A DNA stretch of 64,000 nucleotides from Kiritimatiellia bacterium (GTDB lineage: Bacteria > Verrucomicrobiota > Kiritimatiellia > RFP12 > UBA1067): positions 2,585 through 66,584 of the forward strand of contig JBJEWF010000080.1 of the NCBI GenBank assembly GCA_051884915.1, read 5' to 3'. The translations under genes were made by a program, and so were the position numbers. The notes under the pieces were generated by a model, which was not told the origin of the DNA, did no database searches, and saw nothing but the letters and a program-made list of their open reading frames with translations. This document shows, in pieces, positions 1 through 64,000 of the stretch; position 1 is the first letter of the stretch; every line of letters starts with the position of its first letter.

Positions 1-1077
1 CGTGATCTTGTGCGGATCGCCCGGAACCGTGCGGGCGCTGTAGAAGAACGTCGGCACGAACGAATTGGACCCCCACACGGCCAGCTGCCCGATGCCGTCG
101 GGATTCATCGTCATCAGCACGCGCGACCAGTAGTGCGGCTGGTCGGAATATTCCCAGCGCGTGTAGAGGATGCGGCCGTCGTGCGTGACCGTCGGCGTGT
201 AGTCGGAATCCTGCTCGTAGGTGAGCTGGCGGACTTCGCCCGTCTTGCGGTCGATGCGGTAGGCGACCGCCATCGGCATGTTTCCGTCTTCGCACGGCAG
301 GAACTGGTATGCCGCCGTCCCCAGCAGCACCACCTGGTCCCGGTTCGGCAGATAGCAGGCGTCCCACCACTGGATGTCGTACTTGCCGTCTTCGGGGGAG
401 ACGAGCGTCGGCTGCTGGTAGGGCGTGTCCTTCGACAGCTTCGAGAAGTCGGCCGAAATCTCGTACACGCCGAAAAGGTTGTTCGTCCCCTTGTAGCCCG
501 TGAAGAGAATGCGGGAGGCGTCGAAATCGAGGTCGATGTCGCGGACGATCGACGTCTTGTCCGCCGGCTTGTAGAGCGGCGTGAACTTCGGCGTGCCGCG
601 CAGATTGCTCAGGACGCCGATTTCGTTCTCGAACCCCGTCCGCGGCGCCACCATGTGGTTTTCGGCGTTCAGACCGGTCATGCCGCTGCCGCGACCGCCG
701 AAGGCGTGCCGCGCGTAGCCGCCGTTGATCTTGCGGTGGACGCAGAGGATCCGGTCGAAGTCGAGAACCGGGTTCGCCAGCATGGCCGCGCGGTAGCCCT
801 CGACCAGCTTCACGGCCTCGGCCTTCTCCGCGTCCGTGCCCTTCGCGAGCGCGGTCTGCGCGAAGTCCAGCTTCGCGATCAGCGCCTCGACGGCGGCGTT
901 GTGCGCCGCGTAGTCGTAGCCCTTGCTGTTCTTCAGGTCGGCCAGCGCCCGCCGCGCGGCCTCGGGCTTGAACAACGCCAGCTGCTCACGCGCGGCGCGG
1001 ACGGCGGTTTCTTCGGGAGTCGCGGCGGCAAGGATCGCCGGCAGCGCGCACGCAAAAGCGGCCAAACGGATTCTCAT
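1..1077 (-). CDS. Secreted beta-propeller-like protein (HzsA-related / TolB-like); N-terminal 359 codons only, 3' end lies left of the window
   Basis: Absent from the supplied track because no stop falls inside the window. ATG at 1077-1075 is preceded by GAAAGGAAGAGAG. The minus-strand frame stays open to base 1. My translation starts MRIRLAAFACALPAILAAA (signal peptide) and includes DGRILYTRWEYSDQPHYWSRVLMTMNPDG. Confidence 0.7.
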   Translation of the reverse strand, partial: MRIRLAAFACALPAILAAATPEETAVRAAREQLALFKPEAARRALADLKNSKGYDYAAHNAAVEALIAKLDFAQTALAKGTDAEKAEAVKLVEGYRAAMLANPVLDFDRILCVHRKINGGYARHAFGGRGSGMTGLNAENHMVAPRTGFENEIGVLSNLRGTPKFTPLYKPADKTSIVRDIDLDFDASRILFTGYKGTNNLFGVYEISADFSKLSKDTPYQQPTLVSPEDGKYDIQWWDACYLPNRDQVVLLGTAAYQFLPCEDGNMPMAVAYRIDRKTGEVRQLTYEQDSDYTPTVTHDGRILYTRWEYSDQPHYWSRVLMTMNPDGIGQLAVWGSNSFVPTFFYSARTVPGDPHKIT

Positions 1078-1105
1078 GGTCTCTCTTCCTTTCAGTGGTG
1101 CGCCA

Positions 1106-1111
1106 TTCTAG
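1106..1111 (-). promoter_or_regulatory. Candidate -10 box TAGAAT for the beta-propeller gene
   Basis: Minus strand reads GCGCTAGAATGGCGC about 28 nt upstream of ATG 1077, followed by a GAAAGGAAGAG ribosome-binding site. No clear -35. Confidence 0.35.
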
Positions 1112-1161
1112 CGCATTTCCGCCGTTCCGTCCACCAGTTTCGGCGGCGGGCGGCCCGGGGT

Positions 1162-3168
1162 TCAGCGGCCGAACGTCAGATTCGTGTACTTGCGGGAAAC
1201 CGGGTGGACGACCGGCCAGGACGCCCGTTCCGGCGAACGGTAGACGCCGATCGCGGCGAGCGGCGGCAGGGCCTTGAGGCCGTCTGGCAGGGCGCCCGCG
1301 CCGACCACGTTCCCGCCCACGTCCCAGGTCGCGGGGGAATAGGCGTACTTCGCCCCCATGAACGCGATGAGATTCGTCGTGCCGCCGACGGCGGCGTTCC
1401 CGCGGATGACGGTCCGCGTCGCCGGGTCGCGCGGCCGCCCCGTCCGGATCGCGTCGTCGATCATGCCGAGATAGGGGTATTTCGTCTTCCACGGCTCCTC
1501 GTGGACGGGTAGCCGGGCCAGCAGTTCGAGCAGCTGGGCGTGCGTGTAGCGGGGATTGGCGTAGTCTTCGGCGTGCTCCCACTTCTGCCAGGCGCTGATG
1601 GGCGGGAAGTTCGAGATGAACAGATTGTGCTCCACGCGGTTGCCGATGGCGGAGAGCGAGACGCCCTCCGCGACGCGCTCGAAGCGGTTGAGGGCGATGG
1701 TCGCGCCGGCGCTGCCGTCGTCCAGCATGATGGCGCGGTTGCGCTGGCTGCGCGGATTGTAGATGTCGTGGAACCAGTTGCCGACGATCGCGTTGCCGCA
1801 GAGCGTCCAGTCGCGGCCGTTGTAGACCGCGCCCATCTCGCCGCTTTCGATGCAGACGCTGTGGATCTCGTTGGACGAAATCGTGTGCTCGCGCCCGCTG
1901 AAGACGAGCGCCGTGTGCGGGCCGTCGTGGATCGTGCACCGCGTCACCGTGACGCCGCATCCGCCAAAGCCGACCGCGCCGCAGTAGGTGAACTCGTCGA
2001 CCGAATAGTGGTGGATGTGGCAGTTGTCGACGACGACGTCCGCATGCCGCAGCGCGTCCGGGTCCCCGCCCCGGACGGAAATGCCGCCCGCGCCGCAGAA
2101 GAAGATGTCGCAGCCCGCGATGCGGCTCTTCACCGTCCGGCTGAAGTCGACGCCCTTCATGCCGACGTTGCGCACCGTGCAGCCGATCAGGTTCACCCCT
2201 TCGCAATCGACGGCCCGCACCGCCGTGCCCCGGCAGTTCTCGAAGACGAAGCCCTCGAACGAGACGTTCTTCGCCCGGACGAGCGCGAACAGGTCCGCCG
2301 TCATCGTCAGGGCGGACGCGTCCCCGCCGCCGTTCCCCGTCGGCGGCCAGAAATAGAGCCGCCCCGCCGTGTGATCGATGTAGTATTCGCCCGGCGCGTC
2401 CAGTTCGCAGAGAAGGTTGATGCCGCGCCAGAAGCCGTTCTTCGAGTAGCCGTAGCCGGAGCCGCGCCCCTTCTGCGTGATCGTCTTCGTCGCCGGGACG
2501 ATCGCGGCGAACGCCACGCGGGCCGCCGCCCAGTTGTGGCAGAAGAACCCGTTGCCGTACGGTTCGGACTCGTCCGCCCAGGCGGAGACGCGGTCGTCCG
2601 CGTAGACGAACGCGACCGCCCTCTTCGGCCTGCCGTTCGCGTCCGTCCCCGCGGGAACGGGCGCCGCGATGCCGGTGAAGCCGTCGTTCGGCCATTCGGC
2701 CAGCGTCTGGAACCGCCCGCCCCACACCAGCGCCATGCCCGCGACCCGCAGGCCGGAGTCCCTGACGCGGCCGTAGTCGGAGATGCCCGCGGCCTTCAGG
2801 TCGGCGACCCGGACGTGGCCGCGGGCCTCCGCGGGGATGCGGCCCCACGCGGGATCGTCCGCCGCGAGCGGAACCAATCCGGGAACCGGCACGCCGCCCG
2901 TGATCCGCACGCCGCCCCTCGTCTGGGCCCGCCACCGCACGGGACGCGCCGCCGTTCCCGAATCGTCCGCGCCGAACGAAACCGTCTTCGGCAGAAAATA
3001 CGCGCCGTCCGCGAGCGTGACGACGAGCGCGCCCGCCGGCGTCTGCGGGTCGGCCAGCGCCCGCCGTGCGGCCGCCTGCGCCTTCTCGACCGAATCGAAA
3101 ACCCCAAGATCCAGCCCCCAGACGGAACCGGAGAGTGCCGCCAAAGCCAGCAGTGCGCGCGTTCGCAT
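1162..3168 (-). CDS. Secreted right-handed parallel beta-helix repeat protein (pectate-lyase fold, probably polysaccharide-active)
   Basis: 668-aa ORF with ATG at 3168. Signal peptide MRTRALLALAALSGSVWG. Repeated beta-helix turns: CTVRNVGMKGVDF, CDIFFCGAGGISV, NCHIHHYS, CTIHDGPHTALVF, GNAIVGNWFHD. Confidence 0.8.
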   Translation of the reverse strand: MRTRALLALAALSGSVWGLDLGVFDSVEKAQAAARRALADPQTPAGALVVTLADGAYFLPKTVSFGADDSGTAARPVRWRAQTRGGVRITGGVPVPGLVPLAADDPAWGRIPAEARGHVRVADLKAAGISDYGRVRDSGLRVAGMALVWGGRFQTLAEWPNDGFTGIAAPVPAGTDANGRPKRAVAFVYADDRVSAWADESEPYGNGFFCHNWAAARVAFAAIVPATKTITQKGRGSGYGYSKNGFWRGINLLCELDAPGEYYIDHTAGRLYFWPPTGNGGGDASALTMTADLFALVRAKNVSFEGFVFENCRGTAVRAVDCEGVNLIGCTVRNVGMKGVDFSRTVKSRIAGCDIFFCGAGGISVRGGDPDALRHADVVVDNCHIHHYSVDEFTYCGAVGFGGCGVTVTRCTIHDGPHTALVFSGREHTISSNEIHSVCIESGEMGAVYNGRDWTLCGNAIVGNWFHDIYNPRSQRNRAIMLDDGSAGATIALNRFERVAEGVSLSAIGNRVEHNLFISNFPPISAWQKWEHAEDYANPRYTHAQLLELLARLPVHEEPWKTKYPYLGMIDDAIRTGRPRDPATRTVIRGNAAVGGTTNLIAFMGAKYAYSPATWDVGGNVVGAGALPDGLKALPPLAAIGVYRSPERASWPVVHPVSRKYTNLTFGR

Positions 3169-3203
3169 CGTCTTCGCCTTTCCCGCGTTCCGTCGCGCCC
3201 GCG

Positions 3204-5390
3204 TCAGCGGCGGACGCCCCAGGACTTGTCGGGGCGCGCGCCCATCTTCACGACGACGCGGCCGCCCGCGGCGATGTCGGCGTGGGAGATGGCGGTGCCG
3301 TCGCGGACGGCGCCGTTCACGGTGACGGCGTGGATGTACTTCGCGTCCGCCGAGGCCTCCGGGGCCTCGATGACAAAGCGGCGGCCGTTTTCAAGCGCGA
3401 TGGACACCTTCCTGAACACCGGGCTTCCCCACTGGTATTCCGGCAGGCCGGGCGTGACGGGGTAGAAGCCCATCATCGAGAAGACGGCGTAGGCGCTCAT
3501 GCCGCCGCCATCCTCGTCGCCGCACATGCCCATCTTGTCGTTGCGGAACCAGCAGTCGAGCGTGCGGCGCACGAAACGCTGCGTCTTCCACGGCTCGCCC
3601 GCGATGTTGTAGAGGTAGGGGACGTGGAAGCTCGGCTCGTTCGCCATCGTGAAGCAGCCCATCAGCCCCGTGCACCCGTCCGGCATCTGCGCCGCGAACG
3701 TGAAACGCCGGCCGACGGACGTGGTGAGCATCCGGTCGAGTTTGGCGGCCATCCCGGCCGCGCCGCCGAAGAGCTTCACCAGTCCGGGCAGATCGTGCTG
3801 CACGTCCCAGATGTAGGTCCAGGCGTTGTTCTCCGTGTAGTAGTTCCGCGCGCCGTAGCCGCCGCAGATCATGTAGTCGAACGGCTCGATGAACGCGCCG
3901 TCGTGGTCCTTCGGGTGGAAGAAGCCCGTCTTCGGATTCCAGAGCGTGGCGTAGCCCTTCGCCCGCGCGTCGTACTTCGCGAGCCGCGCGGCGTCGATGC
4001 CCAGCTCCCGCCCGAACTCGGCGATCGCCCAGGCGTCGAGCGCGGCGCCCTGGGGCACGGAGACGCACTGGCGGCGTTCCCAGCCCGTGTCGACCTCCGG
4101 CACCCATTCCTGCTGGTCCGGACGCAGTCCCGGATAGTAGCCGTGCCGCTTGTAGAAGCGGTCCAGTTCGGTCAGCGGTCCGCGATACCAGGGGATCAGC
4201 GACTCCGTCTCCTCCGTGTGGTCCGTCAGCTCGAAGGCCCTGCGGGCGTCGAAGTTCCGGATGCCCTTGCGCCACGCGTCGAGGAACATCGCCGAGGTGT
4301 GGCGGTTGACCATGCTGTGGCGGTCGCCCGCGATGCCCGGAAAGACGGGCATCCACTTCTCGGGGTTCTGCTCGGCCATCCGCACGTAGCTCTGGAGCTT
4401 CTCGCCCTGGGCCTTCGGATGGAGAATCGTCATCAGCGGATGCGCCGCGCGCCAGGTGTCCCAGGTCCAGTCGTCGACGTAGTAGGTGACGCCGTCCGCG
4501 TCGTGCGCGGCGCCGTCGAAGCCGAGGTAGCGGCCCTCTTCGGTCACGTCCACCATCCGTTCGTGGCAGCGCCAGAGCGCGGTGTAGAAGACGCTCTTCT
4601 CGTCGTCCGTGCCGCCCTCGACCCGGACCTGCCCGAGCACGGCGTTCCACCGCGCCCGCGCGCCCGCCGCCAGCGCCGCGAGATCGAAGTCCCGCACCTC
4701 GGCGGCGAGATTCCGCGCCGCCTGCCCGTGGGAGAGATAGGAGACGGCGAAGCGCATCCGCACGGTCTCGGCCGTCTCGCCGAAGAAGAGGGCGATTTTT
4801 CCGTCCCGGGTCCTGACGGCGGACGGCGCGACGTCGAATTCGGCGCGGAGATAGACGCGGGCCTTGCAGCCGCGCGAGCTGTGGAAGACGTCCTCGCCTT
4901 CGAGGGCGCCGTTTTTCATCGCGTAGCGCCCGTCCCCGTCCCGGAGGCCGAAGACGAGCGCGTGGCGCCCCGCCCGCTCGAAGTCGAAGCGCGCGATGGC
5001 CGCCTTTTCGCCCGGGGCGATCTCGAAGCGCACGCCGGGCTCCTCAAGCCACACGTCGTAGCGATGGGGGCTGGCGTGGGACTGGTCCCACAGCGACGTC
5101 CAGCCGCCGAACGCGTCGTCGGGATTGCCCGTCCGGGGGCGGACCGAGAAGACCGCCCGGTCCCGATGGCCGGGATTCTGCAGCCAGAGCGGTCCCACGC
5201 GGTCCTCGGTGACCTGGCCCGCCGGCGCGTTGAAGCGGTACATCGCGTTCGGGCGCTGCACGGTCCGAAACGTGGGCACGAGCATGTGGCTCACGCTCCC
5301 GATGTAGCAGTTGACCCAGTCGACCGGCTCTTTCGCCGCCCCGCCGGCGGCCAGCGCCGCCGCCATGCCACAGGCAATCAGTCTTTTCAT
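3204..5390 (-). CDS. GH92 family alpha-mannosidase, secreted
   Basis: Track ORF 3204..5675 trimmed to ATG 5390 (MKRLIACGMAAALAAGG signal peptide); the upstream 95 codons are Arg/Pro-rich filler. GH92-type blocks MANEPSFHVPYLYN and GDEDGGGMSAYAVF. Confidence 0.88.
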   Translation of the reverse strand: MKRLIACGMAAALAAGGAAKEPVDWVNCYIGSVSHMLVPTFRTVQRPNAMYRFNAPAGQVTEDRVGPLWLQNPGHRDRAVFSVRPRTGNPDDAFGGWTSLWDQSHASPHRYDVWLEEPGVRFEIAPGEKAAIARFDFERAGRHALVFGLRDGDGRYAMKNGALEGEDVFHSSRGCKARVYLRAEFDVAPSAVRTRDGKIALFFGETAETVRMRFAVSYLSHGQAARNLAAEVRDFDLAALAAGARARWNAVLGQVRVEGGTDDEKSVFYTALWRCHERMVDVTEEGRYLGFDGAAHDADGVTYYVDDWTWDTWRAAHPLMTILHPKAQGEKLQSYVRMAEQNPEKWMPVFPGIAGDRHSMVNRHTSAMFLDAWRKGIRNFDARRAFELTDHTEETESLIPWYRGPLTELDRFYKRHGYYPGLRPDQQEWVPEVDTGWERRQCVSVPQGAALDAWAIAEFGRELGIDAARLAKYDARAKGYATLWNPKTGFFHPKDHDGAFIEPFDYMICGGYGARNYYTENNAWTYIWDVQHDLPGLVKLFGGAAGMAAKLDRMLTTSVGRRFTFAAQMPDGCTGLMGCFTMANEPSFHVPYLYNIAGEPWKTQRFVRRTLDCWFRNDKMGMCGDEDGGGMSAYAVFSMMGFYPVTPGLPEYQWGSPVFRKVSIALENGRRFVIEAPEASADAKYIHAVTVNGAVRDGTAISHADIAAGGRVVVKMGARPDKSWGVRR

Positions 5391-5403
5391 GTCGTTTTCC
5401 CTT

Positions 5404-7821
5404 TCAGCGCAGTTTCCATTCCAGCACGCCGCCCGAGAACGTCGGGCGGAGCGTGACGGCCAGCCGCACGAACTTCGCCCGGACGGGCGCGAAGGAGACG
5501 CTGTCGTAGGCGTCCTTCGCGGCCGGGAGATCCGCGGTGACGTCCCGCCAGGGCGCGGCGTCGGACGCCTTCGCCTGCACCTTCCAGCGTGCCGGCAGCC
5601 GGCACTCCCCCGCGCCCGTGTCGTCGAACCAGTAGACGTCGACGCCGCGGACGTCCTCCGCTTCGGGCAGTTCATACGCGACCCACTCCTCCGTGCCCCG
5701 ATGCGGCCAGAACGTCATGCGGGGGATCTTCCTGTCGGCCAACTCGCGCGGCTCGACGCCGTCGCACATCGCGCGCACGGCGTCGCCCGCGTGGCAATGG
5801 CTCGCCGTCGCCACGAAGCGCGCGTCGGCCCCGACCGACGCGACGGAGGTCGGGAAGAAGGTCTGGAGCTCCCCGGCGCCGCGGTGGCACCAGGCGAAGT
5901 AGGGAATCAACTTCAGCGTGCAGGGGACGGTCGCAACGGCCCGAATGCCGCAGACCGCCGTCCGGGCCGGCACGGTGAACGCGGGATAGACGTTCCCCAG
6001 CACGTCCACCGTCGTCCGCGCAAACGGGGCGTCGGCGGACACGATCTTGTCGCGCACGCGGCCGGCGTTGTCCGCGCCCTCGGCGCAGTAGAGGACCGGG
6101 CCGCATTCCACCGCCAGACGCCCCCGGTCCGCCGCCACGGCCGCGTGCGCCCGGATGCGGCGCACCGGCATGTTCATCGTCACGTCGACGGTATCGCCGG
6201 GCCGCCAGACGCGGTCGATCACGCAGTACCCCTTCGCGGGCCGGACGGCAACGGATTCGCCGTTCACCCTGAGCGCGAAATCCTCCAGCCGGCCCGGCTC
6301 GGTCTGCGCGTAGAGGTCGCTGGGGACGGGACGTCCCACGCACCAGCCGGGAATGCGCACGTGGAGGGCGAAACGCCGGGCGCCGCCCGAAGGCGCCACC
6401 GCCAGACGGACCGCGCCCGCCCAGGGGTAGTCCGTCGTCTGGACGATCTCCACGTCGCCGCCCGCGAGGTTCAGGCGCGCCGCCGTGGCCACGAACAGGT
6501 TGACGTACGCCGCGTCGCCGCGCGTCGCGTACGCGAACTGCGCGATCTGCGGGATGAACCGCACGACGTTCACGGGGCAGCACGAGCAGCCGAACCAGCG
6601 CGAACGCCCGTAGCCCCCCTTCGACGCCTGCGGATTCGGGTAGAAGAATTCGTCGCCGCCCAGCGAGACGCCGCTCAGGAAGCCGTTGTAGAGCACGCGC
6701 TCCAGCACGTCCACGTACTTCGCGTCGCCCTGCAGGAGGAACATCCGCTGGTTCCAGAGGGCGTTCGCGATGGCGGCGCAGGTTTCGAGGTAGGCGCCGT
6801 CGTTCGGCAGTTCGTAGTTGGCGCCGAACGCCTCGCCCTGCGGCCGCGCGCCGATGCCGCCGTTGAGATGCAGCTTCTTCCCCACGACGTTTTCCCAGAT
6901 GGCCGAAATGGCCGCCGCGTAGGCGCCGTCGCCCGTCAGGGCGGCGACGTCGGCCATGCCGCAGTAGAGATAGCCCGCGCGCACGGCGTGCCCCACGGCC
7001 TCGCGCTGCCGGACGACGGGCAGATGGTTCTGGGAATAGGCGCCCGCCATCGCCATCTCGTTCCCCGCGTCGCGCGCGCCGGCCCCGGCGCCCCGCCGGT
7101 CGAGGAAGTGCCTGGCGAGCTTCAGGTAGCGCGCCTCGCCCGTGACCCGGTAGAGCTTGCAGAGGGCGAGTTCGATCTCCTCGTGCCCGGGGACGGACGC
7201 GAGCTGCGTCGGGCCGGGTCCGAACACGCGATCGACGAGGTCGGCGCTGCGGACGGCCACGTCGAGCAGCGTCCGCTTGCCCGTGGCCTGGTAGTGGGCG
7301 ACGGCGGCCTCGTACATGTGGCCGACGTTGTAGAGCTCGTGGCTGGACGAACAGCGGCTCCAGCGGGTGGGGCCCATCATGCCGAAGTCCGTCCTGCCGT
7401 CCTTCCTGCCGGCGGTGAAGCCCAGCGTGCGGGCGGTGTAGAGGTAGCCGTCCGGCTCCTGCGCCCGCGCGATGTGGGCGATGAGGTCGTCCAGATACGC
7501 CTCCAGCTTCGGGTCCGGATGCGTGGAGAGCGTGTAGGCCGCGCCCTCGATGATCTTGAAGACGTCCGAATCGTCGAACGGAATGCCCTTGAACGCGCCC
7601 CAGTCGCGCGCGCCGGCCGCGATGAAATTGGCGATGCGCCCCGTCTCCTCGCTCCGGCGGAAATCGGTCCACACCGTAACGAGGCGGTTCGTCTCGAAGC
7701 GCGGCAGCCAGAAGCCGGCCGTCACCACGACGTTCGTCATCTCCGCCGGACGGAACGGGTAGTCGCCCGCCCAGCAGACGCCCGCCAGCAGCGCCAGCCC
7801 CAATGCCCTCTTGCCCTTCAT
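5404..7821 (-). CDS. GH127 (DUF1680) beta-L-arabinofuranosidase-like enzyme with C-terminal discoidin/F5-8 type C-like domain
   Basis: Track ORF 5404..8532 trimmed to ATG 7821 (MKGKRALGLALLAGVCWA), preceded by GGAGGCGAGAG. Blocks HELYNVGHMYEAAVAHY and FGCSCCPVNVVRF (GH127 Cys/Zn motif). Confidence 0.88.
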   Translation of the reverse strand: MKGKRALGLALLAGVCWAGDYPFRPAEMTNVVVTAGFWLPRFETNRLVTVWTDFRRSEETGRIANFIAAGARDWGAFKGIPFDDSDVFKIIEGAAYTLSTHPDPKLEAYLDDLIAHIARAQEPDGYLYTARTLGFTAGRKDGRTDFGMMGPTRWSRCSSSHELYNVGHMYEAAVAHYQATGKRTLLDVAVRSADLVDRVFGPGPTQLASVPGHEEIELALCKLYRVTGEARYLKLARHFLDRRGAGAGARDAGNEMAMAGAYSQNHLPVVRQREAVGHAVRAGYLYCGMADVAALTGDGAYAAAISAIWENVVGKKLHLNGGIGARPQGEAFGANYELPNDGAYLETCAAIANALWNQRMFLLQGDAKYVDVLERVLYNGFLSGVSLGGDEFFYPNPQASKGGYGRSRWFGCSCCPVNVVRFIPQIAQFAYATRGDAAYVNLFVATAARLNLAGGDVEIVQTTDYPWAGAVRLAVAPSGGARRFALHVRIPGWCVGRPVPSDLYAQTEPGRLEDFALRVNGESVAVRPAKGYCVIDRVWRPGDTVDVTMNMPVRRIRAHAAVAADRGRLAVECGPVLYCAEGADNAGRVRDKIVSADAPFARTTVDVLGNVYPAFTVPARTAVCGIRAVATVPCTLKLIPYFAWCHRGAGELQTFFPTSVASVGADARFVATASHCHAGDAVRAMCDGVEPRELADRKIPRMTFWPHRGTEEWVAYELPEAEDVRGVDVYWFDDTGAGECRLPARWKVQAKASDAAPWRDVTADLPAAKDAYDSVSFAPVRAKFVRLAVTLRPTFSGGVLEWKLR

Positions 7822-7884
7822 CTCTCGCCTCCGCCTTTCCTTTTGAAACGGGGCCCGGCGCTCGTCGCCGGCCCGCCGACGGCC

Positions 7885-7893
7885 AGTATAGCA
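7885..7893 (-). promoter_or_regulatory. Extended -10 promoter element TGcTATACT for the GH127-GH92-beta-helix operon
   Basis: Minus strand reads GGATATGCTATACTGGCCGTC about 63 nt upstream of ATG 7821. The three downstream genes are separated by only 13 and 35 nt. Confidence 0.45.
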
Positions 7894-7937
7894 TATCCCC
7901 GGACGAAACGGGCGGCGGCGGACCCGGCTCCGCCGCG

Positions 7938-8867
7938 TCACCGGCGGGAGAGCGAATAGAGCACGATGCCCGCCGTCATCAGGAACGCGGCGAACGCGCG
8001 GCGCAGCCACAGCGCGCGCGACACGGGCTCTTCCACGCGGTCCTTCAGGAACCGGCAGGCCAGGAATCCGACCAGCACGGCAATCAGCGCCCGCGTGCTC
8101 TGGACCACGTTGCCGAACACCGGACCCAGTTCGCCGTAGCAGAAATAGACGCTCGTCATGGCCGCAAACCAGAAGACGGCGAACGGCGAGGCGTCCCTGA
8201 ACCGGCGGAGCGTGAGGGCCGCGCCGTCGCCGCGGAGCATGCGCCAGCCGGCGAACGCCGCCGACGCGACGCCGAACGTCATGTACCCCAGCGCCAGCGT
8301 CAGCAGCGAACTCCGGAACGGCGTCGCCCCGTGCTGCCGGAAAAGGCCGATGATGACGACCTGCTGGCGGTCGCAGAAACTGGCCAGCACGATGAACGCC
8401 GCCAGCCAGAAACCGCCCCGCCAGCCCGGATTCATGCCGCCGGAAAAATTCAGCGCGAACACGGCGGCGAGCATCAGCGCGATGGCGAACCACTGGCCCC
8501 CGCCCACGGTTTCGCCGTTCAGCGGCCAGCAAAGGGCCAGCAGCGCCAGCACAACGATCTTCAGGCCGAGCCAGGTGGCGATCTTGCTCGGCTCGACGTG
8601 CTCCTGGGACTGGAACATCGAGAGCTGGGTGATCGAGAAGACGGCCAGCCAGCAGGCGTTCGCCCGCCAGATCTCGGGCGCCGCCAGCGCCGAGGCGGGA
8701 ACGAGGAGAAAGTAGAGCGGCAGCGCGAACAGCGCCTGGACGCCCTGGGAATAGAACAGCATGTCACGCGGATTGGCGTGACGCTTCAGGAACAGCGCGC
8801 TCGCCACATACGAGCAGCTTTGGAGGACGGCGGACGCCAGCCCCGCGAGAATGCCGAGCGTCGACAT
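7938..8867 (-). CDS. EamA/DMT-superfamily membrane transporter
   Basis: 309 aa starting at ATG 8867 (the track start 8873 is a TTG). About ten hydrophobic helices throughout, a two-halves layout and a basic C-terminus. Confidence 0.75.
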   Translation of the reverse strand: MSTLGILAGLASAVLQSCSYVASALFLKRHANPRDMLFYSQGVQALFALPLYFLLVPASALAAPEIWRANACWLAVFSITQLSMFQSQEHVEPSKIATWLGLKIVVLALLALCWPLNGETVGGGQWFAIALMLAAVFALNFSGGMNPGWRGGFWLAAFIVLASFCDRQQVVIIGLFRQHGATPFRSSLLTLALGYMTFGVASAAFAGWRMLRGDGAALTLRRFRDASPFAVFWFAAMTSVYFCYGELGPVFGNVVQSTRALIAVLVGFLACRFLKDRVEEPVSRALWLRRAFAAFLMTAGIVLYSLSRR

Positions 8868-8871
8868 GGCC

Positions 8872-8910
8872 AAAAGCGGCCGGACGGGCTTGCCGTCCGG
8901 CCGCTTCCTT
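8872..8910 (-). terminator. GC-rich hairpin with a short T tract between the GGGtGRT gene and the DMT gene
   Basis: Arms GCGGCCGGACGG (8876-8887) and CCGTCCGGCCGC (8893-8904) form a 12-bp stem. On the minus strand it is followed by TTTTGG and then directly by the DMT ATG. Confidence 0.5.
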
Positions 8911-8927
8911 TCGGGAGAAGCCGCGGA

Positions 8928-9989
8928 CTACCGCTTCTTCATCGCGACTTCGACGGCCACGGCCACCGCGACGGTCGCGCCGACCATCGGGTTGTTGCCC
9001 ATGCCGATGAGACCCATCATCTCGACGTGCGCCGGCACCGAGGAGGAGCCCGCGAACTGCGCGTCGGAATGCATGCGGCCCATCGTGTCCGTCATGCCGT
9101 AGGAGGACGGACCCGCGGCCATGTTGTCCGGATGGAGCGTACGGCCCGTGCCGCCGCCGGAGGCGACGGAGAAGTATTTCTTGCCGTTCTCGACGCACCA
9201 CTTCTTGTAGGTGCCGGCAACCGGATGCTGGAAGCGCGTCGGGTTCGTCGAGTTGCCCGTGATGGACACGCCGACGTTTTCGAGCTTCATGATCTCGACG
9301 CCTTCCGGCACGTTGTCGGCGCCGTAGCAGTTGACGGCCGCGCGCGGCCCGTCGGAGAACGCCTTCTTCCGGACAACGCGGACCTTCTCGGTCTTGTTGT
9401 TGAAGGCGGTCTGCACGTAGGTGAAGCCGTTGATGCGGGAGATGATGTAGGCGGCGTCCTTGCCGAGGCCGTTCAGGATCACGCGGAGGTTCGTCTTGCG
9501 GACCTTGTTCGCGTTGAGCGCGATCTTGATGGCGCCTTCGGCGGCCGCGAACGACTCGTGGCCCGCGAGGAACGCGAAGCATTCCGTCGCGTCGTCGAGG
9601 AGCATCGCGCCGAGATTGCCGTGGCCGCGGCCGACCTGGCGGTTCTCCGCCACGGAGCCCGGGATGCAGAACGCCTGGAGGCCGACGCCGATTTCGGCGG
9701 CGGCGTCCTTCGCCTTCACGCAACCCTTCTTGATCGCCATCGCGGCGCCCACCGTATAGGCCCACTTCGCGTTCTCGAAGCAGATCGGCTGGGTTTCCTC
9801 GACGATCTTGTAGGGGTCGATGCCGGCCTTGTCGCAGATCTCCTTGCACTCGAGGATCGACTTGATGCCGTAGGGCTTGAGGGCGGCGAGAATCTTCGCC
9901 TCGCGGCGCTCGTAGCCCTCAAACAGTTTTTCGGCGGCGGCCTTCGCCGGAGCGGCGGCCTTCTTCGCGCACTTCTTCGCACTTCCCAT
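8928..9989 (-). CDS. GGGtGRT family protein (conserved, function unknown)
   Basis: 353 aa with ATG 9989 preceded by GGAGGAACAGAAA. Carries the family signature ASGGGTGRTLHPDN. Confidence 0.85.
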   Translation of the reverse strand: MGSAKKCAKKAAAPAKAAAEKLFEGYERREAKILAALKPYGIKSILECKEICDKAGIDPYKIVEETQPICFENAKWAYTVGAAMAIKKGCVKAKDAAAEIGVGLQAFCIPGSVAENRQVGRGHGNLGAMLLDDATECFAFLAGHESFAAAEGAIKIALNANKVRKTNLRVILNGLGKDAAYIISRINGFTYVQTAFNNKTEKVRVVRKKAFSDGPRAAVNCYGADNVPEGVEIMKLENVGVSITGNSTNPTRFQHPVAGTYKKWCVENGKKYFSVASGGGTGRTLHPDNMAAGPSSYGMTDTMGRMHSDAQFAGSSSVPAHVEMMGLIGMGNNPMVGATVAVAVAVEVAMKKR

Positions 9990-10002
9990 TTTCTGTTCCT
10001 CC

Positions 10003-10695
10003 TTATTCCTTGCGCGGATCGATGTACTTGGCCGCGCCCTCGAACTGCCCGTAGTGGCCCTTCGCCTTTTCCCAGGCGTCGTTCGGGGACATGCCCTTCT
10101 TGATGAAGTCGGTCATCTTGCCGAGCGAGACGAACTCGTAGCCGACCACTTCACCGTCCGCGTTGAGGGCCATCCGCGTGCAGTAGCCTTCGGTCATTTC
10201 GAGGTAGCGGGGGCCTTTCGCCTTCGTCGCGTACATCGTGCCGACCATCGAGCGCAGCCCCTTGCCGAGGTCTTCGAGGCCCGCGCCGATGACGAGACCG
10301 TCGTCGGAAAACGCGCTCTGCGTGCGGCCGTAGACGATCTGGAGGAAGAGTTCGCGCATCGCCGTGTTGATGGCGTCGCAGACGAGATCCGTGTTGAGCG
10401 CCTCCAGAATCGTCTTGCCCACGAGGATTTCCGACGCCATGGCGGCGGAGTGCGTCATGCCCGAGCAGCCGATCGTCTCGACGAGGGCCTCCTCGATCAC
10501 GCCGTTCTTGACGTTGAGGGACAGCTTGCAGGCGCCCTGCTGCGGCGCGCACCAGCCCACGCCGTGCGTATAGCCGCTGATGTCCTTGATCTGCTTGGCC
10601 TGGACCCACTTTCCTTCTTCGGGAATCGGCGCCGGACCGTGGTTGCACCCCTTTGCCAACGGGCACTGGTGCTCAACTTCGGTGGAGTACTTCAT
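10003..10695 (-). CDS. NifU/IscU-like Fe-S scaffold-domain protein, the usual partner of GGGtGRT proteins
   Basis: 230 aa with ATG 10695. Cys-containing IscU-like N-terminal half (CPLAKGC, GVGWCAPQQGACKLSL, ETIGCSGMTHSAAMASE). Sits 13 nt upstream of the GGGtGRT gene. Confidence 0.75.
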   Translation of the reverse strand: MKYSTEVEHQCPLAKGCNHGPAPIPEEGKWVQAKQIKDISGYTHGVGWCAPQQGACKLSLNVKNGVIEEALVETIGCSGMTHSAAMASEILVGKTILEALNTDLVCDAINTAMRELFLQIVYGRTQSAFSDDGLVIGAGLEDLGKGLRSMVGTMYATKAKGPRYLEMTEGYCTRMALNADGEVVGYEFVSLGKMTDFIKKGMSPNDAWEKAKGHYGQFEGAAKYIDPRKE

Positions 10696-10730
10696 TGGTG
10701 TTCCTTCTACTTTGTGGAAGATAGGGCGAG

Positions 10731-10739
10731 ATTATACCA
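10731..10739 (-). promoter_or_regulatory. Extended -10 promoter TGgTATAAT for the NifU-like/GGGtGRT operon
   Basis: Minus strand reads GAATGGTATAATCTCGCC about 35 nt upstream of ATG 10695, followed by a GAAGGAAC ribosome-binding site. Confidence 0.5.
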
Positions 10740-10873
10740 TTCTCGGAAAAGGGTTTCAAGTGATGGCCGCACGAAAGGCCGGCGCGCCGGAAGCGGCCCG
10801 CGGCATCCGGCCGGCGGATGACGCGATTATACACATCTTCGCCCCTTTCATACAATTCAAGCCTTGTCCCGTA

Positions 10874-10882
10874 TGCGATAAT
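10874..10882 (+). promoter_or_regulatory. Extended -10 promoter TGcGATAAT for the exported-oxidoreductase operon
   Basis: GTATGCGATAAT ends 7 nt before the in-frame ATG at 10890. It lies in an AT-richer 194-bp divergent intergenic region. Confidence 0.5.
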
Positions 10883-10889
10883 GGCCCGC

Positions 10890-12344
10890 ATGCGGAGTCA
10901 GAATCGTATGAACATCTCAAGACGGAGCTTTCTGGCCGCCGGGGCGGCTTTCGGCATCGGCGGGGGCGCCTTCGGGCGGAGCCGCGCGCGGCAGATCGCC
11001 GCCGGGGCGAAGATCCGCGTGGCGATCGTCGGCTGCGGCGGGCGCATGCAGCAGCTGGTCGAACCCATCATGGCGGAGCGGGTGGTCGCCCTCGTGGACC
11101 CCGATCCCCGGATGCGCGCCGCCATCCTGGCGCGGATGCGGAAGAGTCCGCACGCGGGGGATCTCTCCGGGATCCGCCAGTTCAGCGACTACCGCGAACT
11201 CTACGCGAAGATGGGGGACGCGCTCGACGCCGTCTTCATCGGGACCCCGAACCACCACCACGCGCTGGCCGCCGTGCTCGCGATGCGCCGGGGCATCCAC
11301 GTCTTCGTCGAAAAGCCCATGGCGTCCACGGTGCAGGAGGCGCAGCTGATGGGGCGCGTCGCGAAGGAGACGGGCGTCGTGACCCAGGTGGGCAATTTCG
11401 GGCACTCCACCAGGGCGATGCGCCTGTGCGTGGATTCCATCCGGAGCGGCCTCATCGGCGAGATCCGCGACGTGTGGTGCTACGACGACCGCCTCAACTC
11501 GATGATGTACCGTCCCGCGGCCGCGCCGCCGCCCGCGGGCATGGACTGGGACAGCTGGTGCGGCCCGGCGCCGGTGTGCGACTACTACGCGCCGACGGAA
11601 GACCACCAGGGCCTCCACCCGCACGACTGGCACAGCTGGATCGGCTACGGCAACGGGTCCATCGGCAACATGGGCACGCACATCATGGACGCCGCGTTCT
11701 GGGCGCTCGACCTCGGCAAGGTCGCGCCCGCGACCGTCACCACGCGCGAGGCGGAATTCGCCTGCCCCGGGGCCTGGGCCTGGCGCGACACCATCGACTT
11801 CGCGTTCCCCGCCCGCGGCGACCTGTGTCCCGTCACGCTCCACTGGTATGACGGCGTCTGCCCGGGCATCCCGTACGACAAGGCGCACGTCGACCGGTTC
11901 GGCCACGCCCTGAAGCGCGAGTGGCTGAACCTGCCGCCCGTCCTGCTCGAAACGGAAAGGAAGTGGGGCATCGCCGACAAGGCCCCGTTCCTCAACATGG
12001 GCACGCTCTTCTGCGGCACGAAGGGGACGATCTGGTTCAGCCACCACAGCGCCATCCGCTTCTTCCCGAAGACGCTGGGCCGGGACATCGGGAAACCGAA
12101 GAACTTCACCTACAAGACGACCGAGCACACGCACGAGTTCTACGCGGCGATCCGCGAGGGGCGCCCGGCGAACACCGGCTTCGACTACTCCGTTCCGCTG
12201 GCGGAGACGCTGCTCCTCGCGAACGTCGCCGCCCGCGCGGGCAAGGGCGCCGTGCTGAAGTGGGACGGCCGGCGGATCCTCAACGACGCGCGCGCGAACG
12301 GATTCCTGAAGCGGGACTACCGCCCGGGATGGGAGCTGGCCTGA
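10890..12344 (+). CDS. Tat-exported Gfo/Idh/MocA-family oxidoreductase, paralogue 1 (possibly a GH109-like NAD-dependent glycosidase)
   Basis: Twin-arginine signal MNISRRSFLAAGAAFG and Rossmann motif IRVAIVGCGGRM. The start is ambiguous: ATG 10881, 10890 (fits a leaderless start) or 10908. The stop at 12342-12344 is firm. Confidence 0.85.
   Translation: MRSQNRMNISRRSFLAAGAAFGIGGGAFGRSRARQIAAGAKIRVAIVGCGGRMQQLVEPIMAERVVALVDPDPRMRAAILARMRKSPHAGDLSGIRQFSDYRELYAKMGDALDAVFIGTPNHHHALAAVLAMRRGIHVFVEKPMASTVQEAQLMGRVAKETGVVTQVGNFGHSTRAMRLCVDSIRSGLIGEIRDVWCYDDRLNSMMYRPAAAPPPAGMDWDSWCGPAPVCDYYAPTEDHQGLHPHDWHSWIGYGNGSIGNMGTHIMDAAFWALDLGKVAPATVTTREAEFACPGAWAWRDTIDFAFPARGDLCPVTLHWYDGVCPGIPYDKAHVDRFGHALKREWLNLPPVLLETERKWGIADKAPFLNMGTLFCGTKGTIWFSHHSAIRFFPKTLGRDIGKPKNFTYKTTEHTHEFYAAIREGRPANTGFDYSVPLAETLLLANVAARAGKGAVLKWDGRRILNDARANGFLKRDYRPGWELA
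11619..11656 (+). repeat. Exact 38-nt DNA identity with 13061-13098 inside the two tandem paralogues
   Basis: CCGCACGACTGGCACAGCTGGATCGGCTACGGCAACGG occurs in both genes. Further exact matches: 11556-11589 = 12998-13031 (34 nt) and 11662-11692 = 13104-13134 (31 nt). Confidence 0.9.
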
Positions 12345-13783
12345 TGGTTTCGCGGCGACGTTTCCTGGCCGCCGGGGCGGCGTTCGGCCTTGGCGGGGTC
12401 GCCTTCGGGCGGAGCCGCGCGCGGCAGCTCGCGGCGGGCGCGAAGATCCGGCTTGCGCTCATCGGCTGCGGCAACCAGATGACGGGCCTCATCTGCCGCA
12501 TGGGCGGCGACCGGAACGTCGAGATCGTCGCGATGTGCGATCCCTACGACGTCCAGTTCGACCGGGTGAAGCGGGCCGCCGTGAAGTTCCACGGCTCCTT
12601 CGACTTCTCGAAGACGCGCCTGTTCGCCGACTATCGCGACATGTACGCGGCCTGCGGCGACGAGCTGGACGCCGTTTTCGTGGCGACGCCGAACCACCAC
12701 CACTGCCTGCCCCTGCTCCTGGCCATCCGCCGCGGCATCCACGTCTACGCGGAGAAGCCGCTCGCGCTGACGATGGAGGAGGTCGATCTGCTGGCGCGCG
12801 AAGCGGAGAGGCACGGCGTGATCACGCAGGTCGGCAACTACGGGCACTCCACGACGGCGATGAAACTGTGCGTGGACGCCGTGGCGAAAGGCGTCATCGG
12901 CGACGTGACCGAGGTCTGGAGCTATTCGGACCGCGTGAACACGATGCTGGCGCGTCCGCCCAAGGCCGACCCGCCCCGGGGCATGGACTGGGAGATTTGG
13001 TGCGGCCCGGCGCCGGTGTGCGACTACTACGGCCCGCAAAACGGCCGCCCCGGCCTCCATCCGCACGACTGGCACAGCTGGATCGGCTACGGCAACGGCT
13101 CCCTCGGCAACATGGGCACGCACATCATGGACGCGCCCTTCTGGGCGCTCGATCTGGGGAAGGTCGTGCCGGACCGGGTGGACGTGACGGACGTCGCCTG
13201 GGGCTGCCCCGGCGCCTGGGCGAAGCGCGACTCGATCGACTTCCACTTCCCCGCGCGGGGAAATCTGCCGCCCGTCACGCTCCACTGGCGCGACGGCATG
13301 AACGGCGACCTGCCGATGGACGCGGAGCACTTCGGCCCGTTCATCAACGAGGGCAGGAAGCGCGAATACCTCAACTTCCCGCCGGAGCTGGTCGCGTTCG
13401 AGCGGAAATGGAACCTCGCCAAGGCGCCGCTCGCGCCCATGGGTTCGGTGTTCATCGGCACGAAGGGGGCGATCTGGCATTGCTTCCACAGTTCGCTGCG
13501 CTTCTTCCCGAAGACGCTCGGCCGGGAGATCCGCCGGAACAAGGTCGGCTACCAGGCGGAGGAGCACGTGATGGAGTTCCTGAACGCGATCCGCGAACAC
13601 CGCGAGGCGAACACGAACTTCGGCTATTCGGTGCCGCTCGCCCGCGTGCTGATGCTCGGCAACGCCACGGCGCGCGCCGGCAAGGGCGCGTACCGGTGGA
13701 ACGGCACGGCGTTCACGAACAGCGAGGCGGCGAACGGTTTTCTGAAAACGGACTACCGCCCGGGCTGGAGCGTGAGAGACTGA
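12344..13783 (+). CDS. Tat-exported Gfo/Idh/MocA-family oxidoreductase, paralogue 2
   Basis: ATG 12344 overlaps the upstream stop (TGATG). MVSRRRFLAAGAAFGLGG Tat signal and IRLALIGCGNQM. Aligns end to end with paralogue 1. Confidence 0.88.
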   Translation: MVSRRRFLAAGAAFGLGGVAFGRSRARQLAAGAKIRLALIGCGNQMTGLICRMGGDRNVEIVAMCDPYDVQFDRVKRAAVKFHGSFDFSKTRLFADYRDMYAACGDELDAVFVATPNHHHCLPLLLAIRRGIHVYAEKPLALTMEEVDLLAREAERHGVITQVGNYGHSTTAMKLCVDAVAKGVIGDVTEVWSYSDRVNTMLARPPKADPPRGMDWEIWCGPAPVCDYYGPQNGRPGLHPHDWHSWIGYGNGSLGNMGTHIMDAPFWALDLGKVVPDRVDVTDVAWGCPGAWAKRDSIDFHFPARGNLPPVTLHWRDGMNGDLPMDAEHFGPFINEGRKREYLNFPPELVAFERKWNLAKAPLAPMGSVFIGTKGAIWHCFHSSLRFFPKTLGREIRRNKVGYQAEEHVMEFLNAIREHREANTNFGYSVPLARVLMLGNATARAGKGAYRWNGTAFTNSEAANGFLKTDYRPGWSVRD

Positions 13784-13793
13784 AAGGGACGGC

Positions 13794-15020
13794 ATGAGGA
13801 AAACGGGACATGGAGTCTTCTGGGCGGCCGGCATCCTGGGCGCGCTGGCGGCGGCCGCGGCGCCGGCGGAAAGCGGCGCCGCATACCGGCCGCCGGATTC
13901 GGGGCTGTCCGTCGCGGAGGCGCTGCGGGGCCCCGCCTGGCGACCGACCCCGAACCGGAAGATCCGCGCGGTGCTGTGGGGCATCGTCCACAACCACGCG
14001 CGCGGCAAATTCGACGCGATGCGGAAGCTCAAGGACGACTATGAAATCGTCGGCTGGGTCGACGATTCGTCCTCGCCGGCCATGCGCATGGCGGAACCGC
14101 AGGTCGGCGCCTACACCAACTACCCGCGCTGCACGCCGCAGCAGGTCTTCGACGCGGTGAAGCCCGACCTGATCGTCGTGGAGGTTTCGAATTCCGAACT
14201 GGCGGACGTCGCGCTCGAATGCGCCAAGCGCGGCTACCCCATGCACATGGACAAGCCGCTGGGCACGGCGCTGGAGGCGTTCAAGCCGATCAGCGACATC
14301 TGCCGCGCCCGCAACATCCCCCTTCAGACCGGGTACATGTTCCGCGCCAACGAGGCGATCCAGTTCGTCGTGAAGTCGGCGCGCGACGGGCTGATCGGCG
14401 ACGTGTTCGCGATCGACGCGGACCTGAACCACTCGTACGGCGGCGCGAAGTATCCCGCCTACGCCTCCGCCTATCCGGGCGGCACGGTCTACCTGCTCGC
14501 GTGCCACGTGATCGAATATGCGCTGCCGCTCATGCGCGACGTCATGCCGGACGCGTGCTACTCGATCGTCAAGCCGGCGCCGGGCGATCCCGAAGGCACG
14601 CCGAACAACACGCTCACCATCATGGAGTGGCCGCGCTGCCTGGCGACGATTCGCGTCTGCAGCCGCGGCACCCAGCCACGCCGGCATTTGCGCGTCGACG
14701 GCACGGACGGCACCCTCGAAATCGTGCCGATCGAAGATTTCTCGAAGGTGAAGCACGACCTGGGCGGCGTCAAGGCCGAAGCGATGACGGATCTCGTCGT
14801 CAGGCTCTACCTCAAGAAAGACAAGCCCGGCTACAAAAAGGGCCGCCACGAGATCCGGTTCGCGTCCGCGTCCGACCGCTACGCGGGCCAGCTCAGGGAA
14901 CTGGCGCAGATCCTCCGCGGGGAGAAGCCGAACCCGGTCGGGCTCTACGACCACGACCTGCGCGTGCACAGGGTTTCGCTGCAGGCGTGCAACATCGCGG
15001 AAACGGCAGGCGGGAAATGA
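13794..15020 (+). CDS. Secreted Gfo/Idh/MocA-family oxidoreductase (third, divergent member)
   Basis: 408 aa with ATG 13794, 10 nt after the previous stop. Sec-type signal GILGALAAAAAPAES. Dinucleotide-binding start IRAVLWGIVHNHA and an EKP-like MDKPLG block. Confidence 0.75.
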   Translation: MRKTGHGVFWAAGILGALAAAAAPAESGAAYRPPDSGLSVAEALRGPAWRPTPNRKIRAVLWGIVHNHARGKFDAMRKLKDDYEIVGWVDDSSSPAMRMAEPQVGAYTNYPRCTPQQVFDAVKPDLIVVEVSNSELADVALECAKRGYPMHMDKPLGTALEAFKPISDICRARNIPLQTGYMFRANEAIQFVVKSARDGLIGDVFAIDADLNHSYGGAKYPAYASAYPGGTVYLLACHVIEYALPLMRDVMPDACYSIVKPAPGDPEGTPNNTLTIMEWPRCLATIRVCSRGTQPRRHLRVDGTDGTLEIVPIEDFSKVKHDLGGVKAEAMTDLVVRLYLKKDKPGYKKGRHEIRFASASDRYAGQLRELAQILRGEKPNPVGLYDHDLRVHRVSLQACNIAETAGGK

Positions 15021-15054
15021 CCGGGCGCATTCCGCCATCCTCGGGCGCGCAGAC

Positions 15055-15903
15055 ATGAACCGGATCGTCGCGGGGACGATTCTGCTGGCGGCGGCCGCAT
15101 GGGGCGGCGTGGCGGATCCCCTCTACGTGAATTTCAATCCCAGCTGGCGGACGGGCTACCACGCGCGGGCCCGGCTGATCGAGGACCGTCCGATGTTCAC
15201 GACGCTGACGCGGGCGGGGTTCGACTCGACGGCGCACGGGAATTTCGGCAAGCTGGGATTCTGGCATTGGAACGTCTCGTCGCTGAGCGGCCGGCGCGAC
15301 AACATCCATCGCCGCGCGCTCAACGAGATGGACTACGGGGCCTTCTGGACGTACGTCTGGGACTTCGGGCAATACGGCGACGGCTGGACGGGGTGGCGTC
15401 TCACCTCCGACTTCATCAAGGACTGGATCACGCTGGAGGGCTACACGCACCCCTACCGGGAAAGCCGGGCCAACGCCTCCATCAACGAGTGGCGCTGGGG
15501 GCAGACGCTCGACACCCCCTACGCGAGCCCCTTCTATCTGCTGCGGCGCAGCTCCCATCCCACCGAATGGTTCTACGCGCGCGTCGGCGTCCGCCGCGCG
15601 TTCGCCCTGACGGACGCCATCGCCTTCACGCCCGAGCTCTTCGCCGAAAACGGCAATGAATTCCTCTTCGAGCGGCGCTACGGCGCCAAGCCGAACGGCG
15701 GCCACTACCACGGGGGGCTGATGGCGCTCAACCTCGTGCTGGAGCTGTCCTGGCGGGTTTCCGAGGAAATGATGCTCTACGCCAACGTCCACCAGTTCGA
15801 CGTCACCAACGACGACGCCCGCGAACGCATCAAGGCGCGCAAGGTGGCGTCCGCCAAACGCGACTGCACGATCGGCACCGTGGGCGTCCGCTTCCGGTTC
15901 TAG
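15055..15903 (+). CDS. Probable outer-membrane beta-barrel protein (porin-like, unassigned family)
   Basis: 282 aa. Signal peptide MNRIVAGTILLAAAAWGG, aromatic-rich alternating segments, and a C-terminal VGVRFRF ending in Phe, which is typical of an OMP sorting signal. Last gene of the oxidoreductase operon. Confidence 0.5.
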   Translation: MNRIVAGTILLAAAAWGGVADPLYVNFNPSWRTGYHARARLIEDRPMFTTLTRAGFDSTAHGNFGKLGFWHWNVSSLSGRRDNIHRRALNEMDYGAFWTYVWDFGQYGDGWTGWRLTSDFIKDWITLEGYTHPYRESRANASINEWRWGQTLDTPYASPFYLLRRSSHPTEWFYARVGVRRAFALTDAIAFTPELFAENGNEFLFERRYGAKPNGGHYHGGLMALNLVLELSWRVSEEMMLYANVHQFDVTNDDARERIKARKVASAKRDCTIGTVGVRFRF

Positions 15904-15921
15904 ACGGTCCCGGCGGAGGGG

Positions 15922-16995
15922 TCAGACGAGTTCCGCGAGGACGGCGTCGCAGACGTCGAGGCCGCGCGGGGTCAGGGCGTAGACGCCGGGCCGAAGCGGG
16001 CGGACGAGGCCCGGACCGGCCAGGGCGTCGAGAACGGAACGCCAGCTCGCGGCCCGGACCGCCAGAACGGGCCAGCGCCGGACCGCCGACGCCAGGTCCA
16101 GGCCCTCCCGGGGCAGGCGCAAAGCGAACAGCGCGCGCTCCAGCGCGTCGGCCTCTTCCGAGAGCGTCTCCGTACGGTAGGCGCCCTGCTCGCCGACGGT
16201 CCGGATCCGGTTCTCGCGGCCATGGGCGCCGTCGCCGAGACCGAGATAGTCCGCGCCGCGCCACACGGCCAGATTGTGCCGGCACTCGAAGCCGGGACGC
16301 GCGGCGTTCGAGATTTCGTAGCGCGCCAGCCCCGCCGCGCGCAGGGCCGCCAGGGCCGTGTCCATCTGCGCCAGGACGCTGCCGTCGTCCGGCAGCGTCC
16401 ATTCGCCGCGCCGGACCATCAGGTCGAGCCGCGTCCGGGGTTCGCGCATCAGCGCGTAGACGCTGCAGTGGTCCGGCGCCAGCGCCGTCGCGCGGGCCAG
16501 GGTCCGCCGCCAGGACGCGTCGTCCGCGCCCGGCAATCCGGCAATCAGGTCGAGGCCCGCATTGCCGAAGCCGGCCGCCCGGATCGTCCGGAAAGCGGCC
16601 TCCGCCTCCGCGGCCGAATGGCCCCGCCGCATGGCGCGCAGGACCGCATCGTCGAGGCTCTGGACGCCCAGCGAGACGCGGTTCACGCCGCCCGCCAGGA
16701 GTTCGTCCAGCAGCGGCCGCGCCACATCCAACGGGTGAAGCTCGACCGTCCATTCGGCGCCGGCGGCGAGCCGCGGCCGCAGAACGTCCAGCAGCGGCTT
16801 CAGGCCGCAGAGCGCCGGCGTGCCCCCGCCAAAGTAGACCGTGTCCAGACTTGCCGGCGGAACGCGGGCGACGATTTCGCCGGCGAGGCGCGAAACGTAC
16901 GCGGAACGGGCCGCCGCCGTCGATCCCGCGCGCGAAGGGAGCGCGCAGTAGGCGCATTTGGCGCGGCAGAACGGGAAATGGACGTAGAGGTTCAC
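15922..16995 (-). CDS. hemW: Radical SAM heme chaperone HemW (HemN-like, oxygen-independent coproporphyrinogen oxidase family)
   Basis: Track ORF trimmed to GTG 16995 (VNLYVHFPFCRAKCAYC, a CxxxCxxC motif right at the N-terminus). The GTG overlaps the upstream stop as GTGA. Confidence 0.8.
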   Translation of the reverse strand: MNLYVHFPFCRAKCAYCALPSRAGSTAAARSAYVSRLAGEIVARVPPASLDTVYFGGGTPALCGLKPLLDVLRPRLAAGAEWTVELHPLDVARPLLDELLAGGVNRVSLGVQSLDDAVLRAMRRGHSAAEAEAAFRTIRAAGFGNAGLDLIAGLPGADDASWRRTLARATALAPDHCSVYALMREPRTRLDLMVRRGEWTLPDDGSVLAQMDTALAALRAAGLARYEISNAARPGFECRHNLAVWRGADYLGLGDGAHGRENRIRTVGEQGAYRTETLSEEADALERALFALRLPREGLDLASAVRRWPVLAVRAASWRSVLDALAGPGLVRPLRPGVYALTPRGLDVCDAVLAELV

Positions 16996-17696
16996 GCCGC
17001 CGCCCCGCGCAGGGCCTCCACCAGCCAGATCGCGATCCGGCCGACCGACGCGTAGCAGACGACCGCGGTGCGCCACAGCAGGTCGCCAAGGGACCGCAAC
17101 GTCAGGGGCGACAGGACGACCAGGCCGAGGAGGAGTCCCGCGCAATTCGCGATCCAGATGAACGACCAGGAGAACAGCCGGCCGTATTCCGCGACGTCGG
17201 GCTGTTCGCGGGAGAGCGCCCGGACCGTGAAGGCCGCGTGGAAGGCCCACGTCAGGCCGATGGCGAACAGCCAGGCGTTGGGACACGGGAGCGGCGCGAC
17301 GAACAGCCGGACGACGCCGGCCGCGAGAATCAGCGCGAACGTGTAGAACGGAAAGAAATAGGGCGCGAGCGTGATCCAGACGTTCGACTTCGACACGGCC
17401 AGCTCCCCGCCCCCCGCGCCGACTTTCAGGCCCGAGACTTTCGCGCCAAAACCAAGCGCCCAGACGGCGTGCGTCAGCTCATGGCCCAGGACGTAGGCGC
17501 GCGCGACAAACGGCAGACAGGCCGCGAGCGGGAAGAAGGCCAGAAATCCGCCCGCCAGCCAGAAGCCGCCTTCGGGAACGCCCGTGCCGGCGAACACGCC
17601 CTGGCCGGAAAAGACGACGAGATAGAGAACGCGCGGCAGCGCGACACACAGCGGAAGGCACGCGAGAGCCAGAAGAAAACGCGACACGCCCGCCAT
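16992..17696 (-). CDS. Polytopic membrane protein with HExxH motif (putative intramembrane zinc metalloprotease, M50/DUF3267-like)
   Basis: 234 aa from ATG 17696 (the track start 17708 is a TTG). Motif GHELTHAVWALGFG lies within hydrophobic helices. Confidence 0.6.
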   Translation of the reverse strand: MAGVSRFLLALACLPLCVALPRVLYLVVFSGQGVFAGTGVPEGGFWLAGGFLAFFPLAACLPFVARAYVLGHELTHAVWALGFGAKVSGLKVGAGGGELAVSKSNVWITLAPYFFPFYTFALILAAGVVRLFVAPLPCPNAWLFAIGLTWAFHAAFTVRALSREQPDVAEYGRLFSWSFIWIANCAGLLLGLVVLSPLTLRSLGDLLWRTAVVCYASVGRIAIWLVEALRGAAA

Positions 17697-17708
17697 GGCT
17701 CCAGGCAA

Positions 17709-17993
17709 TCAGTGGTCGAAGACGAAAACGAGCTCGCCGGGGTACAGCAGGCGATTGGCCCGGGCGAGGGATTCGACGAACTCCGGATCGGTGTTGAACC
17801 GGCGCTGCTTCTCGCGGACGGCGGCGATTTCGAGTTTCTTGTCCTCGATCCGCTGCAGGTGGCGGGTCTTCTCCGCCATGAGCCGGTTCATCTGGCGATA
17901 CTTCGGGAACGACACGGAAAAGCCGAACACGACAATCCCGACGAAAATCGCGAAATAGGTGAACTGGAAGATTCTGGAAAACAGCATGCCCAT
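17709..17993 (-). CDS. ftsB: Septum formation initiator FtsB/DivIC-family protein
   Basis: 94 aa: one N-terminal TM helix (FTYFAIFVGIVVFGF), then a coiled coil (RLMAEKTRHLQRIEDKKLEIAAVREKQ), then DPEFVESLARANRL. Confidence 0.75.
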   Translation of the reverse strand: MGMLFSRIFQFTYFAIFVGIVVFGFSVSFPKYRQMNRLMAEKTRHLQRIEDKKLEIAAVREKQRRFNTDPEFVESLARANRLLYPGELVFVFDH

Positions 17994-18004
17994 CGACGGT
18001 GGCC

Positions 18005-18034
18005 ATTTTATGATTATTTGGCCCCCACTGTCAA
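18005..18034 (-). promoter_or_regulatory. Sigma70-like promoter for ftsB: -35 TTGACA, 18-nt spacer, -10 TAAAAT
   Basis: Minus strand reads CCCTTGACAGTGGGGGCCAAATAATCATAAAATGGCC. The -10 ends 11 nt before ATG 17993, so the leader is very short or absent. Confidence 0.55.
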
Positions 18035-18042
18035 GGGCGTTT

Positions 18043-18051
18043 TGCTATAAT
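18043..18051 (+). promoter_or_regulatory. Extended -10 promoter TGcTATAAT for the lipoprotein/hisC/paaK/thrC gene string
   Basis: TTTGCTATAAT ends 6 nt before GTG 18058, the last possible in-frame start ahead of the lipobox. Confidence 0.5.
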
Positions 18052-18057
18052 TTTCCC

Positions 18058-18591
18058 GTGACCAGCATTCTGAACATTCTGCCATGTCTTGCCGTCCCGG
18101 CGCTGCTTCTCGGCGTCGCCGGCTGTTTCAGTCTGGAGTCCACGTCGCTGGCGGCCGACGGCGCCGGCGCCGTCGGCACGGTCCAGGGGGAGGCCGTCGC
18201 GCACGTCGTCGCCTCCAATTACGGATGGTATTTCTTCGACAGGTGGCCGATCGTCTGCGGCAACATCCTGCCCGGCAAGGAAGGCGGGTTCGTGTTTTTC
18301 CGGAACACCGTCGACGAGAAGCCGATGCTGGAGCGGTTCATCGCGCATGCGCGCGAGCGCGACTGCGACGTCGTCGACCTCCAGCTCTTCAACAATGCCG
18401 AAGTCCTCATGACGATCGGGTTCGGGGGGCTGTCCATTCCCCTGCCCTACGTCGTCTCCTTCCGGGACATGCAGTATTCCGGCGTGCTCGTCAGGCGCAC
18501 CGCCCGGACGCGTCCCGCCGACGAGCGGGCGCGCCTGAGCCGCGAGATGAAATCGCTGCTGAACCGGCTGCCCGGCGGAGGTGCCGAATGA
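18058..18591 (+). CDS. Lipoprotein of unknown function, paralogue A
   Basis: Lipobox LLLGVAGC. Start taken as GTG 18058; alternatives are ATG 18010 and GTG 17959, both of which run into the ftsB promoter or gene. Shares an FRNTV-centred core with the next gene. Confidence 0.6.
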   Translation: MTSILNILPCLAVPALLLGVAGCFSLESTSLAADGAGAVGTVQGEAVAHVVASNYGWYFFDRWPIVCGNILPGKEGGFVFFRNTVDEKPMLERFIAHARERDCDVVDLQLFNNAEVLMTIGFGGLSIPLPYVVSFRDMQYSGVLVRRTARTRPADERARLSREMKSLLNRLPGGGAE

Positions 18592-19046
18592 ACCGGCTGC
18601 GCGTCGCCATCGCCACGGGCGTCCTGCTGTTCGCGGCGGGCGGCTGCATGTCCGTCAAGCAGGCTTCCGCCTTCAGGGACGTCAAGGTCGACGCGGGGAA
18701 GACGCCCGTCGCCGTGGTCGAGATCGAGAACTCGGTCTGGCTGCTGCTGAACTTCGTTCCGCTCGGCAGCGGCAACCCCGACCGCCCCAACGGGAACTCG
18801 TGCCGCTGGTTCCGCAACACGGTGTCGCTCGACAACAACATGAAAGTCCTCCGCGCGGCGATGGCCAAGACGGGCGTCCGGGACGTCGCCAACCTGACCA
18901 GCCGCTACACCGACGAGAAATTCCTCTTCTTCCTGCTGGCCCGGCGCGCCTGCCACACGAGCGCCGTGCTCGTCAGGCCGGACCGGGCCGACGGTGGCGC
19001 GGCGCGGCCGGCCGCCGGCCGGAAGTCCCTGAACGGAGAACCCTAA
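18588..19046 (+). CDS. Lipoprotein of unknown function, paralogue B
   Basis: ATG 18588 overlaps the upstream stop (ATGA). MNRLRVAIATGVLLFAAGGC lipobox. WFRNTV core aligns with paralogue A. Confidence 0.7.
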   Translation: MNRLRVAIATGVLLFAAGGCMSVKQASAFRDVKVDAGKTPVAVVEIENSVWLLLNFVPLGSGNPDRPNGNSCRWFRNTVSLDNNMKVLRAAMAKTGVRDVANLTSRYTDEKFLFFLLARRACHTSAVLVRPDRADGGAARPAAGRKSLNGEP

Positions 19047-19051
19047 GAGAT

Positions 19052-20107
19052 ATGAGAATCGCCAGATCCGTCGCGGCGTTGACGCCCTACACGCCGGGCG
19101 AACAGCCCCGGGACCGCCACGTCGTCAAGCTGAACACCAACGAAAACCCCTATCTCCCGTCGCCGCTGGTCGAGCGGGTCCTGAAGGGGTTCGACCTTGA
19201 CCGTCTGCGCCGCTATCCCGACCCCGTGTTCCAGGAACTCCGCGAGAAGATCGCCGGAATCTGGGGGACGACGCCCGAGCGCGTCTTCGTGGGCAACGGT
19301 TCGGACGAGGTCCTGACGCTGATGGCCCGCGCGTTCGTGGACGACGACGAGGCCATCGGCGCGTTCGACCCCTCCTATTCGCTCTACCGGACGCTGGCGG
19401 CCATCCGCAACGTCCCCTTCGTGCCTTCGCCCCTCGCGCCGGACTTCTCCTGGACGGAGCCGGTCGTCGCCGACGGGGCGCGCGCCGTCGCGCTGTTCCT
19501 GCTGACGAACCCCAACGCGCCGACGTCCATCCGCTATCCGGCCGCGCCAATCGCCGCCTTCGCCCGGCGGTTTGCCGGCGTGGTCGTCGTCGACGAGGCC
19601 TACGCCGACTTCGCGGACGGGAACTGCGTCGGCCTGGCGACGGCGGCGGACAACCGGAACGTCATCGTGATGCGGACGCTGTCCAAGAGCTTTTCGCTGG
19701 CGGGCCTGCGTCTGGGCTTCTGCATCGGGCCGGCCGATCTGATCGGCGCCCTGTACAAGGTCAAGGACTCGTACAATTGCGACGCCCTGGCCCAGGCCGC
19801 GGCCCTCGCCGCGCTGTCCGACCTCCCGTGGATGAGGCGGAACGTCGCCAAGGTCGTCAAGTCGCGCGAGGAGACGGCCGCGCGTCTCAGGGCCCGGGGG
19901 TGGGACGTGCCGCCGTCGCAGACGAACTTCCTGTTCGCGCGGCCCGCGCACCGCCCGGCCGCCGCGATCTTCGAGTCGCTCCGCGCGCGCGGGATTTTCG
20001 TGCGCCACTTCCCCGGCCCGCGGACGGGCGAGCGCCTGCGCATCACGATCGGCACGGACGCCGACATGCAGACGCTGCTGGCGGCGCTGGCGGACTTGGA
20101 CGTTTGA
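19052..20107 (+). CDS. hisC: Histidinol-phosphate aminotransferase
   Basis: 351 aa. KLNTNENPY substrate motif and the PLP-lysine block RTLSKSFSLAGLRLG. Confidence 0.9.
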   Translation: MRIARSVAALTPYTPGEQPRDRHVVKLNTNENPYLPSPLVERVLKGFDLDRLRRYPDPVFQELREKIAGIWGTTPERVFVGNGSDEVLTLMARAFVDDDEAIGAFDPSYSLYRTLAAIRNVPFVPSPLAPDFSWTEPVVADGARAVALFLLTNPNAPTSIRYPAAPIAAFARRFAGVVVVDEAYADFADGNCVGLATAADNRNVIVMRTLSKSFSLAGLRLGFCIGPADLIGALYKVKDSYNCDALAQAAALAALSDLPWMRRNVAKVVKSREETAARLRARGWDVPPSQTNFLFARPAHRPAAAIFESLRARGIFVRHFPGPRTGERLRITIGTDADMQTLLAALADLDV

Positions 20108-20141
20108 ACGTGAAGAACCCCCGAAACCGAAAAGGATTAAC

Positions 20142-21443
20142 ATGAACCCGATCTCGAAACCCGATTTCATGCCCCTCCCGGAACTGCGGGCCATGCAGCT
20201 GGCGAAGCTGCAGAAGCTCATTCCCTACGAATACGAGCGCGTGGCGCTGTTTCGCCGGCGCTGCGACGAAAAAGGCGTGAAGCCGCGCGACCTGGTGACG
20301 CTCAAGGACCTTGCCAAGTTCCCGTTCATGAAGAAAACGGACCTCCGCGACGAGTATCCGTACGGCCTCACCGCCGCGCCGATGGGCGAGATCAACCGGT
20401 TCCACTGCTCGTCGGGCACGACCGGCAAGCCGATCTGCATTCCCCAGACGAAGGAGGACGTCCGGATCTGGACCGAGGGCGTCGCGCGCTGCATGGCGAT
20501 GTACGGCATCACGAAAGACGACGTCGTCCAGGTCTCCTACGGCTACGGGCTTTTCACGGGCGGCCTCGGCGCGCACTACGGCGCGGAGGCGCTGGGGTGC
20601 GCCGTGCTGCCGACGGGCGCGGGCAACACCGAAAAGCAGATCATGCTCATGCAGGACCTGGGCGTCACGGCCATCTGCTGCACGCCGAGCTACTTCCTCC
20701 ACCTGGCGACCGTGGCCGAAAAGCTGGGCATCGACTTCCGCCGCGACACCAAGCTCAAGCACGGCGTCTTCGGCGCCGAACCCTGGACCGACGAAATCCG
20801 CGCCAAGATCGAACAGATCTCCGGCATCACCGCGCACGACATCTACGGCCTTACCGAGATCGCCGGCCCGGGCGTGGCGGGCAACTGCGAGTTCTGCCAC
20901 GGCCTGCACGTGTGGGAAGACCATTTCTATCCGGAAATCATCGACCCCGACACGCTGGAGGTCCTTCCCGACGGCGAAGAGGGCGAACTCGTCTTCACGA
21001 CGCTCGACCGCTTCGGCACGCCGATGATCCGCTACCGCACGCGCGACCTGTCCCGCCTCCAGGTCGGGACGTGCGCCTGCGGCCGCACGATGCGCGTGAT
21101 GGACCGCGTCCACGCCCGCAGCGACGACATGCTCATCATCCACGGCGTCAACGTGTTCCCGAGCCAGATCGAGGCCTGCCTGATGAAAGTCCCCGAGATC
21201 GCGCCGCACTACATGATCGAGCTTTCGTCCACGGACACGATGGACCTCTTCGAACTCAAGGTCGAGGTCACCGCCGAGACGTTCTCGGATTCCGTCTCCG
21301 CCATGGAGGCGATCCGCAAGCGCGTGGCCGCGTCCATCAAGGAAATCGTCGGCCTCTCCCCGAAGATCTACCTCGTGGCGCCCGGCACCCTTCCGCGCAG
21401 CCAGGGCAAGATCAAGCGCGTCGTCGACAACCGCAGGAAATAG
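20142..21443 (+). CDS. paaK: Phenylacetate-CoA ligase family (aryl-acetate/indoleacetate adenylating enzyme)
   Basis: 433 aa. FHCSSGTTGKPI adenylation motif, YGLTE, and a KIKRVVD C-terminal lysine block. Followed by an ACT-domain gene, as is typical for this family. Confidence 0.85.
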   Translation: MNPISKPDFMPLPELRAMQLAKLQKLIPYEYERVALFRRRCDEKGVKPRDLVTLKDLAKFPFMKKTDLRDEYPYGLTAAPMGEINRFHCSSGTTGKPICIPQTKEDVRIWTEGVARCMAMYGITKDDVVQVSYGYGLFTGGLGAHYGAEALGCAVLPTGAGNTEKQIMLMQDLGVTAICCTPSYFLHLATVAEKLGIDFRRDTKLKHGVFGAEPWTDEIRAKIEQISGITAHDIYGLTEIAGPGVAGNCEFCHGLHVWEDHFYPEIIDPDTLEVLPDGEEGELVFTTLDRFGTPMIRYRTRDLSRLQVGTCACGRTMRVMDRVHARSDDMLIIHGVNVFPSQIEACLMKVPEIAPHYMIELSSTDTMDLFELKVEVTAETFSDSVSAMEAIRKRVAASIKEIVGLSPKIYLVAPGTLPRSQGKIKRVVDNRRK

Positions 21444-21467
21444 ACCGTCGAACAAAGGAGTCCGCAC

Positions 21468-21905
21468 ATGACCATCAACCAAACGTCCGTCTTCATGGAG
21501 AACAGGGTCGGCCAGCTCGCGCAGGTCTGCAAGGTCCTCGCCGACAACGGCATCTCGCTCGTCACGCTCTCCACCGCGGAGACGCAGGATTTCGGCATCG
21601 CCCGCCTGATCGTCGACGACCACGACAGGGCCGAAACCGTCCTCCGGTCGAACAAGTTCCTCGTCAAGACGACGCCCGTCGTCGCCGTGACGGTCCCCGA
21701 CCGCGCCGGCGGCATGGCGCAGGTCGTCTCCACGCTTTCCGAAAAGGGATGCGACATCGAGTACTCCTACGCATTCGCGTTCCACAACGGCGAGAAGGCC
21801 GTGCTCGTCTTCCGCTTCAAGGACAACGACCTGGCCCAGTCCGTTCTCGCCGAGGCCGGGTTCGCCACGCTGTCCGAAAGCCAGCTCCAGGAGGCCGCGA
21901 AATAG
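21468..21905 (+). CDS. Tandem ACT-domain protein
   Basis: 145 aa. Two repeats of the ENRVGQLAQVCKVLADNGI / PDRAGGMAQVVSTLSEKGC type. ATG is preceded by AAAGGAG. Confidence 0.8.
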   Translation: MTINQTSVFMENRVGQLAQVCKVLADNGISLVTLSTAETQDFGIARLIVDDHDRAETVLRSNKFLVKTTPVVAVTVPDRAGGMAQVVSTLSEKGCDIEYSYAFAFHNGEKAVLVFRFKDNDLAQSVLAEAGFATLSESQLQEAAK

Positions 21906-21906
21906 C

Positions 21907-23304
21907 ATGAAATTCACCAGCACCCGTTCCGAAACCGAAAACGGCTCCCTTGCCTGCGTCCTCCGCGGTCTCGCCCCGGACGGCGGCCTGTTCGTGCCCC
22001 GCACGGTCGGGAAAGTCGACGTGTCCGCCTGCACGACGCTGGAAAGCGCCGAACGCGTCGCGCTCGGCGCGGTCTTCGACGACATCCCGGACGGCGTCCG
22101 CGAAGACGCCATCCGCAATCTGCTCGCGAAGTTCCCCGCCGGGGATCCGGTTCCGCTCGTCGATGCGGACGGCTTCAGGATCCTCGAACTCTTCCACGGC
22201 CCGACGGGCGCGTTCAAGGACGTCGCCCTTTCGGTGCTGCCCGTCCTGATGGTCGCGGCGGCGGAAGGCCGGCGCGTGCTCATTCTCACGGCGACGTCGG
22301 GCGACACCGGTTCGGCCGCCATGGCGGGGTTCGCCGACGTGCCCGGCATCGAAATCGCCGTGTTCTTCCCGAACACGGGCACCTCGCGCATCCAGCGGCT
22401 GCAGATGACGACGCCCGCCGCGAAGAACGTGCACGGCATCGCCATCCGCGGCAACTTCGACGACGCCCAGGCGGCGGTGAAGCGCATCTTCTCCGACCCC
22501 GCGATCCGCGCGGCGGCGGAAGCGGCCGGCGTGACGCTTTCCTCGGCCAACTCGATCAACATCGGGCGCCTCGTGCCGCAGATCGGCTACTATCTCCTTG
22601 CCGCGGCCCGGCTCGGCACGGCCTTCGACGTCGTCGTCCCCAGCGGCAACTTCGGCAACATCCTCGCCGCCTACTACGCGAAGCTGATGGGCGCGCCGGT
22701 CCGCAGGTTCGTCTGCGCCTCCAACGTCAACGACGTGCTGACGCGCTTCATCGCGACCGGCGTCTACGATCCGGGCGCGCGCTTCACGGTCACCAACTCG
22801 CCTTCGATGGACATTCGCAAAAGCTCGAACGTCGAGCGTCTGCTGTGGCTCGTCAACGGCGGGCTGGAGGACCCCGGCGCCGCGGCGGCCGAGACCCGGC
22901 GGCTCATGGAGGACTTCGCCGCCACCGGCACCTATGGGCTGAACGCCGCGGCCACGGCCCGCCTCCAGGCCGATTTCGCCGGCGCCTTTGCGACGCCGGA
23001 GGAGACGGAAGCGGAAATGCGCCTGATGCGCGACGCCTGCGGCTACGTGCTCGACCCGCACACGGCCGTCGCCACGGCGGTCGCCCGCAAGCTGGGCTTC
23101 CCCCGCGACGGCGTGCCCTGCGTGGTCGCGGCCACGGCCACGCCCTACAAGTTCCCCGAGACGTGCCGGCGCGCGTTCGGGCGCGACGTGCTCACGGACC
23201 CGCCCGCGTCGTTCGTGGCGATGGAGAAGGCGCCCGTCACGCAGACGCAGGTCGTCGACGTCGGCCAGATCGACGACGCCGTGGCCGCGCTGTTCACGGC
23301 CTGA
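21907..23304 (+). CDS. thrC: Threonine synthase (long form)
   Basis: 465 aa. GLAPDGGLFVP N-terminal block and the PLP-lysine block FHGPTGAFKD. Confidence 0.9.
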   Translation: MKFTSTRSETENGSLACVLRGLAPDGGLFVPRTVGKVDVSACTTLESAERVALGAVFDDIPDGVREDAIRNLLAKFPAGDPVPLVDADGFRILELFHGPTGAFKDVALSVLPVLMVAAAEGRRVLILTATSGDTGSAAMAGFADVPGIEIAVFFPNTGTSRIQRLQMTTPAAKNVHGIAIRGNFDDAQAAVKRIFSDPAIRAAAEAAGVTLSSANSINIGRLVPQIGYYLLAAARLGTAFDVVVPSGNFGNILAAYYAKLMGAPVRRFVCASNVNDVLTRFIATGVYDPGARFTVTNSPSMDIRKSSNVERLLWLVNGGLEDPGAAAAETRRLMEDFAATGTYGLNAAATARLQADFAGAFATPEETEAEMRLMRDACGYVLDPHTAVATAVARKLGFPRDGVPCVVAATATPYKFPETCRRAFGRDVLTDPPASFVAMEKAPVTQTQVVDVGQIDDAVAALFTA

Positions 23305-23333
23305 GCGCGCCGGCCCGTCCATCCCGCCGACAG

Positions 23334-23365
23334 AAAAACCCGGATCGCGCGATCCGGGTTTTTCT
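23334..23365. terminator. Bidirectional intrinsic terminator between convergent thrC and carB
   Basis: Perfect palindrome ACCCGGATCGCGCGATCCGGGT flanked by AAAAA on one side and TTTTT on the other. Confidence 0.85.
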
Positions 23366-23389
23366 TTGCGCGCGCGCGGCCGCGGCGCG

Positions 23390-26300
23390 TCACGTCCGGA
23401 TCGACGCGTGGTAGCTCTGGAGCGAGCGGACCTCGCCCTTGCCCTCGCGGGCCGCCTTGATGCCTTCCGACGCGGCGAGCGCGGCGGCCACCGTCGTCAG
23501 ATACGGCACGCGGTACTTGATCGCGGCCCGGCGGATCGAGTTGTCGTCGGCGCGCGCGTCGCGCCGGCCGGACGGCGTGTTGAGGATCAGGCAGACCTCG
23601 CGGTTCTTGACGAGATCGAGCACGTCCGGACGGCCCTGGCCGATTTTCGCGACCATCGTCGCGGCAACGCCCTTCTCCCACAGGAACTTGACCGTACCTT
23701 CCGTCCCCACGATCTCGAAGCCGAGATCCGTCAGCGTCTTCGCGGCGACGGCCGCGTCGTCCGTCTTCACGGAAAGCGAAACGAGCACCTTGCCCGGCTG
23801 AATCGGCAGCGGCAGCCCCGCGGCCTCCTGCGACTTGTAGTACGCCAGGCCAAAGGTGTCCGCCAGGCCGAGCACTTCGCCCGTCGAGCGCATCTCCGGC
23901 CCGAGGACGGGATCGACCTCCGGGAACTTCTCGAAGGGCATGACGGCTTCCTTCACGCCGTAGTACGGCACCACGTGGCGGCGGTCGAGGCCGAGCTGCT
24001 CCACCGTCTCGCCCAGCATCAGCCGCACGGCGATCGGCGCCATCTGCGTTCCCGCGACCTTCGACACCAGCGGCACCGTGCGGGACGCGCGCGGATTGGC
24101 CTCGATCACGTAGACCTTGCCGTTCTCGATCGCGAACTGCATGTTCATCAGGCCGACGACCTTCAGCTCCTCCGCGATGCGGCGCGTGTAGTCGAGAATG
24201 GTCGCCCGGTTCTCCTCGCTGATCGTCGCCGGCGGCAGCACGCAGGCGGAGTCGCCCGAATGGACGCCCGCGAGCTCGACATGCTGCATGATCGCGGGGA
24301 TGAAGACCTTCTTGCCGTCCGACAGCGCGTCGGCCTCGCACTCCAGGGCGTGGCACAGGAAGCGGTCGAGATACAGCGGCCGGTCGGGCGTCACGCCGAC
24401 GGCCTTGTCCACGTATTCGCGCAGCATCTGCTCGTCGTGGATGACTTCCATCCCGCGCCCGCCCAGCACGAAGGAGGGCCGGATGATCAGCGGATAGCCC
24501 AGGCTGTTCGCGACCTTGACGGCGCCCGCGATGTCCGAGGCCATGTCCGACTCCGGCATCGGGATGCCGAGGCGGTTCATGATGGAGTGGAAGAGGTCGC
24601 GGTCCTCGGCGGCGTCGATCGAGTCGACGCTCGTGCCGAGAATGTTGCAGCCGGCCTCCTGGAGGTCGCGCGCGATGTTGAGCGGCGTCTGGCCGCCGAA
24701 CTGGACAATCACGCCGAGCGGCTTTTCCGCGCGGTAGATCTGCAGCACGTCCTCCAGCGTCACCGGCTCGAAATAGAGCCGGTCGGACGTGTCGTAGTCC
24801 GTGGACACCGTCTCGGGATTGCAGTTGACCATGATGGTCTCGTACCCCCGCTCGCGCATCGCCAGCGCCGCGTGCGTGCAGCAGTAGTCGAATTCGATGC
24901 CCTGGCCGATGCGGTTCGGACCGCCGCCCAGAATCATGATCTTCTTCCGGTTGTCCGAAACCGGGACCTCGCTCGCCGCGCCGTTGTAGGACGAATAGTA
25001 GTAGGCCTGGTTCTCGACGCCCGAAACCGGCACCGCATGCCAGGTCTCGACGCAGCCCAGCGCCTCGCGCCGCTCGCGGATCGCCTTCTCCGGAACCTTG
25101 AGGAGCTGGGAGAGGTACTTGTCGCTGAAGCCGTCCTTCTTGGCCCGGACCAGAAGATCGTCCGGCGGGAGCATGCCCCTGAACGCCAGGATCTTCTCCT
25201 CTTCCTGGACGAGCTCGCGCATCTGGTCGACGAAATACGCCTTGACGCCCGTGAGCCTGAAGATCTGCTCGTCCGTCGCGCCCTTGCGCAGCGCCTCGTA
25301 CATCTGGAAGTGGCGCTCCGAGTTCGGAACCGACAGCAGCTTGAGCAGTTCGTCCAGCGACTTCTCGTGGAAGTCTTTCGCGAAACCCAGCCCCGCACGG
25401 CCCTTCTCAAGGCCGCGGATCGCCTTCTGCAGCGCTTCCTTGTAGGTCTTGCCGATGGACATCACCTCGCCGACGGCCTTCATCTGCGTGCCGAGGCGGT
25501 CCTCGACGGCGCGGAACTTCTCGAAGGCCCAGCGCGCGAACTTCAGGACGACGTAGTCGCCGCTCGGCGTGTACTTTTCAAGCGTTCCGTCGCGCCAGTA
25601 GGGGATCTCGTCCATCGTCATGCCGGCGGCGAGCTTCGCCGAAACGAGCGCGATCGGGAAACCCGTCGCCTTGGAGGCGAGAGCGGACGAACGGGACGTG
25701 CGCGGATTGATCTCGATGATGACCACGCGGCCCGTCTTCGGGTCGTGCGCGAACTGCACGTTCGTGCCGCCGATGACGCCGATGGACTCGACGATCTTGA
25801 ACGCATCGCGCTGCAGACGCTCTTCCAGGCGCTTGTCGATCGTCAGGAACGGCGCCGCGCAGAAGCTGTCGCCCGTGTGGACGCCGACCGCGTCGATGTT
25901 CTCGATGAAGCAGACCGCGATCATCTGGTTCTTCGCGTCGCGGACGACCTCGACTTCAAGCTCCTCCCAGTCGAGAATGGACTCCTCGATCAGGCACTGG
26001 TGCGTCAGCGAGGCCTCAAGGCCGCGCGCGCAGATCGTGCGCAGCTCTTCCTCGTTGTAGCAGAAGCCGCCGCCGGCGCCGCCCATCGTGTAGGCCGGGC
26101 GCACGACGACGGGGTAGCCGATTTCGTCGCGGACGAGCCCGACCGCGCTCTCGACGTCGTGGACAATGCCCGAACGGGGCGTCTCGATGCCGAGCTTCTG
26201 CATCGTGGCCTTGAACACCTCGCGGTCCTCGCCGCGCTCGATGGCGTCCAGATTCACGCCGATGACCTTCACGCCGTACTTGGCGAGAATCCCCTTCCGG

Positions 26301-26605
26301 GCCAGGCTCGTGGAGAGGTTGAGGCCCGTCTGCCCGCCCAGGTTCGGCAAAATGGCGTCGGGCCGCTCCTTCGCGATGATCTGCTCCAGGCGCTCCTCGT
26401 TCAGCGGCTCGATGTACGTGGCGTCCGCCATCACGGGATCGGTCATGATGGTCGCCGGATTCGAATTCACCAGCACGACCTTGTAGCCGCAGGCCCGGAG
26501 GGCCTTGCACGCCTGGGTGCCCGAATAGTCGAATTCACAAGCCTGTCCAATGACAATCGGACCCGACCCGATGATCAATATTTTGTCCACGTCTGCACGC
26601 TTCAT
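23390..26605 (-). CDS. carB: Carbamoyl-phosphate synthase large subunit
   Basis: 1071 aa. Duplicated ATP-grasp halves (IIGSGPIVIGQACEFDYSGTQA and ILGGGPNRIGQGIEFDYCC) and a C-terminal MGS-like domain. Confidence 0.97.
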   Translation of the reverse strand: MKRADVDKILIIGSGPIVIGQACEFDYSGTQACKALRACGYKVVLVNSNPATIMTDPVMADATYIEPLNEERLEQIIAKERPDAILPNLGGQTGLNLSTSLARKGILAKYGVKVIGVNLDAIERGEDREVFKATMQKLGIETPRSGIVHDVESAVGLVRDEIGYPVVVRPAYTMGGAGGGFCYNEEELRTICARGLEASLTHQCLIEESILDWEELEVEVVRDAKNQMIAVCFIENIDAVGVHTGDSFCAAPFLTIDKRLEERLQRDAFKIVESIGVIGGTNVQFAHDPKTGRVVIIEINPRTSRSSALASKATGFPIALVSAKLAAGMTMDEIPYWRDGTLEKYTPSGDYVVLKFARWAFEKFRAVEDRLGTQMKAVGEVMSIGKTYKEALQKAIRGLEKGRAGLGFAKDFHEKSLDELLKLLSVPNSERHFQMYEALRKGATDEQIFRLTGVKAYFVDQMRELVQEEEKILAFRGMLPPDDLLVRAKKDGFSDKYLSQLLKVPEKAIRERREALGCVETWHAVPVSGVENQAYYYSSYNGAASEVPVSDNRKKIMILGGGPNRIGQGIEFDYCCTHAALAMRERGYETIMVNCNPETVSTDYDTSDRLYFEPVTLEDVLQIYRAEKPLGVIVQFGGQTPLNIARDLQEAGCNILGTSVDSIDAAEDRDLFHSIMNRLGIPMPESDMASDIAGAVKVANSLGYPLIIRPSFVLGGRGMEVIHDEQMLREYVDKAVGVTPDRPLYLDRFLCHALECEADALSDGKKVFIPAIMQHVELAGVHSGDSACVLPPATISEENRATILDYTRRIAEELKVVGLMNMQFAIENGKVYVIEANPRASRTVPLVSKVAGTQMAPIAVRLMLGETVEQLGLDRRHVVPYYGVKEAVMPFEKFPEVDPVLGPEMRSTGEVLGLADTFGLAYYKSQEAAGLPLPIQPGKVLVSLSVKTDDAAVAAKTLTDLGFEIVGTEGTVKFLWEKGVAATMVAKIGQGRPDVLDLVKNREVCLILNTPSGRRDARADDNSIRRAAIKYRVPYLTTVAAALAASEGIKAAREGKGEVRSLQSYHASIRT

Positions 26606-26663
26606 GAGCCTAAACCTTTCCTGCGACCGAGCGCAACCGATAAACTTCCGAAACCGGGGTTAC

Positions 26664-26669
26664 ATTGTA
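26664..26669 (-). promoter_or_regulatory. Candidate -10 box TACAAT for carB
   Basis: Minus strand reads CCGGTACAATGTAACC about 58 nt upstream of ATG 26605. An AGGAAAGG ribosome-binding site sits near the start. Confidence 0.35.
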
Positions 26670-26701
26670 CCGGAACGCCCCAGCGCCATCAAGTGAAAAT
26701 G

Positions 26702-26710
26702 TGATAAAAT
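26702..26710 (+). promoter_or_regulatory. Extended -10 promoter TGaTAAAAT for the U32 gene
   Basis: AATGTGATAAAATACGGCCGTCCC ends 11 nt before ATG 26722. The string closely matches the tRNA-Arg promoter at 62647-62672. Confidence 0.5.
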
Positions 26711-26721
26711 ACGGCCGTCCC

Positions 26722-29016
26722 ATGAATGACATCGAACTGCTTTCCCCCGCGGGATCTTTCGAAACCGCGCTCGTCGCCTTCGCCGCCGGCGCCGACGCCG
26801 TCTATCTCGGGCTTGACGCCTTTTCCGCCCGCGCCGAGGCCGCGAACTTCACCGCGGAGCGGCTGCGCGACCTGCTTGGCCGCTGCCGGCAGGATCCGGA
26901 CGGCGCCGTCCGGAAGGTCTACGTCGCGTTCAACACCCTGATCGACGACGCCGATCTTCCCGCCGCCGTCGAGCGGCTGGCGCTGCTGGACGACTTGCGC
27001 CCCGACGGCCTGATCGTCCAGGACCTGGGCGTCGCCCGGCTTGTGCGCCGGCATTTCCCCGCCCTGGCGCTGCACGCCTCGACCCAGCTGGCCGCCCACA
27101 ATCTGGAAGGCGTGCTGGCGCTGAAGGAGCTCGGCTTCACCCGGGTCGTTCTCGCCCGCGAACTGTCCCTCGCGGAAATCGGCTCGATCGCGCGGCGCGC
27201 CGGCGTCGAAATCGAGGTTTTCGTCCACGGCGCGCTCTGCTATTCCGTGTCCGGCCTCTGCCTCTTCTCGGCCATGGAGCGGAACCGCTCCGGCAACCGC
27301 GGCCGCTGCGCCTACTGCTGCCGGCTGCCCTATCTCGACGCCCGGGGCCGCAGGTCGCTGCCCTTTTCGATGCGCGACCTGCGCCTGGACGATTCGCTCG
27401 ACGCCTTGCGCGAAGCCGGCGTCGCCTCGCTCAAAATCGAGGGCCGCATGAAGTCGCCCGTCTACGTGGCCTCCGTCACCAGGCGCTACCGCGAATTGCT
27501 GGACGGCGGCCGCGTCACGGTCTCGCGCGCCGATCTGGAGACGGTCTTCTCGCGCCGCACCACCTCCCTCTACCTCCGGCAGATGCCGGCGGCGGCGGAA
27601 ACGCAGGCGCGCGAACAGGCCGAGCAGGTGATCGATCCCGCGTCGCTGGGCCATCTGGGCACGCCGATCGGAACCGTCAAGCGCCTCACCCGGGACCGCG
27701 AGGGCCGGACGTGGCTCCGCTTCCACACCGCGCGCGCCCTCGAACGGCACGACGGCCTCCAGTTCCTGGCCGAAGGCGCCCGGCCCATGGGGTTCGGCAT
27801 CGGCGACATGCGCACGGCCCTTTCCCGCGCGACCGTCTTCTCCGTCCGCGCCGGCAGCGACGTCGAAGTCCTCGTCCCGCCCGACGCCGGACTCGCCATC
27901 GAACCGGGCGCCACCGTCTTCTGCGCCGCGTCCAACGAAGTCCGGCGGCGTTTCCCCGTGCCGTCCTTCCGCCCATCCGACTATCCGGCGGGCACGCCCG
28001 TCGCCGTCCGCGTGCGGCTCGCCGCCGACGGGATCGCGGTGCGGACCGACCAGCCGGCCGCCGCGGCGGACCTGCCCTGCGCCCTGGCGCCGGCCCGGCA
28101 TCCGGAACGGACGGAAGCGGCCGTGAAGCAGGCGTTCGCCCGTCTCGGCGGGACGGCGTGGCGGCTCGATTCGCTGACGCTGGACGACCCCGAACGCCTC
28201 TTCGTTCCGGCCTCGCTGCTCAACGACGCCCGGCGCCGGCTCGTGGACGCGCTCGACCGCGCCCGGGCGGAACGGCGGCACGCCCGGATCGAGGCGGCGC
28301 TGGCGGCGGACTGGCGGCACGCCGCCGCGGATGCGCCGGCCTCGACCCTCAAGATCCGGCTCGACCAGCCCCTCCCGCCGGACGTCTGCTCCTACGGCGA
28401 ACTGGTGATCGGCGTCGGCCACGCCGCCGGCAGGGAAATCGAGACGAAACTGGTCGCGCTCTGCGGCGCGTTGCGCGCCCGGGCGGCCGAAGCGGGCGGC
28501 GAAAGCGCCCCGCCGCTCCGTCTCGCCCTTCCCGTCTTCACGCACGAGCCGGATTTCAATGCGCTGCGCGCGGCGGTGAAGCACATGGCCAAGGCCGGCA
28601 TGGCGGCCTGGGAAGCCGCCGACCTCGCCACGCTCCGCCTCCTGCGCGAACAGGGGCTGGACGACATCACGGCCGACTGGACGATCTACGCCTTCAACCG
28701 CGCCGCCCTCGCCCAGGTCGCCGACATGGGGGTCCGGCGGATTGTCGCCTCGCCCGAATCGACGCCGGAAAATCTCGAATGGCTTGCCCGGCAGCCCGTC
28801 GCGGTCGAATTCCTGTCCGAGCAGTCGACGCCGCTCTTCATCTCCCTCACCCGCCCGGCGGTCGACGACTGTTCGCGGCTTGCGGACCCGAAGGGCGGCC
28901 GGTACGCCGCCTACGTGGTCGACGGGCTGTGGGTGACGTCGCGCGCCGGGCCGCGCACGTTTGCGCCGCCGGCGGCCGCCGGCTGCCGCCGCGTCGACAG
29001 GTCGTGGGACGCCTGA
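26722..29016 (+). CDS. Long-form peptidase-U32-family protein (candidate RNA hydroxylase of the RlhA/TrhP type rather than a protease)
   Basis: Track ORF trimmed to ATG 26722 (MNDIELLSPAGSFETALVAFAAGADAVYLGL, a typical U32 N-terminus). 764 aa. Cys-rich block RNRSGNRGRCAYCCRLPY. Confidence 0.8.
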   Translation: MNDIELLSPAGSFETALVAFAAGADAVYLGLDAFSARAEAANFTAERLRDLLGRCRQDPDGAVRKVYVAFNTLIDDADLPAAVERLALLDDLRPDGLIVQDLGVARLVRRHFPALALHASTQLAAHNLEGVLALKELGFTRVVLARELSLAEIGSIARRAGVEIEVFVHGALCYSVSGLCLFSAMERNRSGNRGRCAYCCRLPYLDARGRRSLPFSMRDLRLDDSLDALREAGVASLKIEGRMKSPVYVASVTRRYRELLDGGRVTVSRADLETVFSRRTTSLYLRQMPAAAETQAREQAEQVIDPASLGHLGTPIGTVKRLTRDREGRTWLRFHTARALERHDGLQFLAEGARPMGFGIGDMRTALSRATVFSVRAGSDVEVLVPPDAGLAIEPGATVFCAASNEVRRRFPVPSFRPSDYPAGTPVAVRVRLAADGIAVRTDQPAAAADLPCALAPARHPERTEAAVKQAFARLGGTAWRLDSLTLDDPERLFVPASLLNDARRRLVDALDRARAERRHARIEAALAADWRHAAADAPASTLKIRLDQPLPPDVCSYGELVIGVGHAAGREIETKLVALCGALRARAAEAGGESAPPLRLALPVFTHEPDFNALRAAVKHMAKAGMAAWEAADLATLRLLREQGLDDITADWTIYAFNRAALAQVADMGVRRIVASPESTPENLEWLARQPVAVEFLSEQSTPLFISLTRPAVDDCSRLADPKGGRYAAYVVDGLWVTSRAGPRTFAPPAAAGCRRVDRSWDA

Positions 29017-30071
29017 GGGAGGTTCCGCAGCCGGAGCTGGCCGCAGGCGGCGGCGACGTCCCTGCCGCGGCTCCGGCGGAGCATCGTCTGGATGCGCGCC
29101 TTCATCAGCACGTCAAGAAAGGCCATCAGCGTCGGCTCGTCCGGCGTCTCGAAGTCGGGACGGTGGTCGACCGGCGACAGCGGGATCAGGTTGACCTTGC
29201 ACGACGGCAGACGCCGGAGACGGCGGACAAGCTCCTCCGCGCAGGCGCGCGAGTCGTTCAGGCCCTTCACGAGCGTGTATTCGAACGTGATCACCCGCCC
29301 CGTCGCGCGCGTGTAGTCGCGGCACGCCGCCAGCAGGTCCTCGATTGGCCACCGCCGGTTGACGGGCATCAGCCGCGTGCGGATTTCGTCGTTGGGCGCG
29401 TGGAGCGACACCGACAGCTCGAACTGAAGCCCCTCCGCGGCCAGTTTCCTGAATCCCGGCACGACGCCGCAGGTCGACAGCGTGATGTGGCGCGCGCCGA
29501 GATTGGGGCCCTTGCCCGCGTTGAGGATCTTGAGCGCGCGCATCGTCTCGTCGTAGTTGGCGAAAGGCTCGCCCATGCCCATCACGACGACGTTCGTCAG
29601 GCAGAGCCCCGAACCCTGGCGCCGGTTGTCGGGCGTGGCGAACAGGCGCTGCGCCACCATCACTTCGGCGACGATCTCGTCCGCCGTCAGGGAGCGGACG
29701 AGTCCGCGGCTGCCGCTCGCGCAGAACGCGCATCCCATCGCGCAGCCGACCTGGGAGGAAATGCACTGCGTCAGGCGCCCCCGGGCCGGAATCACGACCG
29801 TCTCGATGGAGTTCCCGTCCGCCAGCTCCAGCAGCAGCTTGGTCGTCCCGTCCCCGGACCCGTCCTTCGCCAAAACGCGCGGGACGACAATCGGGAACTC
29901 CGCCTTCAGGACGTCGCGGAGATCCCGGGGCAGCGTCGTCGCCGCGTCCCAGTCGGCGATGTAGTCGCGATAGAGGCTGTGGACGATCTGGTCCGCGCGG
30001 AACGCGCGCAGGCCGCGCGCCTCCAGGAGGGGTTTCCACTCGTCGGGATGAATCGACCAGGCGGGTCTCAT
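28911..30071 (-). CDS. rlmN: 23S rRNA/tRNA adenine-C2 methyltransferase RlmN (radical SAM)
   Basis: ATG 30071 overlaps the TetR stop (ATGA). CAMGCAFCASG radical SAM motif, MGMGEPFANY and ACGQL. The C-terminal tail overlaps the U32 3' end by 106 nt. Confidence 0.9.
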   Translation of the reverse strand: MRPAWSIHPDEWKPLLEARGLRAFRADQIVHSLYRDYIADWDAATTLPRDLRDVLKAEFPIVVPRVLAKDGSGDGTTKLLLELADGNSIETVVIPARGRLTQCISSQVGCAMGCAFCASGSRGLVRSLTADEIVAEVMVAQRLFATPDNRRQGSGLCLTNVVVMGMGEPFANYDETMRALKILNAGKGPNLGARHITLSTCGVVPGFRKLAAEGLQFELSVSLHAPNDEIRTRLMPVNRRWPIEDLLAACRDYTRATGRVITFEYTLVKGLNDSRACAEELVRRLRRLPSCKVNLIPLSPVDHRPDFETPDEPTLMAFLDVLMKARIQTMLRRSRGRDVAAACGQLRLRNLPQASHDLSTRRQPAAAGGANVRGPARDVTHSPSTT

Positions 30072-30664
30072 GTCCGCTCCAGACCTTTCAGCACTTCGTT
30101 GATGCGCGCCAGCATGTCCGACAGCGTCGCGTCGCCCGACACCGTCAGCCGGAGGACCGAACTCTCGAACTGGGCGTAGATCAGGTCGGTGAAGAATTCC
30201 GGATTGACGTCCGGGCGGAATTCCCCCTTGTGGATCCCCAGCACCAGCAGCGTGTGGACGATCCGCTTGAACCCGATCGTGAACTTCAGGATGCGGCGCG
30301 TCGGGTCGAACCCGCCGCGCTTCAGCGACAGGATGAAATCGAGGATGACGTTCAGGAACTCGCGGTTGTCGAACATCAGCGCCGTCACCATGGCGCAGAT
30401 CTCGCGCAGGCGGACGGCCACCGGCAGCTTGGAGTGGACGATCTCCTTGTGGCGCTGGACGATCGTGTCCATCAGGAACACGATGGCCGTATCGAAGATC
30501 TGGCGCTTGTTGCGGAAATAGCGGTAGAGGATCGTGCGGGCGATGCCGCACCGCTCGGAAATCTCGCGGAACGACACGTCCTTGTAGCCGACTTCGGCGA
30601 AGAGCCGAATCGACTGCGTGATGATCTCCTTCTTGCGCGCGTTGTGGTCGACGGACTTCTTCAT
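30068..30664 (-). CDS. TetR/AcrR-family transcriptional regulator
   Basis: 198 aa. N-terminal HTH: ARKKEIITQSIRLFAEVGYKDVSFREISERCGIARTILYRYF. Confidence 0.88.
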   Translation of the reverse strand: MKKSVDHNARKKEIITQSIRLFAEVGYKDVSFREISERCGIARTILYRYFRNKRQIFDTAIVFLMDTIVQRHKEIVHSKLPVAVRLREICAMVTALMFDNREFLNVILDFILSLKRGGFDPTRRILKFTIGFKRIVHTLLVLGIHKGEFRPDVNPEFFTDLIYAQFESSVLRLTVSGDATLSDMLARINEVLKGLERT

Positions 30665-30667
30665 CGC

Positions 30668-32758
30668 TCAACGCCCCGCCTTTCGTTCCGCGCAATGCCC
30701 GCAGGGGGCGGCGGACGCCTCCTGGCGCGCCGGCGCCACGGGACGCTTCTGCCCGATCAGACGGCGCCAGGCGTTCTCGCGGATGTCCGAGAACCCTTCG
30801 GCCAGGCGCCCGTCCGCGCCGGGCGTCAGGCGGACGAGCTGCGTCGCGTGGCCGAAGACGGTGGCCTTGTAGACGCCCCGGACGGGCGGCTCGTCCTTCT
30901 GGCGCCAGAGGTCGCGCACGTTCCAGGTTCCCTCCAGGCCGTAGGCTGCGAGGTCGAACGCGATGTCCGCGGTCGCGAGCCCGGCGTTCAGCAACCCCAC
31001 CGCCACCGAGCCGTCGGCCAGCGGACGGGCCCAGATTTCGCCAAAGCCGTCCGTGCCGATTTTCGCCGCGCCGGCGCCGAGCGGATCCTGGTCGACGGCG
31101 AGCACCTCGTCGTTCGCGAGAAGATTGAACGTGAAGTCGTCCAGACGCGTCAGGTCGCAGCCGATCATCAGCGGCGCGCCGACCAGACACCAGAGCGAAA
31201 GGTGCGAATACTGTTCGTTCGGCGTCAGGCGCGATCCCGCGAACCCGTTCCAGCGCATCCTGCCGACGCAGAGCATGTCGGGGTCGTTCCAGGCGCCCGG
31301 ACGCGACCAGTACCAGAGGTCCTGCTGGTGCTGGATGCTCCCGTAAATGCTTCCCCAGTTGTCGAACACGTCGCCCGTCGTGCGCCAGCACTGCCCGTGG
31401 ACGGACTCGCCCCAGCACGACACGTTGCCCATGCCGTACTGGCAGAGCGAGAAGACGATGTCGCGGTTCTGGGCGCGCAGGGCCTGCCCCATCAGGAGAT
31501 ACGGGAGGCGCAGGCGGTCAAGGCCGCCGCCAATGGCCACGCGGTCGTAGCTGCACCAGTCGTATTTGAGGTAGTCGTATCCCCAGGCGGCGTAGGTCGC
31601 CGCGTCCTGGAATTCGTGCCTCCAGCTGCCCGCGCAGCCCCCGCAGGTCAACGGGCCGGGAGACGAGTAGAGGCCGATGCGCAGGCCCCGGGCGTGGACG
31701 GATTCGGCCAGTTCCGCCATGCTGGGGAACCGGGCGTTCACGCCAATCGAGCCGTCGGCGTTCCGCGCGGGGCCATCCGCCTTCTCGCCCGGGCGGTTCT
31801 GCCAGAAGTCGTCGATGTTGACGTAGGACCAGCCGTGGTCCGCCAGTCCGCTGGCGACCATCGCCTCGGCGGCCGCCTCGACCTTCTGCGCGGAGACGTT
31901 GCCGCCGAACGCGTTCCAGCTGTTCCAGCCCATGGGCGGCGTCAGCGCGATCCTGTCGCCCACCACCAGCGCCAGCGTCCGCGTCGCGCGGCCCTTCGCG
32001 TTCTTCGCCTCCACCCGCACCTCGTAGGTCCCGGGGCGCTGGACCGCGCCGTTGATGCTCTGGCGCGCCGCGTCGAAATAGGCCCCCGCCGGCAGATCCG
32101 AGACGGTGATCGCGACGGGCCGTTCGCCCGAGACGGGCACGCGAAAGAGAATGGGATGGCCGGGGCGGACGCCGAACACGGACGGGCCGTTGATGCGCGG
32201 CGCCGCGGCCGCGGGCGGCGTCAGGACACCCAGCTGCCGCGTCAGCTCCGCGGGCTTGACGGGGCCGGTCCCGTCCTTGAACGCGAAAAACGCCTCCGCC
32301 CAGTCCGCGTGGTCGCTGTCGTTTCCGTCGCCCGCGTCCGAAACTTCGAGAACGACGACCTGGACGCCCGCCAGATCGACGTCGAAACGGTGGAGGCGCT
32401 TCGTCTTGCGCAGAACGCCGGAAGTGGCCAGCAGCCGGCCGTCGCCCCACACCTTGAATTCCACGGAGGCTTTCGGCCGGCCCTTCACTTCATCGTCCAG
32501 TCCGGCATCGGCCACGAACCGCAGGGCGTTTCCGCCGACGGGAACGGTCAGCGAACTGTTCGCGTGCGTCCCCAGGCCGCGCGCGTAGGTTTTCCCCTTG
32601 ATCGCCAGCAGCCCGCCTTCGACGGAACGGGCCACCAGCGGGGTGCGGTAGGAGCAGGTCATCGACGACCGGTCGAGATCTTCAAGCCAAATCCGATTTT
32701 CCGCGACGCCCGCCAGGGCCATCGTCGCCAGCGCCAAGCAGCAAGCAGCTTTGTCCAT
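30668..32758 (-). CDS. GH27 alpha-galactosidase / alpha-N-acetylgalactosaminidase with N-terminal NPCBM-like carbohydrate-binding domain
   Basis: 696 aa. Signal peptide. NPCBM-type start (WLEDLDRS...GLGTHANS). GH27 blocks PPMGWNSWNAF and YDYLKYDWC. Confidence 0.88.
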   Translation of the reverse strand: MDKAACCLALATMALAGVAENRIWLEDLDRSSMTCSYRTPLVARSVEGGLLAIKGKTYARGLGTHANSSLTVPVGGNALRFVADAGLDDEVKGRPKASVEFKVWGDGRLLATSGVLRKTKRLHRFDVDLAGVQVVVLEVSDAGDGNDSDHADWAEAFFAFKDGTGPVKPAELTRQLGVLTPPAAAAPRINGPSVFGVRPGHPILFRVPVSGERPVAITVSDLPAGAYFDAARQSINGAVQRPGTYEVRVEAKNAKGRATRTLALVVGDRIALTPPMGWNSWNAFGGNVSAQKVEAAAEAMVASGLADHGWSYVNIDDFWQNRPGEKADGPARNADGSIGVNARFPSMAELAESVHARGLRIGLYSSPGPLTCGGCAGSWRHEFQDAATYAAWGYDYLKYDWCSYDRVAIGGGLDRLRLPYLLMGQALRAQNRDIVFSLCQYGMGNVSCWGESVHGQCWRTTGDVFDNWGSIYGSIQHQQDLWYWSRPGAWNDPDMLCVGRMRWNGFAGSRLTPNEQYSHLSLWCLVGAPLMIGCDLTRLDDFTFNLLANDEVLAVDQDPLGAGAAKIGTDGFGEIWARPLADGSVAVGLLNAGLATADIAFDLAAYGLEGTWNVRDLWRQKDEPPVRGVYKATVFGHATQLVRLTPGADGRLAEGFSDIRENAWRRLIGQKRPVAPARQEASAAPCGHCAERKAGR

Positions 32759-32764
32759 GGGCGT

Positions 32765-32773
32765 ATTCTACCA
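32765..32773 (-). promoter_or_regulatory. Extended -10 promoter TGgTAGAAT 6 nt upstream of the GH27 ATG (leaderless configuration)
   Basis: Minus strand reads ATATGGTAGAATACGCCCATG. There is no room for a Shine-Dalgarno site. Confidence 0.55.
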
Positions 32774-32824
32774 TATTTCCCGGGAAACGGGCGTGCCGGA
32801 CCGCTACCTGCGGGTCCCGTTTTA

Positions 32825-32833
32825 TGGTAGAAT
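32825..32833 (+). promoter_or_regulatory. Extended -10 promoter TGgTAGAAT 7 nt upstream of the holA GTG (leaderless configuration)
   Basis: Plus strand reads TTATGGTAGAATATCCCCCGTG. It is the mirror image of the element at 32765-32773. Confidence 0.55.
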
Positions 32834-32840
32834 ATCCCCC

Positions 32841-33947
32841 GTGTCGAAAACTGCGAACATCCATCTCATCGTCGGCGAGGACGACTACCTCGCCGAGGCC
32901 GCCGCCCGCAAGGTGCTGGAGGCCGCCGTGCCGCCCGCCCTGCGGCAGAGCGCCGTCGACGTCGTCGACGGCCGCGCGGACAACATGGAGGACCAGCTGA
33001 ACGCCCTGAAGTCCTGCCGGGCGTCCGTGCAGACTCCGCCCTTTCTCGATCCGGTCAAGCTGACCTGGTGGAAAGGCGTCACCTTCCTGCCGGGCGGCGG
33101 CAAGGGCGGCCGGATCTCGGCGGTCGTCAAGACGGCGCTGGAGAAGTTCGCGGACGACCTCGCCGCCCATCCGCTGCCGGACAACCAGTTTCTCGTCGTC
33201 ACGGCGACGAAGCTCCTGAAGACGAGCCTGTTCGCCAAGACGGTCGGGAAAGTCGCCGAAGTCGTCGAGTTCGCCTCCGCCGAGAGAAGCCGCGACCGCC
33301 AGGACGCCGCGCGGGCCCGGCTGCCCGAATACGCGGCGGCGGAGGGGCTTTCCTTCGAGCCGGGCGCCGCCGAGGCGTTCGTCGCGAAAGTCGGAACCGA
33401 CACGCGCACGATCGTCAACGAACTGGCGAAACTGCGCACCTACCTCGGCGGGGACGGGACGGTTTCGCAGGCCGACGTGGCGGAGGTCTGCTGTCTGGGC
33501 GGCGAAGAGCCGGAAATCTGGGACCTGACCGACGCCATCGGCCAGCGCGACGCCCGGAAACTGCTCCAGACGCTCGCCCGGTTCGAGGACAAGCAGGGCA
33601 ACGGCATCCGCCTGGCCAATCTGGCGGAGAAGGCCTTCCGCGACCTCGTCGTCGTCCGCGACGCCCTCGACGGCAAGTGGCTGACGCCGCACGGCACCTG
33701 GAACGCCCGAACGCCCCCGGAGGTCCTGGCCGACCTCGACGCGGCCGGCTGCGGCCCCCATGCGCTCAAAAGCCCCTACCTGCTCCGCCGCAGGATCGCC
33801 AGCGCCCGCAATTTCACGCTGTTCGAACTGCGCGTGGCGCGGGGACGCATGCTGAAGGCCCGCGAGCAGCTGGTCTCGTCCGCGTCCGCGACCGCCGCGC
33901 TCGTCTCCCAGGAGCTGCTGCGCATCCTGGGGAAACCGAAACGCTGA
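32841..33947 (+). CDS. holA: DNA polymerase III delta subunit
   Basis: Start taken as GTG 32841; the track start 32751 would overlap the GH27 start. N-terminus NIHLIVGEDDYLAEAAARKVL and the roughly 368-aa length fit HolA. Confidence 0.7.
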   Translation: MSKTANIHLIVGEDDYLAEAAARKVLEAAVPPALRQSAVDVVDGRADNMEDQLNALKSCRASVQTPPFLDPVKLTWWKGVTFLPGGGKGGRISAVVKTALEKFADDLAAHPLPDNQFLVVTATKLLKTSLFAKTVGKVAEVVEFASAERSRDRQDAARARLPEYAAAEGLSFEPGAAEAFVAKVGTDTRTIVNELAKLRTYLGGDGTVSQADVAEVCCLGGEEPEIWDLTDAIGQRDARKLLQTLARFEDKQGNGIRLANLAEKAFRDLVVVRDALDGKWLTPHGTWNARTPPEVLADLDAAGCGPHALKSPYLLRRRIASARNFTLFELRVARGRMLKAREQLVSSASATAALVSQELLRILGKPKR

Positions 33948-33975
33948 TTTGAGCTCACCAACCAAAGGACTAGAG

Positions 33976-36900
33976 ATGTTCACCAACCTGTTTTCCATCG
34001 AAACGAAGCCCGGCGCCTTTTTCCGCCGCATCGACTGGACGGCCTTCTGGAGCGCCACGCTCATCGCGTTTCTCGTCTACTTCTTCACGCTGGGCCCCAG
34101 CGTGGGGCTTGAGGATTCGGGCGAACTGGCAACCGCCGCCGACCACTTGGGCGTGCCGCATCCCCCCGGGTATCCGTTCTGGTCGCTCTGCTGCTGGTTC
34201 TTCTGCCGCCTGTTCAGCTGGGTCACCTACATGGGCCAGCCCACGCCGGCCTGGGCGGTTTCGCTCTTTTCCGCCGTTGCCGGCGCCTTTGCCGCCGGCT
34301 GCACGGCCATGCTGATCTGCCGCTCGGGCAGCGACATGCTGGATTCGATGGCGGCCGACGCCCTCGCCGCGAACGCGGCGGATGGCGCCCGGCGGAAAAA
34401 CGCCGCCATGTCCCTCGCCGGCGGCCTGGGCGGCTCGCTCGTCTTCGCCTTCTCCCCCGTCGAATGGTCGCAGTCGACCATCGTCGAGATCTATTCGCTC
34501 AACGCGCTTTTCCTGATGGCGGTGTTTCTGCTGTCCTACCGCTGGATGCGCAAGCCGTCGGACAGGATTCTCTGGCTCACCTCCTTCATCTTCGGCCTGG
34601 GCCTGACGAACTACCAGGTCCTCCTGCTCGCCGCCGTGCCGCTGGCCATCATCATCGCGCTCAGCAACATCCGCCTGTTTCGCGACTTCGCCCTGATCAT
34701 GATTCCCGTCGGCCTCACGGCGAAGGTCCTCCAGATCGGCTCCATGATGAAGGCCAGCAGCGTCATGAGCGCCGACGTCATCAACAAGTACGCCCCCGTC
34801 CTGGAGACGAAGGCCTGCCCGGACGAACGGGTCCTCTGGCTTGGCTGCGTTCTGCTGGTCGCCGCCCCGGTCGTCGGCGCGTTCCTCGCGCGCCGCCGGG
34901 ACGCCCGGGCGCAGAAGGCCGCGCTGGCCACGGGCTTTGCCGGCGTCGGGCTGCTCGTCCTCGCCGCCACGGTCTTCTCCCACCCCGCGACCTGGTCGGG
35001 GCTGCACGAGACGCCGGTCGCGCCGCTGCTGGAACCCGCGCGCTACGTCTGGCTGGCCGCGTTTCTCGCCGCCGCCTGCATCTGCTCGCTCGGCGCCGTT
35101 TTCGCGCCGCCGGAGGCCACGGTCAGGGACAAGTCCGTCTGGCAGTGGTACGCCGCCGGCGGCGTCTGCGCGTTTCTCGCCATCTCGATCGCCGCCGGCC
35201 TGAAGGCGGCCGGAGCCGACGGCTACGCGGGCCCCGTGTTCAGCTACGCGAAGCCGACGCTGCTGCTGCTCGTCGGCGTCGTCCTCCTGTTCGCCCTGTC
35301 CGCGACGACCCCGCGCGGACTCGCTTTCGCGCTTCCCGTCTCGGCCGTCCAGATCACGGTCCAGATCCTTCTCGTCAAGGGCGCGATGAACGGTCTCACG
35401 AATCCGCACAGCTGGTGGTTCTTCTGGCCGATCGTCTGGAACTTCCTCGTGCTCGGCCTTGCCGCCGTCGCGCTGCCGTCGGGCCGCTCCATCGCCCCGG
35501 CGCTGTTCTTCGCCGAACTCGGCGTCTCCTTCTACGCCTACATGCCGATTGTCTCCGACCTGCGCAATCCGCCGATGAACTGGGGCTACCCGCGCACGTG
35601 GGAAGGCTTCAAGCACGCCATCATGCGCGGCCAGTACGAAGCGATCAAGATGCCCGACTTCTTTTCCGCGTCCGGCTTCCAGCTCTTCCTCAAGCAGCTG
35701 GGCTTCTACTTCCAGGACCTCCGCATGCAGTTCACGCTCGTCGCGGCGGCGCTTGCCCTGCTGCCGTTCACCGTGTGGAAGCTCACGCTCAGGACCGCGC
35801 GCCGGACGGTTCGCGTCAACGCCCTGACGATCGCGGCCGTGCTCTACGTCGCGGTGGCGGGCCTGGTGATCGTCTTCTCCGAACTGCTGGACGTCACGGG
35901 CGGCGAAGTGCCGCTGCGGCTCGACAAGCTGCTGCTGCTGCTCCTGGCGCTGCTCGTGGTCGTCGGCGTGGGCGCGATCCTCTTCGAGCAGGGCGCCGCC
36001 GTCTACGGCATGATCCGCGGCAGGACGGAGCCGGGCGCCCCCTCCGCGGACGCGAAATTCGTCCTCGCGTTCGGGGCGGACAACGTCTTCCAGCAGTGGC
36101 TGATCGCTTCGGGCGCCTGCTTCGCGCTCATGTCCCTTTTCCTCGTCGCGCTGGCCGGCGTCAAGGGCGACATCCAGGACGGCTTCATCCAGAAGGTGAA
36201 GTTCATCTCGTCGCACGGCATGTTCTCGATCTGGATCGGCTACGGGCTCGTCGTCGGCCTCGCCGTGGCGACCCAGCTGGTGGAGAGGGTCGTCCGGCCC
36301 GGCGAAAGGGCCCGGCGCGCCGCCTTCGCCGGCCTCTGCGTCGCCGCCGGCTGCATCGCGCTGATTCCAATTTACGAAAACTACACGAACAGGAAACTCG
36401 TCTTCGCGATGGGATCCGCGGAACAGAACGGCCACACCTTCGGCTGGCAGTTCGGCAACTACCAGCTCCGCGGCGCCAACGCCATCCGCGAGGAATTGGC
36501 CGACGACGAGGAACCGCTTCCCAACCCGATGTGGCCCGAGGAGATGGAGCCGCATTCGATTTTCTTCGGCGGCACGGATCCGGGGCGTTTCGTCCCGACC
36601 TACATGATCTACTCCGCCAACGTGCGCCCGGACGTCTACCTCATCACGCAGAATGCGCTGGCCGACGACACCTACATGTCGGTCGAACGCGATCTCTACG
36701 GGGACGAAATCTGGATTCCCGCCAAGGAGGACTCCGCCGAGTCGTTCAACATCTACGTGAGCGAGGTCCAGAGCGGCAAACGTCCCGCCAACGCCGATCT
36801 CCGCATCGAGAACGGCCGCGTCCAGGTGACGGGCGCGTTGGGCGTCATGGAGATCAACGGCGTGCTCACGAAGATGATGTTCGACCACGAGCGCCTGCGC

Positions 36901-37899
36901 CACGCCTTCTACGTGGAGGAATCGTACGTCATCCAGTGGATGTATCCGTATCTGAGCCCGCACGGCCTGATCATGAAGATCAACCCCGAGAAGAACCCGA
37001 TAACCGAGTCCATCATCCGGAACGACATGGAGTTCTGGGACTGGTACCAGCGCCGCCTGCTGCGCGACCCGGCTTTCCGCCGCGACTTCCCGGCCCAGAA
37101 GAGCTTCTCGAAGCTCCGCGCCGCCATCGCCGGCCTCTACGCCCATACGGGCCGCATTTCGCTGGCCGACCAGGCCTTCCGCGAGGCCGTTCTGCTCTAT
37201 CCGGCCTCGCCGGAAGCGACCTTCCGCTACGCCCAGGAGGTCCTGATGCCGTCGCGCAAGTGGAACGCCATCGACGATCTGCTCGACTACACGGATCGCG
37301 TCGACCCCAACAACTCGCGCACCGCCCAGTTGCGCGGCTACGTCCGGAAACTTCGGAGCGTCACCGAGACGATCTCCCGCCTTCAGGCCCAGTCGGCCCA
37401 GAAGCCCCTCACCGCCAGCGAGAACATCTCCCTGGCCCAGAACTACCAGGCCATTGGCCAGAGCATGAGCGCGGCGGCCGTGGCGCGCAAGGCCATCGCC
37501 CTTCCCGAAGGCGACCGGTTCGACATCCTCTACCTCGCCGCGCAGATCCTGGCGCAGTGCGGGCAGCGCGGCGACGCCGCCAATGCCATGAAGCGGGCCA
37601 TGCCGAAGTTGCCGCCCGACGTCGACCCGCGCCTGAAAATCGGCATCTCGTCGATTCTGGCTGAAGGCGGACTGCACGCCGAAGCCGATGCGTGCCTGAA
37701 CGACTATCTGCGCGCGCAGCCGCAGGACGTCGACGCCTGGCTGCAGCTGGCCGTCATCAAGGACACCCTTGGCCAGACGCACGCCGCCCAGCAGGCCGTC
37801 GTCCAGGCCTACCAGATCAATCGGGACGCGGCCGCCCAGCGTCTGCAGGCCAGTCCGGAACTCCAGCGCATCGCGGCCCCGCTCTTCCGGCGGCGCTAG
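33976..37899 (+). CDS. DUF2723 / TMEM260-like GT-C-fold glycosyltransferase with many TM helices and C-terminal TPR repeats
   Basis: ATG 33976 (the track start 33949 is a TTG). Family N-terminal block [34 protein letters not shown]. More than 15 hydrophobic helices. TPR-like C-terminal region of about 300 aa. Confidence 0.8.
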   Translation: [1307 protein letters not shown]

Positions 37900-37966
37900 C
37901 GGCGCCGCCCCCGCCTGTCGCGGCGGGCCGCGTCCCGGCGGTCTGGCCGCCGGCGGGCCGCAAACT

Positions 37967-38000
37967 GCGGTTTGGACTGCAAGTTCGCGGTTTGGACTGC
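37967..38000. repeat. Two direct copies of GCGGTTTGGACTGC spaced 20 nt apart in a convergent intergenic region
   Basis: Copies at 37967-37980 and 37987-38000. Upstream lies the hairpin CGGCGG-TCTGG-CCGCCG (about 37936-37952) and a repeated CGGCGGGCCGC. Confidence 0.8.
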
Positions 38001-38025
38001 GCGATGCCGCCGCGCAGGCTTGCCG

Positions 38026-39636
38026 CTACTGCGACGCGAAATCCAGATAGCCGGCGTTCCAGGGGCCGATTTCCGGAATCGTCACGAGCTGATCGGCGCC
38101 TTCGGCGCGGATGTCCAGAACCGCCACCGGACGGCGGAGCTCGTGCCAGCGCGCGCGTTTCGCCGCGCCGCCCCGGAAGCGGATCACGACAGGTCCCTGC
38201 GCGTCGATTCGCGTGTTCAGCAGCGCAACGGTCTTGAGCGCGCCGGCCGGCGTCAGACGCGGCACCATCAGTCCCACGAACGGCGACTCAAGGACGGCGG
38301 GCGCAGGATGGGCCGCGCGAGCCTCCTGGACCGTCTGTGAGCCCGCCAGGCAGACGTCCAGTTTGAGGGCGTCCGCCGACAGGTCCCCCAGGTTCCGTCC
38401 CCAGCCGGGCAGAACGGGAATGCCGCAGAGCGCCCACCGGTAGAGCTTAGCCGCCGACAGCCCGTCCGCCGCATACCCCGCGGGGACGGTCCCCTCGTTG
38501 GCCCGGACATATCCCTTCAGGACCGGCGCGGCGTCCGCAAGCGGCTTGAGAATCGTGCGCGCGTAGAGTTCGTCTTTCTCGTAGCGCGTATCCAGCAGCA
38601 GCAGGCTCGTGGCGTTGCAGCCGTAGGCAATCGACATGAAGGACTCCACCAGCGCGCTTTGTCCGCTCCGCGACCCGTAGGCGCGCGGCCAGCTCTCGAC
38701 TTCCGGACACCAGACGTCCACGCAGGGCGCGTCCAGAACCTTGCGCGAACGGGCCGTGGCGAAGGCCTTCACGATCTGGTCGGCCGGATTGACGTCGTAG
38801 TAGAATCCGCCGCCCGGGCGCAGTCCGACCGGCCGGCCGCTCGCCGCATGAAGCGCATCGCGCAACGCCTTGACCGAAGCGACGGCGTGTTCGCCAAAGG
38901 CATGCTGGAGGGCCATGCGCGTTTCCGGCGAGTGGACGCGGAACTCGTCCGCGATGGCCCGCGCGACGTCGGCAATGGCCCGGATCGAGAACGCCTGCCA
39001 CTGCGCCCGCCTGTCCGCGTCCTTCAGCGTCGCCGCCGCCAGCGTCGCGCGCGTCCAGTTCCCGCCCGTCTGGGCGTTGAACGCCGCCACGCAGGTCGCG
39101 CACCAGCATCCGTGCTGGGAGCGGACCGTGGCCGGCGCATGGTTGTCGATGCGCAAATCGTCGTCGATCCACACGCGCTCCGGCCGGAGCCGCGCATAGA
39201 TGCGGGCCATTTCGCGGATGTAGGCGAGAAAAGCGGGCTGGCGCGGGCAGTTGCAGAACCGGTCCTCGACGCCCGTGGAGCCCGTCCATCCCGTCCAGGT
39301 CTTGCCCGAACAGTCCTCGCACGACGAGAGCGCGTCCGAATGGCCCAGCGTCGCCTGGAACTGCAGGCTCGGGACGATTCCCAGCGGACGCAGATCGCCG
39401 GCCGCCCGAAGCAAGCGCGCAACCTGTTCGCGATGCCAGTCCAGCGGCGGCACGCCGATGCCCGTCGAGAACCAGACCTCGTCGCAGCAGCCGGGATTCG
39501 CGGCGATCGCCTGGCGCGTCTTCTCCCACTGCTCGCGGGTGGCCGTATGCGGCCCCCGCAAGCGCAACGACATCACCGGCGGCGGCGCCGCCACCAGCGA
39601 ACACGCCAACGCGCCAACCGCCATCAGACATTTCAT
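38026..39636 (-). CDS. Secreted protein of unknown function, distantly GH42-like (TIM barrel with a Cys cluster)
   Basis: Track ORF trimmed to ATG 39636 (MKCLMAVGALACSLVAA signal peptide). Blocks FCNCPRQPAFLAYIREMARIY and GCWCATCVAAFNAQ resemble the Zn-binding Cys cluster of GH42 beta-galactosidases. Confidence 0.6.
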   Translation of the reverse strand: MKCLMAVGALACSLVAAPPPVMSLRLRGPHTATREQWEKTRQAIAANPGCCDEVWFSTGIGVPPLDWHREQVARLLRAAGDLRPLGIVPSLQFQATLGHSDALSSCEDCSGKTWTGWTGSTGVEDRFCNCPRQPAFLAYIREMARIYARLRPERVWIDDDLRIDNHAPATVRSQHGCWCATCVAAFNAQTGGNWTRATLAAATLKDADRRAQWQAFSIRAIADVARAIADEFRVHSPETRMALQHAFGEHAVASVKALRDALHAASGRPVGLRPGGGFYYDVNPADQIVKAFATARSRKVLDAPCVDVWCPEVESWPRAYGSRSGQSALVESFMSIAYGCNATSLLLLDTRYEKDELYARTILKPLADAAPVLKGYVRANEGTVPAGYAADGLSAAKLYRWALCGIPVLPGWGRNLGDLSADALKLDVCLAGSQTVQEARAAHPAPAVLESPFVGLMVPRLTPAGALKTVALLNTRIDAQGPVVIRFRGGAAKRARWHELRRPVAVLDIRAEGADQLVTIPEIGPWNAGYLDFASQ

Positions 39637-39691
39637 TCTTTCGTTCCCCTTCCGGCCGGAAATCGCCGGGACGACGCCGGCTGGTCCGGCC

Positions 39692-40759
39692 TCAGTTCGC
39701 GGCCAGGCCTTCTGCAAACAGATCGATGCCCCGGAGATTCCGCTCGTTGTTCTCGGCCGTGTCGCACATGGCCCACGGCGCCATCATGAACCCCTTGAGA
39801 CGGGCCGGGGAAATGTGCGCGCGGCCAAACGCGATCAGCTTGCCGATCACGTCGTCCGCATTCTTCTGGTTGCGTTTCCGCTTCCAGCCGACCCAGTTCG
39901 TCCCGCACGGGACCTGGTCGAAGCCGTGCTTCTCCAGCGTGATGAGCTCGCGCAGGCGGAAGGCGTCGGAATTGACCTTGTCGTCAAGCGAGAAGTCGCC
40001 ATCCGCCTCGTCATAGTACCAGCTTCCCTGGAGGACGGACGTGGGGCACTTCGTGAAATACTCCGCGTGATGCCAGCCGTAGTCGGCCCAGTTCCAGGGG
40101 CGCATGCCGTTCTTTTCGCAGGTCCGGACGATGTGGAGGAAATCGTGCCACCAGAGCTCCCCTTTGCGCACGACCACGGCCAGGTTGCGCGGACTCTGCT
40201 CCTGGTGCCGGGTCGTCTCCTCGTCAAACCCGATGTGGAAGAAGCGCGGCGTCCCGAAGATCTCCGCGACGTCGCGGATGAGGTCTTCGCAGACCTGATA
40301 GTACGTGCGGGTCGCCAGCATGAACCGGTAATCGCCCAGCCAGCCGTTGTGCGTCGTCGAGAAATTGAGCTTGGGGATCGCTTCGAGTCCCATCGCCTTG
40401 AGCCGGGCGACCTCGGCTCTCATCCTGTCGGGGGACCAGGCCCCCTTGACGCCGAGTTCCGGGTGGCTCGGATAGGCCAGGGCCTCGCCGATGTCGATGA
40501 CGACCATGTTGAGGCCCCTTGCGGCCGCCCGGTCCGTCGCGGCCCGCCACAAATCCTCCCGGCATTCCAGCTCCGTCGCCAGCGGTTTGAACCCCGCGGC
40601 CGCGACCGTCATGTCCGCAGGCGGCGTCCATCCCCACATGTTGCGCCCGAGATGGAGCAGCACCGACCGGATTTCCCCGGGTCTGGCGGGTTCCTGCGCG
40701 CGCATCCCCGCCGTGGCGGCACCCGCCGCGGCCACCATGAAATCACGTCTCGTCATCAT
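39692..40759 (-). CDS. Tat-exported protein of unknown function, GH20-like TIM-barrel signature
   Basis: Track ORF trimmed to ATG 40759 (MMTRRDFMVAAAGAATAG twin-arginine signal). The FFHIGFDEE block resembles the GH20 HxGxDE catalytic pair. Confidence 0.6.
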   Translation of the reverse strand: MMTRRDFMVAAAGAATAGMRAQEPARPGEIRSVLLHLGRNMWGWTPPADMTVAAAGFKPLATELECREDLWRAATDRAAARGLNMVVIDIGEALAYPSHPELGVKGAWSPDRMRAEVARLKAMGLEAIPKLNFSTTHNGWLGDYRFMLATRTYYQVCEDLIRDVAEIFGTPRFFHIGFDEETTRHQEQSPRNLAVVVRKGELWWHDFLHIVRTCEKNGMRPWNWADYGWHHAEYFTKCPTSVLQGSWYYDEADGDFSLDDKVNSDAFRLRELITLEKHGFDQVPCGTNWVGWKRKRNQKNADDVIGKLIAFGRAHISPARLKGFMMAPWAMCDTAENNERNLRGIDLFAEGLAAN

Positions 40760-40769
40760 GCGTCCAGCC

Positions 40770-43154
40770 TCACTTTCCGTTTGCAAACACGAAGACACGC
40801 ACCGACTCGCCCGGCAGGTCGAGAAGCAGCTGGCGCGGCCGGTCGGCAAACGCCCGCCCTTCGACGCGCTCTTCGACGAGCGGGGCCGAAAACGACAATT
40901 CGGCGCGCTGGGGCTTGTCGGAAAGGTTGTACACGGTCGCATAGCCGTCGCCAAACTGCTCCGTCACGACCTGGGGGTTCGACGACCTGACGAGCCGATT
41001 GACGGGCCGCCATCCCGCCTCGGCCACGAGACGGCACAGCGGAACGTACTTCCGGAACAGCGGGCGGTCGCGATTGTAGAGGTCCGGCCGCGTGAAATAG
41101 TGGCCGGTTGACGCGTTGGCGCTGAAATAGCCCGGGAACATCCCGTAGGCCAACGCGCGCTGCATGAACTTGTCGCTGTATTCGTACGGGAACCGGTCGA
41201 AATCGGTGTTCATCAGGAAGCAGTACGGCTTGCCGCCGCAGAGCGCGCGCCGGTAGAGCAGCGCGTCGTCCGACATGGGCTGCCACGTCCGCGTGCCGTT
41301 CCGCAGGGGATTCCAGTCCGTCTCCGTCCCCATCACGTCGAGGTGGGGCGCCAGCCAGCACCAGCGGTTCGGCGTCGAGTTCGCCATCGCGAACTTCCCG
41401 AGCGCGTGGACGCGCGCGGCGATCCGCCGCACGTACTCGTATGCGATCATTCCCTTGTAGATGCCGGGCGCCAGCGAGTCGCGCGCGAAGGAAAGCGGCG
41501 TGTCCATGCAGCCGAAGTGGGCGCGGTTGAAGTCGAACGTCTCGGTCACGTACATCTCGGCGGAATCGACGTATTCGCCATCGTTCCCCTGCGGGAACGG
41601 CCGCTCCAGCCGGCGCGTAAAGGCCGGGTCGCCGTTCTTCGCCTTCCAGTCCGTCATCTCGCCGACGATGCCGGGGGCCGAATTGACGCTCCACACGACG
41701 CCCTTGCACCACGGCGTGTCCAGCAGACGGCCCCGTTCGCGCCCCCGCACGTCGAGAAAGCGGCTCGTCTCCCATCCGCGGGCCATGGGCACGCCCCGGA
41801 CGGCCAGGCGCCGCGCTTCCGCCACGCCGTCCGTGAGGAGGTCGAGCGCGTTCAGATCGCCCTTCAGCGCCATCCACCACGTACACGGCTCCGTATAGCG
41901 GAAGGTCAGGAAGCCATGTTCGTCGTCCCAGGCCGTCTCGCCGTCGCCCTCCTTGAAGGCGAAGCCGAAATCTTCCCATCGCGCGACCTTGCTGATGGGC
42001 TTGAACGCCATCCAGACGCCCTGGCGCGGCACGCGGACCCGGAACGCCTCCGGATACAGGCGCTGGTAGCTTTCCAGGGCGCCCCGGAAGCCGTCGGCGG
42101 CGGTGAACGGGAACGACACGAACCGGAGATGCGCCTGCGGCCGTTCCGCCGTGAAGCCCAGATCGTATGCGAGCATGAGAACGCGCGCGTTGGCGTTCCC
42201 CAGCACGCGGAAACAGGCCGGGGCCGCGGGATCGATGCCAAGCGCCACGCCCGTCCCCGCCGCCGACACGGCGCCGAACGGCCAGCGCGACAGGAGACCC
42301 CGCCCCACGTCGACGGACAGGGCGTCCATCCGCTCGCCATGGTCCAGCGGACACGACGTGCGCAGGTCGTTGAACCACGTCAGTTCGCCCGCGCCCAGCG
42401 GAAGCGCGTAGATCAGCGTCAGCGCGCGGTCGGCGCGCGTGGTCTCCGTCAGCGTGACGTCATGGGACGTTCCGGCCGCCGCGCCGCCGACGCGTTCCGT
42501 CCGCACCGCCATCCGGAGCCCGAGGGCCTCGTCCGCCAACGCCACATACCCCGTATTCGCCTTGACGTCGCGCAGGAAGAACGCCGGCTCCCGGATCGGC
42601 TTTCCGACGACAACCGCGCATCCGTCGAACATCTGCGCGCCGCGGGCCGCCGGGAAGCGGACCGCGGGCCGCCGGAACCGGACGCAGCCCGGCCGTCCCC
42701 GCTGGAGCTCGTAGACGGCAACCGAACGGACGGGCTTGGCGGGCATGACCGTCACGGTGCGACGCTGCCAGCCGCTGGCGGGATCGGCGTCGAAACCGGC
42801 CTTCTGCCCGTAGAGATGGCTGCCGTCGGCGTACGCGACGTCGAGATAGAGGTTGAAGTCGCCGGACGCGCCGCCGTCCGTGACCGCCCGCCCCTCGGCC
42901 GTCACGGAAAAGGGCCGGGGTTCCGTCTGATCGAGACGCAGCGTCCACCCGGCGCCGCGGGCCACGCGATTCGTGCCGTTGTCGCAGACGATTTCGTCGC
43001 CGTCCCGGACAAATCCGTGGCCAAACCCGCGCGCGCGCTCCCAGGTCAGCGCGGTCGCCTCCGCACTGTCTTCGAGAAGCGGCATCGCCACCTCCGCCGC
43101 ATGCGGACGGCCGCAGACGAGCGCGCCGCAGACAAGAGCCAGGATCATCTTCAT
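40770..43154 (-). CDS. Large secreted protein of unknown function (no family recognised)
   Basis: ATG 43154 (MKMILALVCGALVCG signal peptide, GGAGGA 8 nt upstream). Alternative ATG 43274 has an AAAGGAG site but adds 40 Arg/Ala/Pro-rich residues. Stop lies 10 nt before the next gene. Confidence 0.65.
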   Translation of the reverse strand: MKMILALVCGALVCGRPHAAEVAMPLLEDSAEATALTWERARGFGHGFVRDGDEIVCDNGTNRVARGAGWTLRLDQTEPRPFSVTAEGRAVTDGGASGDFNLYLDVAYADGSHLYGQKAGFDADPASGWQRRTVTVMPAKPVRSVAVYELQRGRPGCVRFRRPAVRFPAARGAQMFDGCAVVVGKPIREPAFFLRDVKANTGYVALADEALGLRMAVRTERVGGAAAGTSHDVTLTETTRADRALTLIYALPLGAGELTWFNDLRTSCPLDHGERMDALSVDVGRGLLSRWPFGAVSAAGTGVALGIDPAAPACFRVLGNANARVLMLAYDLGFTAERPQAHLRFVSFPFTAADGFRGALESYQRLYPEAFRVRVPRQGVWMAFKPISKVARWEDFGFAFKEGDGETAWDDEHGFLTFRYTEPCTWWMALKGDLNALDLLTDGVAEARRLAVRGVPMARGWETSRFLDVRGRERGRLLDTPWCKGVVWSVNSAPGIVGEMTDWKAKNGDPAFTRRLERPFPQGNDGEYVDSAEMYVTETFDFNRAHFGCMDTPLSFARDSLAPGIYKGMIAYEYVRRIAARVHALGKFAMANSTPNRWCWLAPHLDVMGTETDWNPLRNGTRTWQPMSDDALLYRRALCGGKPYCFLMNTDFDRFPYEYSDKFMQRALAYGMFPGYFSANASTGHYFTRPDLYNRDRPLFRKYVPLCRLVAEAGWRPVNRLVRSSNPQVVTEQFGDGYATVYNLSDKPQRAELSFSAPLVEERVEGRAFADRPRQLLLDLPGESVRVFVFANGK

Positions 43155-43347
43155 GCCCACCATCCTCCGGGCGCCTACCGGAAACCGGACCGGCGCCGGA
43201 CAGGAACCGCGACGCGCCGCCGCGCCGCCGGCGGCGACCGGACGGGCGAACGGGGCGGCTGGGATGCGTGTCATGCGGACTCCTTTCGGCGTGTCGTGCG
43301 GGAACGGGCGGCCGGGTCCGCGTCACGGCGGACGCCGGCGCCAGACG

Positions 43348-44937
43348 CTACTTGACGGAGACGATCTTCGCGCGTTCCCCGCCCGCGGCGTCCGTCCACA
43401 TGAGACGGTAGCGTCCCCGGAAACCGCGGAACGCGACGGCGCCGTTGGCGCCGGCCTTCACGGACGTGCGCGTCTTCCACTCGTTGTTGATGAGGTCGTC
43501 CATCGCGAAATAGGCTGTCTTCGGGCGCATGTCGCGCGTGAAGAGGCCGCTGATCGACGGTTCGCCCGGCGCGCCGCAATCGTCCACCACGTTCCACCAG
43601 GTGATGCCGTTCATCTTCTCGACGGCGAACCAGGCGCGGTAGAGGTTGCGCAGGATGATGGCCTGCACCATCTGCCCGCGCGACGAATTGTCCGGCGCCG
43701 TGATCGTGATCTCGCTGAGGTGGATCGGCTTGTTCGCCTTCGAAAGGAGCGCGAAGCGCGCGGCGATGCCCTCGGGGCGCAGGTGCCCGGGGCCCTTGCC
43801 GGCGGCGATGTTCACCGATTCCGCCGGATTGAACAGGTGCATCTGCGAGCCGATCACGTCGATGCGCACGCCGTTCTTCTCCAGGTCCTTGATCTGGTTG
43901 AAGTAGTTCTCGTCCATCGCGTAGTCGTTGATGTTCAGCCAGGCCGATTTCGGCAGGTTGTCCTGCGCCGTCTTGAAGGCGTTGTAGCAGAGGTCGCCCG
44001 CCGTGACGCCGTAGCGCGGACTCTTCTGGAACGGCTTGCCCGTGACGGACTGCCCGTGGAAGTCGGGCGAGGACTCGTTGCAGACGTCCCAGCTCTGCAC
44101 GCGCGTGCCGTACGTCCGCGCAATCTGCTCGACGCGCTTGAACGTGAACTCGTTCAGCTTCGCGAAGTAGGTCGGGCAGAGCCGGGCGACCTCCTCCTCG
44201 GAAAGCTTCGCGAAAATCCGCTTCCAGGACGCCTCCCAGGATACCACGCCCTTCTTCCAGCCTTCGTCGCGCCCGAATTCCTTGACGCCCATCGGCTGGT
44301 GCCAGTCGTGCGCCGGCAGCTTCACGCCCGAAGCGGCCTCAAGGGCCTCCTTCTCGGCCTGGGGACAGAATTCGTCCCAGATCCAGGTCGGCGTCTGCCA
44401 CGCGTTGTTGCCCCAGCAGAGCGGATGGCCGTGGATGCGCAGGTCGCGCGAACGGAGGAAGTTGATGACGGGATCGACGGCGGGACGGCGCCAATGCGGC
44501 TGGTCCTTGGGCTGCGGGCACTGGTTCCAGAAGCCTTCCGTGTCCTGGTAGGCCTCCTGGAAACGGACCTGCCCCTGGTAGGGTTCCAGCGTCTTCCAGT
44601 AGAACGCCACGGTGGCGGAATTGAAGAGCGTGCCGTAAAGCTCCTTGTAGCGGTTGTTCCACTCCGTTTTGCCGAGCTGGTTGTAGTTGAAGATGTGCGC
44701 GCCGAAGAAGAACGCGTGGGAGATCTGCTCGACCTTCACCTCCGTCCCCGCAGGCGCGTCCACGGCGCCCGAAAAATCGGCCTTGCGGTACTTCTCGATG
44801 TCCTCCTTGAGCCGGGCCGTCACTTCGGGATTCCAGATTTTCCAGTATTCGGGCGACATGGCCCCCATGTCGGCATGCCATTCGGCGAACGCGGCAAGCG
44901 CCGTCACGGAACAGGCGCACAAAACGAGTTTCTTCAT
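43348..44937 (-). CDS. GH10-family glycoside hydrolase (endo-beta-1,4-xylanase-like)
   Basis: Track ORF trimmed to ATG 44937 (MKKLVLCACSVTALAAFA). Acid/base block SWDVCNES and nucleophile block IHLSEITI. Confidence 0.8.
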   Translation of the reverse strand: MKKLVLCACSVTALAAFAEWHADMGAMSPEYWKIWNPEVTARLKEDIEKYRKADFSGAVDAPAGTEVKVEQISHAFFFGAHIFNYNQLGKTEWNNRYKELYGTLFNSATVAFYWKTLEPYQGQVRFQEAYQDTEGFWNQCPQPKDQPHWRRPAVDPVINFLRSRDLRIHGHPLCWGNNAWQTPTWIWDEFCPQAEKEALEAASGVKLPAHDWHQPMGVKEFGRDEGWKKGVVSWEASWKRIFAKLSEEEVARLCPTYFAKLNEFTFKRVEQIARTYGTRVQSWDVCNESSPDFHGQSVTGKPFQKSPRYGVTAGDLCYNAFKTAQDNLPKSAWLNINDYAMDENYFNQIKDLEKNGVRIDVIGSQMHLFNPAESVNIAAGKGPGHLRPEGIAARFALLSKANKPIHLSEITITAPDNSSRGQMVQAIILRNLYRAWFAVEKMNGITWWNVVDDCGAPGEPSISGLFTRDMRPKTAYFAMDDLINNEWKTRTSVKAGANGAVAFRGFRGRYRLMWTDAAGGERAKIVSVK

Positions 44938-45001
44938 TCGAGAATTTCCTTCTATGGACAGGACACAACCGCCGGCCGCGGACGCGCAACCGAACACGAA
45001 A

Positions 45002-45022
45002 GCCGTGGAAACCTTCCACGGC
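45002..45022 (-). promoter_or_regulatory. Stem-loop in the GH10 leader (possible attenuator or processing signal)
   Basis: Minus strand reads GCCGTGGAA-GGT-TTCCACGGC followed by TTTCGTGTT. It lies between the -10 element and the ATG, which is about 65 nt further on. Confidence 0.35.
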
Positions 45023-45025
45023 GGC

Positions 45026-45034
45026 ATTATCCCA
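45026..45034 (-). promoter_or_regulatory. Extended -10 promoter TGgGATAAT for the GH10 gene
   Basis: Minus strand reads TTTTTTTGGGATAATGCC, immediately after a T7 run that follows the nuclease gene. Confidence 0.5.
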
Positions 45035-45081
45035 AAAAAACGGCTGTCCGTCAAATGCGGCCGCGAACGCCCGGTCCGCGG

Positions 45082-45729
45082 CTAGCGGCACCCTTTGCGC
45101 CAGAGCACGGGACTGATCGGCTTTTCTCCCGCCCACAGCCCCCGCCCGGCCTGACGCGCCTGGTTCTGGGCCTCGGAATAGGAGGCGATCCGCCCCTGCG
45201 AAGGCAGATGCCAGGCCCAGCCCTCCCTGACCATCAGAAGGTTCACGTCGATGTCGTGCCCCGGACTGTCCGGCGGCTCGTCCGAAAAACGGGCGTTCGG
45301 CAAGTGGACGACGCCCAGGAGATGGCCGTCGGCGTCCTTTTTCGACCACTCGACGCGGACCATGCGCCCTTCCACCAACTGCTTCAGCCGTTTCATGGCC
45401 TCCGCGCCGAAGGGCTGCCCCGCCTCGGGCGCATCGATCCGCGCCAGGCGGACCCGCCGCGTGAAATTCCCGTCCGGCGTCACGCGCAGCGTGTCGCCGT
45501 CGAGAACGCGCGTGACCCTGCCGTCGAACGGCACGCCCGGACGAACGGGGACCGAACCGTCGCACACGTAGAACGAACCGGGCTTCGGACCCGGCACGCG
45601 CGGCTCCGAGGGATGGCGCGGAAATCCATGCTGGAAACTCCGGTGGAAGGTCGCGCCGCCTCCGGCCGCCGGCAGAAAGCCCAGAAGCGCGGAGACGACG
45701 AGCACGCCGGGTTTCGGGACGCGCGGCAT
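45082..45729 (-). CDS. Secreted staphylococcal-nuclease (SNase/thermonuclease) fold protein
   Basis: ATG 45729, 2 nt after the upstream stop. Signal peptide VLVVSALLGFLPAAGG. SNase blocks LDGDTLRV and VRLARIDAPE. The block expected as DxxGRxLA reads DADGHLLG. Confidence 0.8.
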   Translation of the reverse strand: MPRVPKPGVLVVSALLGFLPAAGGGATFHRSFQHGFPRHPSEPRVPGPKPGSFYVCDGSVPVRPGVPFDGRVTRVLDGDTLRVTPDGNFTRRVRLARIDAPEAGQPFGAEAMKRLKQLVEGRMVRVEWSKKDADGHLLGVVHLPNARFSDEPPDSPGHDIDVNLLMVREGWAWHLPSQGRIASYSEAQNQARQAGRGLWAGEKPISPVLWRKGCR

Positions 45730-45731
45730 CT

Positions 45732-47075
45732 TCACTCCTTTTCGGCGCCGAAGGCGCAGGACGCCGCCAGCAGCTCCTGGGCGGCGGATTCGACTTTCCG
45801 GCGCCTGGCTTCCGCAAAGAACGGCCGCCGGAACGGCGCTTTCAGAATGACCTCCCCCGTTTCCGCCTTCAGGCTTTCCCACGTCTGGAACAGATTGTCG
45901 TGCTTGCCGACGGCGATTTCCTTCCGGAACACCTCCGCATACAGCTGATCGACGGCGCCCGCCAGCTTTTTCCGCAGGAAGAAATCCGCCAGTTTGCCGA
46001 CAGAGAACGCGATGGCCAGGACCAGGCAGCCGGACAGCGCCGCGCCGACGGCGGGCAGCCACGACCCCTGCCCCTGGGAGGAGCCGCGGAGCGCGAAGAA
46101 GACGGAACCGCCCAGCACCAGCGCCAGCAGGAACCCCGCGACCGTGTACACGAACTGGCTGCGCGCCCGGCGCGAGGCCGCTTCGTCCACGACCGCCATG
46201 CGCAGCGAAAGGCCCATGAAGTCGGCATAGGCCGCGGCGACGACGTTGTCCCGCCGGCGCACCTGCGCGTGTTCGAGGACGGACAGCAGTTCGGCGCGGT
46301 GGCGATTGAAGTCCGCGAAGTTCAGCGACGGATCTTCCGGCGTCTTCTCCCGGCCCGAATAGGTCGTGTAGATCTTGGGCAGGTCTTTCGTCTTCAGGAC
46401 GCGCGCGAGATTCCAGCAGACGGCGCCGTACGTCCGCGCAAAATCGTACAGGCTTTTCAGGCAGTCGCACTTGTTCAGGAGGACGCGGAGCTTGAACTCG
46501 CATCCCCGCAGGGCCGTGGCGAAGACGTCGACGGTCTCGCCCGTCGTCCCGGGCTTGTCGGGATCGAAGAGAAAGAAGACCGTATCCGCCAGCAAGGTGA
46601 AGCGGCGGACGGCGCAGGCGAAGTCGTAGTCGCGCGAGACGCCCCCCTTCGCCGAATCGATCATGCCGGGGCTGTCGACGAGCGCGACTTTCTTCAGCAG
46701 CTCGAACGGACGGTACTTCACCGTCAGATGCCGCAGGAACGAGGGCCCCAGAACCTCCAGCGACTTGAATTCCTTCGGCAGGCGGGACAGGGCCGCGGGG
46801 CCGCAGACGTCCTCCGCCGATTCGCCGTGCAGGAGAACCGTGAACGCGTCGTCCGTCGGGGCGACGCCCGTGTCCTGGACGTCCGCGTCCCCCAGAACCC
46901 AGTTGATGAGCGAGGACTTTCCGGACGAGTGGTTGCCCAGGAACAGGACGACGGGGATGCCGCCGGCCGTCACGGACGGGCGGGAGAACGTGTAGTAGTA
47001 GCGCTGGGCCAGCGGGGCGAAGCGGAGGTAGGCCCTGTCCAGTTTTTCCTCGAACTTCTGGAGCGCGTCTTTCAT
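45732..47075 (-). CDS. EHD/dynamin-superfamily NTPase with a C-terminal transmembrane hairpin
   Basis: 447 aa. G1 GNHSSGKSS, switch I APTDDAF, G3 LVDSPGM, G4 NKCD. The segment VSRDYDFACAVRRF...FLFDPDK...LRVLLNKCD...YGAVCWNL tracks the EHD G-domain as I recall it. Two hydrophobic helices: FLLALVLGGSVFFAL and VGAALSGCLVLAIAFSV. Confidence 0.75.
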   Translation of the reverse strand: MKDALQKFEEKLDRAYLRFAPLAQRYYYTFSRPSVTAGGIPVVLFLGNHSSGKSSLINWVLGDADVQDTGVAPTDDAFTVLLHGESAEDVCGPAALSRLPKEFKSLEVLGPSFLRHLTVKYRPFELLKKVALVDSPGMIDSAKGGVSRDYDFACAVRRFTLLADTVFFLFDPDKPGTTGETVDVFATALRGCEFKLRVLLNKCDCLKSLYDFARTYGAVCWNLARVLKTKDLPKIYTTYSGREKTPEDPSLNFADFNRHRAELLSVLEHAQVRRRDNVVAAAYADFMGLSLRMAVVDEAASRRARSQFVYTVAGFLLALVLGGSVFFALRGSSQGQGSWLPAVGAALSGCLVLAIAFSVGKLADFFLRKKLAGAVDQLYAEVFRKEIAVGKHDNLFQTWESLKAETGEVILKAPFRRPFFAEARRRKVESAAQELLAASCAFGAEKE

Positions 47076-47090
47076 CTGGACCCCCTTCGT

Positions 47091-47723
47091 CTAGAACTCC
47101 TTCATGCCGCCGAACGGCGAAAGCGTCACGCCCTCGCCGACGTTCGCGAACGCCGGCGTCCCCGCCGCGATGCGCGCGCGGGCGCCGACCGAAACGCCGG
47201 GACAGGTGCAGGCGTTGGTGGCGATCAGGGCATGCGGCCCCACCGTCGTGTGCCCCGACAGCGTGGCGCCCGGACACACCTGGGAGAAATCGGCGAGCCG
47301 GGAGTCGTGCCCGATTCCGGCGCGGGCGTTGACCAGCACGAACTTGCCGAGCTCCACGCCGACGGAAACGACGGCGCGCGGCCCGATGAACACGCCGTGG
47401 CGGATGTCCGCCGTGGGCGCGACCTCGGCCGAGGGGTCGATCAGCACGGGGAAGTCGTGGCCGCGCAGCCGGCGGTAGATCTTTTCGCGCACGGCGTTGC
47501 TGCCGATGGCGATGAAGACGGCGGCCCCCGGATAGTCGGCGGAGGCCTTCTCGACGGACCCCAGCAGCGGATAGCCGTCCAACGCGCCCTTCGCCTTCCC
47601 GGGGTCGTCGTCGGCAAAGCCGAGAATGCGCCACGTCTCCTCAAGCGCGTTGATGCGTTCCAGCGTCCAGGCGACTTCGCGGCCGAAGCCGCCCGCGCCG
47701 ACGATCATGATTTCTCTTGCCAT
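47091..47723 (-). CDS. NeuD/PglD-family sugar N/O-acyltransferase (left-handed beta-helix)
   Basis: ATG 47723 (the track start 47729 is a GTG), with GGAGG 6 nt upstream. MIVGAGGFGREV Rossmann-like N-terminal domain, then hexapeptide repeats (VFIGPRAVVSVGVELGKFVLVNARAGIGHDSRL). Confidence 0.8.
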   Translation of the reverse strand: MAREIMIVGAGGFGREVAWTLERINALEETWRILGFADDDPGKAKGALDGYPLLGSVEKASADYPGAAVFIAIGSNAVREKIYRRLRGHDFPVLIDPSAEVAPTADIRHGVFIGPRAVVSVGVELGKFVLVNARAGIGHDSRLADFSQVCPGATLSGHTTVGPHALIATNACTCPGVSVGARARIAAGTPAFANVGEGVTLSPFGGMKEF

Positions 47724-47768
47724 TGCCACCTCCGACAGAGTCCCGTGCGTTTTCGCGTCACCAGGGAG

Positions 47769-47796
47769 AGTATACCCGATTCGTCCCCGATTTGAA
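47769..47796 (-). promoter_or_regulatory. Candidate promoter of the acyltransferase/EHD-like/nuclease operon: -35 TTCAAA, 16-nt spacer, -10 TATACT
   Basis: Minus strand reads TTTCAAATCGGGGACGAATCGGGTATACTCTCC, about 45 nt upstream of ATG 47723. Confidence 0.45.
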
Positions 47797-47810
47797 AGCG
47801 CGAAAACCGG

Positions 47811-47864
47811 AAAAAAAAAAACGCGGCGGCCCCTCGCCCGCGCGCGGCATGGCGGCCGCCGGCG
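47811..47864 (-). terminator. Intrinsic terminator after the RND gene
   Basis: Minus strand: GC-rich arms CGCCGGCGGCC and GGCCGCCGCG form a stem with one bulge, followed by eleven T (A11 at 47811-47821 on the plus strand). Confidence 0.7.
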
Positions 47865-47882
47865 GCGCCGTCCGGGCGGGCG

Positions 47883-50800
47883 CTAGCGGCGCGGCGCCTC
47901 GGCCTCGCCCCGCAGGCGCTCGCGGATGCGCTGGAAGACGCTGTAAAGCGCGGGCACGAACACGATTCCGACCAGCGTCGCCATCAGCATGCCGGAAAAC
48001 GTCGTGATGCCGATCGCCTTCTGGGCGCCCGCGCCGGCGCCGGAGGCGCGGACCAGCGGGAAGACGCCGAACAGGAAGCTCCAGGCCGTCATCATCACCG
48101 CGCGATAGCGCAGGCTGGCGCCGTTGATGGCGGCCTCGCGAACGGGGACGCCCCGGGCGCGCTCCTGCTTGGAGAACTCGACCATCAGAATGGCGTTCTT
48201 CGCCGCCAGCCCGATGAGCATGACAAGGCCCAGCTGCGCATAGACGCTCATTTCGGTGTCCGTCAGGAACAGGCCGAGCAGTCCGCCGCAAACGGCGAAC
48301 ACGACCGACAGCATGACCGAAACCGGAATCGACCAGCTTTCATACTGGGCCACCAGGAACAGATAGGCGAAAAACACGGCCAGGCCCATCAGCCAGACGA
48401 TCTGCCCCTGGTTCTCCTTCTCCTGAAGCGCCATGCCGTTGTATTCGAGATGGCATTCCGGCGGCAGTTTCATGCTCTCGGCAAAATTGAGGACCTCCAG
48501 ATTCGTCATGCCGGGCGGCGTCTGGATGTTGATCCAGGCCCCCTGCATCTTGTTGAACCGCTTGATTTCGCGCGGGCCGACCGAATAGCGGATCTTGCCG
48601 ATGGCGGAAAGCGGCACCATGGCGCCGTTGGATCCCGGGAAGCGAATTTCCATCACCTCGTTCACCGTCGAGCGGTAGTCGGCCTGGCTCTGGATGATGA
48701 CCTCGTAGCTGCCCCCCTTCATGTTGAAGTCGTTGACGTAGAACGAGGCCAGCTTGTTCTGCAGGGTCGAGAAAACCGTTTGCGCGGTCACGCCGAGCGA
48801 TTCGGCCTTTTTCCGGTCCAGGTCGAGATAGAGCTGCGGCGTATTGGCATTGAACCCAACGGCGCAGCGTTCGGTCTTCAACTCGGATTTCATCGTCTGC
48901 TGGATGGTGTCCATCGTCGCCGCCAGCTGCTGCGAGGTGAAGTCGCCGACGCTGCAGACCCAGAAGCCGATGCCGCCCAGCGAACCGAGGCCGCGAATCG
49001 GCGGCGGCGTGAACAGCGAGATCTTCGCGGCGTAGATGTCCGCCGTGCGCTTCTCGATCTCGCCCATGATGCTCTCGATCGAGAGTTCGGGCGATTTGCG
49101 CAAGTCCCAGTGCTTCAGGCGGATCAGCGAGCCGCCGTAGTTCTCGCCCGTGCCGTTGACCGGCGAGGACCCCGTCGAGCTGGAGACCGAATCGACCCCC
49201 GGAATGCCGCGGATCCGTTCGTTGAACTGCTCGACCACCTCGATTGTCCGCTGCAGCGAAGCCCCTTCGGCCAGCTCGATGTTGGCGCGGATGTAGCCGC
49301 GGTCCTCCTTGGGCAGCAGCGCTTCCGGAACCCGGCCGCGCAGCCAGCACATGGCGGCAGCGACCGCGCCGAAGAGCAGCAGCGCGAGGACGCCATGGTC
49401 CACGAAGAAACGGACGAAGAGCAGATAGCTCCGGCGGCAGAACTCGATTGCGCCGTTGACCGGCCGGAAAACCGCCGGCGCCCGGTCCGCCGGCTTCTTC
49501 AGCAGAAGCGAGCACAAAACCGGCGAGAGGGTCAGCGCGACGAGGGTCGACAGACACAGCGCAATGCACATCGTGACGGCGAACTGGACGTACATCTTCC
49601 CGACCATCCCCCGGTAGAAGGCGAGCGGCAGGTAGCACGAGAGCGTCACGAGCGTGGTCGCGACGATTGCGCCGGTGATCTGCCGCATCGACTTGCCGGC
49701 CGCCGCGCGCGCCGACAGCCCTTCCCGCGCCATCAGCGCCTGCGTGTTCTCCACCACGACAATGGCGTCGTCCACCAGCGAGCCGATGACGAGAATCAGC
49801 CCGAACATGGTCAGGATGTTCAGCGTGAAGCCCATTGCCCGCAGGAACAGGAAGGCCCCCAGCAGCGAAATCGGAATGGCGATGGCCGGAACGAAGGTCG
49901 CCCGCCAGTCCTGGAGGAAGAGATACGTGATCAGGACGACGAGCAGCAGGGCTTCGACCAGCGTTTTCGCCGTCTCCTTCATGAAGACCTTGGTGAAGGC
50001 CGTCGAGTCGTCGGCGAGAACGCAGCGGACGCCGGACGGGAGACGGCCGATCCACTTCTCGACCTCCGCCTTGACGGAGTCGACCGTGGCGATGGCATTG
50101 GCCTCCGGCGCCTTGTAGACGTGCATGAAAATGGCCATGTCGTCGTTGAACTTGTTCGTCGAGGAATAGGTCTTCGCCCCCAATTCGACGCGCGCCACGT
50201 CCTTCAGGAGAACCTGCGCGCCGGTGTCCGGATTCGAGCGCACGACGATGTTCTCGAATTCCTCCTTCGTCTTGAGACGCCCCTTGACGTTGAGCTTGTA
50301 GCTGAGGTAGCGGTTGGAATATTCGCTGCCGATGGTCCCCGCGGCGGCCTGGACGTTCTGGGACTGGATGGCGGTCTTGACGTCGAAGATCGACACGCCC
50401 ATGCCCGTCATGCGCACGGGGTTGAGCCACACCCGCATCGCGTACTTGCGGTTGGACACCTCGACGAGCGAAACGCCGGGCAGGCGCTGGACGGCGTCCT
50501 TCACCTCGTTCTCGACGAAGTTGCAGAGATCCATGATGGAGACCTGCCGCCCGTCCGTGAGAAACACGTACATGGCCATCCGGTCTTCCTGGCGCTTGTT
50601 GACGGTCAGCCCTTTCGCCAGGACCTCGCTGGGCAGCTTGGGCTCCGCCCGCTTGACGGCGTTCTGGAGGTTGACCAGATTCATGTTGGAATCCGTGCCG
50701 CTGCGGAACGTCACGTAGCAGGCGTACGAGCCGTTGTTGTTGCAGCTGGACGAGTAGTAGATCAGATCGTCGACGGCGTTGATCTGGTCCTCGATCGGAA

Positions 50801-50993
50801 TGGCCACCGTCTCGGCGATCACCTCCGACGAGGCGCCCGGATAGCTGGCCGTCACGTAAATCGTCGTCGGCGCGATTTCCGGATACTCGGCCACGGGAAT
50901 CGTCCGGAGGCACAGCCATCCGCAGAACGCCAGCAGGATGGAGAGGACGAACGCGACACGTGGACGGTCAATGAAAATCTGCGAAAAGGACAT
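47883..50993 (-). CDS. RND-superfamily efflux permease (AcrB/HAE-type, 12 TM helices)
   Basis: 1036 aa. N-terminus FIDRPRVAFVLSILLAFCGW...PVAEYPEIAPTTI is typical of AcrB-like pumps. Two large periplasmic loops. Confidence 0.9.
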   Translation of the reverse strand: MSFSQIFIDRPRVAFVLSILLAFCGWLCLRTIPVAEYPEIAPTTIYVTASYPGASSEVIAETVAIPIEDQINAVDDLIYYSSSCNNNGSYACYVTFRSGTDSNMNLVNLQNAVKRAEPKLPSEVLAKGLTVNKRQEDRMAMYVFLTDGRQVSIMDLCNFVENEVKDAVQRLPGVSLVEVSNRKYAMRVWLNPVRMTGMGVSIFDVKTAIQSQNVQAAAGTIGSEYSNRYLSYKLNVKGRLKTKEEFENIVVRSNPDTGAQVLLKDVARVELGAKTYSSTNKFNDDMAIFMHVYKAPEANAIATVDSVKAEVEKWIGRLPSGVRCVLADDSTAFTKVFMKETAKTLVEALLLVVLITYLFLQDWRATFVPAIAIPISLLGAFLFLRAMGFTLNILTMFGLILVIGSLVDDAIVVVENTQALMAREGLSARAAAGKSMRQITGAIVATTLVTLSCYLPLAFYRGMVGKMYVQFAVTMCIALCLSTLVALTLSPVLCSLLLKKPADRAPAVFRPVNGAIEFCRRSYLLFVRFFVDHGVLALLLFGAVAAAMCWLRGRVPEALLPKEDRGYIRANIELAEGASLQRTIEVVEQFNERIRGIPGVDSVSSSTGSSPVNGTGENYGGSLIRLKHWDLRKSPELSIESIMGEIEKRTADIYAAKISLFTPPPIRGLGSLGGIGFWVCSVGDFTSQQLAATMDTIQQTMKSELKTERCAVGFNANTPQLYLDLDRKKAESLGVTAQTVFSTLQNKLASFYVNDFNMKGGSYEVIIQSQADYRSTVNEVMEIRFPGSNGAMVPLSAIGKIRYSVGPREIKRFNKMQGAWINIQTPPGMTNLEVLNFAESMKLPPECHLEYNGMALQEKENQGQIVWLMGLAVFFAYLFLVAQYESWSIPVSVMLSVVFAVCGGLLGLFLTDTEMSVYAQLGLVMLIGLAAKNAILMVEFSKQERARGVPVREAAINGASLRYRAVMMTAWSFLFGVFPLVRASGAGAGAQKAIGITTFSGMLMATLVGIVFVPALYSVFQRIRERLRGEAEAPRR

Positions 50994-51812
50994 CTATTTC
51001 TCTCGCCACCGCCGATGCATCCACAAATACTGCTCCGGATAGCGCCGGATGGCCTCGCCCAGACGGTCGTTGAGCACCTGCGTGCAGGCGGCCCTGTCGG
51101 CGTCGCGGGGGAACGACACCGGTTCGCCGCCGACCAGACGGTAGCGGTAGGGGCCGATCCGGACGAACGACCCCACGACGATCGGACAGCCGGACCGCAT
51201 CGCAAGGCGCGTCGCCGACGTGAACGTCTTGGCCGGGCGTCCCAGGAACGTCAGCGGCAGACCCCTGGACGCGTGCTGGTCGATCAGAATCGTCATGGCC
51301 GCGCGGTCGCCGAGCCACTGGCGGATGACGTCGGGCGTGAAGCCGCGGTTCTTGTCGATGATCGTCACGGGGCCGCGGAAATGGTGCGTCTTCATCCAGC
51401 GCGCCACGAGCTTGTTGTTCATCACGCGGGCGACGGCGATCATCGGCCGCGCCAGCGACAGGAGGTTGGTCGCCGCTTCCCAGACGCCATGGTGCGAACT
51501 GACGATCAGAATGGGCTTGTCGGTCTCCTCCAGCAGCAGGCGGACGGCGGACGGCGCCCCTTCCGACACGTCAAGATGCGCGCGCCAATTGTCCTTCGTG
51601 ATGACGTTCGGAACCCGCAGCGCCTCGCAGACGTGGCCCACCAGATGGCCGAAACTCGTGCGCGCGATCCGGTCGGCCTCCCCGGGATCGTCCGTGATCC
51701 CGGCCTTGAGGATGTTGTCGATCGCGAGTTTGCGCCGCTTCCGGAAAAAGGGATAGAGGAAACGGCCAACGGCGCTTCCCCAGTCGTACGCTTTGCGGTC
51801 CAGCAAGTTCAT
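50994..51812 (-). CDS. LpxL/HtrB-family lipid A (lysophospholipid) acyltransferase
   Basis: 272 aa. The stop directly abuts the RND ATG (0-nt gap). Catalytic block VSSHHGVWEAA (HxxxxE) and EQYLWMHRRW C-terminal block. Confidence 0.8.
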   Translation of the reverse strand: MNLLDRKAYDWGSAVGRFLYPFFRKRRKLAIDNILKAGITDDPGEADRIARTSFGHLVGHVCEALRVPNVITKDNWRAHLDVSEGAPSAVRLLLEETDKPILIVSSHHGVWEAATNLLSLARPMIAVARVMNNKLVARWMKTHHFRGPVTIIDKNRGFTPDVIRQWLGDRAAMTILIDQHASRGLPLTFLGRPAKTFTSATRLAMRSGCPIVVGSFVRIGPYRYRLVGGEPVSFPRDADRAACTQVLNDRLGEAIRRYPEQYLWMHRRWREK

Positions 51813-51907
51813 ATCGAAACCCGAACGCGAACGGGCGGACGGACTCTTCCCGGCGAGATTCCGCCCCTCCCCGGCGACGCGCCCGCCCCGGCCGTCCCCC
51901 CGGCCGG

Positions 51908-53362
51908 TCAGCCGCGGAGGACCTTGTCGTAGTCGAGGCCGTAGCGCGCCAGTTCAAGACGCACGTCGTACTTGCCGCGCGAGAACGGCACCATCAGCTT
52001 GCGGGCCTCGGGACTGCAGGCGTCCTCCTTCTCCGCGCGCCACGCGACCGTCGCGCCGCCCTTCTTGCCGCGGCCGAGTTCCATGCACATCTGGCCCAGG
52101 CAGCAGGCCGTGGAGGAACGCTGCGCCGCCTCGGCGTTCGTGACCGTCAGGTCCGGATCGCCCGCGCGGATCGCCTCCAGCCAGTTGCGCCAGTGGTCGG
52201 CGGAGGTGCGCAGCCTGACGGCCGGGCTGGCGATCGGTTCGAGCAGACGGTTCTTCGAGGCCATCAGCGGCTGCATCTTGCCGTTCGACGGCACGTCGGG
52301 GTCGCTCGGCGTGACTTTCACGGTGCCGCGCATGCAGTAGAGCCACTCGCCCTTCTCGCCGATGAACTTCACGCCCATCGGGAACTTGTCGCACACGTGG
52401 ACGTCGGTCCGGCCCCCGTTGTAGGAATAGTGGAGATCGTAGTGGGTGTGGACGTTCCAGAGCCTGCCGCCCGTCGTGTCCATCCAGCTGCACGTGCCCG
52501 AGACGCCGTCCGGACCCGAATCGTCCTTGCCGAGGCCCCACTGGGCGATGTCGATGTGGTGCGCGCCCCAGTTCGTGATCATGCCCCAGCCGTACGGCGC
52601 CATCTGGATCCAGCCCGGCCGGTCGCCGATTTTCCCGAGGTCCTGCTGGTGCACGCGCGTCCAGTTGTAGGGCGTGACGTCCGCGCCCGGCGTCGGCCCG
52701 AGCCACATGTCGTAGTTGAGGTTGGCGGGAACCGGCTCGACCTTCGAGCTGCCGCCCGACCGGTCGCAGCCGATGCCCACCTCGACGCGCCGGATCTCGC
52801 CGATGCGGCCGTTCGCCACGAGTTCGCACACGAGGTGGAACTGGGGCTTGCTGCGCTGCCAGGACCCGACCTGGACGACGCGATTGCGCATTTTGGCGAG
52901 ATTGGCGATGATGCGGCCTTCCGTGATCGTCTGGGAGAACGGCTTCTGCAGCCAGATGTGCTTGCCGGCCGCGAGCGCCGCGCACGCGACGAGCGTGTGC
53001 CAGTGGTCGGGGATGCAGATCTCGACGGCGTCGATGGACGGGTCGGCCAGCAGGTCGTGGTAGTCGGCGTAGGGCTTGACCTGATAGCCCGGATCCTCCT
53101 TGTAGAGCTTCTTCACGAAGTCGACGCCATGGGCCAGGCGATTCGAGTCGAGATCGCACACGGCGGTGATGCGGCAGAGGTCCTTGTGCCGGGCCGCGAG
53201 CGGCATGTCCATCGTCGTGGAAATGCGGCCGATGCCGATTACGCCGACGTTGACCTTTTCGTTGGCGGCGAACTTGCGGACGCCGCCGACGCAGCCGGAA
53301 AACACGAACGGGGCCGCGAAAGCCGCAGACGCGCCGAGAAAGTGACGACGGTTCATTTGCAT
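51908..53362 (-). CDS. Tat-exported Gfo/Idh/MocA-family oxidoreductase, probably a lipoprotein
   Basis: MQMNRRHFLGASAAFAAPFVFSGC combines a twin-arginine motif with a lipobox. VNVGVIGIGRIS Rossmann motif and LQKPFS block. Alternative ATG at 53356. Confidence 0.85.
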   Translation of the reverse strand: MQMNRRHFLGASAAFAAPFVFSGCVGGVRKFAANEKVNVGVIGIGRISTTMDMPLAARHKDLCRITAVCDLDSNRLAHGVDFVKKLYKEDPGYQVKPYADYHDLLADPSIDAVEICIPDHWHTLVACAALAAGKHIWLQKPFSQTITEGRIIANLAKMRNRVVQVGSWQRSKPQFHLVCELVANGRIGEIRRVEVGIGCDRSGGSSKVEPVPANLNYDMWLGPTPGADVTPYNWTRVHQQDLGKIGDRPGWIQMAPYGWGMITNWGAHHIDIAQWGLGKDDSGPDGVSGTCSWMDTTGGRLWNVHTHYDLHYSYNGGRTDVHVCDKFPMGVKFIGEKGEWLYCMRGTVKVTPSDPDVPSNGKMQPLMASKNRLLEPIASPAVRLRTSADHWRNWLEAIRAGDPDLTVTNAEAAQRSSTACCLGQMCMELGRGKKGGATVAWRAEKEDACSPEARKLMVPFSRGKYDVRLELARYGLDYDKVLRG

Positions 53363-53387
53363 GGAAACGGAACTCCTTGTGTCTGAA

Positions 53388-53396
53388 ATTGAATCA
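53388..53396 (-). promoter_or_regulatory. Weak candidate extended -10 (TGaTTCAAT) for the 51908-53362 gene
   Basis: Lies in an AT-rich 84-bp gap. Minus strand reads GTTGATTCAATTTCAGACACAAGGAGTTCCGTTTCCATG. Confidence 0.3.
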
Positions 53397-53446
53397 ACAT
53401 TGCGATTGTCTCAAAAATCGGCGGACTTGTCCAATGGAAACTGGCA

Positions 53447-54826
53447 TTACGGGTTGGCGCCGTAGAAGCAGAGTCCGCCGTAGGTCCAGTTCGGCCGGGG
53501 CATCCCGGGGAAATTCGCGCGGTCCATCGTCAGCAGGACAAAGCGGAACGGATAGCCCTCCGGCAGTTCCGCCACGCAGGGCCAGACGCGCCCGTTCGCG
53601 CACGTCCCGTCCCACGGCGGAAAGTCGAACGCGAGCCGGCCCTTCATCTTCAGGTCGGGATAGGAATAGACGTAGCAGGCCCTCTCGGCGCTTCCGGTGA
53701 AACAGTAGCGAACGCCATCGATCCACGCAATCGTCGTTCCCGTCGAATCCTGTTCGACCGGCCCGGCGACGTTCACGAAAACGCCGTCCCAGGAGCGGGA
53801 CTGGAGCAGCGACGCGCGGATTCCCCGCGGCGTGAATTCCGAGACGAACAGCGACCACCGCTTCGCCTTCCCGTCCCAGGTGGCGCAGGGATCTTCGTTC
53901 ATCCCCTTGAGCCCCAGCGACTTCGCCCGCATGACGGAAAGGCCGTGCAGCGGGTTCGTCTCGCTCCAGACGGCGTTCACGCCGCCTTCGGCCCGCCGGC
54001 CCAGCTCGGCGGTTCCCGTGGAGAAGTTGCACGCGTAGCCCTTCCAGAACCCGTCCACGTCGTCGTAGAACAGGTGGCTCGCCAGATCGTTGCGCAGTTT
54101 GCCGTCGCCATAGTCGAACAGGACGATTCCCTCCAGCCGCACGTCGAAGAGCGAGGGATCGAAGCTCGCCACCCCCTGGCAGGCGCCGTAGGCCCGGGAG
54201 CTGAACGTGAAGAACGCGCGGCGGCCCTCCATGTACAGGCGGTTTTCGCGTCCCGTCGTCACGAAGCGGACGTCCGCCTGCCCGATTCCCGCCGTCAGCG
54301 ACGCGGCAGCCGCCGTCACGTTGGTCGACACGCAGAACTTGACCGTCTGCAGATTCGTCTTGAGCGACGGCACGAAGCCCGCGGGAATCCGCGCGAGGTC
54401 CAGAAGCGCCGTCCGCCCCGCCTTCGTCGCCAGCACGGCCGGGCGCTGGTCGCCCGTCACCACGACGGACAGGTCGAACGGCACGGCGGGCAGGTCTTTC
54501 GTCGCCGCATCGACCGCCACGCGCATTTTCACGTCGCCCGCCGCCGTCGCGAAGGCGATCTCGGCCGGCAGCGACGTCACGCGCGCCATGTAGCGGGCGG
54601 CCGGCCAGAAGCCGCCGACGACGCGCAGGGCCGCATTGGTCAGCACGGGATACTGGACCGAAGCCGCGACCGCCGTCTCCGGCCTGTACGCGCAGAGCGT
54701 CAGTTCGTTGTCCAGCACGAACCGCCGCGAGGCGAGACGGGCGAACGAGAGCGCGCAGGGATCGAGCGCGGCCAGCGCGGACAGCGTTCCGAACAGCGCG
54801 GCGAGGAAACTAGAATGCCTTCTCAT
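53447..54826 (-). CDS. Secreted protein of unknown function
   Basis: Track ORF trimmed to ATG 54826 (MRRHSSFLAALFGTLSALAAL signal peptide). 459 aa. No family motif recognised. Confidence 0.6.
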   Translation of the reverse strand: MRRHSSFLAALFGTLSALAALDPCALSFARLASRRFVLDNELTLCAYRPETAVAASVQYPVLTNAALRVVGGFWPAARYMARVTSLPAEIAFATAAGDVKMRVAVDAATKDLPAVPFDLSVVVTGDQRPAVLATKAGRTALLDLARIPAGFVPSLKTNLQTVKFCVSTNVTAAAASLTAGIGQADVRFVTTGRENRLYMEGRRAFFTFSSRAYGACQGVASFDPSLFDVRLEGIVLFDYGDGKLRNDLASHLFYDDVDGFWKGYACNFSTGTAELGRRAEGGVNAVWSETNPLHGLSVMRAKSLGLKGMNEDPCATWDGKAKRWSLFVSEFTPRGIRASLLQSRSWDGVFVNVAGPVEQDSTGTTIAWIDGVRYCFTGSAERACYVYSYPDLKMKGRLAFDFPPWDGTCANGRVWPCVAELPEGYPFRFVLLTMDRANFPGMPRPNWTYGGLCFYGANP

Positions 54827-55061
54827 ACTCGCCTTTCTGGACCTTCTTGAAGCAGGAGAAGCCGGCCCGTTTCGCCCGGTAGTGGAGGTCGCTCCGCGAA
54901 TGGCCCAGCCCCGGCGCCTGGATGACGCGGACGATCGCCGCGCCGCAGGCGGGGCAGACGGCCAGCTTCGGGTCGTGGATCGACTGCATGATCTCGAAAC
55001 CGGTCCGGCACTTCGGACACGACTTGTCCGCGGCCTTCGCCTCATAGACGTATGTCGGCAT
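54810..55061 (-). CDS. FmdB-family zinc-ribbon protein
   Basis: 83 aa. MPTYVYEAK...CPKC...CPACG is the FmdB CxxC/CxxC ribbon signature. Its 3' end overlaps the next gene by 17 nt. Confidence 0.75.
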   Translation of the reverse strand: MPTYVYEAKAADKSCPKCRTGFEIMQSIHDPKLAVCPACGAAIVRVIQAPGLGHSRSDLHYRAKRAGFSCFKKVQKGEYEKAF

Positions 55062-55062
55062 T

Positions 55063-58000
55063 CTATTTCCTCCCCAGAACGAGTTTGGCGTGCCGGGCGA
55101 ACGCGCCGCGCGGGTCCGCGGCGTACGCCTCCAGCGTCTTGCGGCCCAGGCCCTCGGGCGTGTCGCCCAGGCGGTACAGCGCGCGCGCGATGCAGATTTC
55201 GCGCAGCGAAAGCGTGCGCTCCCAGTCGCCCGCCGCGTTCTTGTAGCCGGGGATGCCCGGCGGTTCGGGCCCCATCGTCTGCCAGTGCCCGCCGATGCCC
55301 GGGCGTTTCAGCACCGCGGCCAGCGCCGGCGCGGCGGAGGCGTCGCCCAGTTCCTCAAGCGCCTTGGCGATCGCGCGGAAGTGGGAATATTCGCTCGTCT
55401 GCGTCAGCAGGTCCGCCTTGGCGATCAGCGCGGGGACGGCGGGGCGGTATTGGGCGTGGCCGAGCGCGATCGCATAGCTGTCCATCCAGCTCACGCTGCG
55501 GTTGAACTGCCCCATGCCCCGGTAGTTCCAGCCCTTGTCCCAGTCCGCCGCCTTGAATCTGGCGAGAACCTGTTCCGCGCCGTCCGGCCGCCCCAGCATC
55601 GCCAGCACGTGCGCATAGATGAATTTCCCCTCGCCCTCGGCCGTCTGCCAGGCGGCCAGCAGGAGCGGCAGCGCGCGGGAGCGGTCCGTCATCAGCACCG
55701 GCAGCCCCCCGTATCCGTCGGCCAGATCCGCCGTCGCCTGCCGGAAGGCCGCGTCCGGCAGCGGGAACGAATCGGCCGTCGCCGTGTCCTCCTCCCGCAG
55801 GATCCCCTTCTCCACGAGGTGGCGCTGCAGGGCCTTGATGTCGACGTTCCGGACGGTCGTTCCGTTCTTCACCGCCAGGGCCGCCGCCGTGCCGGCCGCG
55901 TAGCCCTGGTTCTGGATGTCGGGCTGCATGCGGAGAATCGGCATGGCGTCGCGGTGGGCGCTGATGCCAAGCCCCGTCACCAGCAGCCCATCCAGCGTCT
56001 TGGGCAGCAGGCAGCGGTACGGCAGGTTCACGTACATCGGCTGGTGGCCCGGATCCTGGATGAAGAACAGGTCGTCCCGCGTCTGGCCGTGCGAGTCGAA
56101 ATTGGAGTAGGTCCGCGTGATCGTGTCGGGGTACGTGCGGCCGTTCACCACGTCCGGCGCGCCCATGTAGAACGCGCCGACCAGCCGGCGGCGTTCGCGG
56201 CTGTTCAGGACCTGCGCCTGGTCCCAGGTCCCTTCGGGGAGGCTCAGGCGCGAACGCAGCGCGAAGTAGAAGACGTCCGTCGCGTCCGTATCGTCCAGAA
56301 AGCCGATGTCGGAGTTGGCGTAGGCGACGCCCAGCGTGTTCTGCGCCTGGCCGACGCCCTGAAGGGAGAGTTCGTCGTCGGTGATGAACTCCGTGTCCTG
56401 CCCGGCCATCGCCGGCAGTTCCGCATTGCCCGTCGCGTCGATGGCATTCCGGCAGGTCACGAGGCCGCGCGTGCCGTCCTCCATCACGACGACCACGCCG
56501 ACGACGCGCGCGCCGTCCGTCACGACGCCGTTGGCGAACGCGCCGAACCAGATTTCCGCGCCCGCCTGGCGCTGCTGCGAGCGGTACCATTCGCTCTTCG
56601 CCTGCGGAAAGACGCTGCCGAGCGCCCGCGTCCCCTCGTCGATCTCCCGCGTGAAGCCGATGCGGTTGCCGTACCAGTAGACGCCGATCAGCCCGTCCGT
56701 CTGGACGCCGCCCTCGACGTAGAGATACTCGCAGACGATCGTCCGGGCGCCGTGGCGCGCCGCGGCGATGCCGGCGGGGCCGCCGCCCGTGCCGGCGCCG
56801 ACCACCAGCGTGTCGCACGAAGCGAGCACGGGCAGCGCGTCCGCCGCCGTGACGCGCCCCGTCGCGTTGACGGCCCAGGCCGCCAGTTCGCCCTGGTGCT
56901 CGCCCAGGATCCAGCCGCTCCGGAGCGCCGGGCCGCCGGCGGCCGTCTTTTCCGCCGCGGCCCGAGCCGTCCGGCCGGCCCGCGCGGCCGCGTCCCGGCC
57001 CACGCGCGTTCCCGTCTTGATCAGCGCGCCGGGCTTGAGGAAGCTCTCCCGCGCCGCGTCCGACAGGCCGGCGCGCGGGCCCAGCACGTAGACGCCCTCC
57101 GTTCCCCGGGGCTGCAGGCAGCGCAGGTCAAGCGCCGCGGCGCCCGGCCAGGTCCCGGCCGTCGCCCGGCATCTGAACACGTCCGGCGCCAGGCAGGTCA
57201 GGGAATTCGCGGCGTCCACCTGCGTCGCCGTGAACGTCCGGTCCCGCGCCAGCTGCTCCGCCGCCGCGAACGCGCGCGCCGAACCGTCCGCCATGGGGAT
57301 CTTCACGTCGCACAGCCAGAACCGCGCGGCAATCACCGGCGGGAAATCCGGCTTCAGATGGTTCTTCACCGGCACGGCGAACGGTTCCGTCAGGGCGCGG
57401 GCGGAGACGCCTTCGCCCGTGGGCCGTTCGCCCGAGATGACAATGCGCTGGAACGCCCGCTCCCCGGCGGGGAACGGTTCCGCCTCGCCGCCGGCGAGCC
57501 GTGCCGCCGTCGCGCGGGGGGTCGCGTCGACCAGCACTTTCGCGCGGACGACCTGGCGGCCGCTGCGGTTCGCCATGACGACGCCGGCGAAGCGTCCGGC
57601 CGCGTCCGTCATCACGTCGCAGACGAGAGCGCCCGTCAGATACGGCACCTTCGCCGCGAGCAGCTGCCGGTCGAGCGTGCGCTTCACGAGAAACGGCGTC
57701 GTCCGGGAAGCCAGCGCCCTTCCGTCGCATTCGGCAAGGACGCGGATTTCCCCCAGCAGCTGCCGCGGATAGGTCTCCGCCTTCGCGCAGAACACCTTCA
57801 CGTAGCGGCAGGAGGTCCGGACGGGAAGGAACAGGCGGCGGACGTCCGTCCCCGCCTCGGCAACGTCCGGCACGCCCTCGGCCGCGCGCCAGGTCGTGCC
57901 GTCGGCGCTCGTCGAGACGGCCATCGACCGCGTCAGGTAGCCCTGCGCCGGCAGCCCCTTCAACGTCCCGTCCGCGCGCGGATGGACGCGGACGAACGAG

Positions 58001-58470
58001 TCCAGGCAGACCCCGGCGATCCTGCAGACCTTCCCCAGATCGACCGAAACGGTCACGTCGCCGTCGAACTGGACGCTCCCGCGGACCGCGTCCGCCGCCC
58101 GTCCGTCGTTGAGCAGCGTCCGCCGGGGATCCGCATGGACGGCGGCCGGCGGCCGGTCGGTCGCGTAGGTGAACGGGAGGCCTGTCGGCTCCTCGTGGGA
58201 CGCGTCGAAGAGCGCCCGGTAAAGCGGCGCGTCCGTTTCGTCGCGGGGATCGCGGACGACCCGCAGCGTGCCGGCCATGTCCTCGCCCAGATAGGGCCGG
58301 GGCGCGAGCAGAAACACCTTCGCGCCCGCCTCCCGGGCGGCCAGGGCCGCCGCGACGGCCCCCGAAGAGCCGCCGACGACGACAACGTCCGTCTCGTGGA
58401 CGATCGGCAGTTCGGCCGCGGACGCGGAAAGGAAAAGGCAGAGGCAAAGCAGTGGCAGAGGCGTTTTCAT
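55063..58470 (-). CDS. Secreted 1135-aa protein with two FAD-dependent oxidoreductase-like domains, an inserted discoidin-like domain and a C-terminal HEAT-like repeat region
   Basis: Track ORF trimmed to ATG 58470 (MKTPLPLLCLCLFLSASAA). Two dinucleotide-binding motifs, VVVVGGSSGAVAAALAAREAG and LVVGAGTGGGPAGIAAARHG. Helical repeats at the C-terminus. Confidence 0.75.
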   Translation of the reverse strand: MKTPLPLLCLCLFLSASAAELPIVHETDVVVVGGSSGAVAAALAAREAGAKVFLLAPRPYLGEDMAGTLRVVRDPRDETDAPLYRALFDASHEEPTGLPFTYATDRPPAAVHADPRRTLLNDGRAADAVRGSVQFDGDVTVSVDLGKVCRIAGVCLDSFVRVHPRADGTLKGLPAQGYLTRSMAVSTSADGTTWRAAEGVPDVAEAGTDVRRLFLPVRTSCRYVKVFCAKAETYPRQLLGEIRVLAECDGRALASRTTPFLVKRTLDRQLLAAKVPYLTGALVCDVMTDAAGRFAGVVMANRSGRQVVRAKVLVDATPRATAARLAGGEAEPFPAGERAFQRIVISGERPTGEGVSARALTEPFAVPVKNHLKPDFPPVIAARFWLCDVKIPMADGSARAFAAAEQLARDRTFTATQVDAANSLTCLAPDVFRCRATAGTWPGAAALDLRCLQPRGTEGVYVLGPRAGLSDAARESFLKPGALIKTGTRVGRDAAARAGRTARAAAEKTAAGGPALRSGWILGEHQGELAAWAVNATGRVTAADALPVLASCDTLVVGAGTGGGPAGIAAARHGARTIVCEYLYVEGGVQTDGLIGVYWYGNRIGFTREIDEGTRALGSVFPQAKSEWYRSQQRQAGAEIWFGAFANGVVTDGARVVGVVVVMEDGTRGLVTCRNAIDATGNAELPAMAGQDTEFITDDELSLQGVGQAQNTLGVAYANSDIGFLDDTDATDVFYFALRSRLSLPEGTWDQAQVLNSRERRRLVGAFYMGAPDVVNGRTYPDTITRTYSNFDSHGQTRDDLFFIQDPGHQPMYVNLPYRCLLPKTLDGLLVTGLGISAHRDAMPILRMQPDIQNQGYAAGTAAALAVKNGTTVRNVDIKALQRHLVEKGILREEDTATADSFPLPDAAFRQATADLADGYGGLPVLMTDRSRALPLLLAAWQTAEGEGKFIYAHVLAMLGRPDGAEQVLARFKAADWDKGWNYRGMGQFNRSVSWMDSYAIALGHAQYRPAVPALIAKADLLTQTSEYSHFRAIAKALEELGDASAAPALAAVLKRPGIGGHWQTMGPEPPGIPGYKNAAGDWERTLSLREICIARALYRLGDTPEGLGRKTLEAYAADPRGAFARHAKLVLGRK

Positions 58471-58544
58471 GGCGTTTGGGCGGTGGCGGATTGGAGTTGA
58501 CGTGAAACCCTTTCGGTCGCGGCGCCGGCGGCGGACCGGAACCG

Positions 58545-60098
58545 TCACAGGAGGAGGTCCTGCGCGAACTGGACCGGCGGCGGATTTCCGGGCGGGAATT
58601 CCTCTTCGGGCGCCTCCGGCACCTCGACGGACGTCGCCGCCAGGATGGAAGCCTCCGCCGCCGCCTGCGCCTTGGCGCCGCGCTTGCCCTGTTCGCGGTC
58701 GCCGAAGCGCGTGCCCTCGCGGTAGAAGTTCAAGTCGACTTCGCCCGTCTCGCCGTTGCGGTTCTTGGCGATGTCGACGATGGCGAGCAGTTCGTCGTCG
58801 TGCCACTGCGCCTTCTTCGACCGGCACGGGCGGCGCAGCAGGAACACCATGTCGGCGTCCTGCTCGATGGCGCCCGAGTCGCGCAGGTCGGAAAGCTTCG
58901 GCACCTCCTCCGCGTCGCCGCGCTGTTCGTTGCCGCGGGAAAGCTGCGAGAGCACGATGACCGGCACCTTCAGTTCCTTCGCCATGGCCTTGATCTGGCC
59001 GGAGATGCGGCCGGTTTCGAGCTGGCGGCCCTGCCGCGCGTATTCGCGGCAGTTGCAGAGCTGGAGGTAGTCGATCACGATCAGCTCGATGTTGTGCGTG
59101 CGCTTCATGCGGCGCGCGCGCGCGCGCATGTCCGCCACGTCGAGGGAACTGGTGTCGTCGATGTAGATCGGCGCGCTGCGCAGGACGTTGGCGGCCGTGA
59201 ACAGGCGCTGGCTCGCCGCCAGGCGTTCGTCCTTGTGCATCATGCCGCGGGCGAGACGCCAGGTGTTGACCGACGCCCGGCCGGCCAGCATGCGCTTGGC
59301 CAGCGACTCCGTGCTCATTTCCAGGGAGAACATCAGCACGGGATGCGGCCGCCCGTTGTCGACCGGGGACGGCATGCCGTTGATGTCCTGGCCGAGCGCC
59401 ACGCATTCCGCGATGTTCATGGCCAGCGAGGTCTTGCCGACGGACGGGCGCGCGGCAATGACGATCATGTCGCCGGCCTTCAGGCCCATCAGCTTCTCGT
59501 CCAGATGCCGGAACCCCGTCGAAAGGCCGTCGAACTTGCAGCCGCCGTCGTCGAAGAGCCGGTCCATCGCCTTCAGCGTGTTCTCGACCGCCACGCGCCA
59601 GTCCGTCCGGATCGACGTCGTGCCGCCGATTTCGAGGAAGTTCTTCTCCACTTCGCCCAGCAGGACGTCGGCATCCGCGCTCTGGGCCTCGTCAAAGCAT
59701 TTCGCCTCGGTTTCGCGCGCGCGCTCGATCAGCGTGCGCAGGAGATGCTTCTGGCGGACGATGCCGATGTAGTATTCGGCGTGGGCGCTCGTCGGCGTGT
59801 TGTCGACCAGCGACTGGATGGCGGCGACTCCGCCCACGCTGTCCAGCCGGCCCTTCGTCCGCAGGCGCTCCACCAGCGTCACCGCGTCGATGGGCGTCGA
59901 CTCCCTGCTCATTTCGCAGAACGTCTCGTAGAAGGTGCGGTTTCTGGGGTCGTAGAAGGACGCGGACGTCAACCCGCGCGACTGGCAGAGGTCGAGGACG
60001 CGGGCGTCGTCGCCCATGGTCGTGTCCAGCAGAATCGAACCGATGATGCCGCGTTCGGCCTCCGCGCTGTGAGGCGGCGTTTTCAAGTCGTGTTCCAT
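58545..60098 (-). CDS. dnaB: Replicative DNA helicase DnaB
   Basis: Track ORF trimmed to ATG 60098 (MEHDLKTPPHSAEAERGIIGSILL). Walker A IAARPSVGKTSLAMN and IVIDYLQL. Extra C-terminal tail of about 50 aa. Confidence 0.93.
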   Translation of the reverse strand: MEHDLKTPPHSAEAERGIIGSILLDTTMGDDARVLDLCQSRGLTSASFYDPRNRTFYETFCEMSRESTPIDAVTLVERLRTKGRLDSVGGVAAIQSLVDNTPTSAHAEYYIGIVRQKHLLRTLIERARETEAKCFDEAQSADADVLLGEVEKNFLEIGGTTSIRTDWRVAVENTLKAMDRLFDDGGCKFDGLSTGFRHLDEKLMGLKAGDMIVIAARPSVGKTSLAMNIAECVALGQDINGMPSPVDNGRPHPVLMFSLEMSTESLAKRMLAGRASVNTWRLARGMMHKDERLAASQRLFTAANVLRSAPIYIDDTSSLDVADMRARARRMKRTHNIELIVIDYLQLCNCREYARQGRQLETGRISGQIKAMAKELKVPVIVLSQLSRGNEQRGDAEEVPKLSDLRDSGAIEQDADMVFLLRRPCRSKKAQWHDDELLAIVDIAKNRNGETGEVDLNFYREGTRFGDREQGKRGAKAQAAAEASILAATSVEVPEAPEEEFPPGNPPPVQFAQDLLL

Positions 60099-60123
60099 GG
60101 CGGGAAGACGCCTCCTGCCGCGT

Positions 60124-61476
60124 TCAGTCGGCCTGGAGCAGCAGCCCCGTGTCCGCGACGTCCGCCGCGTCGAGCGCATAGGCGGGATCGATCTCAAGCG
60201 GCATCTCCGGCGGCACGGCGACGCCCGCGGCCGCCAGCTGGCGGCGCCATTTGGCCTGGAGGTCGGCCTTGCACGTGGCCGGCGAATCCGCGCCCGCCGC
60301 GTTCTTCACGGGGGAGAACTCCTCGCGGCGGTCGAACGCGAAGCAGGTGACGCCCCGGGCTTCCGGCAGCGCGTCGAAAATGAACTTCTCGAACTTGTAG
60401 CCGTTCGGCTCGGTCGCCTTGACGATCCGGCCCGCCGCGTCCACGGTCGCGATCTTCTTGTGCGCAAGGTGGAGCGGCATGTCCTTCGCGGCCAGGCGTT
60501 CGAGGAACGCGCGGTCGAACACGTGGATGGCCGGCGAGCCGAACTTGAAGTAGAGCTCGCCCGTCCGCGTGCGGCGGTTGTTCATCTCGTCGGTCATTTC
60601 CGTGTATTCGATCATGTCGAAATGGCCGTCGCGCTTCACCACCATGCCCAGGCCCTCGTTCGGGTCGCGCTTGGCGCAGAGCTTGAGCGAGTATTCGCTC
60701 TTTTCGAGCACGTGCAGGCCGATGAACGCCGGATCGGCCACTTCGACCATCGGGTTGTCCACCTGGAAGTAGAAGAGCGTCGTGACGCCGCGCGCCTTCA
60801 TGTCCGCGAAGCAGCCGTTCGCCTTGAGCGCGCCGATCATGCCGCCGTGGCCGTCGGGGCTCATGAAGACGTGGCCCGGCGCGTCGAGGATGATCTTGCC
60901 GTCGGCCGTCATGCCCGGCCACATGCCCTGCCGGAAGAAGACCACGGCGTCCGCGTCGAGGCCGAAATAGTCGTTCTCCTCGAAGTGGGCGACCGTCGCG
61001 TCGTAGTTCGCTTCGCTCGTCATCACGTAGAACGGAATCTTCGCGGCATGGCGCACGGACAGCGCGAGGATCTTGCGGGCGTGGAAATAGAAGAGCGAGG
61101 CGCCGGTGACCGGCCCGATCGAGTAGGCGCCCTTCGGGCCGTCATAGCCGAGGCGCGAACCCTGGCCGCCGGCCACGAGCAGCACGCCGACGCGCCCGGC
61201 GCGCAGTTCGGCTTCGCCCGCCGCGCGCGCCCGCGCGAGCGCCGCGCCCTTGAGTTCGGCGACTTTCGGGGCCGTGGGCCGGCCCTTCTTCTTCGCCGCC
61301 GCCGGCGCGGCGGCGCCCGGCAGCATGCTCTGGCAGCGCCGGACTTCCTTGAAGTCGATCGCCGCGATCTGCGCCAGCAGCGCCTTGCGCTCGGCCGCCG
61401 TCAGCTGCTTCCAGCAGCGCAGCAGCTGTTCCTGTCCGTTTTTCCTGAGAATCGTCCGTGCCTGTTCGAATGTCAT
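60124..61476 (-). CDS. UDPGP-family UDP-sugar pyrophosphorylase (eukaryote-type UAP/USP-like)
   Basis: 450 aa. LLVAGGQGSRLGYDGPKG nucleotide-binding loop and FFQVDN-like block FYFQVDNP. Confidence 0.8.
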   Translation of the reverse strand: MTFEQARTILRKNGQEQLLRCWKQLTAAERKALLAQIAAIDFKEVRRCQSMLPGAAAPAAAKKKGRPTAPKVAELKGAALARARAAGEAELRAGRVGVLLVAGGQGSRLGYDGPKGAYSIGPVTGASLFYFHARKILALSVRHAAKIPFYVMTSEANYDATVAHFEENDYFGLDADAVVFFRQGMWPGMTADGKIILDAPGHVFMSPDGHGGMIGALKANGCFADMKARGVTTLFYFQVDNPMVEVADPAFIGLHVLEKSEYSLKLCAKRDPNEGLGMVVKRDGHFDMIEYTEMTDEMNNRRTRTGELYFKFGSPAIHVFDRAFLERLAAKDMPLHLAHKKIATVDAAGRIVKATEPNGYKFEKFIFDALPEARGVTCFAFDRREEFSPVKNAAGADSPATCKADLQAKWRRQLAAAGVAVPPEMPLEIDPAYALDAADVADTGLLLQAD

Positions 61477-61532
61477 AACCGAAGCCTGATGTTTTTTCTT
61501 TTTTGGGGGTGGGAGCCGACGGGAGCCGGCCG

Positions 61533-62588
61533 TCAGACCGTCTTGAACTTGTAGACCGTCGTCGAGTAGAGCGGAACGCCGGGCTTGACGATCGTCGTCG
61601 GGAAGCCGGGCTTGTTGGGCGAATCCGGGAAGTGCTGCGTCTCAAGCGCGACGCCGGCGTTGCGCACGGGCAGGTAGTAGCCGTCGTAGACCTGCAGGCC
61701 CGGCTCGGTCGTCCAGACCTCGATCTGGCGGCCCGTCCGGTCGGAGGTCAGAATCGCCGCGAGCTTGAGCTCGTCGCCCGGCGTCCGGCGGAGCGCCCAG
61801 TTCATGTCGTAGCCGGCGCCGAATTTGAGCTGGTCGTAGTCGAAATCGTGCATCGCGCCGATCGTGTGCGTCGTGCGGAAGTCCATCGGCGTCGCCGCGA
61901 CGTCGCGCAATTCGCCCGTCGGAATCATGCCCGCGCCGTAGGGCGTGAACGCGTCGGCGTTGATGAAGAGCTTGTGGTCGAGAACCGTCGTGCCCGCCTC
62001 GACGCCGTCGAGATTCCAGTACGCGTGCTCCGTGAGGGAGATCGGCGTGTCCTGGTCGGTCGTCGCGCGCCAGCGGATCGTCCAGGCGTTCGCGTTGTCC
62101 AGCGTCAGCGTCGCGCGGACGGCCACGTTGCCCGGATAGCCGCCTTCGCCGTCGGGGGATTCGATTTCGAGAACCAGCCCCACCAGGTCGTCCGTGCGGA
62201 TCTCCTCGACCACCTTCCACGTCCGCAGCGCGAAGCCGCGCAGGCCGCCGTGCAGCGCGCAGGGGATGCCGCCCGGCGCGTTGTTGGCCTCCAGCGCGTA
62301 CGTCTTGCCGTTGAGCGTGAACGCGCAGCCGCCGATGCGGTTGCCGTAGCGGCCCACCAGCGCGCCGTAGTACGTGCCGCCCCGTTCGGCGACGTAGTCC
62401 TCGAAGGTCGGCCAGCCCAGCGTCACGTTGTCCAGCCGGCCCGTGCGGTCCGGCGTCAGGGCCTTCAGGAGGCGACCGCCCCAATTCGTGAAGTCGAGCT
62501 CCACGCCGTTCGCGTTCACCAGACGCCACACGCGGACCTCTTCGCCCTCAAAAACGCCCCAGGGGCCGGATTCGATCGAGTTCTTCAT
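61533..62588 (-). CDS. galM: Aldose 1-epimerase (galactose mutarotase)
   Basis: Track ORF trimmed to ATG 62588, preceded by AAAGGAG. Blocks GRYGNRI, NALHGG-like CALHGGLRGF, LTEHAYWNL and ALETQHFPDSPN. Confidence 0.88.
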   Translation of the reverse strand: MKNSIESGPWGVFEGEEVRVWRLVNANGVELDFTNWGGRLLKALTPDRTGRLDNVTLGWPTFEDYVAERGGTYYGALVGRYGNRIGGCAFTLNGKTYALEANNAPGGIPCALHGGLRGFALRTWKVVEEIRTDDLVGLVLEIESPDGEGGYPGNVAVRATLTLDNANAWTIRWRATTDQDTPISLTEHAYWNLDGVEAGTTVLDHKLFINADAFTPYGAGMIPTGELRDVAATPMDFRTTHTIGAMHDFDYDQLKFGAGYDMNWALRRTPGDELKLAAILTSDRTGRQIEVWTTEPGLQVYDGYYLPVRNAGVALETQHFPDSPNKPGFPTTIVKPGVPLYSTTVYKFKTV

Positions 62589-62625
62589 TGGATGCTCCTT
62601 TCCCGTTTGAAAATTGCAAATCCGG

Positions 62626-62634
62626 ATTATACCA
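62626..62634 (-). promoter_or_regulatory. Extended -10 promoter TGgTATAAT for galM and the long co-directional gene string behind it
   Basis: Minus strand reads GATTGTGGTATAATCCGG about 37 nt upstream of ATG 62588. Confidence 0.5.
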
Positions 62635-62649
62635 CAATCGGGCCGGATG

Positions 62650-62658
62650 TGATAGAAT
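62650..62658 (+). promoter_or_regulatory. Extended -10 promoter TGaTAGAAT for tRNA-Arg
   Basis: GATGTGATAGAATATCCGCCGTCCG ends 16 nt before the mature tRNA 5' end. Confidence 0.5.
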
Positions 62659-62674
62659 ATCCGCCGTCCGAAAG

Positions 62675-62751
62675 GCCCCTGTAGCTCATCTGGACAGAGC
62701 AATTGCCTTCTAAGCAATGGGTAGTGAGTTCGAGTCTCGCCAGGGGCGCCA
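62675..62751 (+). tRNA. tRNA-Arg, anticodon TCT, CCA encoded
   Basis: Hand-folded cloverleaf. Acceptor GCCCCTG/CAGGGGC, D arm GCTC/GAGC, anticodon arm ATTGC-CTTCTAA-GCAAT, T arm GTGAG-TTCGAGT-CTCGC, discriminator G, then CCA. Confidence 0.9.
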
Positions 62752-62796
62752 TCCCGCCCGGTCCGCCGCGCCGCGCCGTTGCCGGCGGCCGGCCGG

Positions 62797-63705
62797 TCAC
62801 GGGCAGTCCTGCAGCAGGCGGAGAACCGGATAGGCCAGCGCCGGCAGGAAGATGAACGAATCGAACATGTCGAGGAATCCCCCCATGCCCGCCGGCATGA
62901 AAGTGGCGGAGTCCTTGACCGCGCATTCGCGCTTCAGGCGCGATTCGATCAGATCGCCCGCCGTCGCCAGCAGGGCGAAGAGGATGCCGACCGGGACGGC
63001 CAGCGGATAGGTCAGGTGCCGCCAGAAACGGACGTCGGCCGCCCAGTTGAAATGGTTCGCCGCCGCGATGAACACGCAGGTCGTCGCGCTGGCGAAGACC
63101 ATCGACCCGAGCAGGCCTTCCCAGGACTTGTTCGGCGAAATCGACGGGCACATCTTGTGCCGCCCCCAGGCGAGCCCGAAGGCGAAGCCGCCCGTGTCGG
63201 AGAGCTTGGCGACGGCAATCAGGTAGAACAGCGCGTAGAGGCCCGCCCGCGTCGCGGGCATCGCGAAGCGGCACGTCGCTTCCGCCGCCGGCTCCAGCTG
63301 CACGATGCGCAGGAAGAACGACAGGAGGAACGGCACGTAGAAGAAGCCCAGCAGCGTCGCCCCCGCCGACGCGACGGGCTTCGCGCAGCGGGAGCCGAAC
63401 GTGACGACCAGGGCCAGCAGGAAGAGGGCCGGCACGGACGCCACGAGGCCGATAAGCGCGCAGGTCCGCGCCCCTGCCGCGCCGGGCGTCGCCGCGCTCA
63501 CGAGGATCCAGCCCACGCCCATCAGCAGACCAAGCCAGGTCACGGGTTCGTACCGCCGCACCATCTGGTAGAACTCCAGCTGGAGAAGAATCGCCAGAAT
63601 CGCCAGAATCGGCACGAGCGCCGGCAGCGGGCAGCGGAGGAACAGGCCGAGGACGCACGCGCCGACCGCCAGTCCCGCCAGGGTCCGTTTTGCGATTTTG
63701 TTCAT
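62797..63705 (-). CDS. cdsA: Phosphatidate cytidylyltransferase (CDP-diglyceride synthase)
   Basis: Track ORF trimmed to ATG 63705, which overlaps the purA stop (TGATG). Signature SDTGGFAFGLAWGRHKM...SPNKSWEG. Confidence 0.88.
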   Translation of the reverse strand: MNKIAKRTLAGLAVGACVLGLFLRCPLPALVPILAILAILLQLEFYQMVRRYEPVTWLGLLMGVGWILVSAATPGAAGARTCALIGLVASVPALFLLALVVTFGSRCAKPVASAGATLLGFFYVPFLLSFFLRIVQLEPAAEATCRFAMPATRAGLYALFYLIAVAKLSDTGGFAFGLAWGRHKMCPSISPNKSWEGLLGSMVFASATTCVFIAAANHFNWAADVRFWRHLTYPLAVPVGILFALLATAGDLIESRLKRECAVKDSATFMPAGMGGFLDMFDSFIFLPALAYPVLRLLQDCP

Positions 63706-64000
63706 CAGAGGGCAATCCGGAGGGTGGATTCGCGGGCCGGCCCGATGGACAGGATCCCGAGTTTGGCGCCCGACAGCTCGATCAGGCGGTCCACGTAGGC
63801 CTTCGCCTTCGGCGGCAGGTCCTCGATGCGCGTGACGTGGGAGGTTTCGCACATCCAGCCGTCCATCTCCTCGTAGATCGGCTTGACGCGCGCCAGCTCG
63901 GCGGCGGACGAGGGCATGAAGTCGATGCGCCGGCCGTCCAGCTCGTAGGCCACGCAGATCTTGATCTTGGGGAAGACGTCCATCACGTCGAGTTTCGTCA
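63705..64000 (-). CDS. purA: Adenylosuccinate synthetase, C-terminal part only (5' end lies right of the window)
   Basis: C-terminal sequence ...PIYEEMDGW...DLPPKAKAYVDRLIELSGAKLGILSIGPARESTL matches the PurA C-terminus. The frame stays open to the window edge. Confidence 0.85.
   Translation of the reverse strand, partial: TKLDVMDVFPKIKICVAYELDGRRIDFMPSSAAELARVKPIYEEMDGWMCETSHVTRIEDLPPKAKAYVDRLIELSGAKLGILSIGPARESTLRIAL

Follow-up and report, generated by a model that had tools for sequence, protein, structure and literature searches.

An MfnL-family dynamin with an EHD-like G domain within a compact, lineage-specific gene run of a Kiritimatiellia bacterium

The membrane-anchored NTPase encoded by the middle gene of a compact three-gene run in a Kiritimatiellia bacterium is, judged by full-length sequence similarity, a new bacterial member of MfnL, a previously described family of membrane-anchored dynamins, and the G domain of these bacterial proteins is by far closest to that of the eukaryotic EHD ATPases. 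The MfnL proteins of bacteria, widespread across the PVC group, are completely uncharacterized. The genes on either side, for a sugar acetyltransferase and a nuclease with a predicted export signal, accompany the NTPase in only a few close relatives, and the three genes are not a conserved system. A first-pass annotation of this DNA had proposed a nuclease-dynamin-acyltransferase system; what we find is a local, lineage-specific gene arrangement that matters little as a system. In our judgment, the genes are likely to be a compact co-transcribed run whose three products act independently on the envelope, with no dedicated system among them. Coordinates are positions in the window, the whole 64,000-nt stretch of DNA analyzed (assembly GCA_051884915.1, contig JBJEWF010000080.1, positions 2,585 to 66,584).

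The NTPase and its MfnL and EHD relatives

The NTPase gene (45732..47075, minus strand) encodes 447 aa with a Dynamin_N match (2.5e-8), arranged as an EHD-like G domain (residues ~17-240), a helical stalk, a transmembrane hairpin (311-329/342-360), and conserved C-terminal helices. The motifs noted in the first-pass annotation, G1 GNHSSGKSS, APTDD, DSPG, and NKCD, are all present and invariant among 32 relatives, as is T74, and mean column identity in the family alignment is 63%. Two hydrophobic 19-mers on the Kyte-Doolittle scale, at 311-329 (2.25) and 342-360 (2.11), recur at equivalent positions in relatives, and an AF2 model (pLDDT 87, pTM 0.82) has a long helical hairpin at 270-332 / 339-373, over the predicted transmembrane segments. 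Hydrophobicity and model both bear out the earlier suggestion of a two-helix membrane hairpin.

Full-length likeness to a named family member places the NTPase in MfnL. One homologous locus (L033) encodes a protein 45% identical over residues 5-431 (E=1e-122), and this product is exactly NLB69313.1, named 'LdMfnL' by Morel et al. (bioRxiv 10.1101/2023.06.28.546890). In that work the family is described as having a G domain and two C-proximal transmembrane segments and as occurring in protist mitochondria, the PVC group, and proteobacteria, and the listing includes members from Kiritimatiellae, Pedosphaera, Planctomycetaceae, Gammaproteobacteria, and Rhodobacterales (bioRxiv 10.1101/2023.06.28.546890); the same taxa recur among our loci with NTPase homologs. 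Like TbMfnL and the rest of the family, the window protein combines a dynamin-type G1-G4 domain with a helical region, a consecutive pair of transmembrane segments near the C terminus, and a tail beyond them; its relatives show a like taxonomic spread, over the PVC group and Proteobacteria among bacteria and Euglenozoa/SAR among eukaryotes. The alignment with a euglenid member (P0286) covers residues 38-332 (E=9e-66), beginning in the G domain and reaching the first transmembrane helix, and proteins of 500-850 aa from the protists Pythium and Jenningsia have the same G-domain-plus-hairpin build, for which reason we count them as MfnL. More than 1,773 homologs were found, with 193 GTDB species and 1,473 clusters at 50% identity. 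Given this wide spread, the conservation of the sequence, and the housekeeping contexts described below, MfnL appears to be a core rather than an accessory gene, apparently inherited vertically.

The first-pass annotation held that the G domain follows eukaryotic EHD ATPases rather than classical bacterial dynamins, and phmmer, profile, and Foldseek searches all agree. Among PDB sequences, the best phmmer matches covered residues 17-238 and were EHD2 (1.2e-33) and EHD4 (5e-30), after which came the dynamin-like protein (DLP) of C. jejuni (0.057). A profile search gave 6.8e-40 for EHD2 versus 0.0045 for C. jejuni DLP, and similarity to BDLP (0.55) and mitofusin-1 (0.79) was negligible. In the Foldseek search with the predicted model, a check that had been suggested with the original claim, ranks 1 to 5 were all EHD4 or EHD2, and BDLP, IniA, DynA/B, and mitofusins came after them. 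The EHD1-4/RME-1 proteins are the closest solved structures by both sequence (1e-33 to 7e-40) and fold, with a TM-score of 0.64 between the model and membrane-bound EHD4 (7sox_A). These comparisons confirm that the EHD resemblance of the G domain is real. Among the membrane-anchored dynamin-like proteins (atlastin/Sey1, mitofusin/Fzo1, and BDLP), BDLP and mitofusins stand in the lower ranks of the Foldseek list, and 'mitofusin-like' describes the architecture of the NTPase, not its ancestry.

Further points of agreement with EHD ATPases are an N-terminal helix that contributes to the helical domain and an invariant W221, in the helix after G4, aligned with EHD2 W238, which we take to have a role in EHD dimerization. 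There are also clear differences. The NTPase has no EH domain, as had been noted earlier, and it matches neither EHD_N nor DUF5600 (Pfam, E<=0.1), whereas genuine EH-less EHD relatives (P0372 and P0373) do match both. A transmembrane hairpin stands in place of the polybasic membrane-binding tip of EHDs, and a DP[DE]KPGTTGE motif that is invariant in the NTPase family is missing from EHD2. A Met directly after NKxD excludes guanine and makes EHDs ATP-specific (PMC5084822); the residue at this position is Cys205 in the NTPase and A, M, T, L, S, V, G, or R in its relatives. No eukaryotic EHD occurred among the top 150 representative matches to the NTPase, none of 20 tested matches of 500-850 aa carried an EH domain, and mouse EHD2 scored bacterial MfnLs (Planctomycetota and Gammaproteobacteria) above protist MfnLs.

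The closeness of MfnL and EHD is mentioned neither in a 2026 EHD review nor by Morel et al., whose paper is silent on gene neighborhoods and on any EHD relationship and contains the term 'EHD' 0 times (bioRxiv 10.1101/2023.06.28.546890). A literature search for 'EHD-like' or prokaryotic EHD proteins returned nothing relevant, its one match being a hydrogenase named Ehd. Should MfnL and EHD be sister families, the EHD-type scission proteins may have had a membrane-anchored dynamin of bacteria as their ancestor, and any PVC bacterium that can be cultured would then offer a simple model of how that ancestor worked.

Layout of the locus and the flanking gene products

The acetyltransferase, NTPase, and nuclease genes follow one another in that order on the minus strand, with gaps of 15 nt and then 2 nt and a Shine-Dalgarno-like purine run ahead of each. 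The gene calls, domain assignments, and operon-like packing of the first-pass annotation all hold, and the compact packing suggests that the three genes are probably co-transcribed. The regulatory signals around them are all pattern matches, scored for promoters against a sigma-70 consensus from which the rules of this phylum may differ. Upstream lies an intrinsic-terminator-like hairpin with an 11-U run (47811..47864, minus strand), which would end the RND (AcrB-type) pump gene; in the predicted fold, the UAG stop of this ACR_tran gene leads straight into a GC-rich stem and then U11. A strong terminator had been claimed here; the hairpin and U-run pattern is indeed present, but the fold energy is unremarkable for its GC content (z = +1.6), so that the identification rests on the pattern. 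The -35/-10 candidate that had been assigned to the unit was found again at 47769..47796 (minus strand), although TTCAAA-16-TATACT is a weak match (9/12). At the 3' boundary, the predicted arrangement of a T-run and then a separate promoter was likewise recovered, with the SNase stop followed by short hairpins, a U7 run, and then a promoter-like site for the next gene (45026..45054, minus strand; TTGACG-17-GATAAT with TG, 10/12). That gene encodes a GH10 glycoside hydrolase (44940..43348, minus strand; GH10 1.8e-29). There are no mobile element or RNA features by the unit, the window holding only a distant tRNA-Arg.

The first gene (47091..47723, minus strand) encodes a predicted PglD/NeuD-family left-handed beta-helix sugar N-acetyltransferase of 210 aa (PglD_N 4.4e-16, Hexapep 4e-12). 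Its likelier start is the ATG at 47723, which has GGAGG ahead of it and yields the same 210 aa as the GenBank protein (P0420); an in-frame GTG upstream, at 47729, is less likely. The score against TIGR03570 (NeuD/PglB/VioB) is borderline, at 160.8 bits exactly the cutoff, and it is backed by the Bac_transf and DegT contexts of orthologs, so that the sequence evidence supports membership among the PglD/NeuD/VioB enzymes. Orthologs number more than 490 at E<=1e-30, many of them 63-88% identical. Those at 63-75% identity belong to gene neighborhoods for glycan synthesis that contain no dynamin, beside Bac_transf (PglC-like), DegT (PglE-like), or Kdo-transferase (WaaA-like) genes. The window gene has the PglD_N and hexapeptide beta-helix build of these enzymes but, unlike them, none of the usual glycan partners adjacent. 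An enzyme of the PglD type would N-acetylate a UDP-amino sugar for an envelope glycan.

The third gene (45082..45729, minus strand) encodes a 215-aa protein of the staphylococcal-nuclease-fold (thermonuclease) family (PF00565, 1e-17), predicted to be exported. It consists of a signal-peptide-like N terminus, a Pro-rich linker of ~45 aa, and an SNase domain at ~70-205. The sequence opens with positive charge and turns hydrophobic at residues 8-22, as would fit a Sec signal. Aligned with S. aureus nuclease, the protein retains DGDT, D-x-P-E (Asp40/Glu43 equivalents), and an equivalent of Arg35, residues of the Ca-binding/catalytic pattern of the family; by eye, a His seems to occupy the Arg87 position, in a C-terminal Arg87/Tyr region that aligned unreliably. 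The conserved Pro-rich linker is an extra relative to the staphylococcal nuclease family. As a putative Sec-exported thermonuclease, the protein would most likely degrade or scavenge extracellular or periplasmic nucleic acid.

Gene neighborhoods and rival readings

We surveyed the neighborhoods of NTPase homologs at 79 species-representative GTDB loci, clustering all six-frame ORFs and taking Pfam counts on upstream and downstream neighbors; neighbor calls came from a coding-potential heuristic made for this survey, by which some genes were missed. An SNase gene was adjacent to the NTPase gene at 0/79 loci and an acetyltransferase gene at 3/79. The full triad occurs only in the window and two further, closely related lineages (L080 and L081/L082), all in one narrow clade. 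A sub-lineage nested inside that clade (L001/L049) keeps MfnL without either neighbor. The first-pass annotation had reasoned that a dedicated three-gene pathway would be contradicted if NTPase homologs never sat next to a nuclease or acyltransferase, and among the 79 loci this is largely what we see. Upstream neighbors included adenylate kinase (adk, 17/67), Aldedh/ProA-like (7/67), and PglD (5/67) genes, and downstream ones TsaB-like (11/56) and HisA (3/56) genes. Conserved partner genes were considered and rejected, as only clade-specific housekeeping neighbors (adk, tsaB-like, proA-like, and hisA) were found.

It could be argued that, within this Kiritimatiellia clade, the triad really does function as a module, dynamin-driven budding or vesiculation releasing the nuclease, perhaps on a glycan-modified envelope. 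Such a role would be like that proposed for LeoA in vesicle-associated toxin release (PMC5084822). The three species-level lineages share only ~71-73% DNA identity and have different flanks, yet they keep the gene order and very tight or overlapping junctions, the L080 and L082 genes being separated by 1 nt or overlapping by 4 nt. The SNase subfamily with this particular linker is so far seen only in the triad (3/3 species): the nuclease has only three close relatives, 73-77% identical and every one downstream of an MfnL gene, and the next relative, 44% identical, is not. We nevertheless regard the module as improbable. The three lineages are monophyletic and so count as one evolutionary event, and neither the survey counts nor the nested sub-lineage that lacks both partners favors it. 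The membrane would also separate the predicted cytoplasm-facing G domain from the periplasmic or extracellular nuclease. Tight packing with any following gene is normal for the acetyltransferase, because its orthologs pack equally tightly with unrelated genes in arrays such as RND-Bac_transf-PglD-MiaB-like, DegT-Bac_transf-PglD-GH2, and amidase-PglD-WaaA-like, none with a dynamin. For a version in which MfnL was recruited into an envelope module, budding vesicles or opening a route that releases the nuclease from an acetyltransferase-modified surface, the chances seem slim; if true, it would give bacterial MfnL or EHD-like dynamins their first assigned function.

Alternatively, the functional pairing of the acetyltransferase with MfnL might be older, serving for instance to couple glycan synthesis to membrane remodeling, with the nuclease a later passenger. 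Tight PglD-MfnL adjacency is found not only in the window clade but also in L004, L005, and L009, where MfnL is 54-56% and PglD 67-69% identical. However, both lineages belong to one larger subclade, and several lineages between them (L013, L017, L022, L002/3, and L001/49) are without the pair. PglD is also an infrequent upstream neighbor overall, as counted above, and viewed from its own side MfnL stood beside it in 0/3 sampled ortholog clusters. We therefore think a functional pair unlikely. A 436-aa Pfam-less protein near a PglD ortholog in L084 was considered as a hidden MfnL and rejected as unrelated.

An anti-phage or anti-plasmid defense role, Eleos-like or new, with a dynamin-like sensor or effector and a nuclease effector, is very improbable: Eleos (LeoABC) does contain dynamin-like proteins, nucleases are common defense effectors, and the SNase matches the PADLOC candidate model SNc+LTD (1e-6), but the PADLOC run found no defense system, and the LeoA match (E=0.013) covers 31 residues (35-65) of the P-loop, without LeoB or LeoC. 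Like the LeoA/LeoBC and DynA-type proteins, implicated in vesicle release, membrane repair, and phage defense, the NTPase is a bacterial dynamin-superfamily protein; unlike theirs, its gene is single rather than a pair, triple, or fused tandem, with no second dynamin gene in the window, and stands in genomic surroundings typical of a core gene. MfnL is widely conserved in housekeeping contexts and not patchy as defense genes are, a nuclease with a predicted export signal would not meet cytoplasmic phage DNA, and the window annotation shows no mobile-element or defense-island genes around the unit, whose GC content is unremarkable.

On the reading we prefer, of three independently acting products, the arrangement would have arisen within a single small clade of Kiritimatiellia, where an older adjacency of acetyltransferase and MfnL genes gained the nuclease gene on its downstream side. 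The helical stalk and EHD-like G domain of the NTPase would face the cytoplasm, with the two-helix hairpin at the stalk tip as its anchor in the cytoplasmic membrane, and the chain would come back into the cytoplasm with its C-terminal helices. Nucleotide-dependent dimerization or oligomerization of the G domain could then tether, bend, or fuse the cytoplasmic membrane from inside, and the role of MfnL may be housekeeping membrane maintenance or shaping. Because no bacterial MfnL has been studied, this remodeling role is wholly analogical, drawn from TbMfnL, EHD, atlastin, and BDLP. In trypanosomes, TbMfnL (Tb927.7.2410) is located at the inner mitochondrial membrane, on the matrix side, and it promotes membrane branching in a manner dependent on the P-loop lysine, properties shown only for this family member (bioRxiv 10.1101/2023.06.28.546890). 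The window NTPase differs from it in having no mitochondrial presequence, as expected of bacteria, and its predicted cytoplasmic G domain corresponds to the matrix side shown for TbMfnL.

The three-gene unit and its flanking proteins

The unit consists of three minus-strand genes in tandem, from 47729 to 45082, with a purine-rich ribosome-binding box before each start and intergenic gaps of 15 nt (genes 1/2) and 2 nt (genes 2/3). Gene 1 (47723..47091) encodes a PglD/NeuD-like acetyltransferase. Its ATG at 47723 is preceded by a GGAGG box, with an alternative in-frame GTG further upstream at 47729, and the 210-aa product of the ATG start is the protein already in GenBank for this Kiritimatiellia MAG (P0420). 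Gene 2 (47075..45732) encodes a 447-aa NTPase of the MfnL family, deposited as "dynamin family protein" (P0001), and gene 3 (45729..45082) encodes a 215-aa SNase, deposited as "thermonuclease family protein" (P0121).

Upstream, a GC-rich hairpin with an 11-U run lies at the 3' end of an AcrB-type pump gene (ACR_tran, 1.8e-285), and a weak -35/-10 candidate (9/12 matches) stands at 47796..47769; on the downstream side come a short hairpin, a T-run, and then a promoter-like site before a GH10 gene, stronger (10/12, with TG) than the triad's own candidate, all of these being pattern matches only. Because genes, spacing, and boundaries are all recognizable, the observation of a tightly packed, bounded unit in the first-pass annotation was correct, and the three genes are probably cotranscribed.

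The same annotation had named the outer products a NeuD-like acyltransferase and an SNase-fold nuclease, and both assignments hold. The gene 1 product matched PglD_N (4e-16) and hexapeptide repeats (4e-12) and scored 160.8 bits against TIGR03570 (NeuD/PglB/VioB), exactly the cutoff. The gene 3 product carries an SNase domain (1e-17), with a DGDT, Arg, D-x-P-E active-site pattern that aligns with S. aureus nuclease. Its N terminus looks like a Sec signal, with two positive charges and then a hydrophobic stretch spanning residues 8 to 22. Between this predicted signal peptide and the SNase domain, at residues about 26 to 70, is a conserved Pro-rich segment, TFHRSF..GFP..PSEP...VPVRPGVPF, common to the window and the related locus L080. 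Where S. aureus nuclease has its catalytic Arg87, the sequence appears by eye to read His (DADGHLLG; residues about 135 to 145).

The MfnL-family NTPase and its likeness to EHD proteins

The gene 2 product matched Dynamin_N (2.5e-8), and the motifs reported for it earlier, GNHSSGKS (G1), APTDD (with the switch-I Thr), DSPG (G3), and NKCD (G4), were all present and showed no variation among 32 relatives. The proposal that its G domain is EHD-like was borne out by sequence and by predicted structure. Its best PDB-sequence matches were EHD2 (1.2e-33) and EHD4 (5e-30) over residues 17 to 238, with the next dynamin-like protein at 0.057. A family profile made the contrast between EHDs and other dynamins sharper than the single sequence had, giving EHD2 6.8e-40 versus 0.0045 for C. 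jejuni DLP, 0.55 for BDLP, and 0.79 for mitofusin-1. A confident AlphaFold2 model with the alignment of 32 relatives as input (pLDDT 87, pTM 0.82) had an N-terminal helix, then the G domain, and the hydrophobic pair at the tip of a long helical hairpin. Foldseek comparison of this model with the PDB, which the first-pass annotation had suggested, placed EHD4 and EHD2 at ranks 1 to 5 (3e-15 to 1.5e-12; TM-score to membrane-bound EHD4, 0.64), followed by BDLP, IniA, DynA/B, and mitofusins.

The EHD resemblance is thus real, but the protein differs from EHDs in several respects. A Pfam search gave no match to the EH domain, EHD_N, or DUF5600; a two-helix hydrophobic hairpin is present instead (19-mers at residues 311 to 329 and 342 to 360), as hydropathy and the model agree and as had been predicted. 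The Met following NKxD, which gives EHDs their ATP specificity (PMC5084822), is replaced by Cys, at a position that is variable in the MfnL family. Identification as an EHD proper was rejected on these grounds.

Rather, the protein is a newly placed member of an already described family. MfnL was defined around Trypanosoma brucei TbMfnL, with a G domain and two C-proximal transmembrane segments, and its named examples include Kiritimatiellae, Lentisphaerae, Pedosphaera, Planctomycetaceae, Gammaproteobacteria, and Rubrimonas (bioRxiv 10.1101/2023.06.28.546890). Membership was verified directly, because the related locus L033, whose product is 45% identical to the window protein over residues 5 to 431 (E=1e-122), encodes exactly NLB69313.1, the LdMfnL of Morel et al. 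We found more than 1,773 homologues and, at 50% identity, 1,473 clusters. Among GTDB species representatives, 193 carried one, with record titles from Kiritimatiellia, Lentisphaerae, Verrucomicrobia (including Pedosphaera), Planctomycetota, some Gammaproteobacteria, Rhodobacterales, and Methylomirabilota. No EH domain was found in 20 longer homologues (500 to 850 aa). The two of these with organism names, from Pythium brassicae and the euglenid Jenningsia, were protist proteins with the G-domain-plus-hairpin build and presequence-like N termini. Two MfnL genes 59 to 65% identical to the Kiritimatiellia protein (L022 and L025) are deposited as "Clostridiales bacterium CCNA10" and "Lachnospiraceae bacterium," names that probably reflect binning or labeling error.

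It is also important to consider how MfnLs relate to EHDs. We compared the mouse EHD2 G domain with a set that took in loci L058 to L079 and proteins P0254, P0334, and P0286, the last a euglenid MfnL. Bacterial MfnLs of Planctomycetota and Gammaproteobacteria scored 135 to 147 bits, L079, L069, and L061 among them reaching 138 to 147 bits, and the bacterial P0254 scored 154 bits; the two named protist MfnLs were not in the best 60 matches. In the representative-search set, EHD2 matched P0372 (678 aa) and P0373 (639 aa) best, at 182 to 192 bits. Both are of EHD type and carry Dynamin_N, DUF5600, and EHD_N, but have long Q/P/M-rich low-complexity tails where the EH domain would stand. These observations hint that EHDs and bacterial MfnLs are sister groups. 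The MfnL-defining paper (bioRxiv 10.1101/2023.06.28.546890) nowhere mentions EHDs, and a 2026 EHD review mentions neither prokaryotes nor an MfnL-EHD link. The remaining interest of the locus lies in this strong, apparently unremarked relationship.

Gene neighborhoods across relatives

The first-pass annotation had proposed that the three genes form a conserved module, whose neighbors should recur. We surveyed 79 species-representative loci with flanks of up to 6 kb by tblastn and phmmer, using window and L080 proteins as queries. No SNase was found in any of the 79, and an acetyltransferase stood beside MfnL in three (L004, L005, and L009). When all ORFs were clustered and Pfam families tallied in the best-scoring adjacent ORFs, upstream neighbors were adenylate kinase (17/67), Aldedh/ProA-like (7/67), and PglD (5/67), and downstream neighbors were TsaB-like (11/56), HisA (3/56), and varied others. 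A Lentisphaerae/Kiritimatiellia subclade (L033 to L057, e.g., L034:4008-8017) shows a four-gene order of coiled-coil, adenylate kinase, MfnL, and TsaB-like genes, the first found in 17 loci, the second in 19, and the last in 14. The coiled-coil protein is membrane anchored, about 370 aa long, and without a Pfam family.

The full triad occurred only in the closest relatives (NTPase 73% identical), L080, L081, and L082, of which the last two are 99% identical. A clade-specific functional module, for example one releasing the nuclease via vesicles, is unlikely. The nuclease has three close relatives only, every one inside a triad, and the window, L080, and L082 keep the unit at 71 to 73% DNA identity with differing flanks; the neighbor-joining tree places the triad loci in one clade that also holds L001/L049, with neither an acetyltransferase nor an SNase partner. 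The next nuclease relative (44% identical) adjoins a two-component system.

An older functional pair of PglD and MfnL, the arrangement seen upstream of a few MfnL genes, appears quite improbable. Gene 1 has more than 490 well-conserved orthologues, and in three sampled clusters their arrays were RND-Bac_transf-PglD-MiaB-like, with pump-PglD synteny as in the window, DegT-Bac_transf-PglD-GH2, and amidase-PglD-Kdo-transferase; the junctions were equally tight in all three, and MfnL was absent. Among L084 to L089, PglD-like orthologues are preceded by a PglC-like Bac_transf gene, L084 also having the same RND pump gene as the window, and a Kdo-transferase-like gene follows in L088/L089. The window lacks Bac_transf and has a terminator and promoter-like site at that position.

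Taken together, the surveys from the MfnL, nuclease, and acetyltransferase sides attribute the adjacency to dense codirectional packing in these genomes and a single lineage-specific event, and the proposed three-gene system is not supported. A defense role, also raised earlier, is very improbable, as PADLOC recognized no system, base composition is unremarkable, and the unit has no mobile-element genes on either side.

Proposed roles and the rest of the window

We therefore favor, as the likely reading, three envelope-related products that act independently and are probably cotranscribed. The MfnL protein would use its hairpin as an anchor in the cytoplasmic membrane and keep its G domain and stalk on the cytoplasmic side, and nucleotide-driven G-domain dimerization or oligomerization might tether, bend, or fuse the membrane from inside, by analogy with TbMfnL, EHD oligomers, and the hairpin-anchored atlastin/mitofusin/BDLP group. 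TbMfnL overexpression increases mitochondrial branching only with the P-loop lysine intact, and its authors regard bacterial MfnLs as uncharacterized, probably plasma-membrane anchored, and cytosol facing (bioRxiv 10.1101/2023.06.28.546890). That MfnL is widely, and apparently vertically, conserved among housekeeping genes points to a core maintenance role. The PglD-like enzyme would contribute to an envelope glycan by acetylating a UDP-amino sugar, and the nuclease would be exported and break down external nucleic acid.

Two genes at 50994-53362 (-), directly upstream of the RND pump, encode a lipid A acyltransferase-like protein (Lip_A_acyltrans, 5e-24) and a GFO/IDH/MocA oxidoreductase, so the wider neighborhood is envelope/LPS related. 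A 1,447-aa ORF at 55063-59406 (-), with four separate FAD_oxidored stretches (3e-59) and Pyr_redox_2/FAD_binding_2 fragments, apparently encodes an unusually large multimodule flavoprotein; L083 has a 705-aa FAD_oxidored protein. Four long ORFs had no Pfam family at E<=1e-5, at 34464-37664 (+; 1,066 aa), 38026-39717 (-; 563 aa), 40770-43157 (-; 795 aa), and 53447-55045 (-; 532 aa), and some may be shadow ORFs, the sequence being 65 to 70% GC. ARAGORN and Rfam found a single RNA gene in the window, tRNA-Arg(TCT) at 62675-62751 (+).
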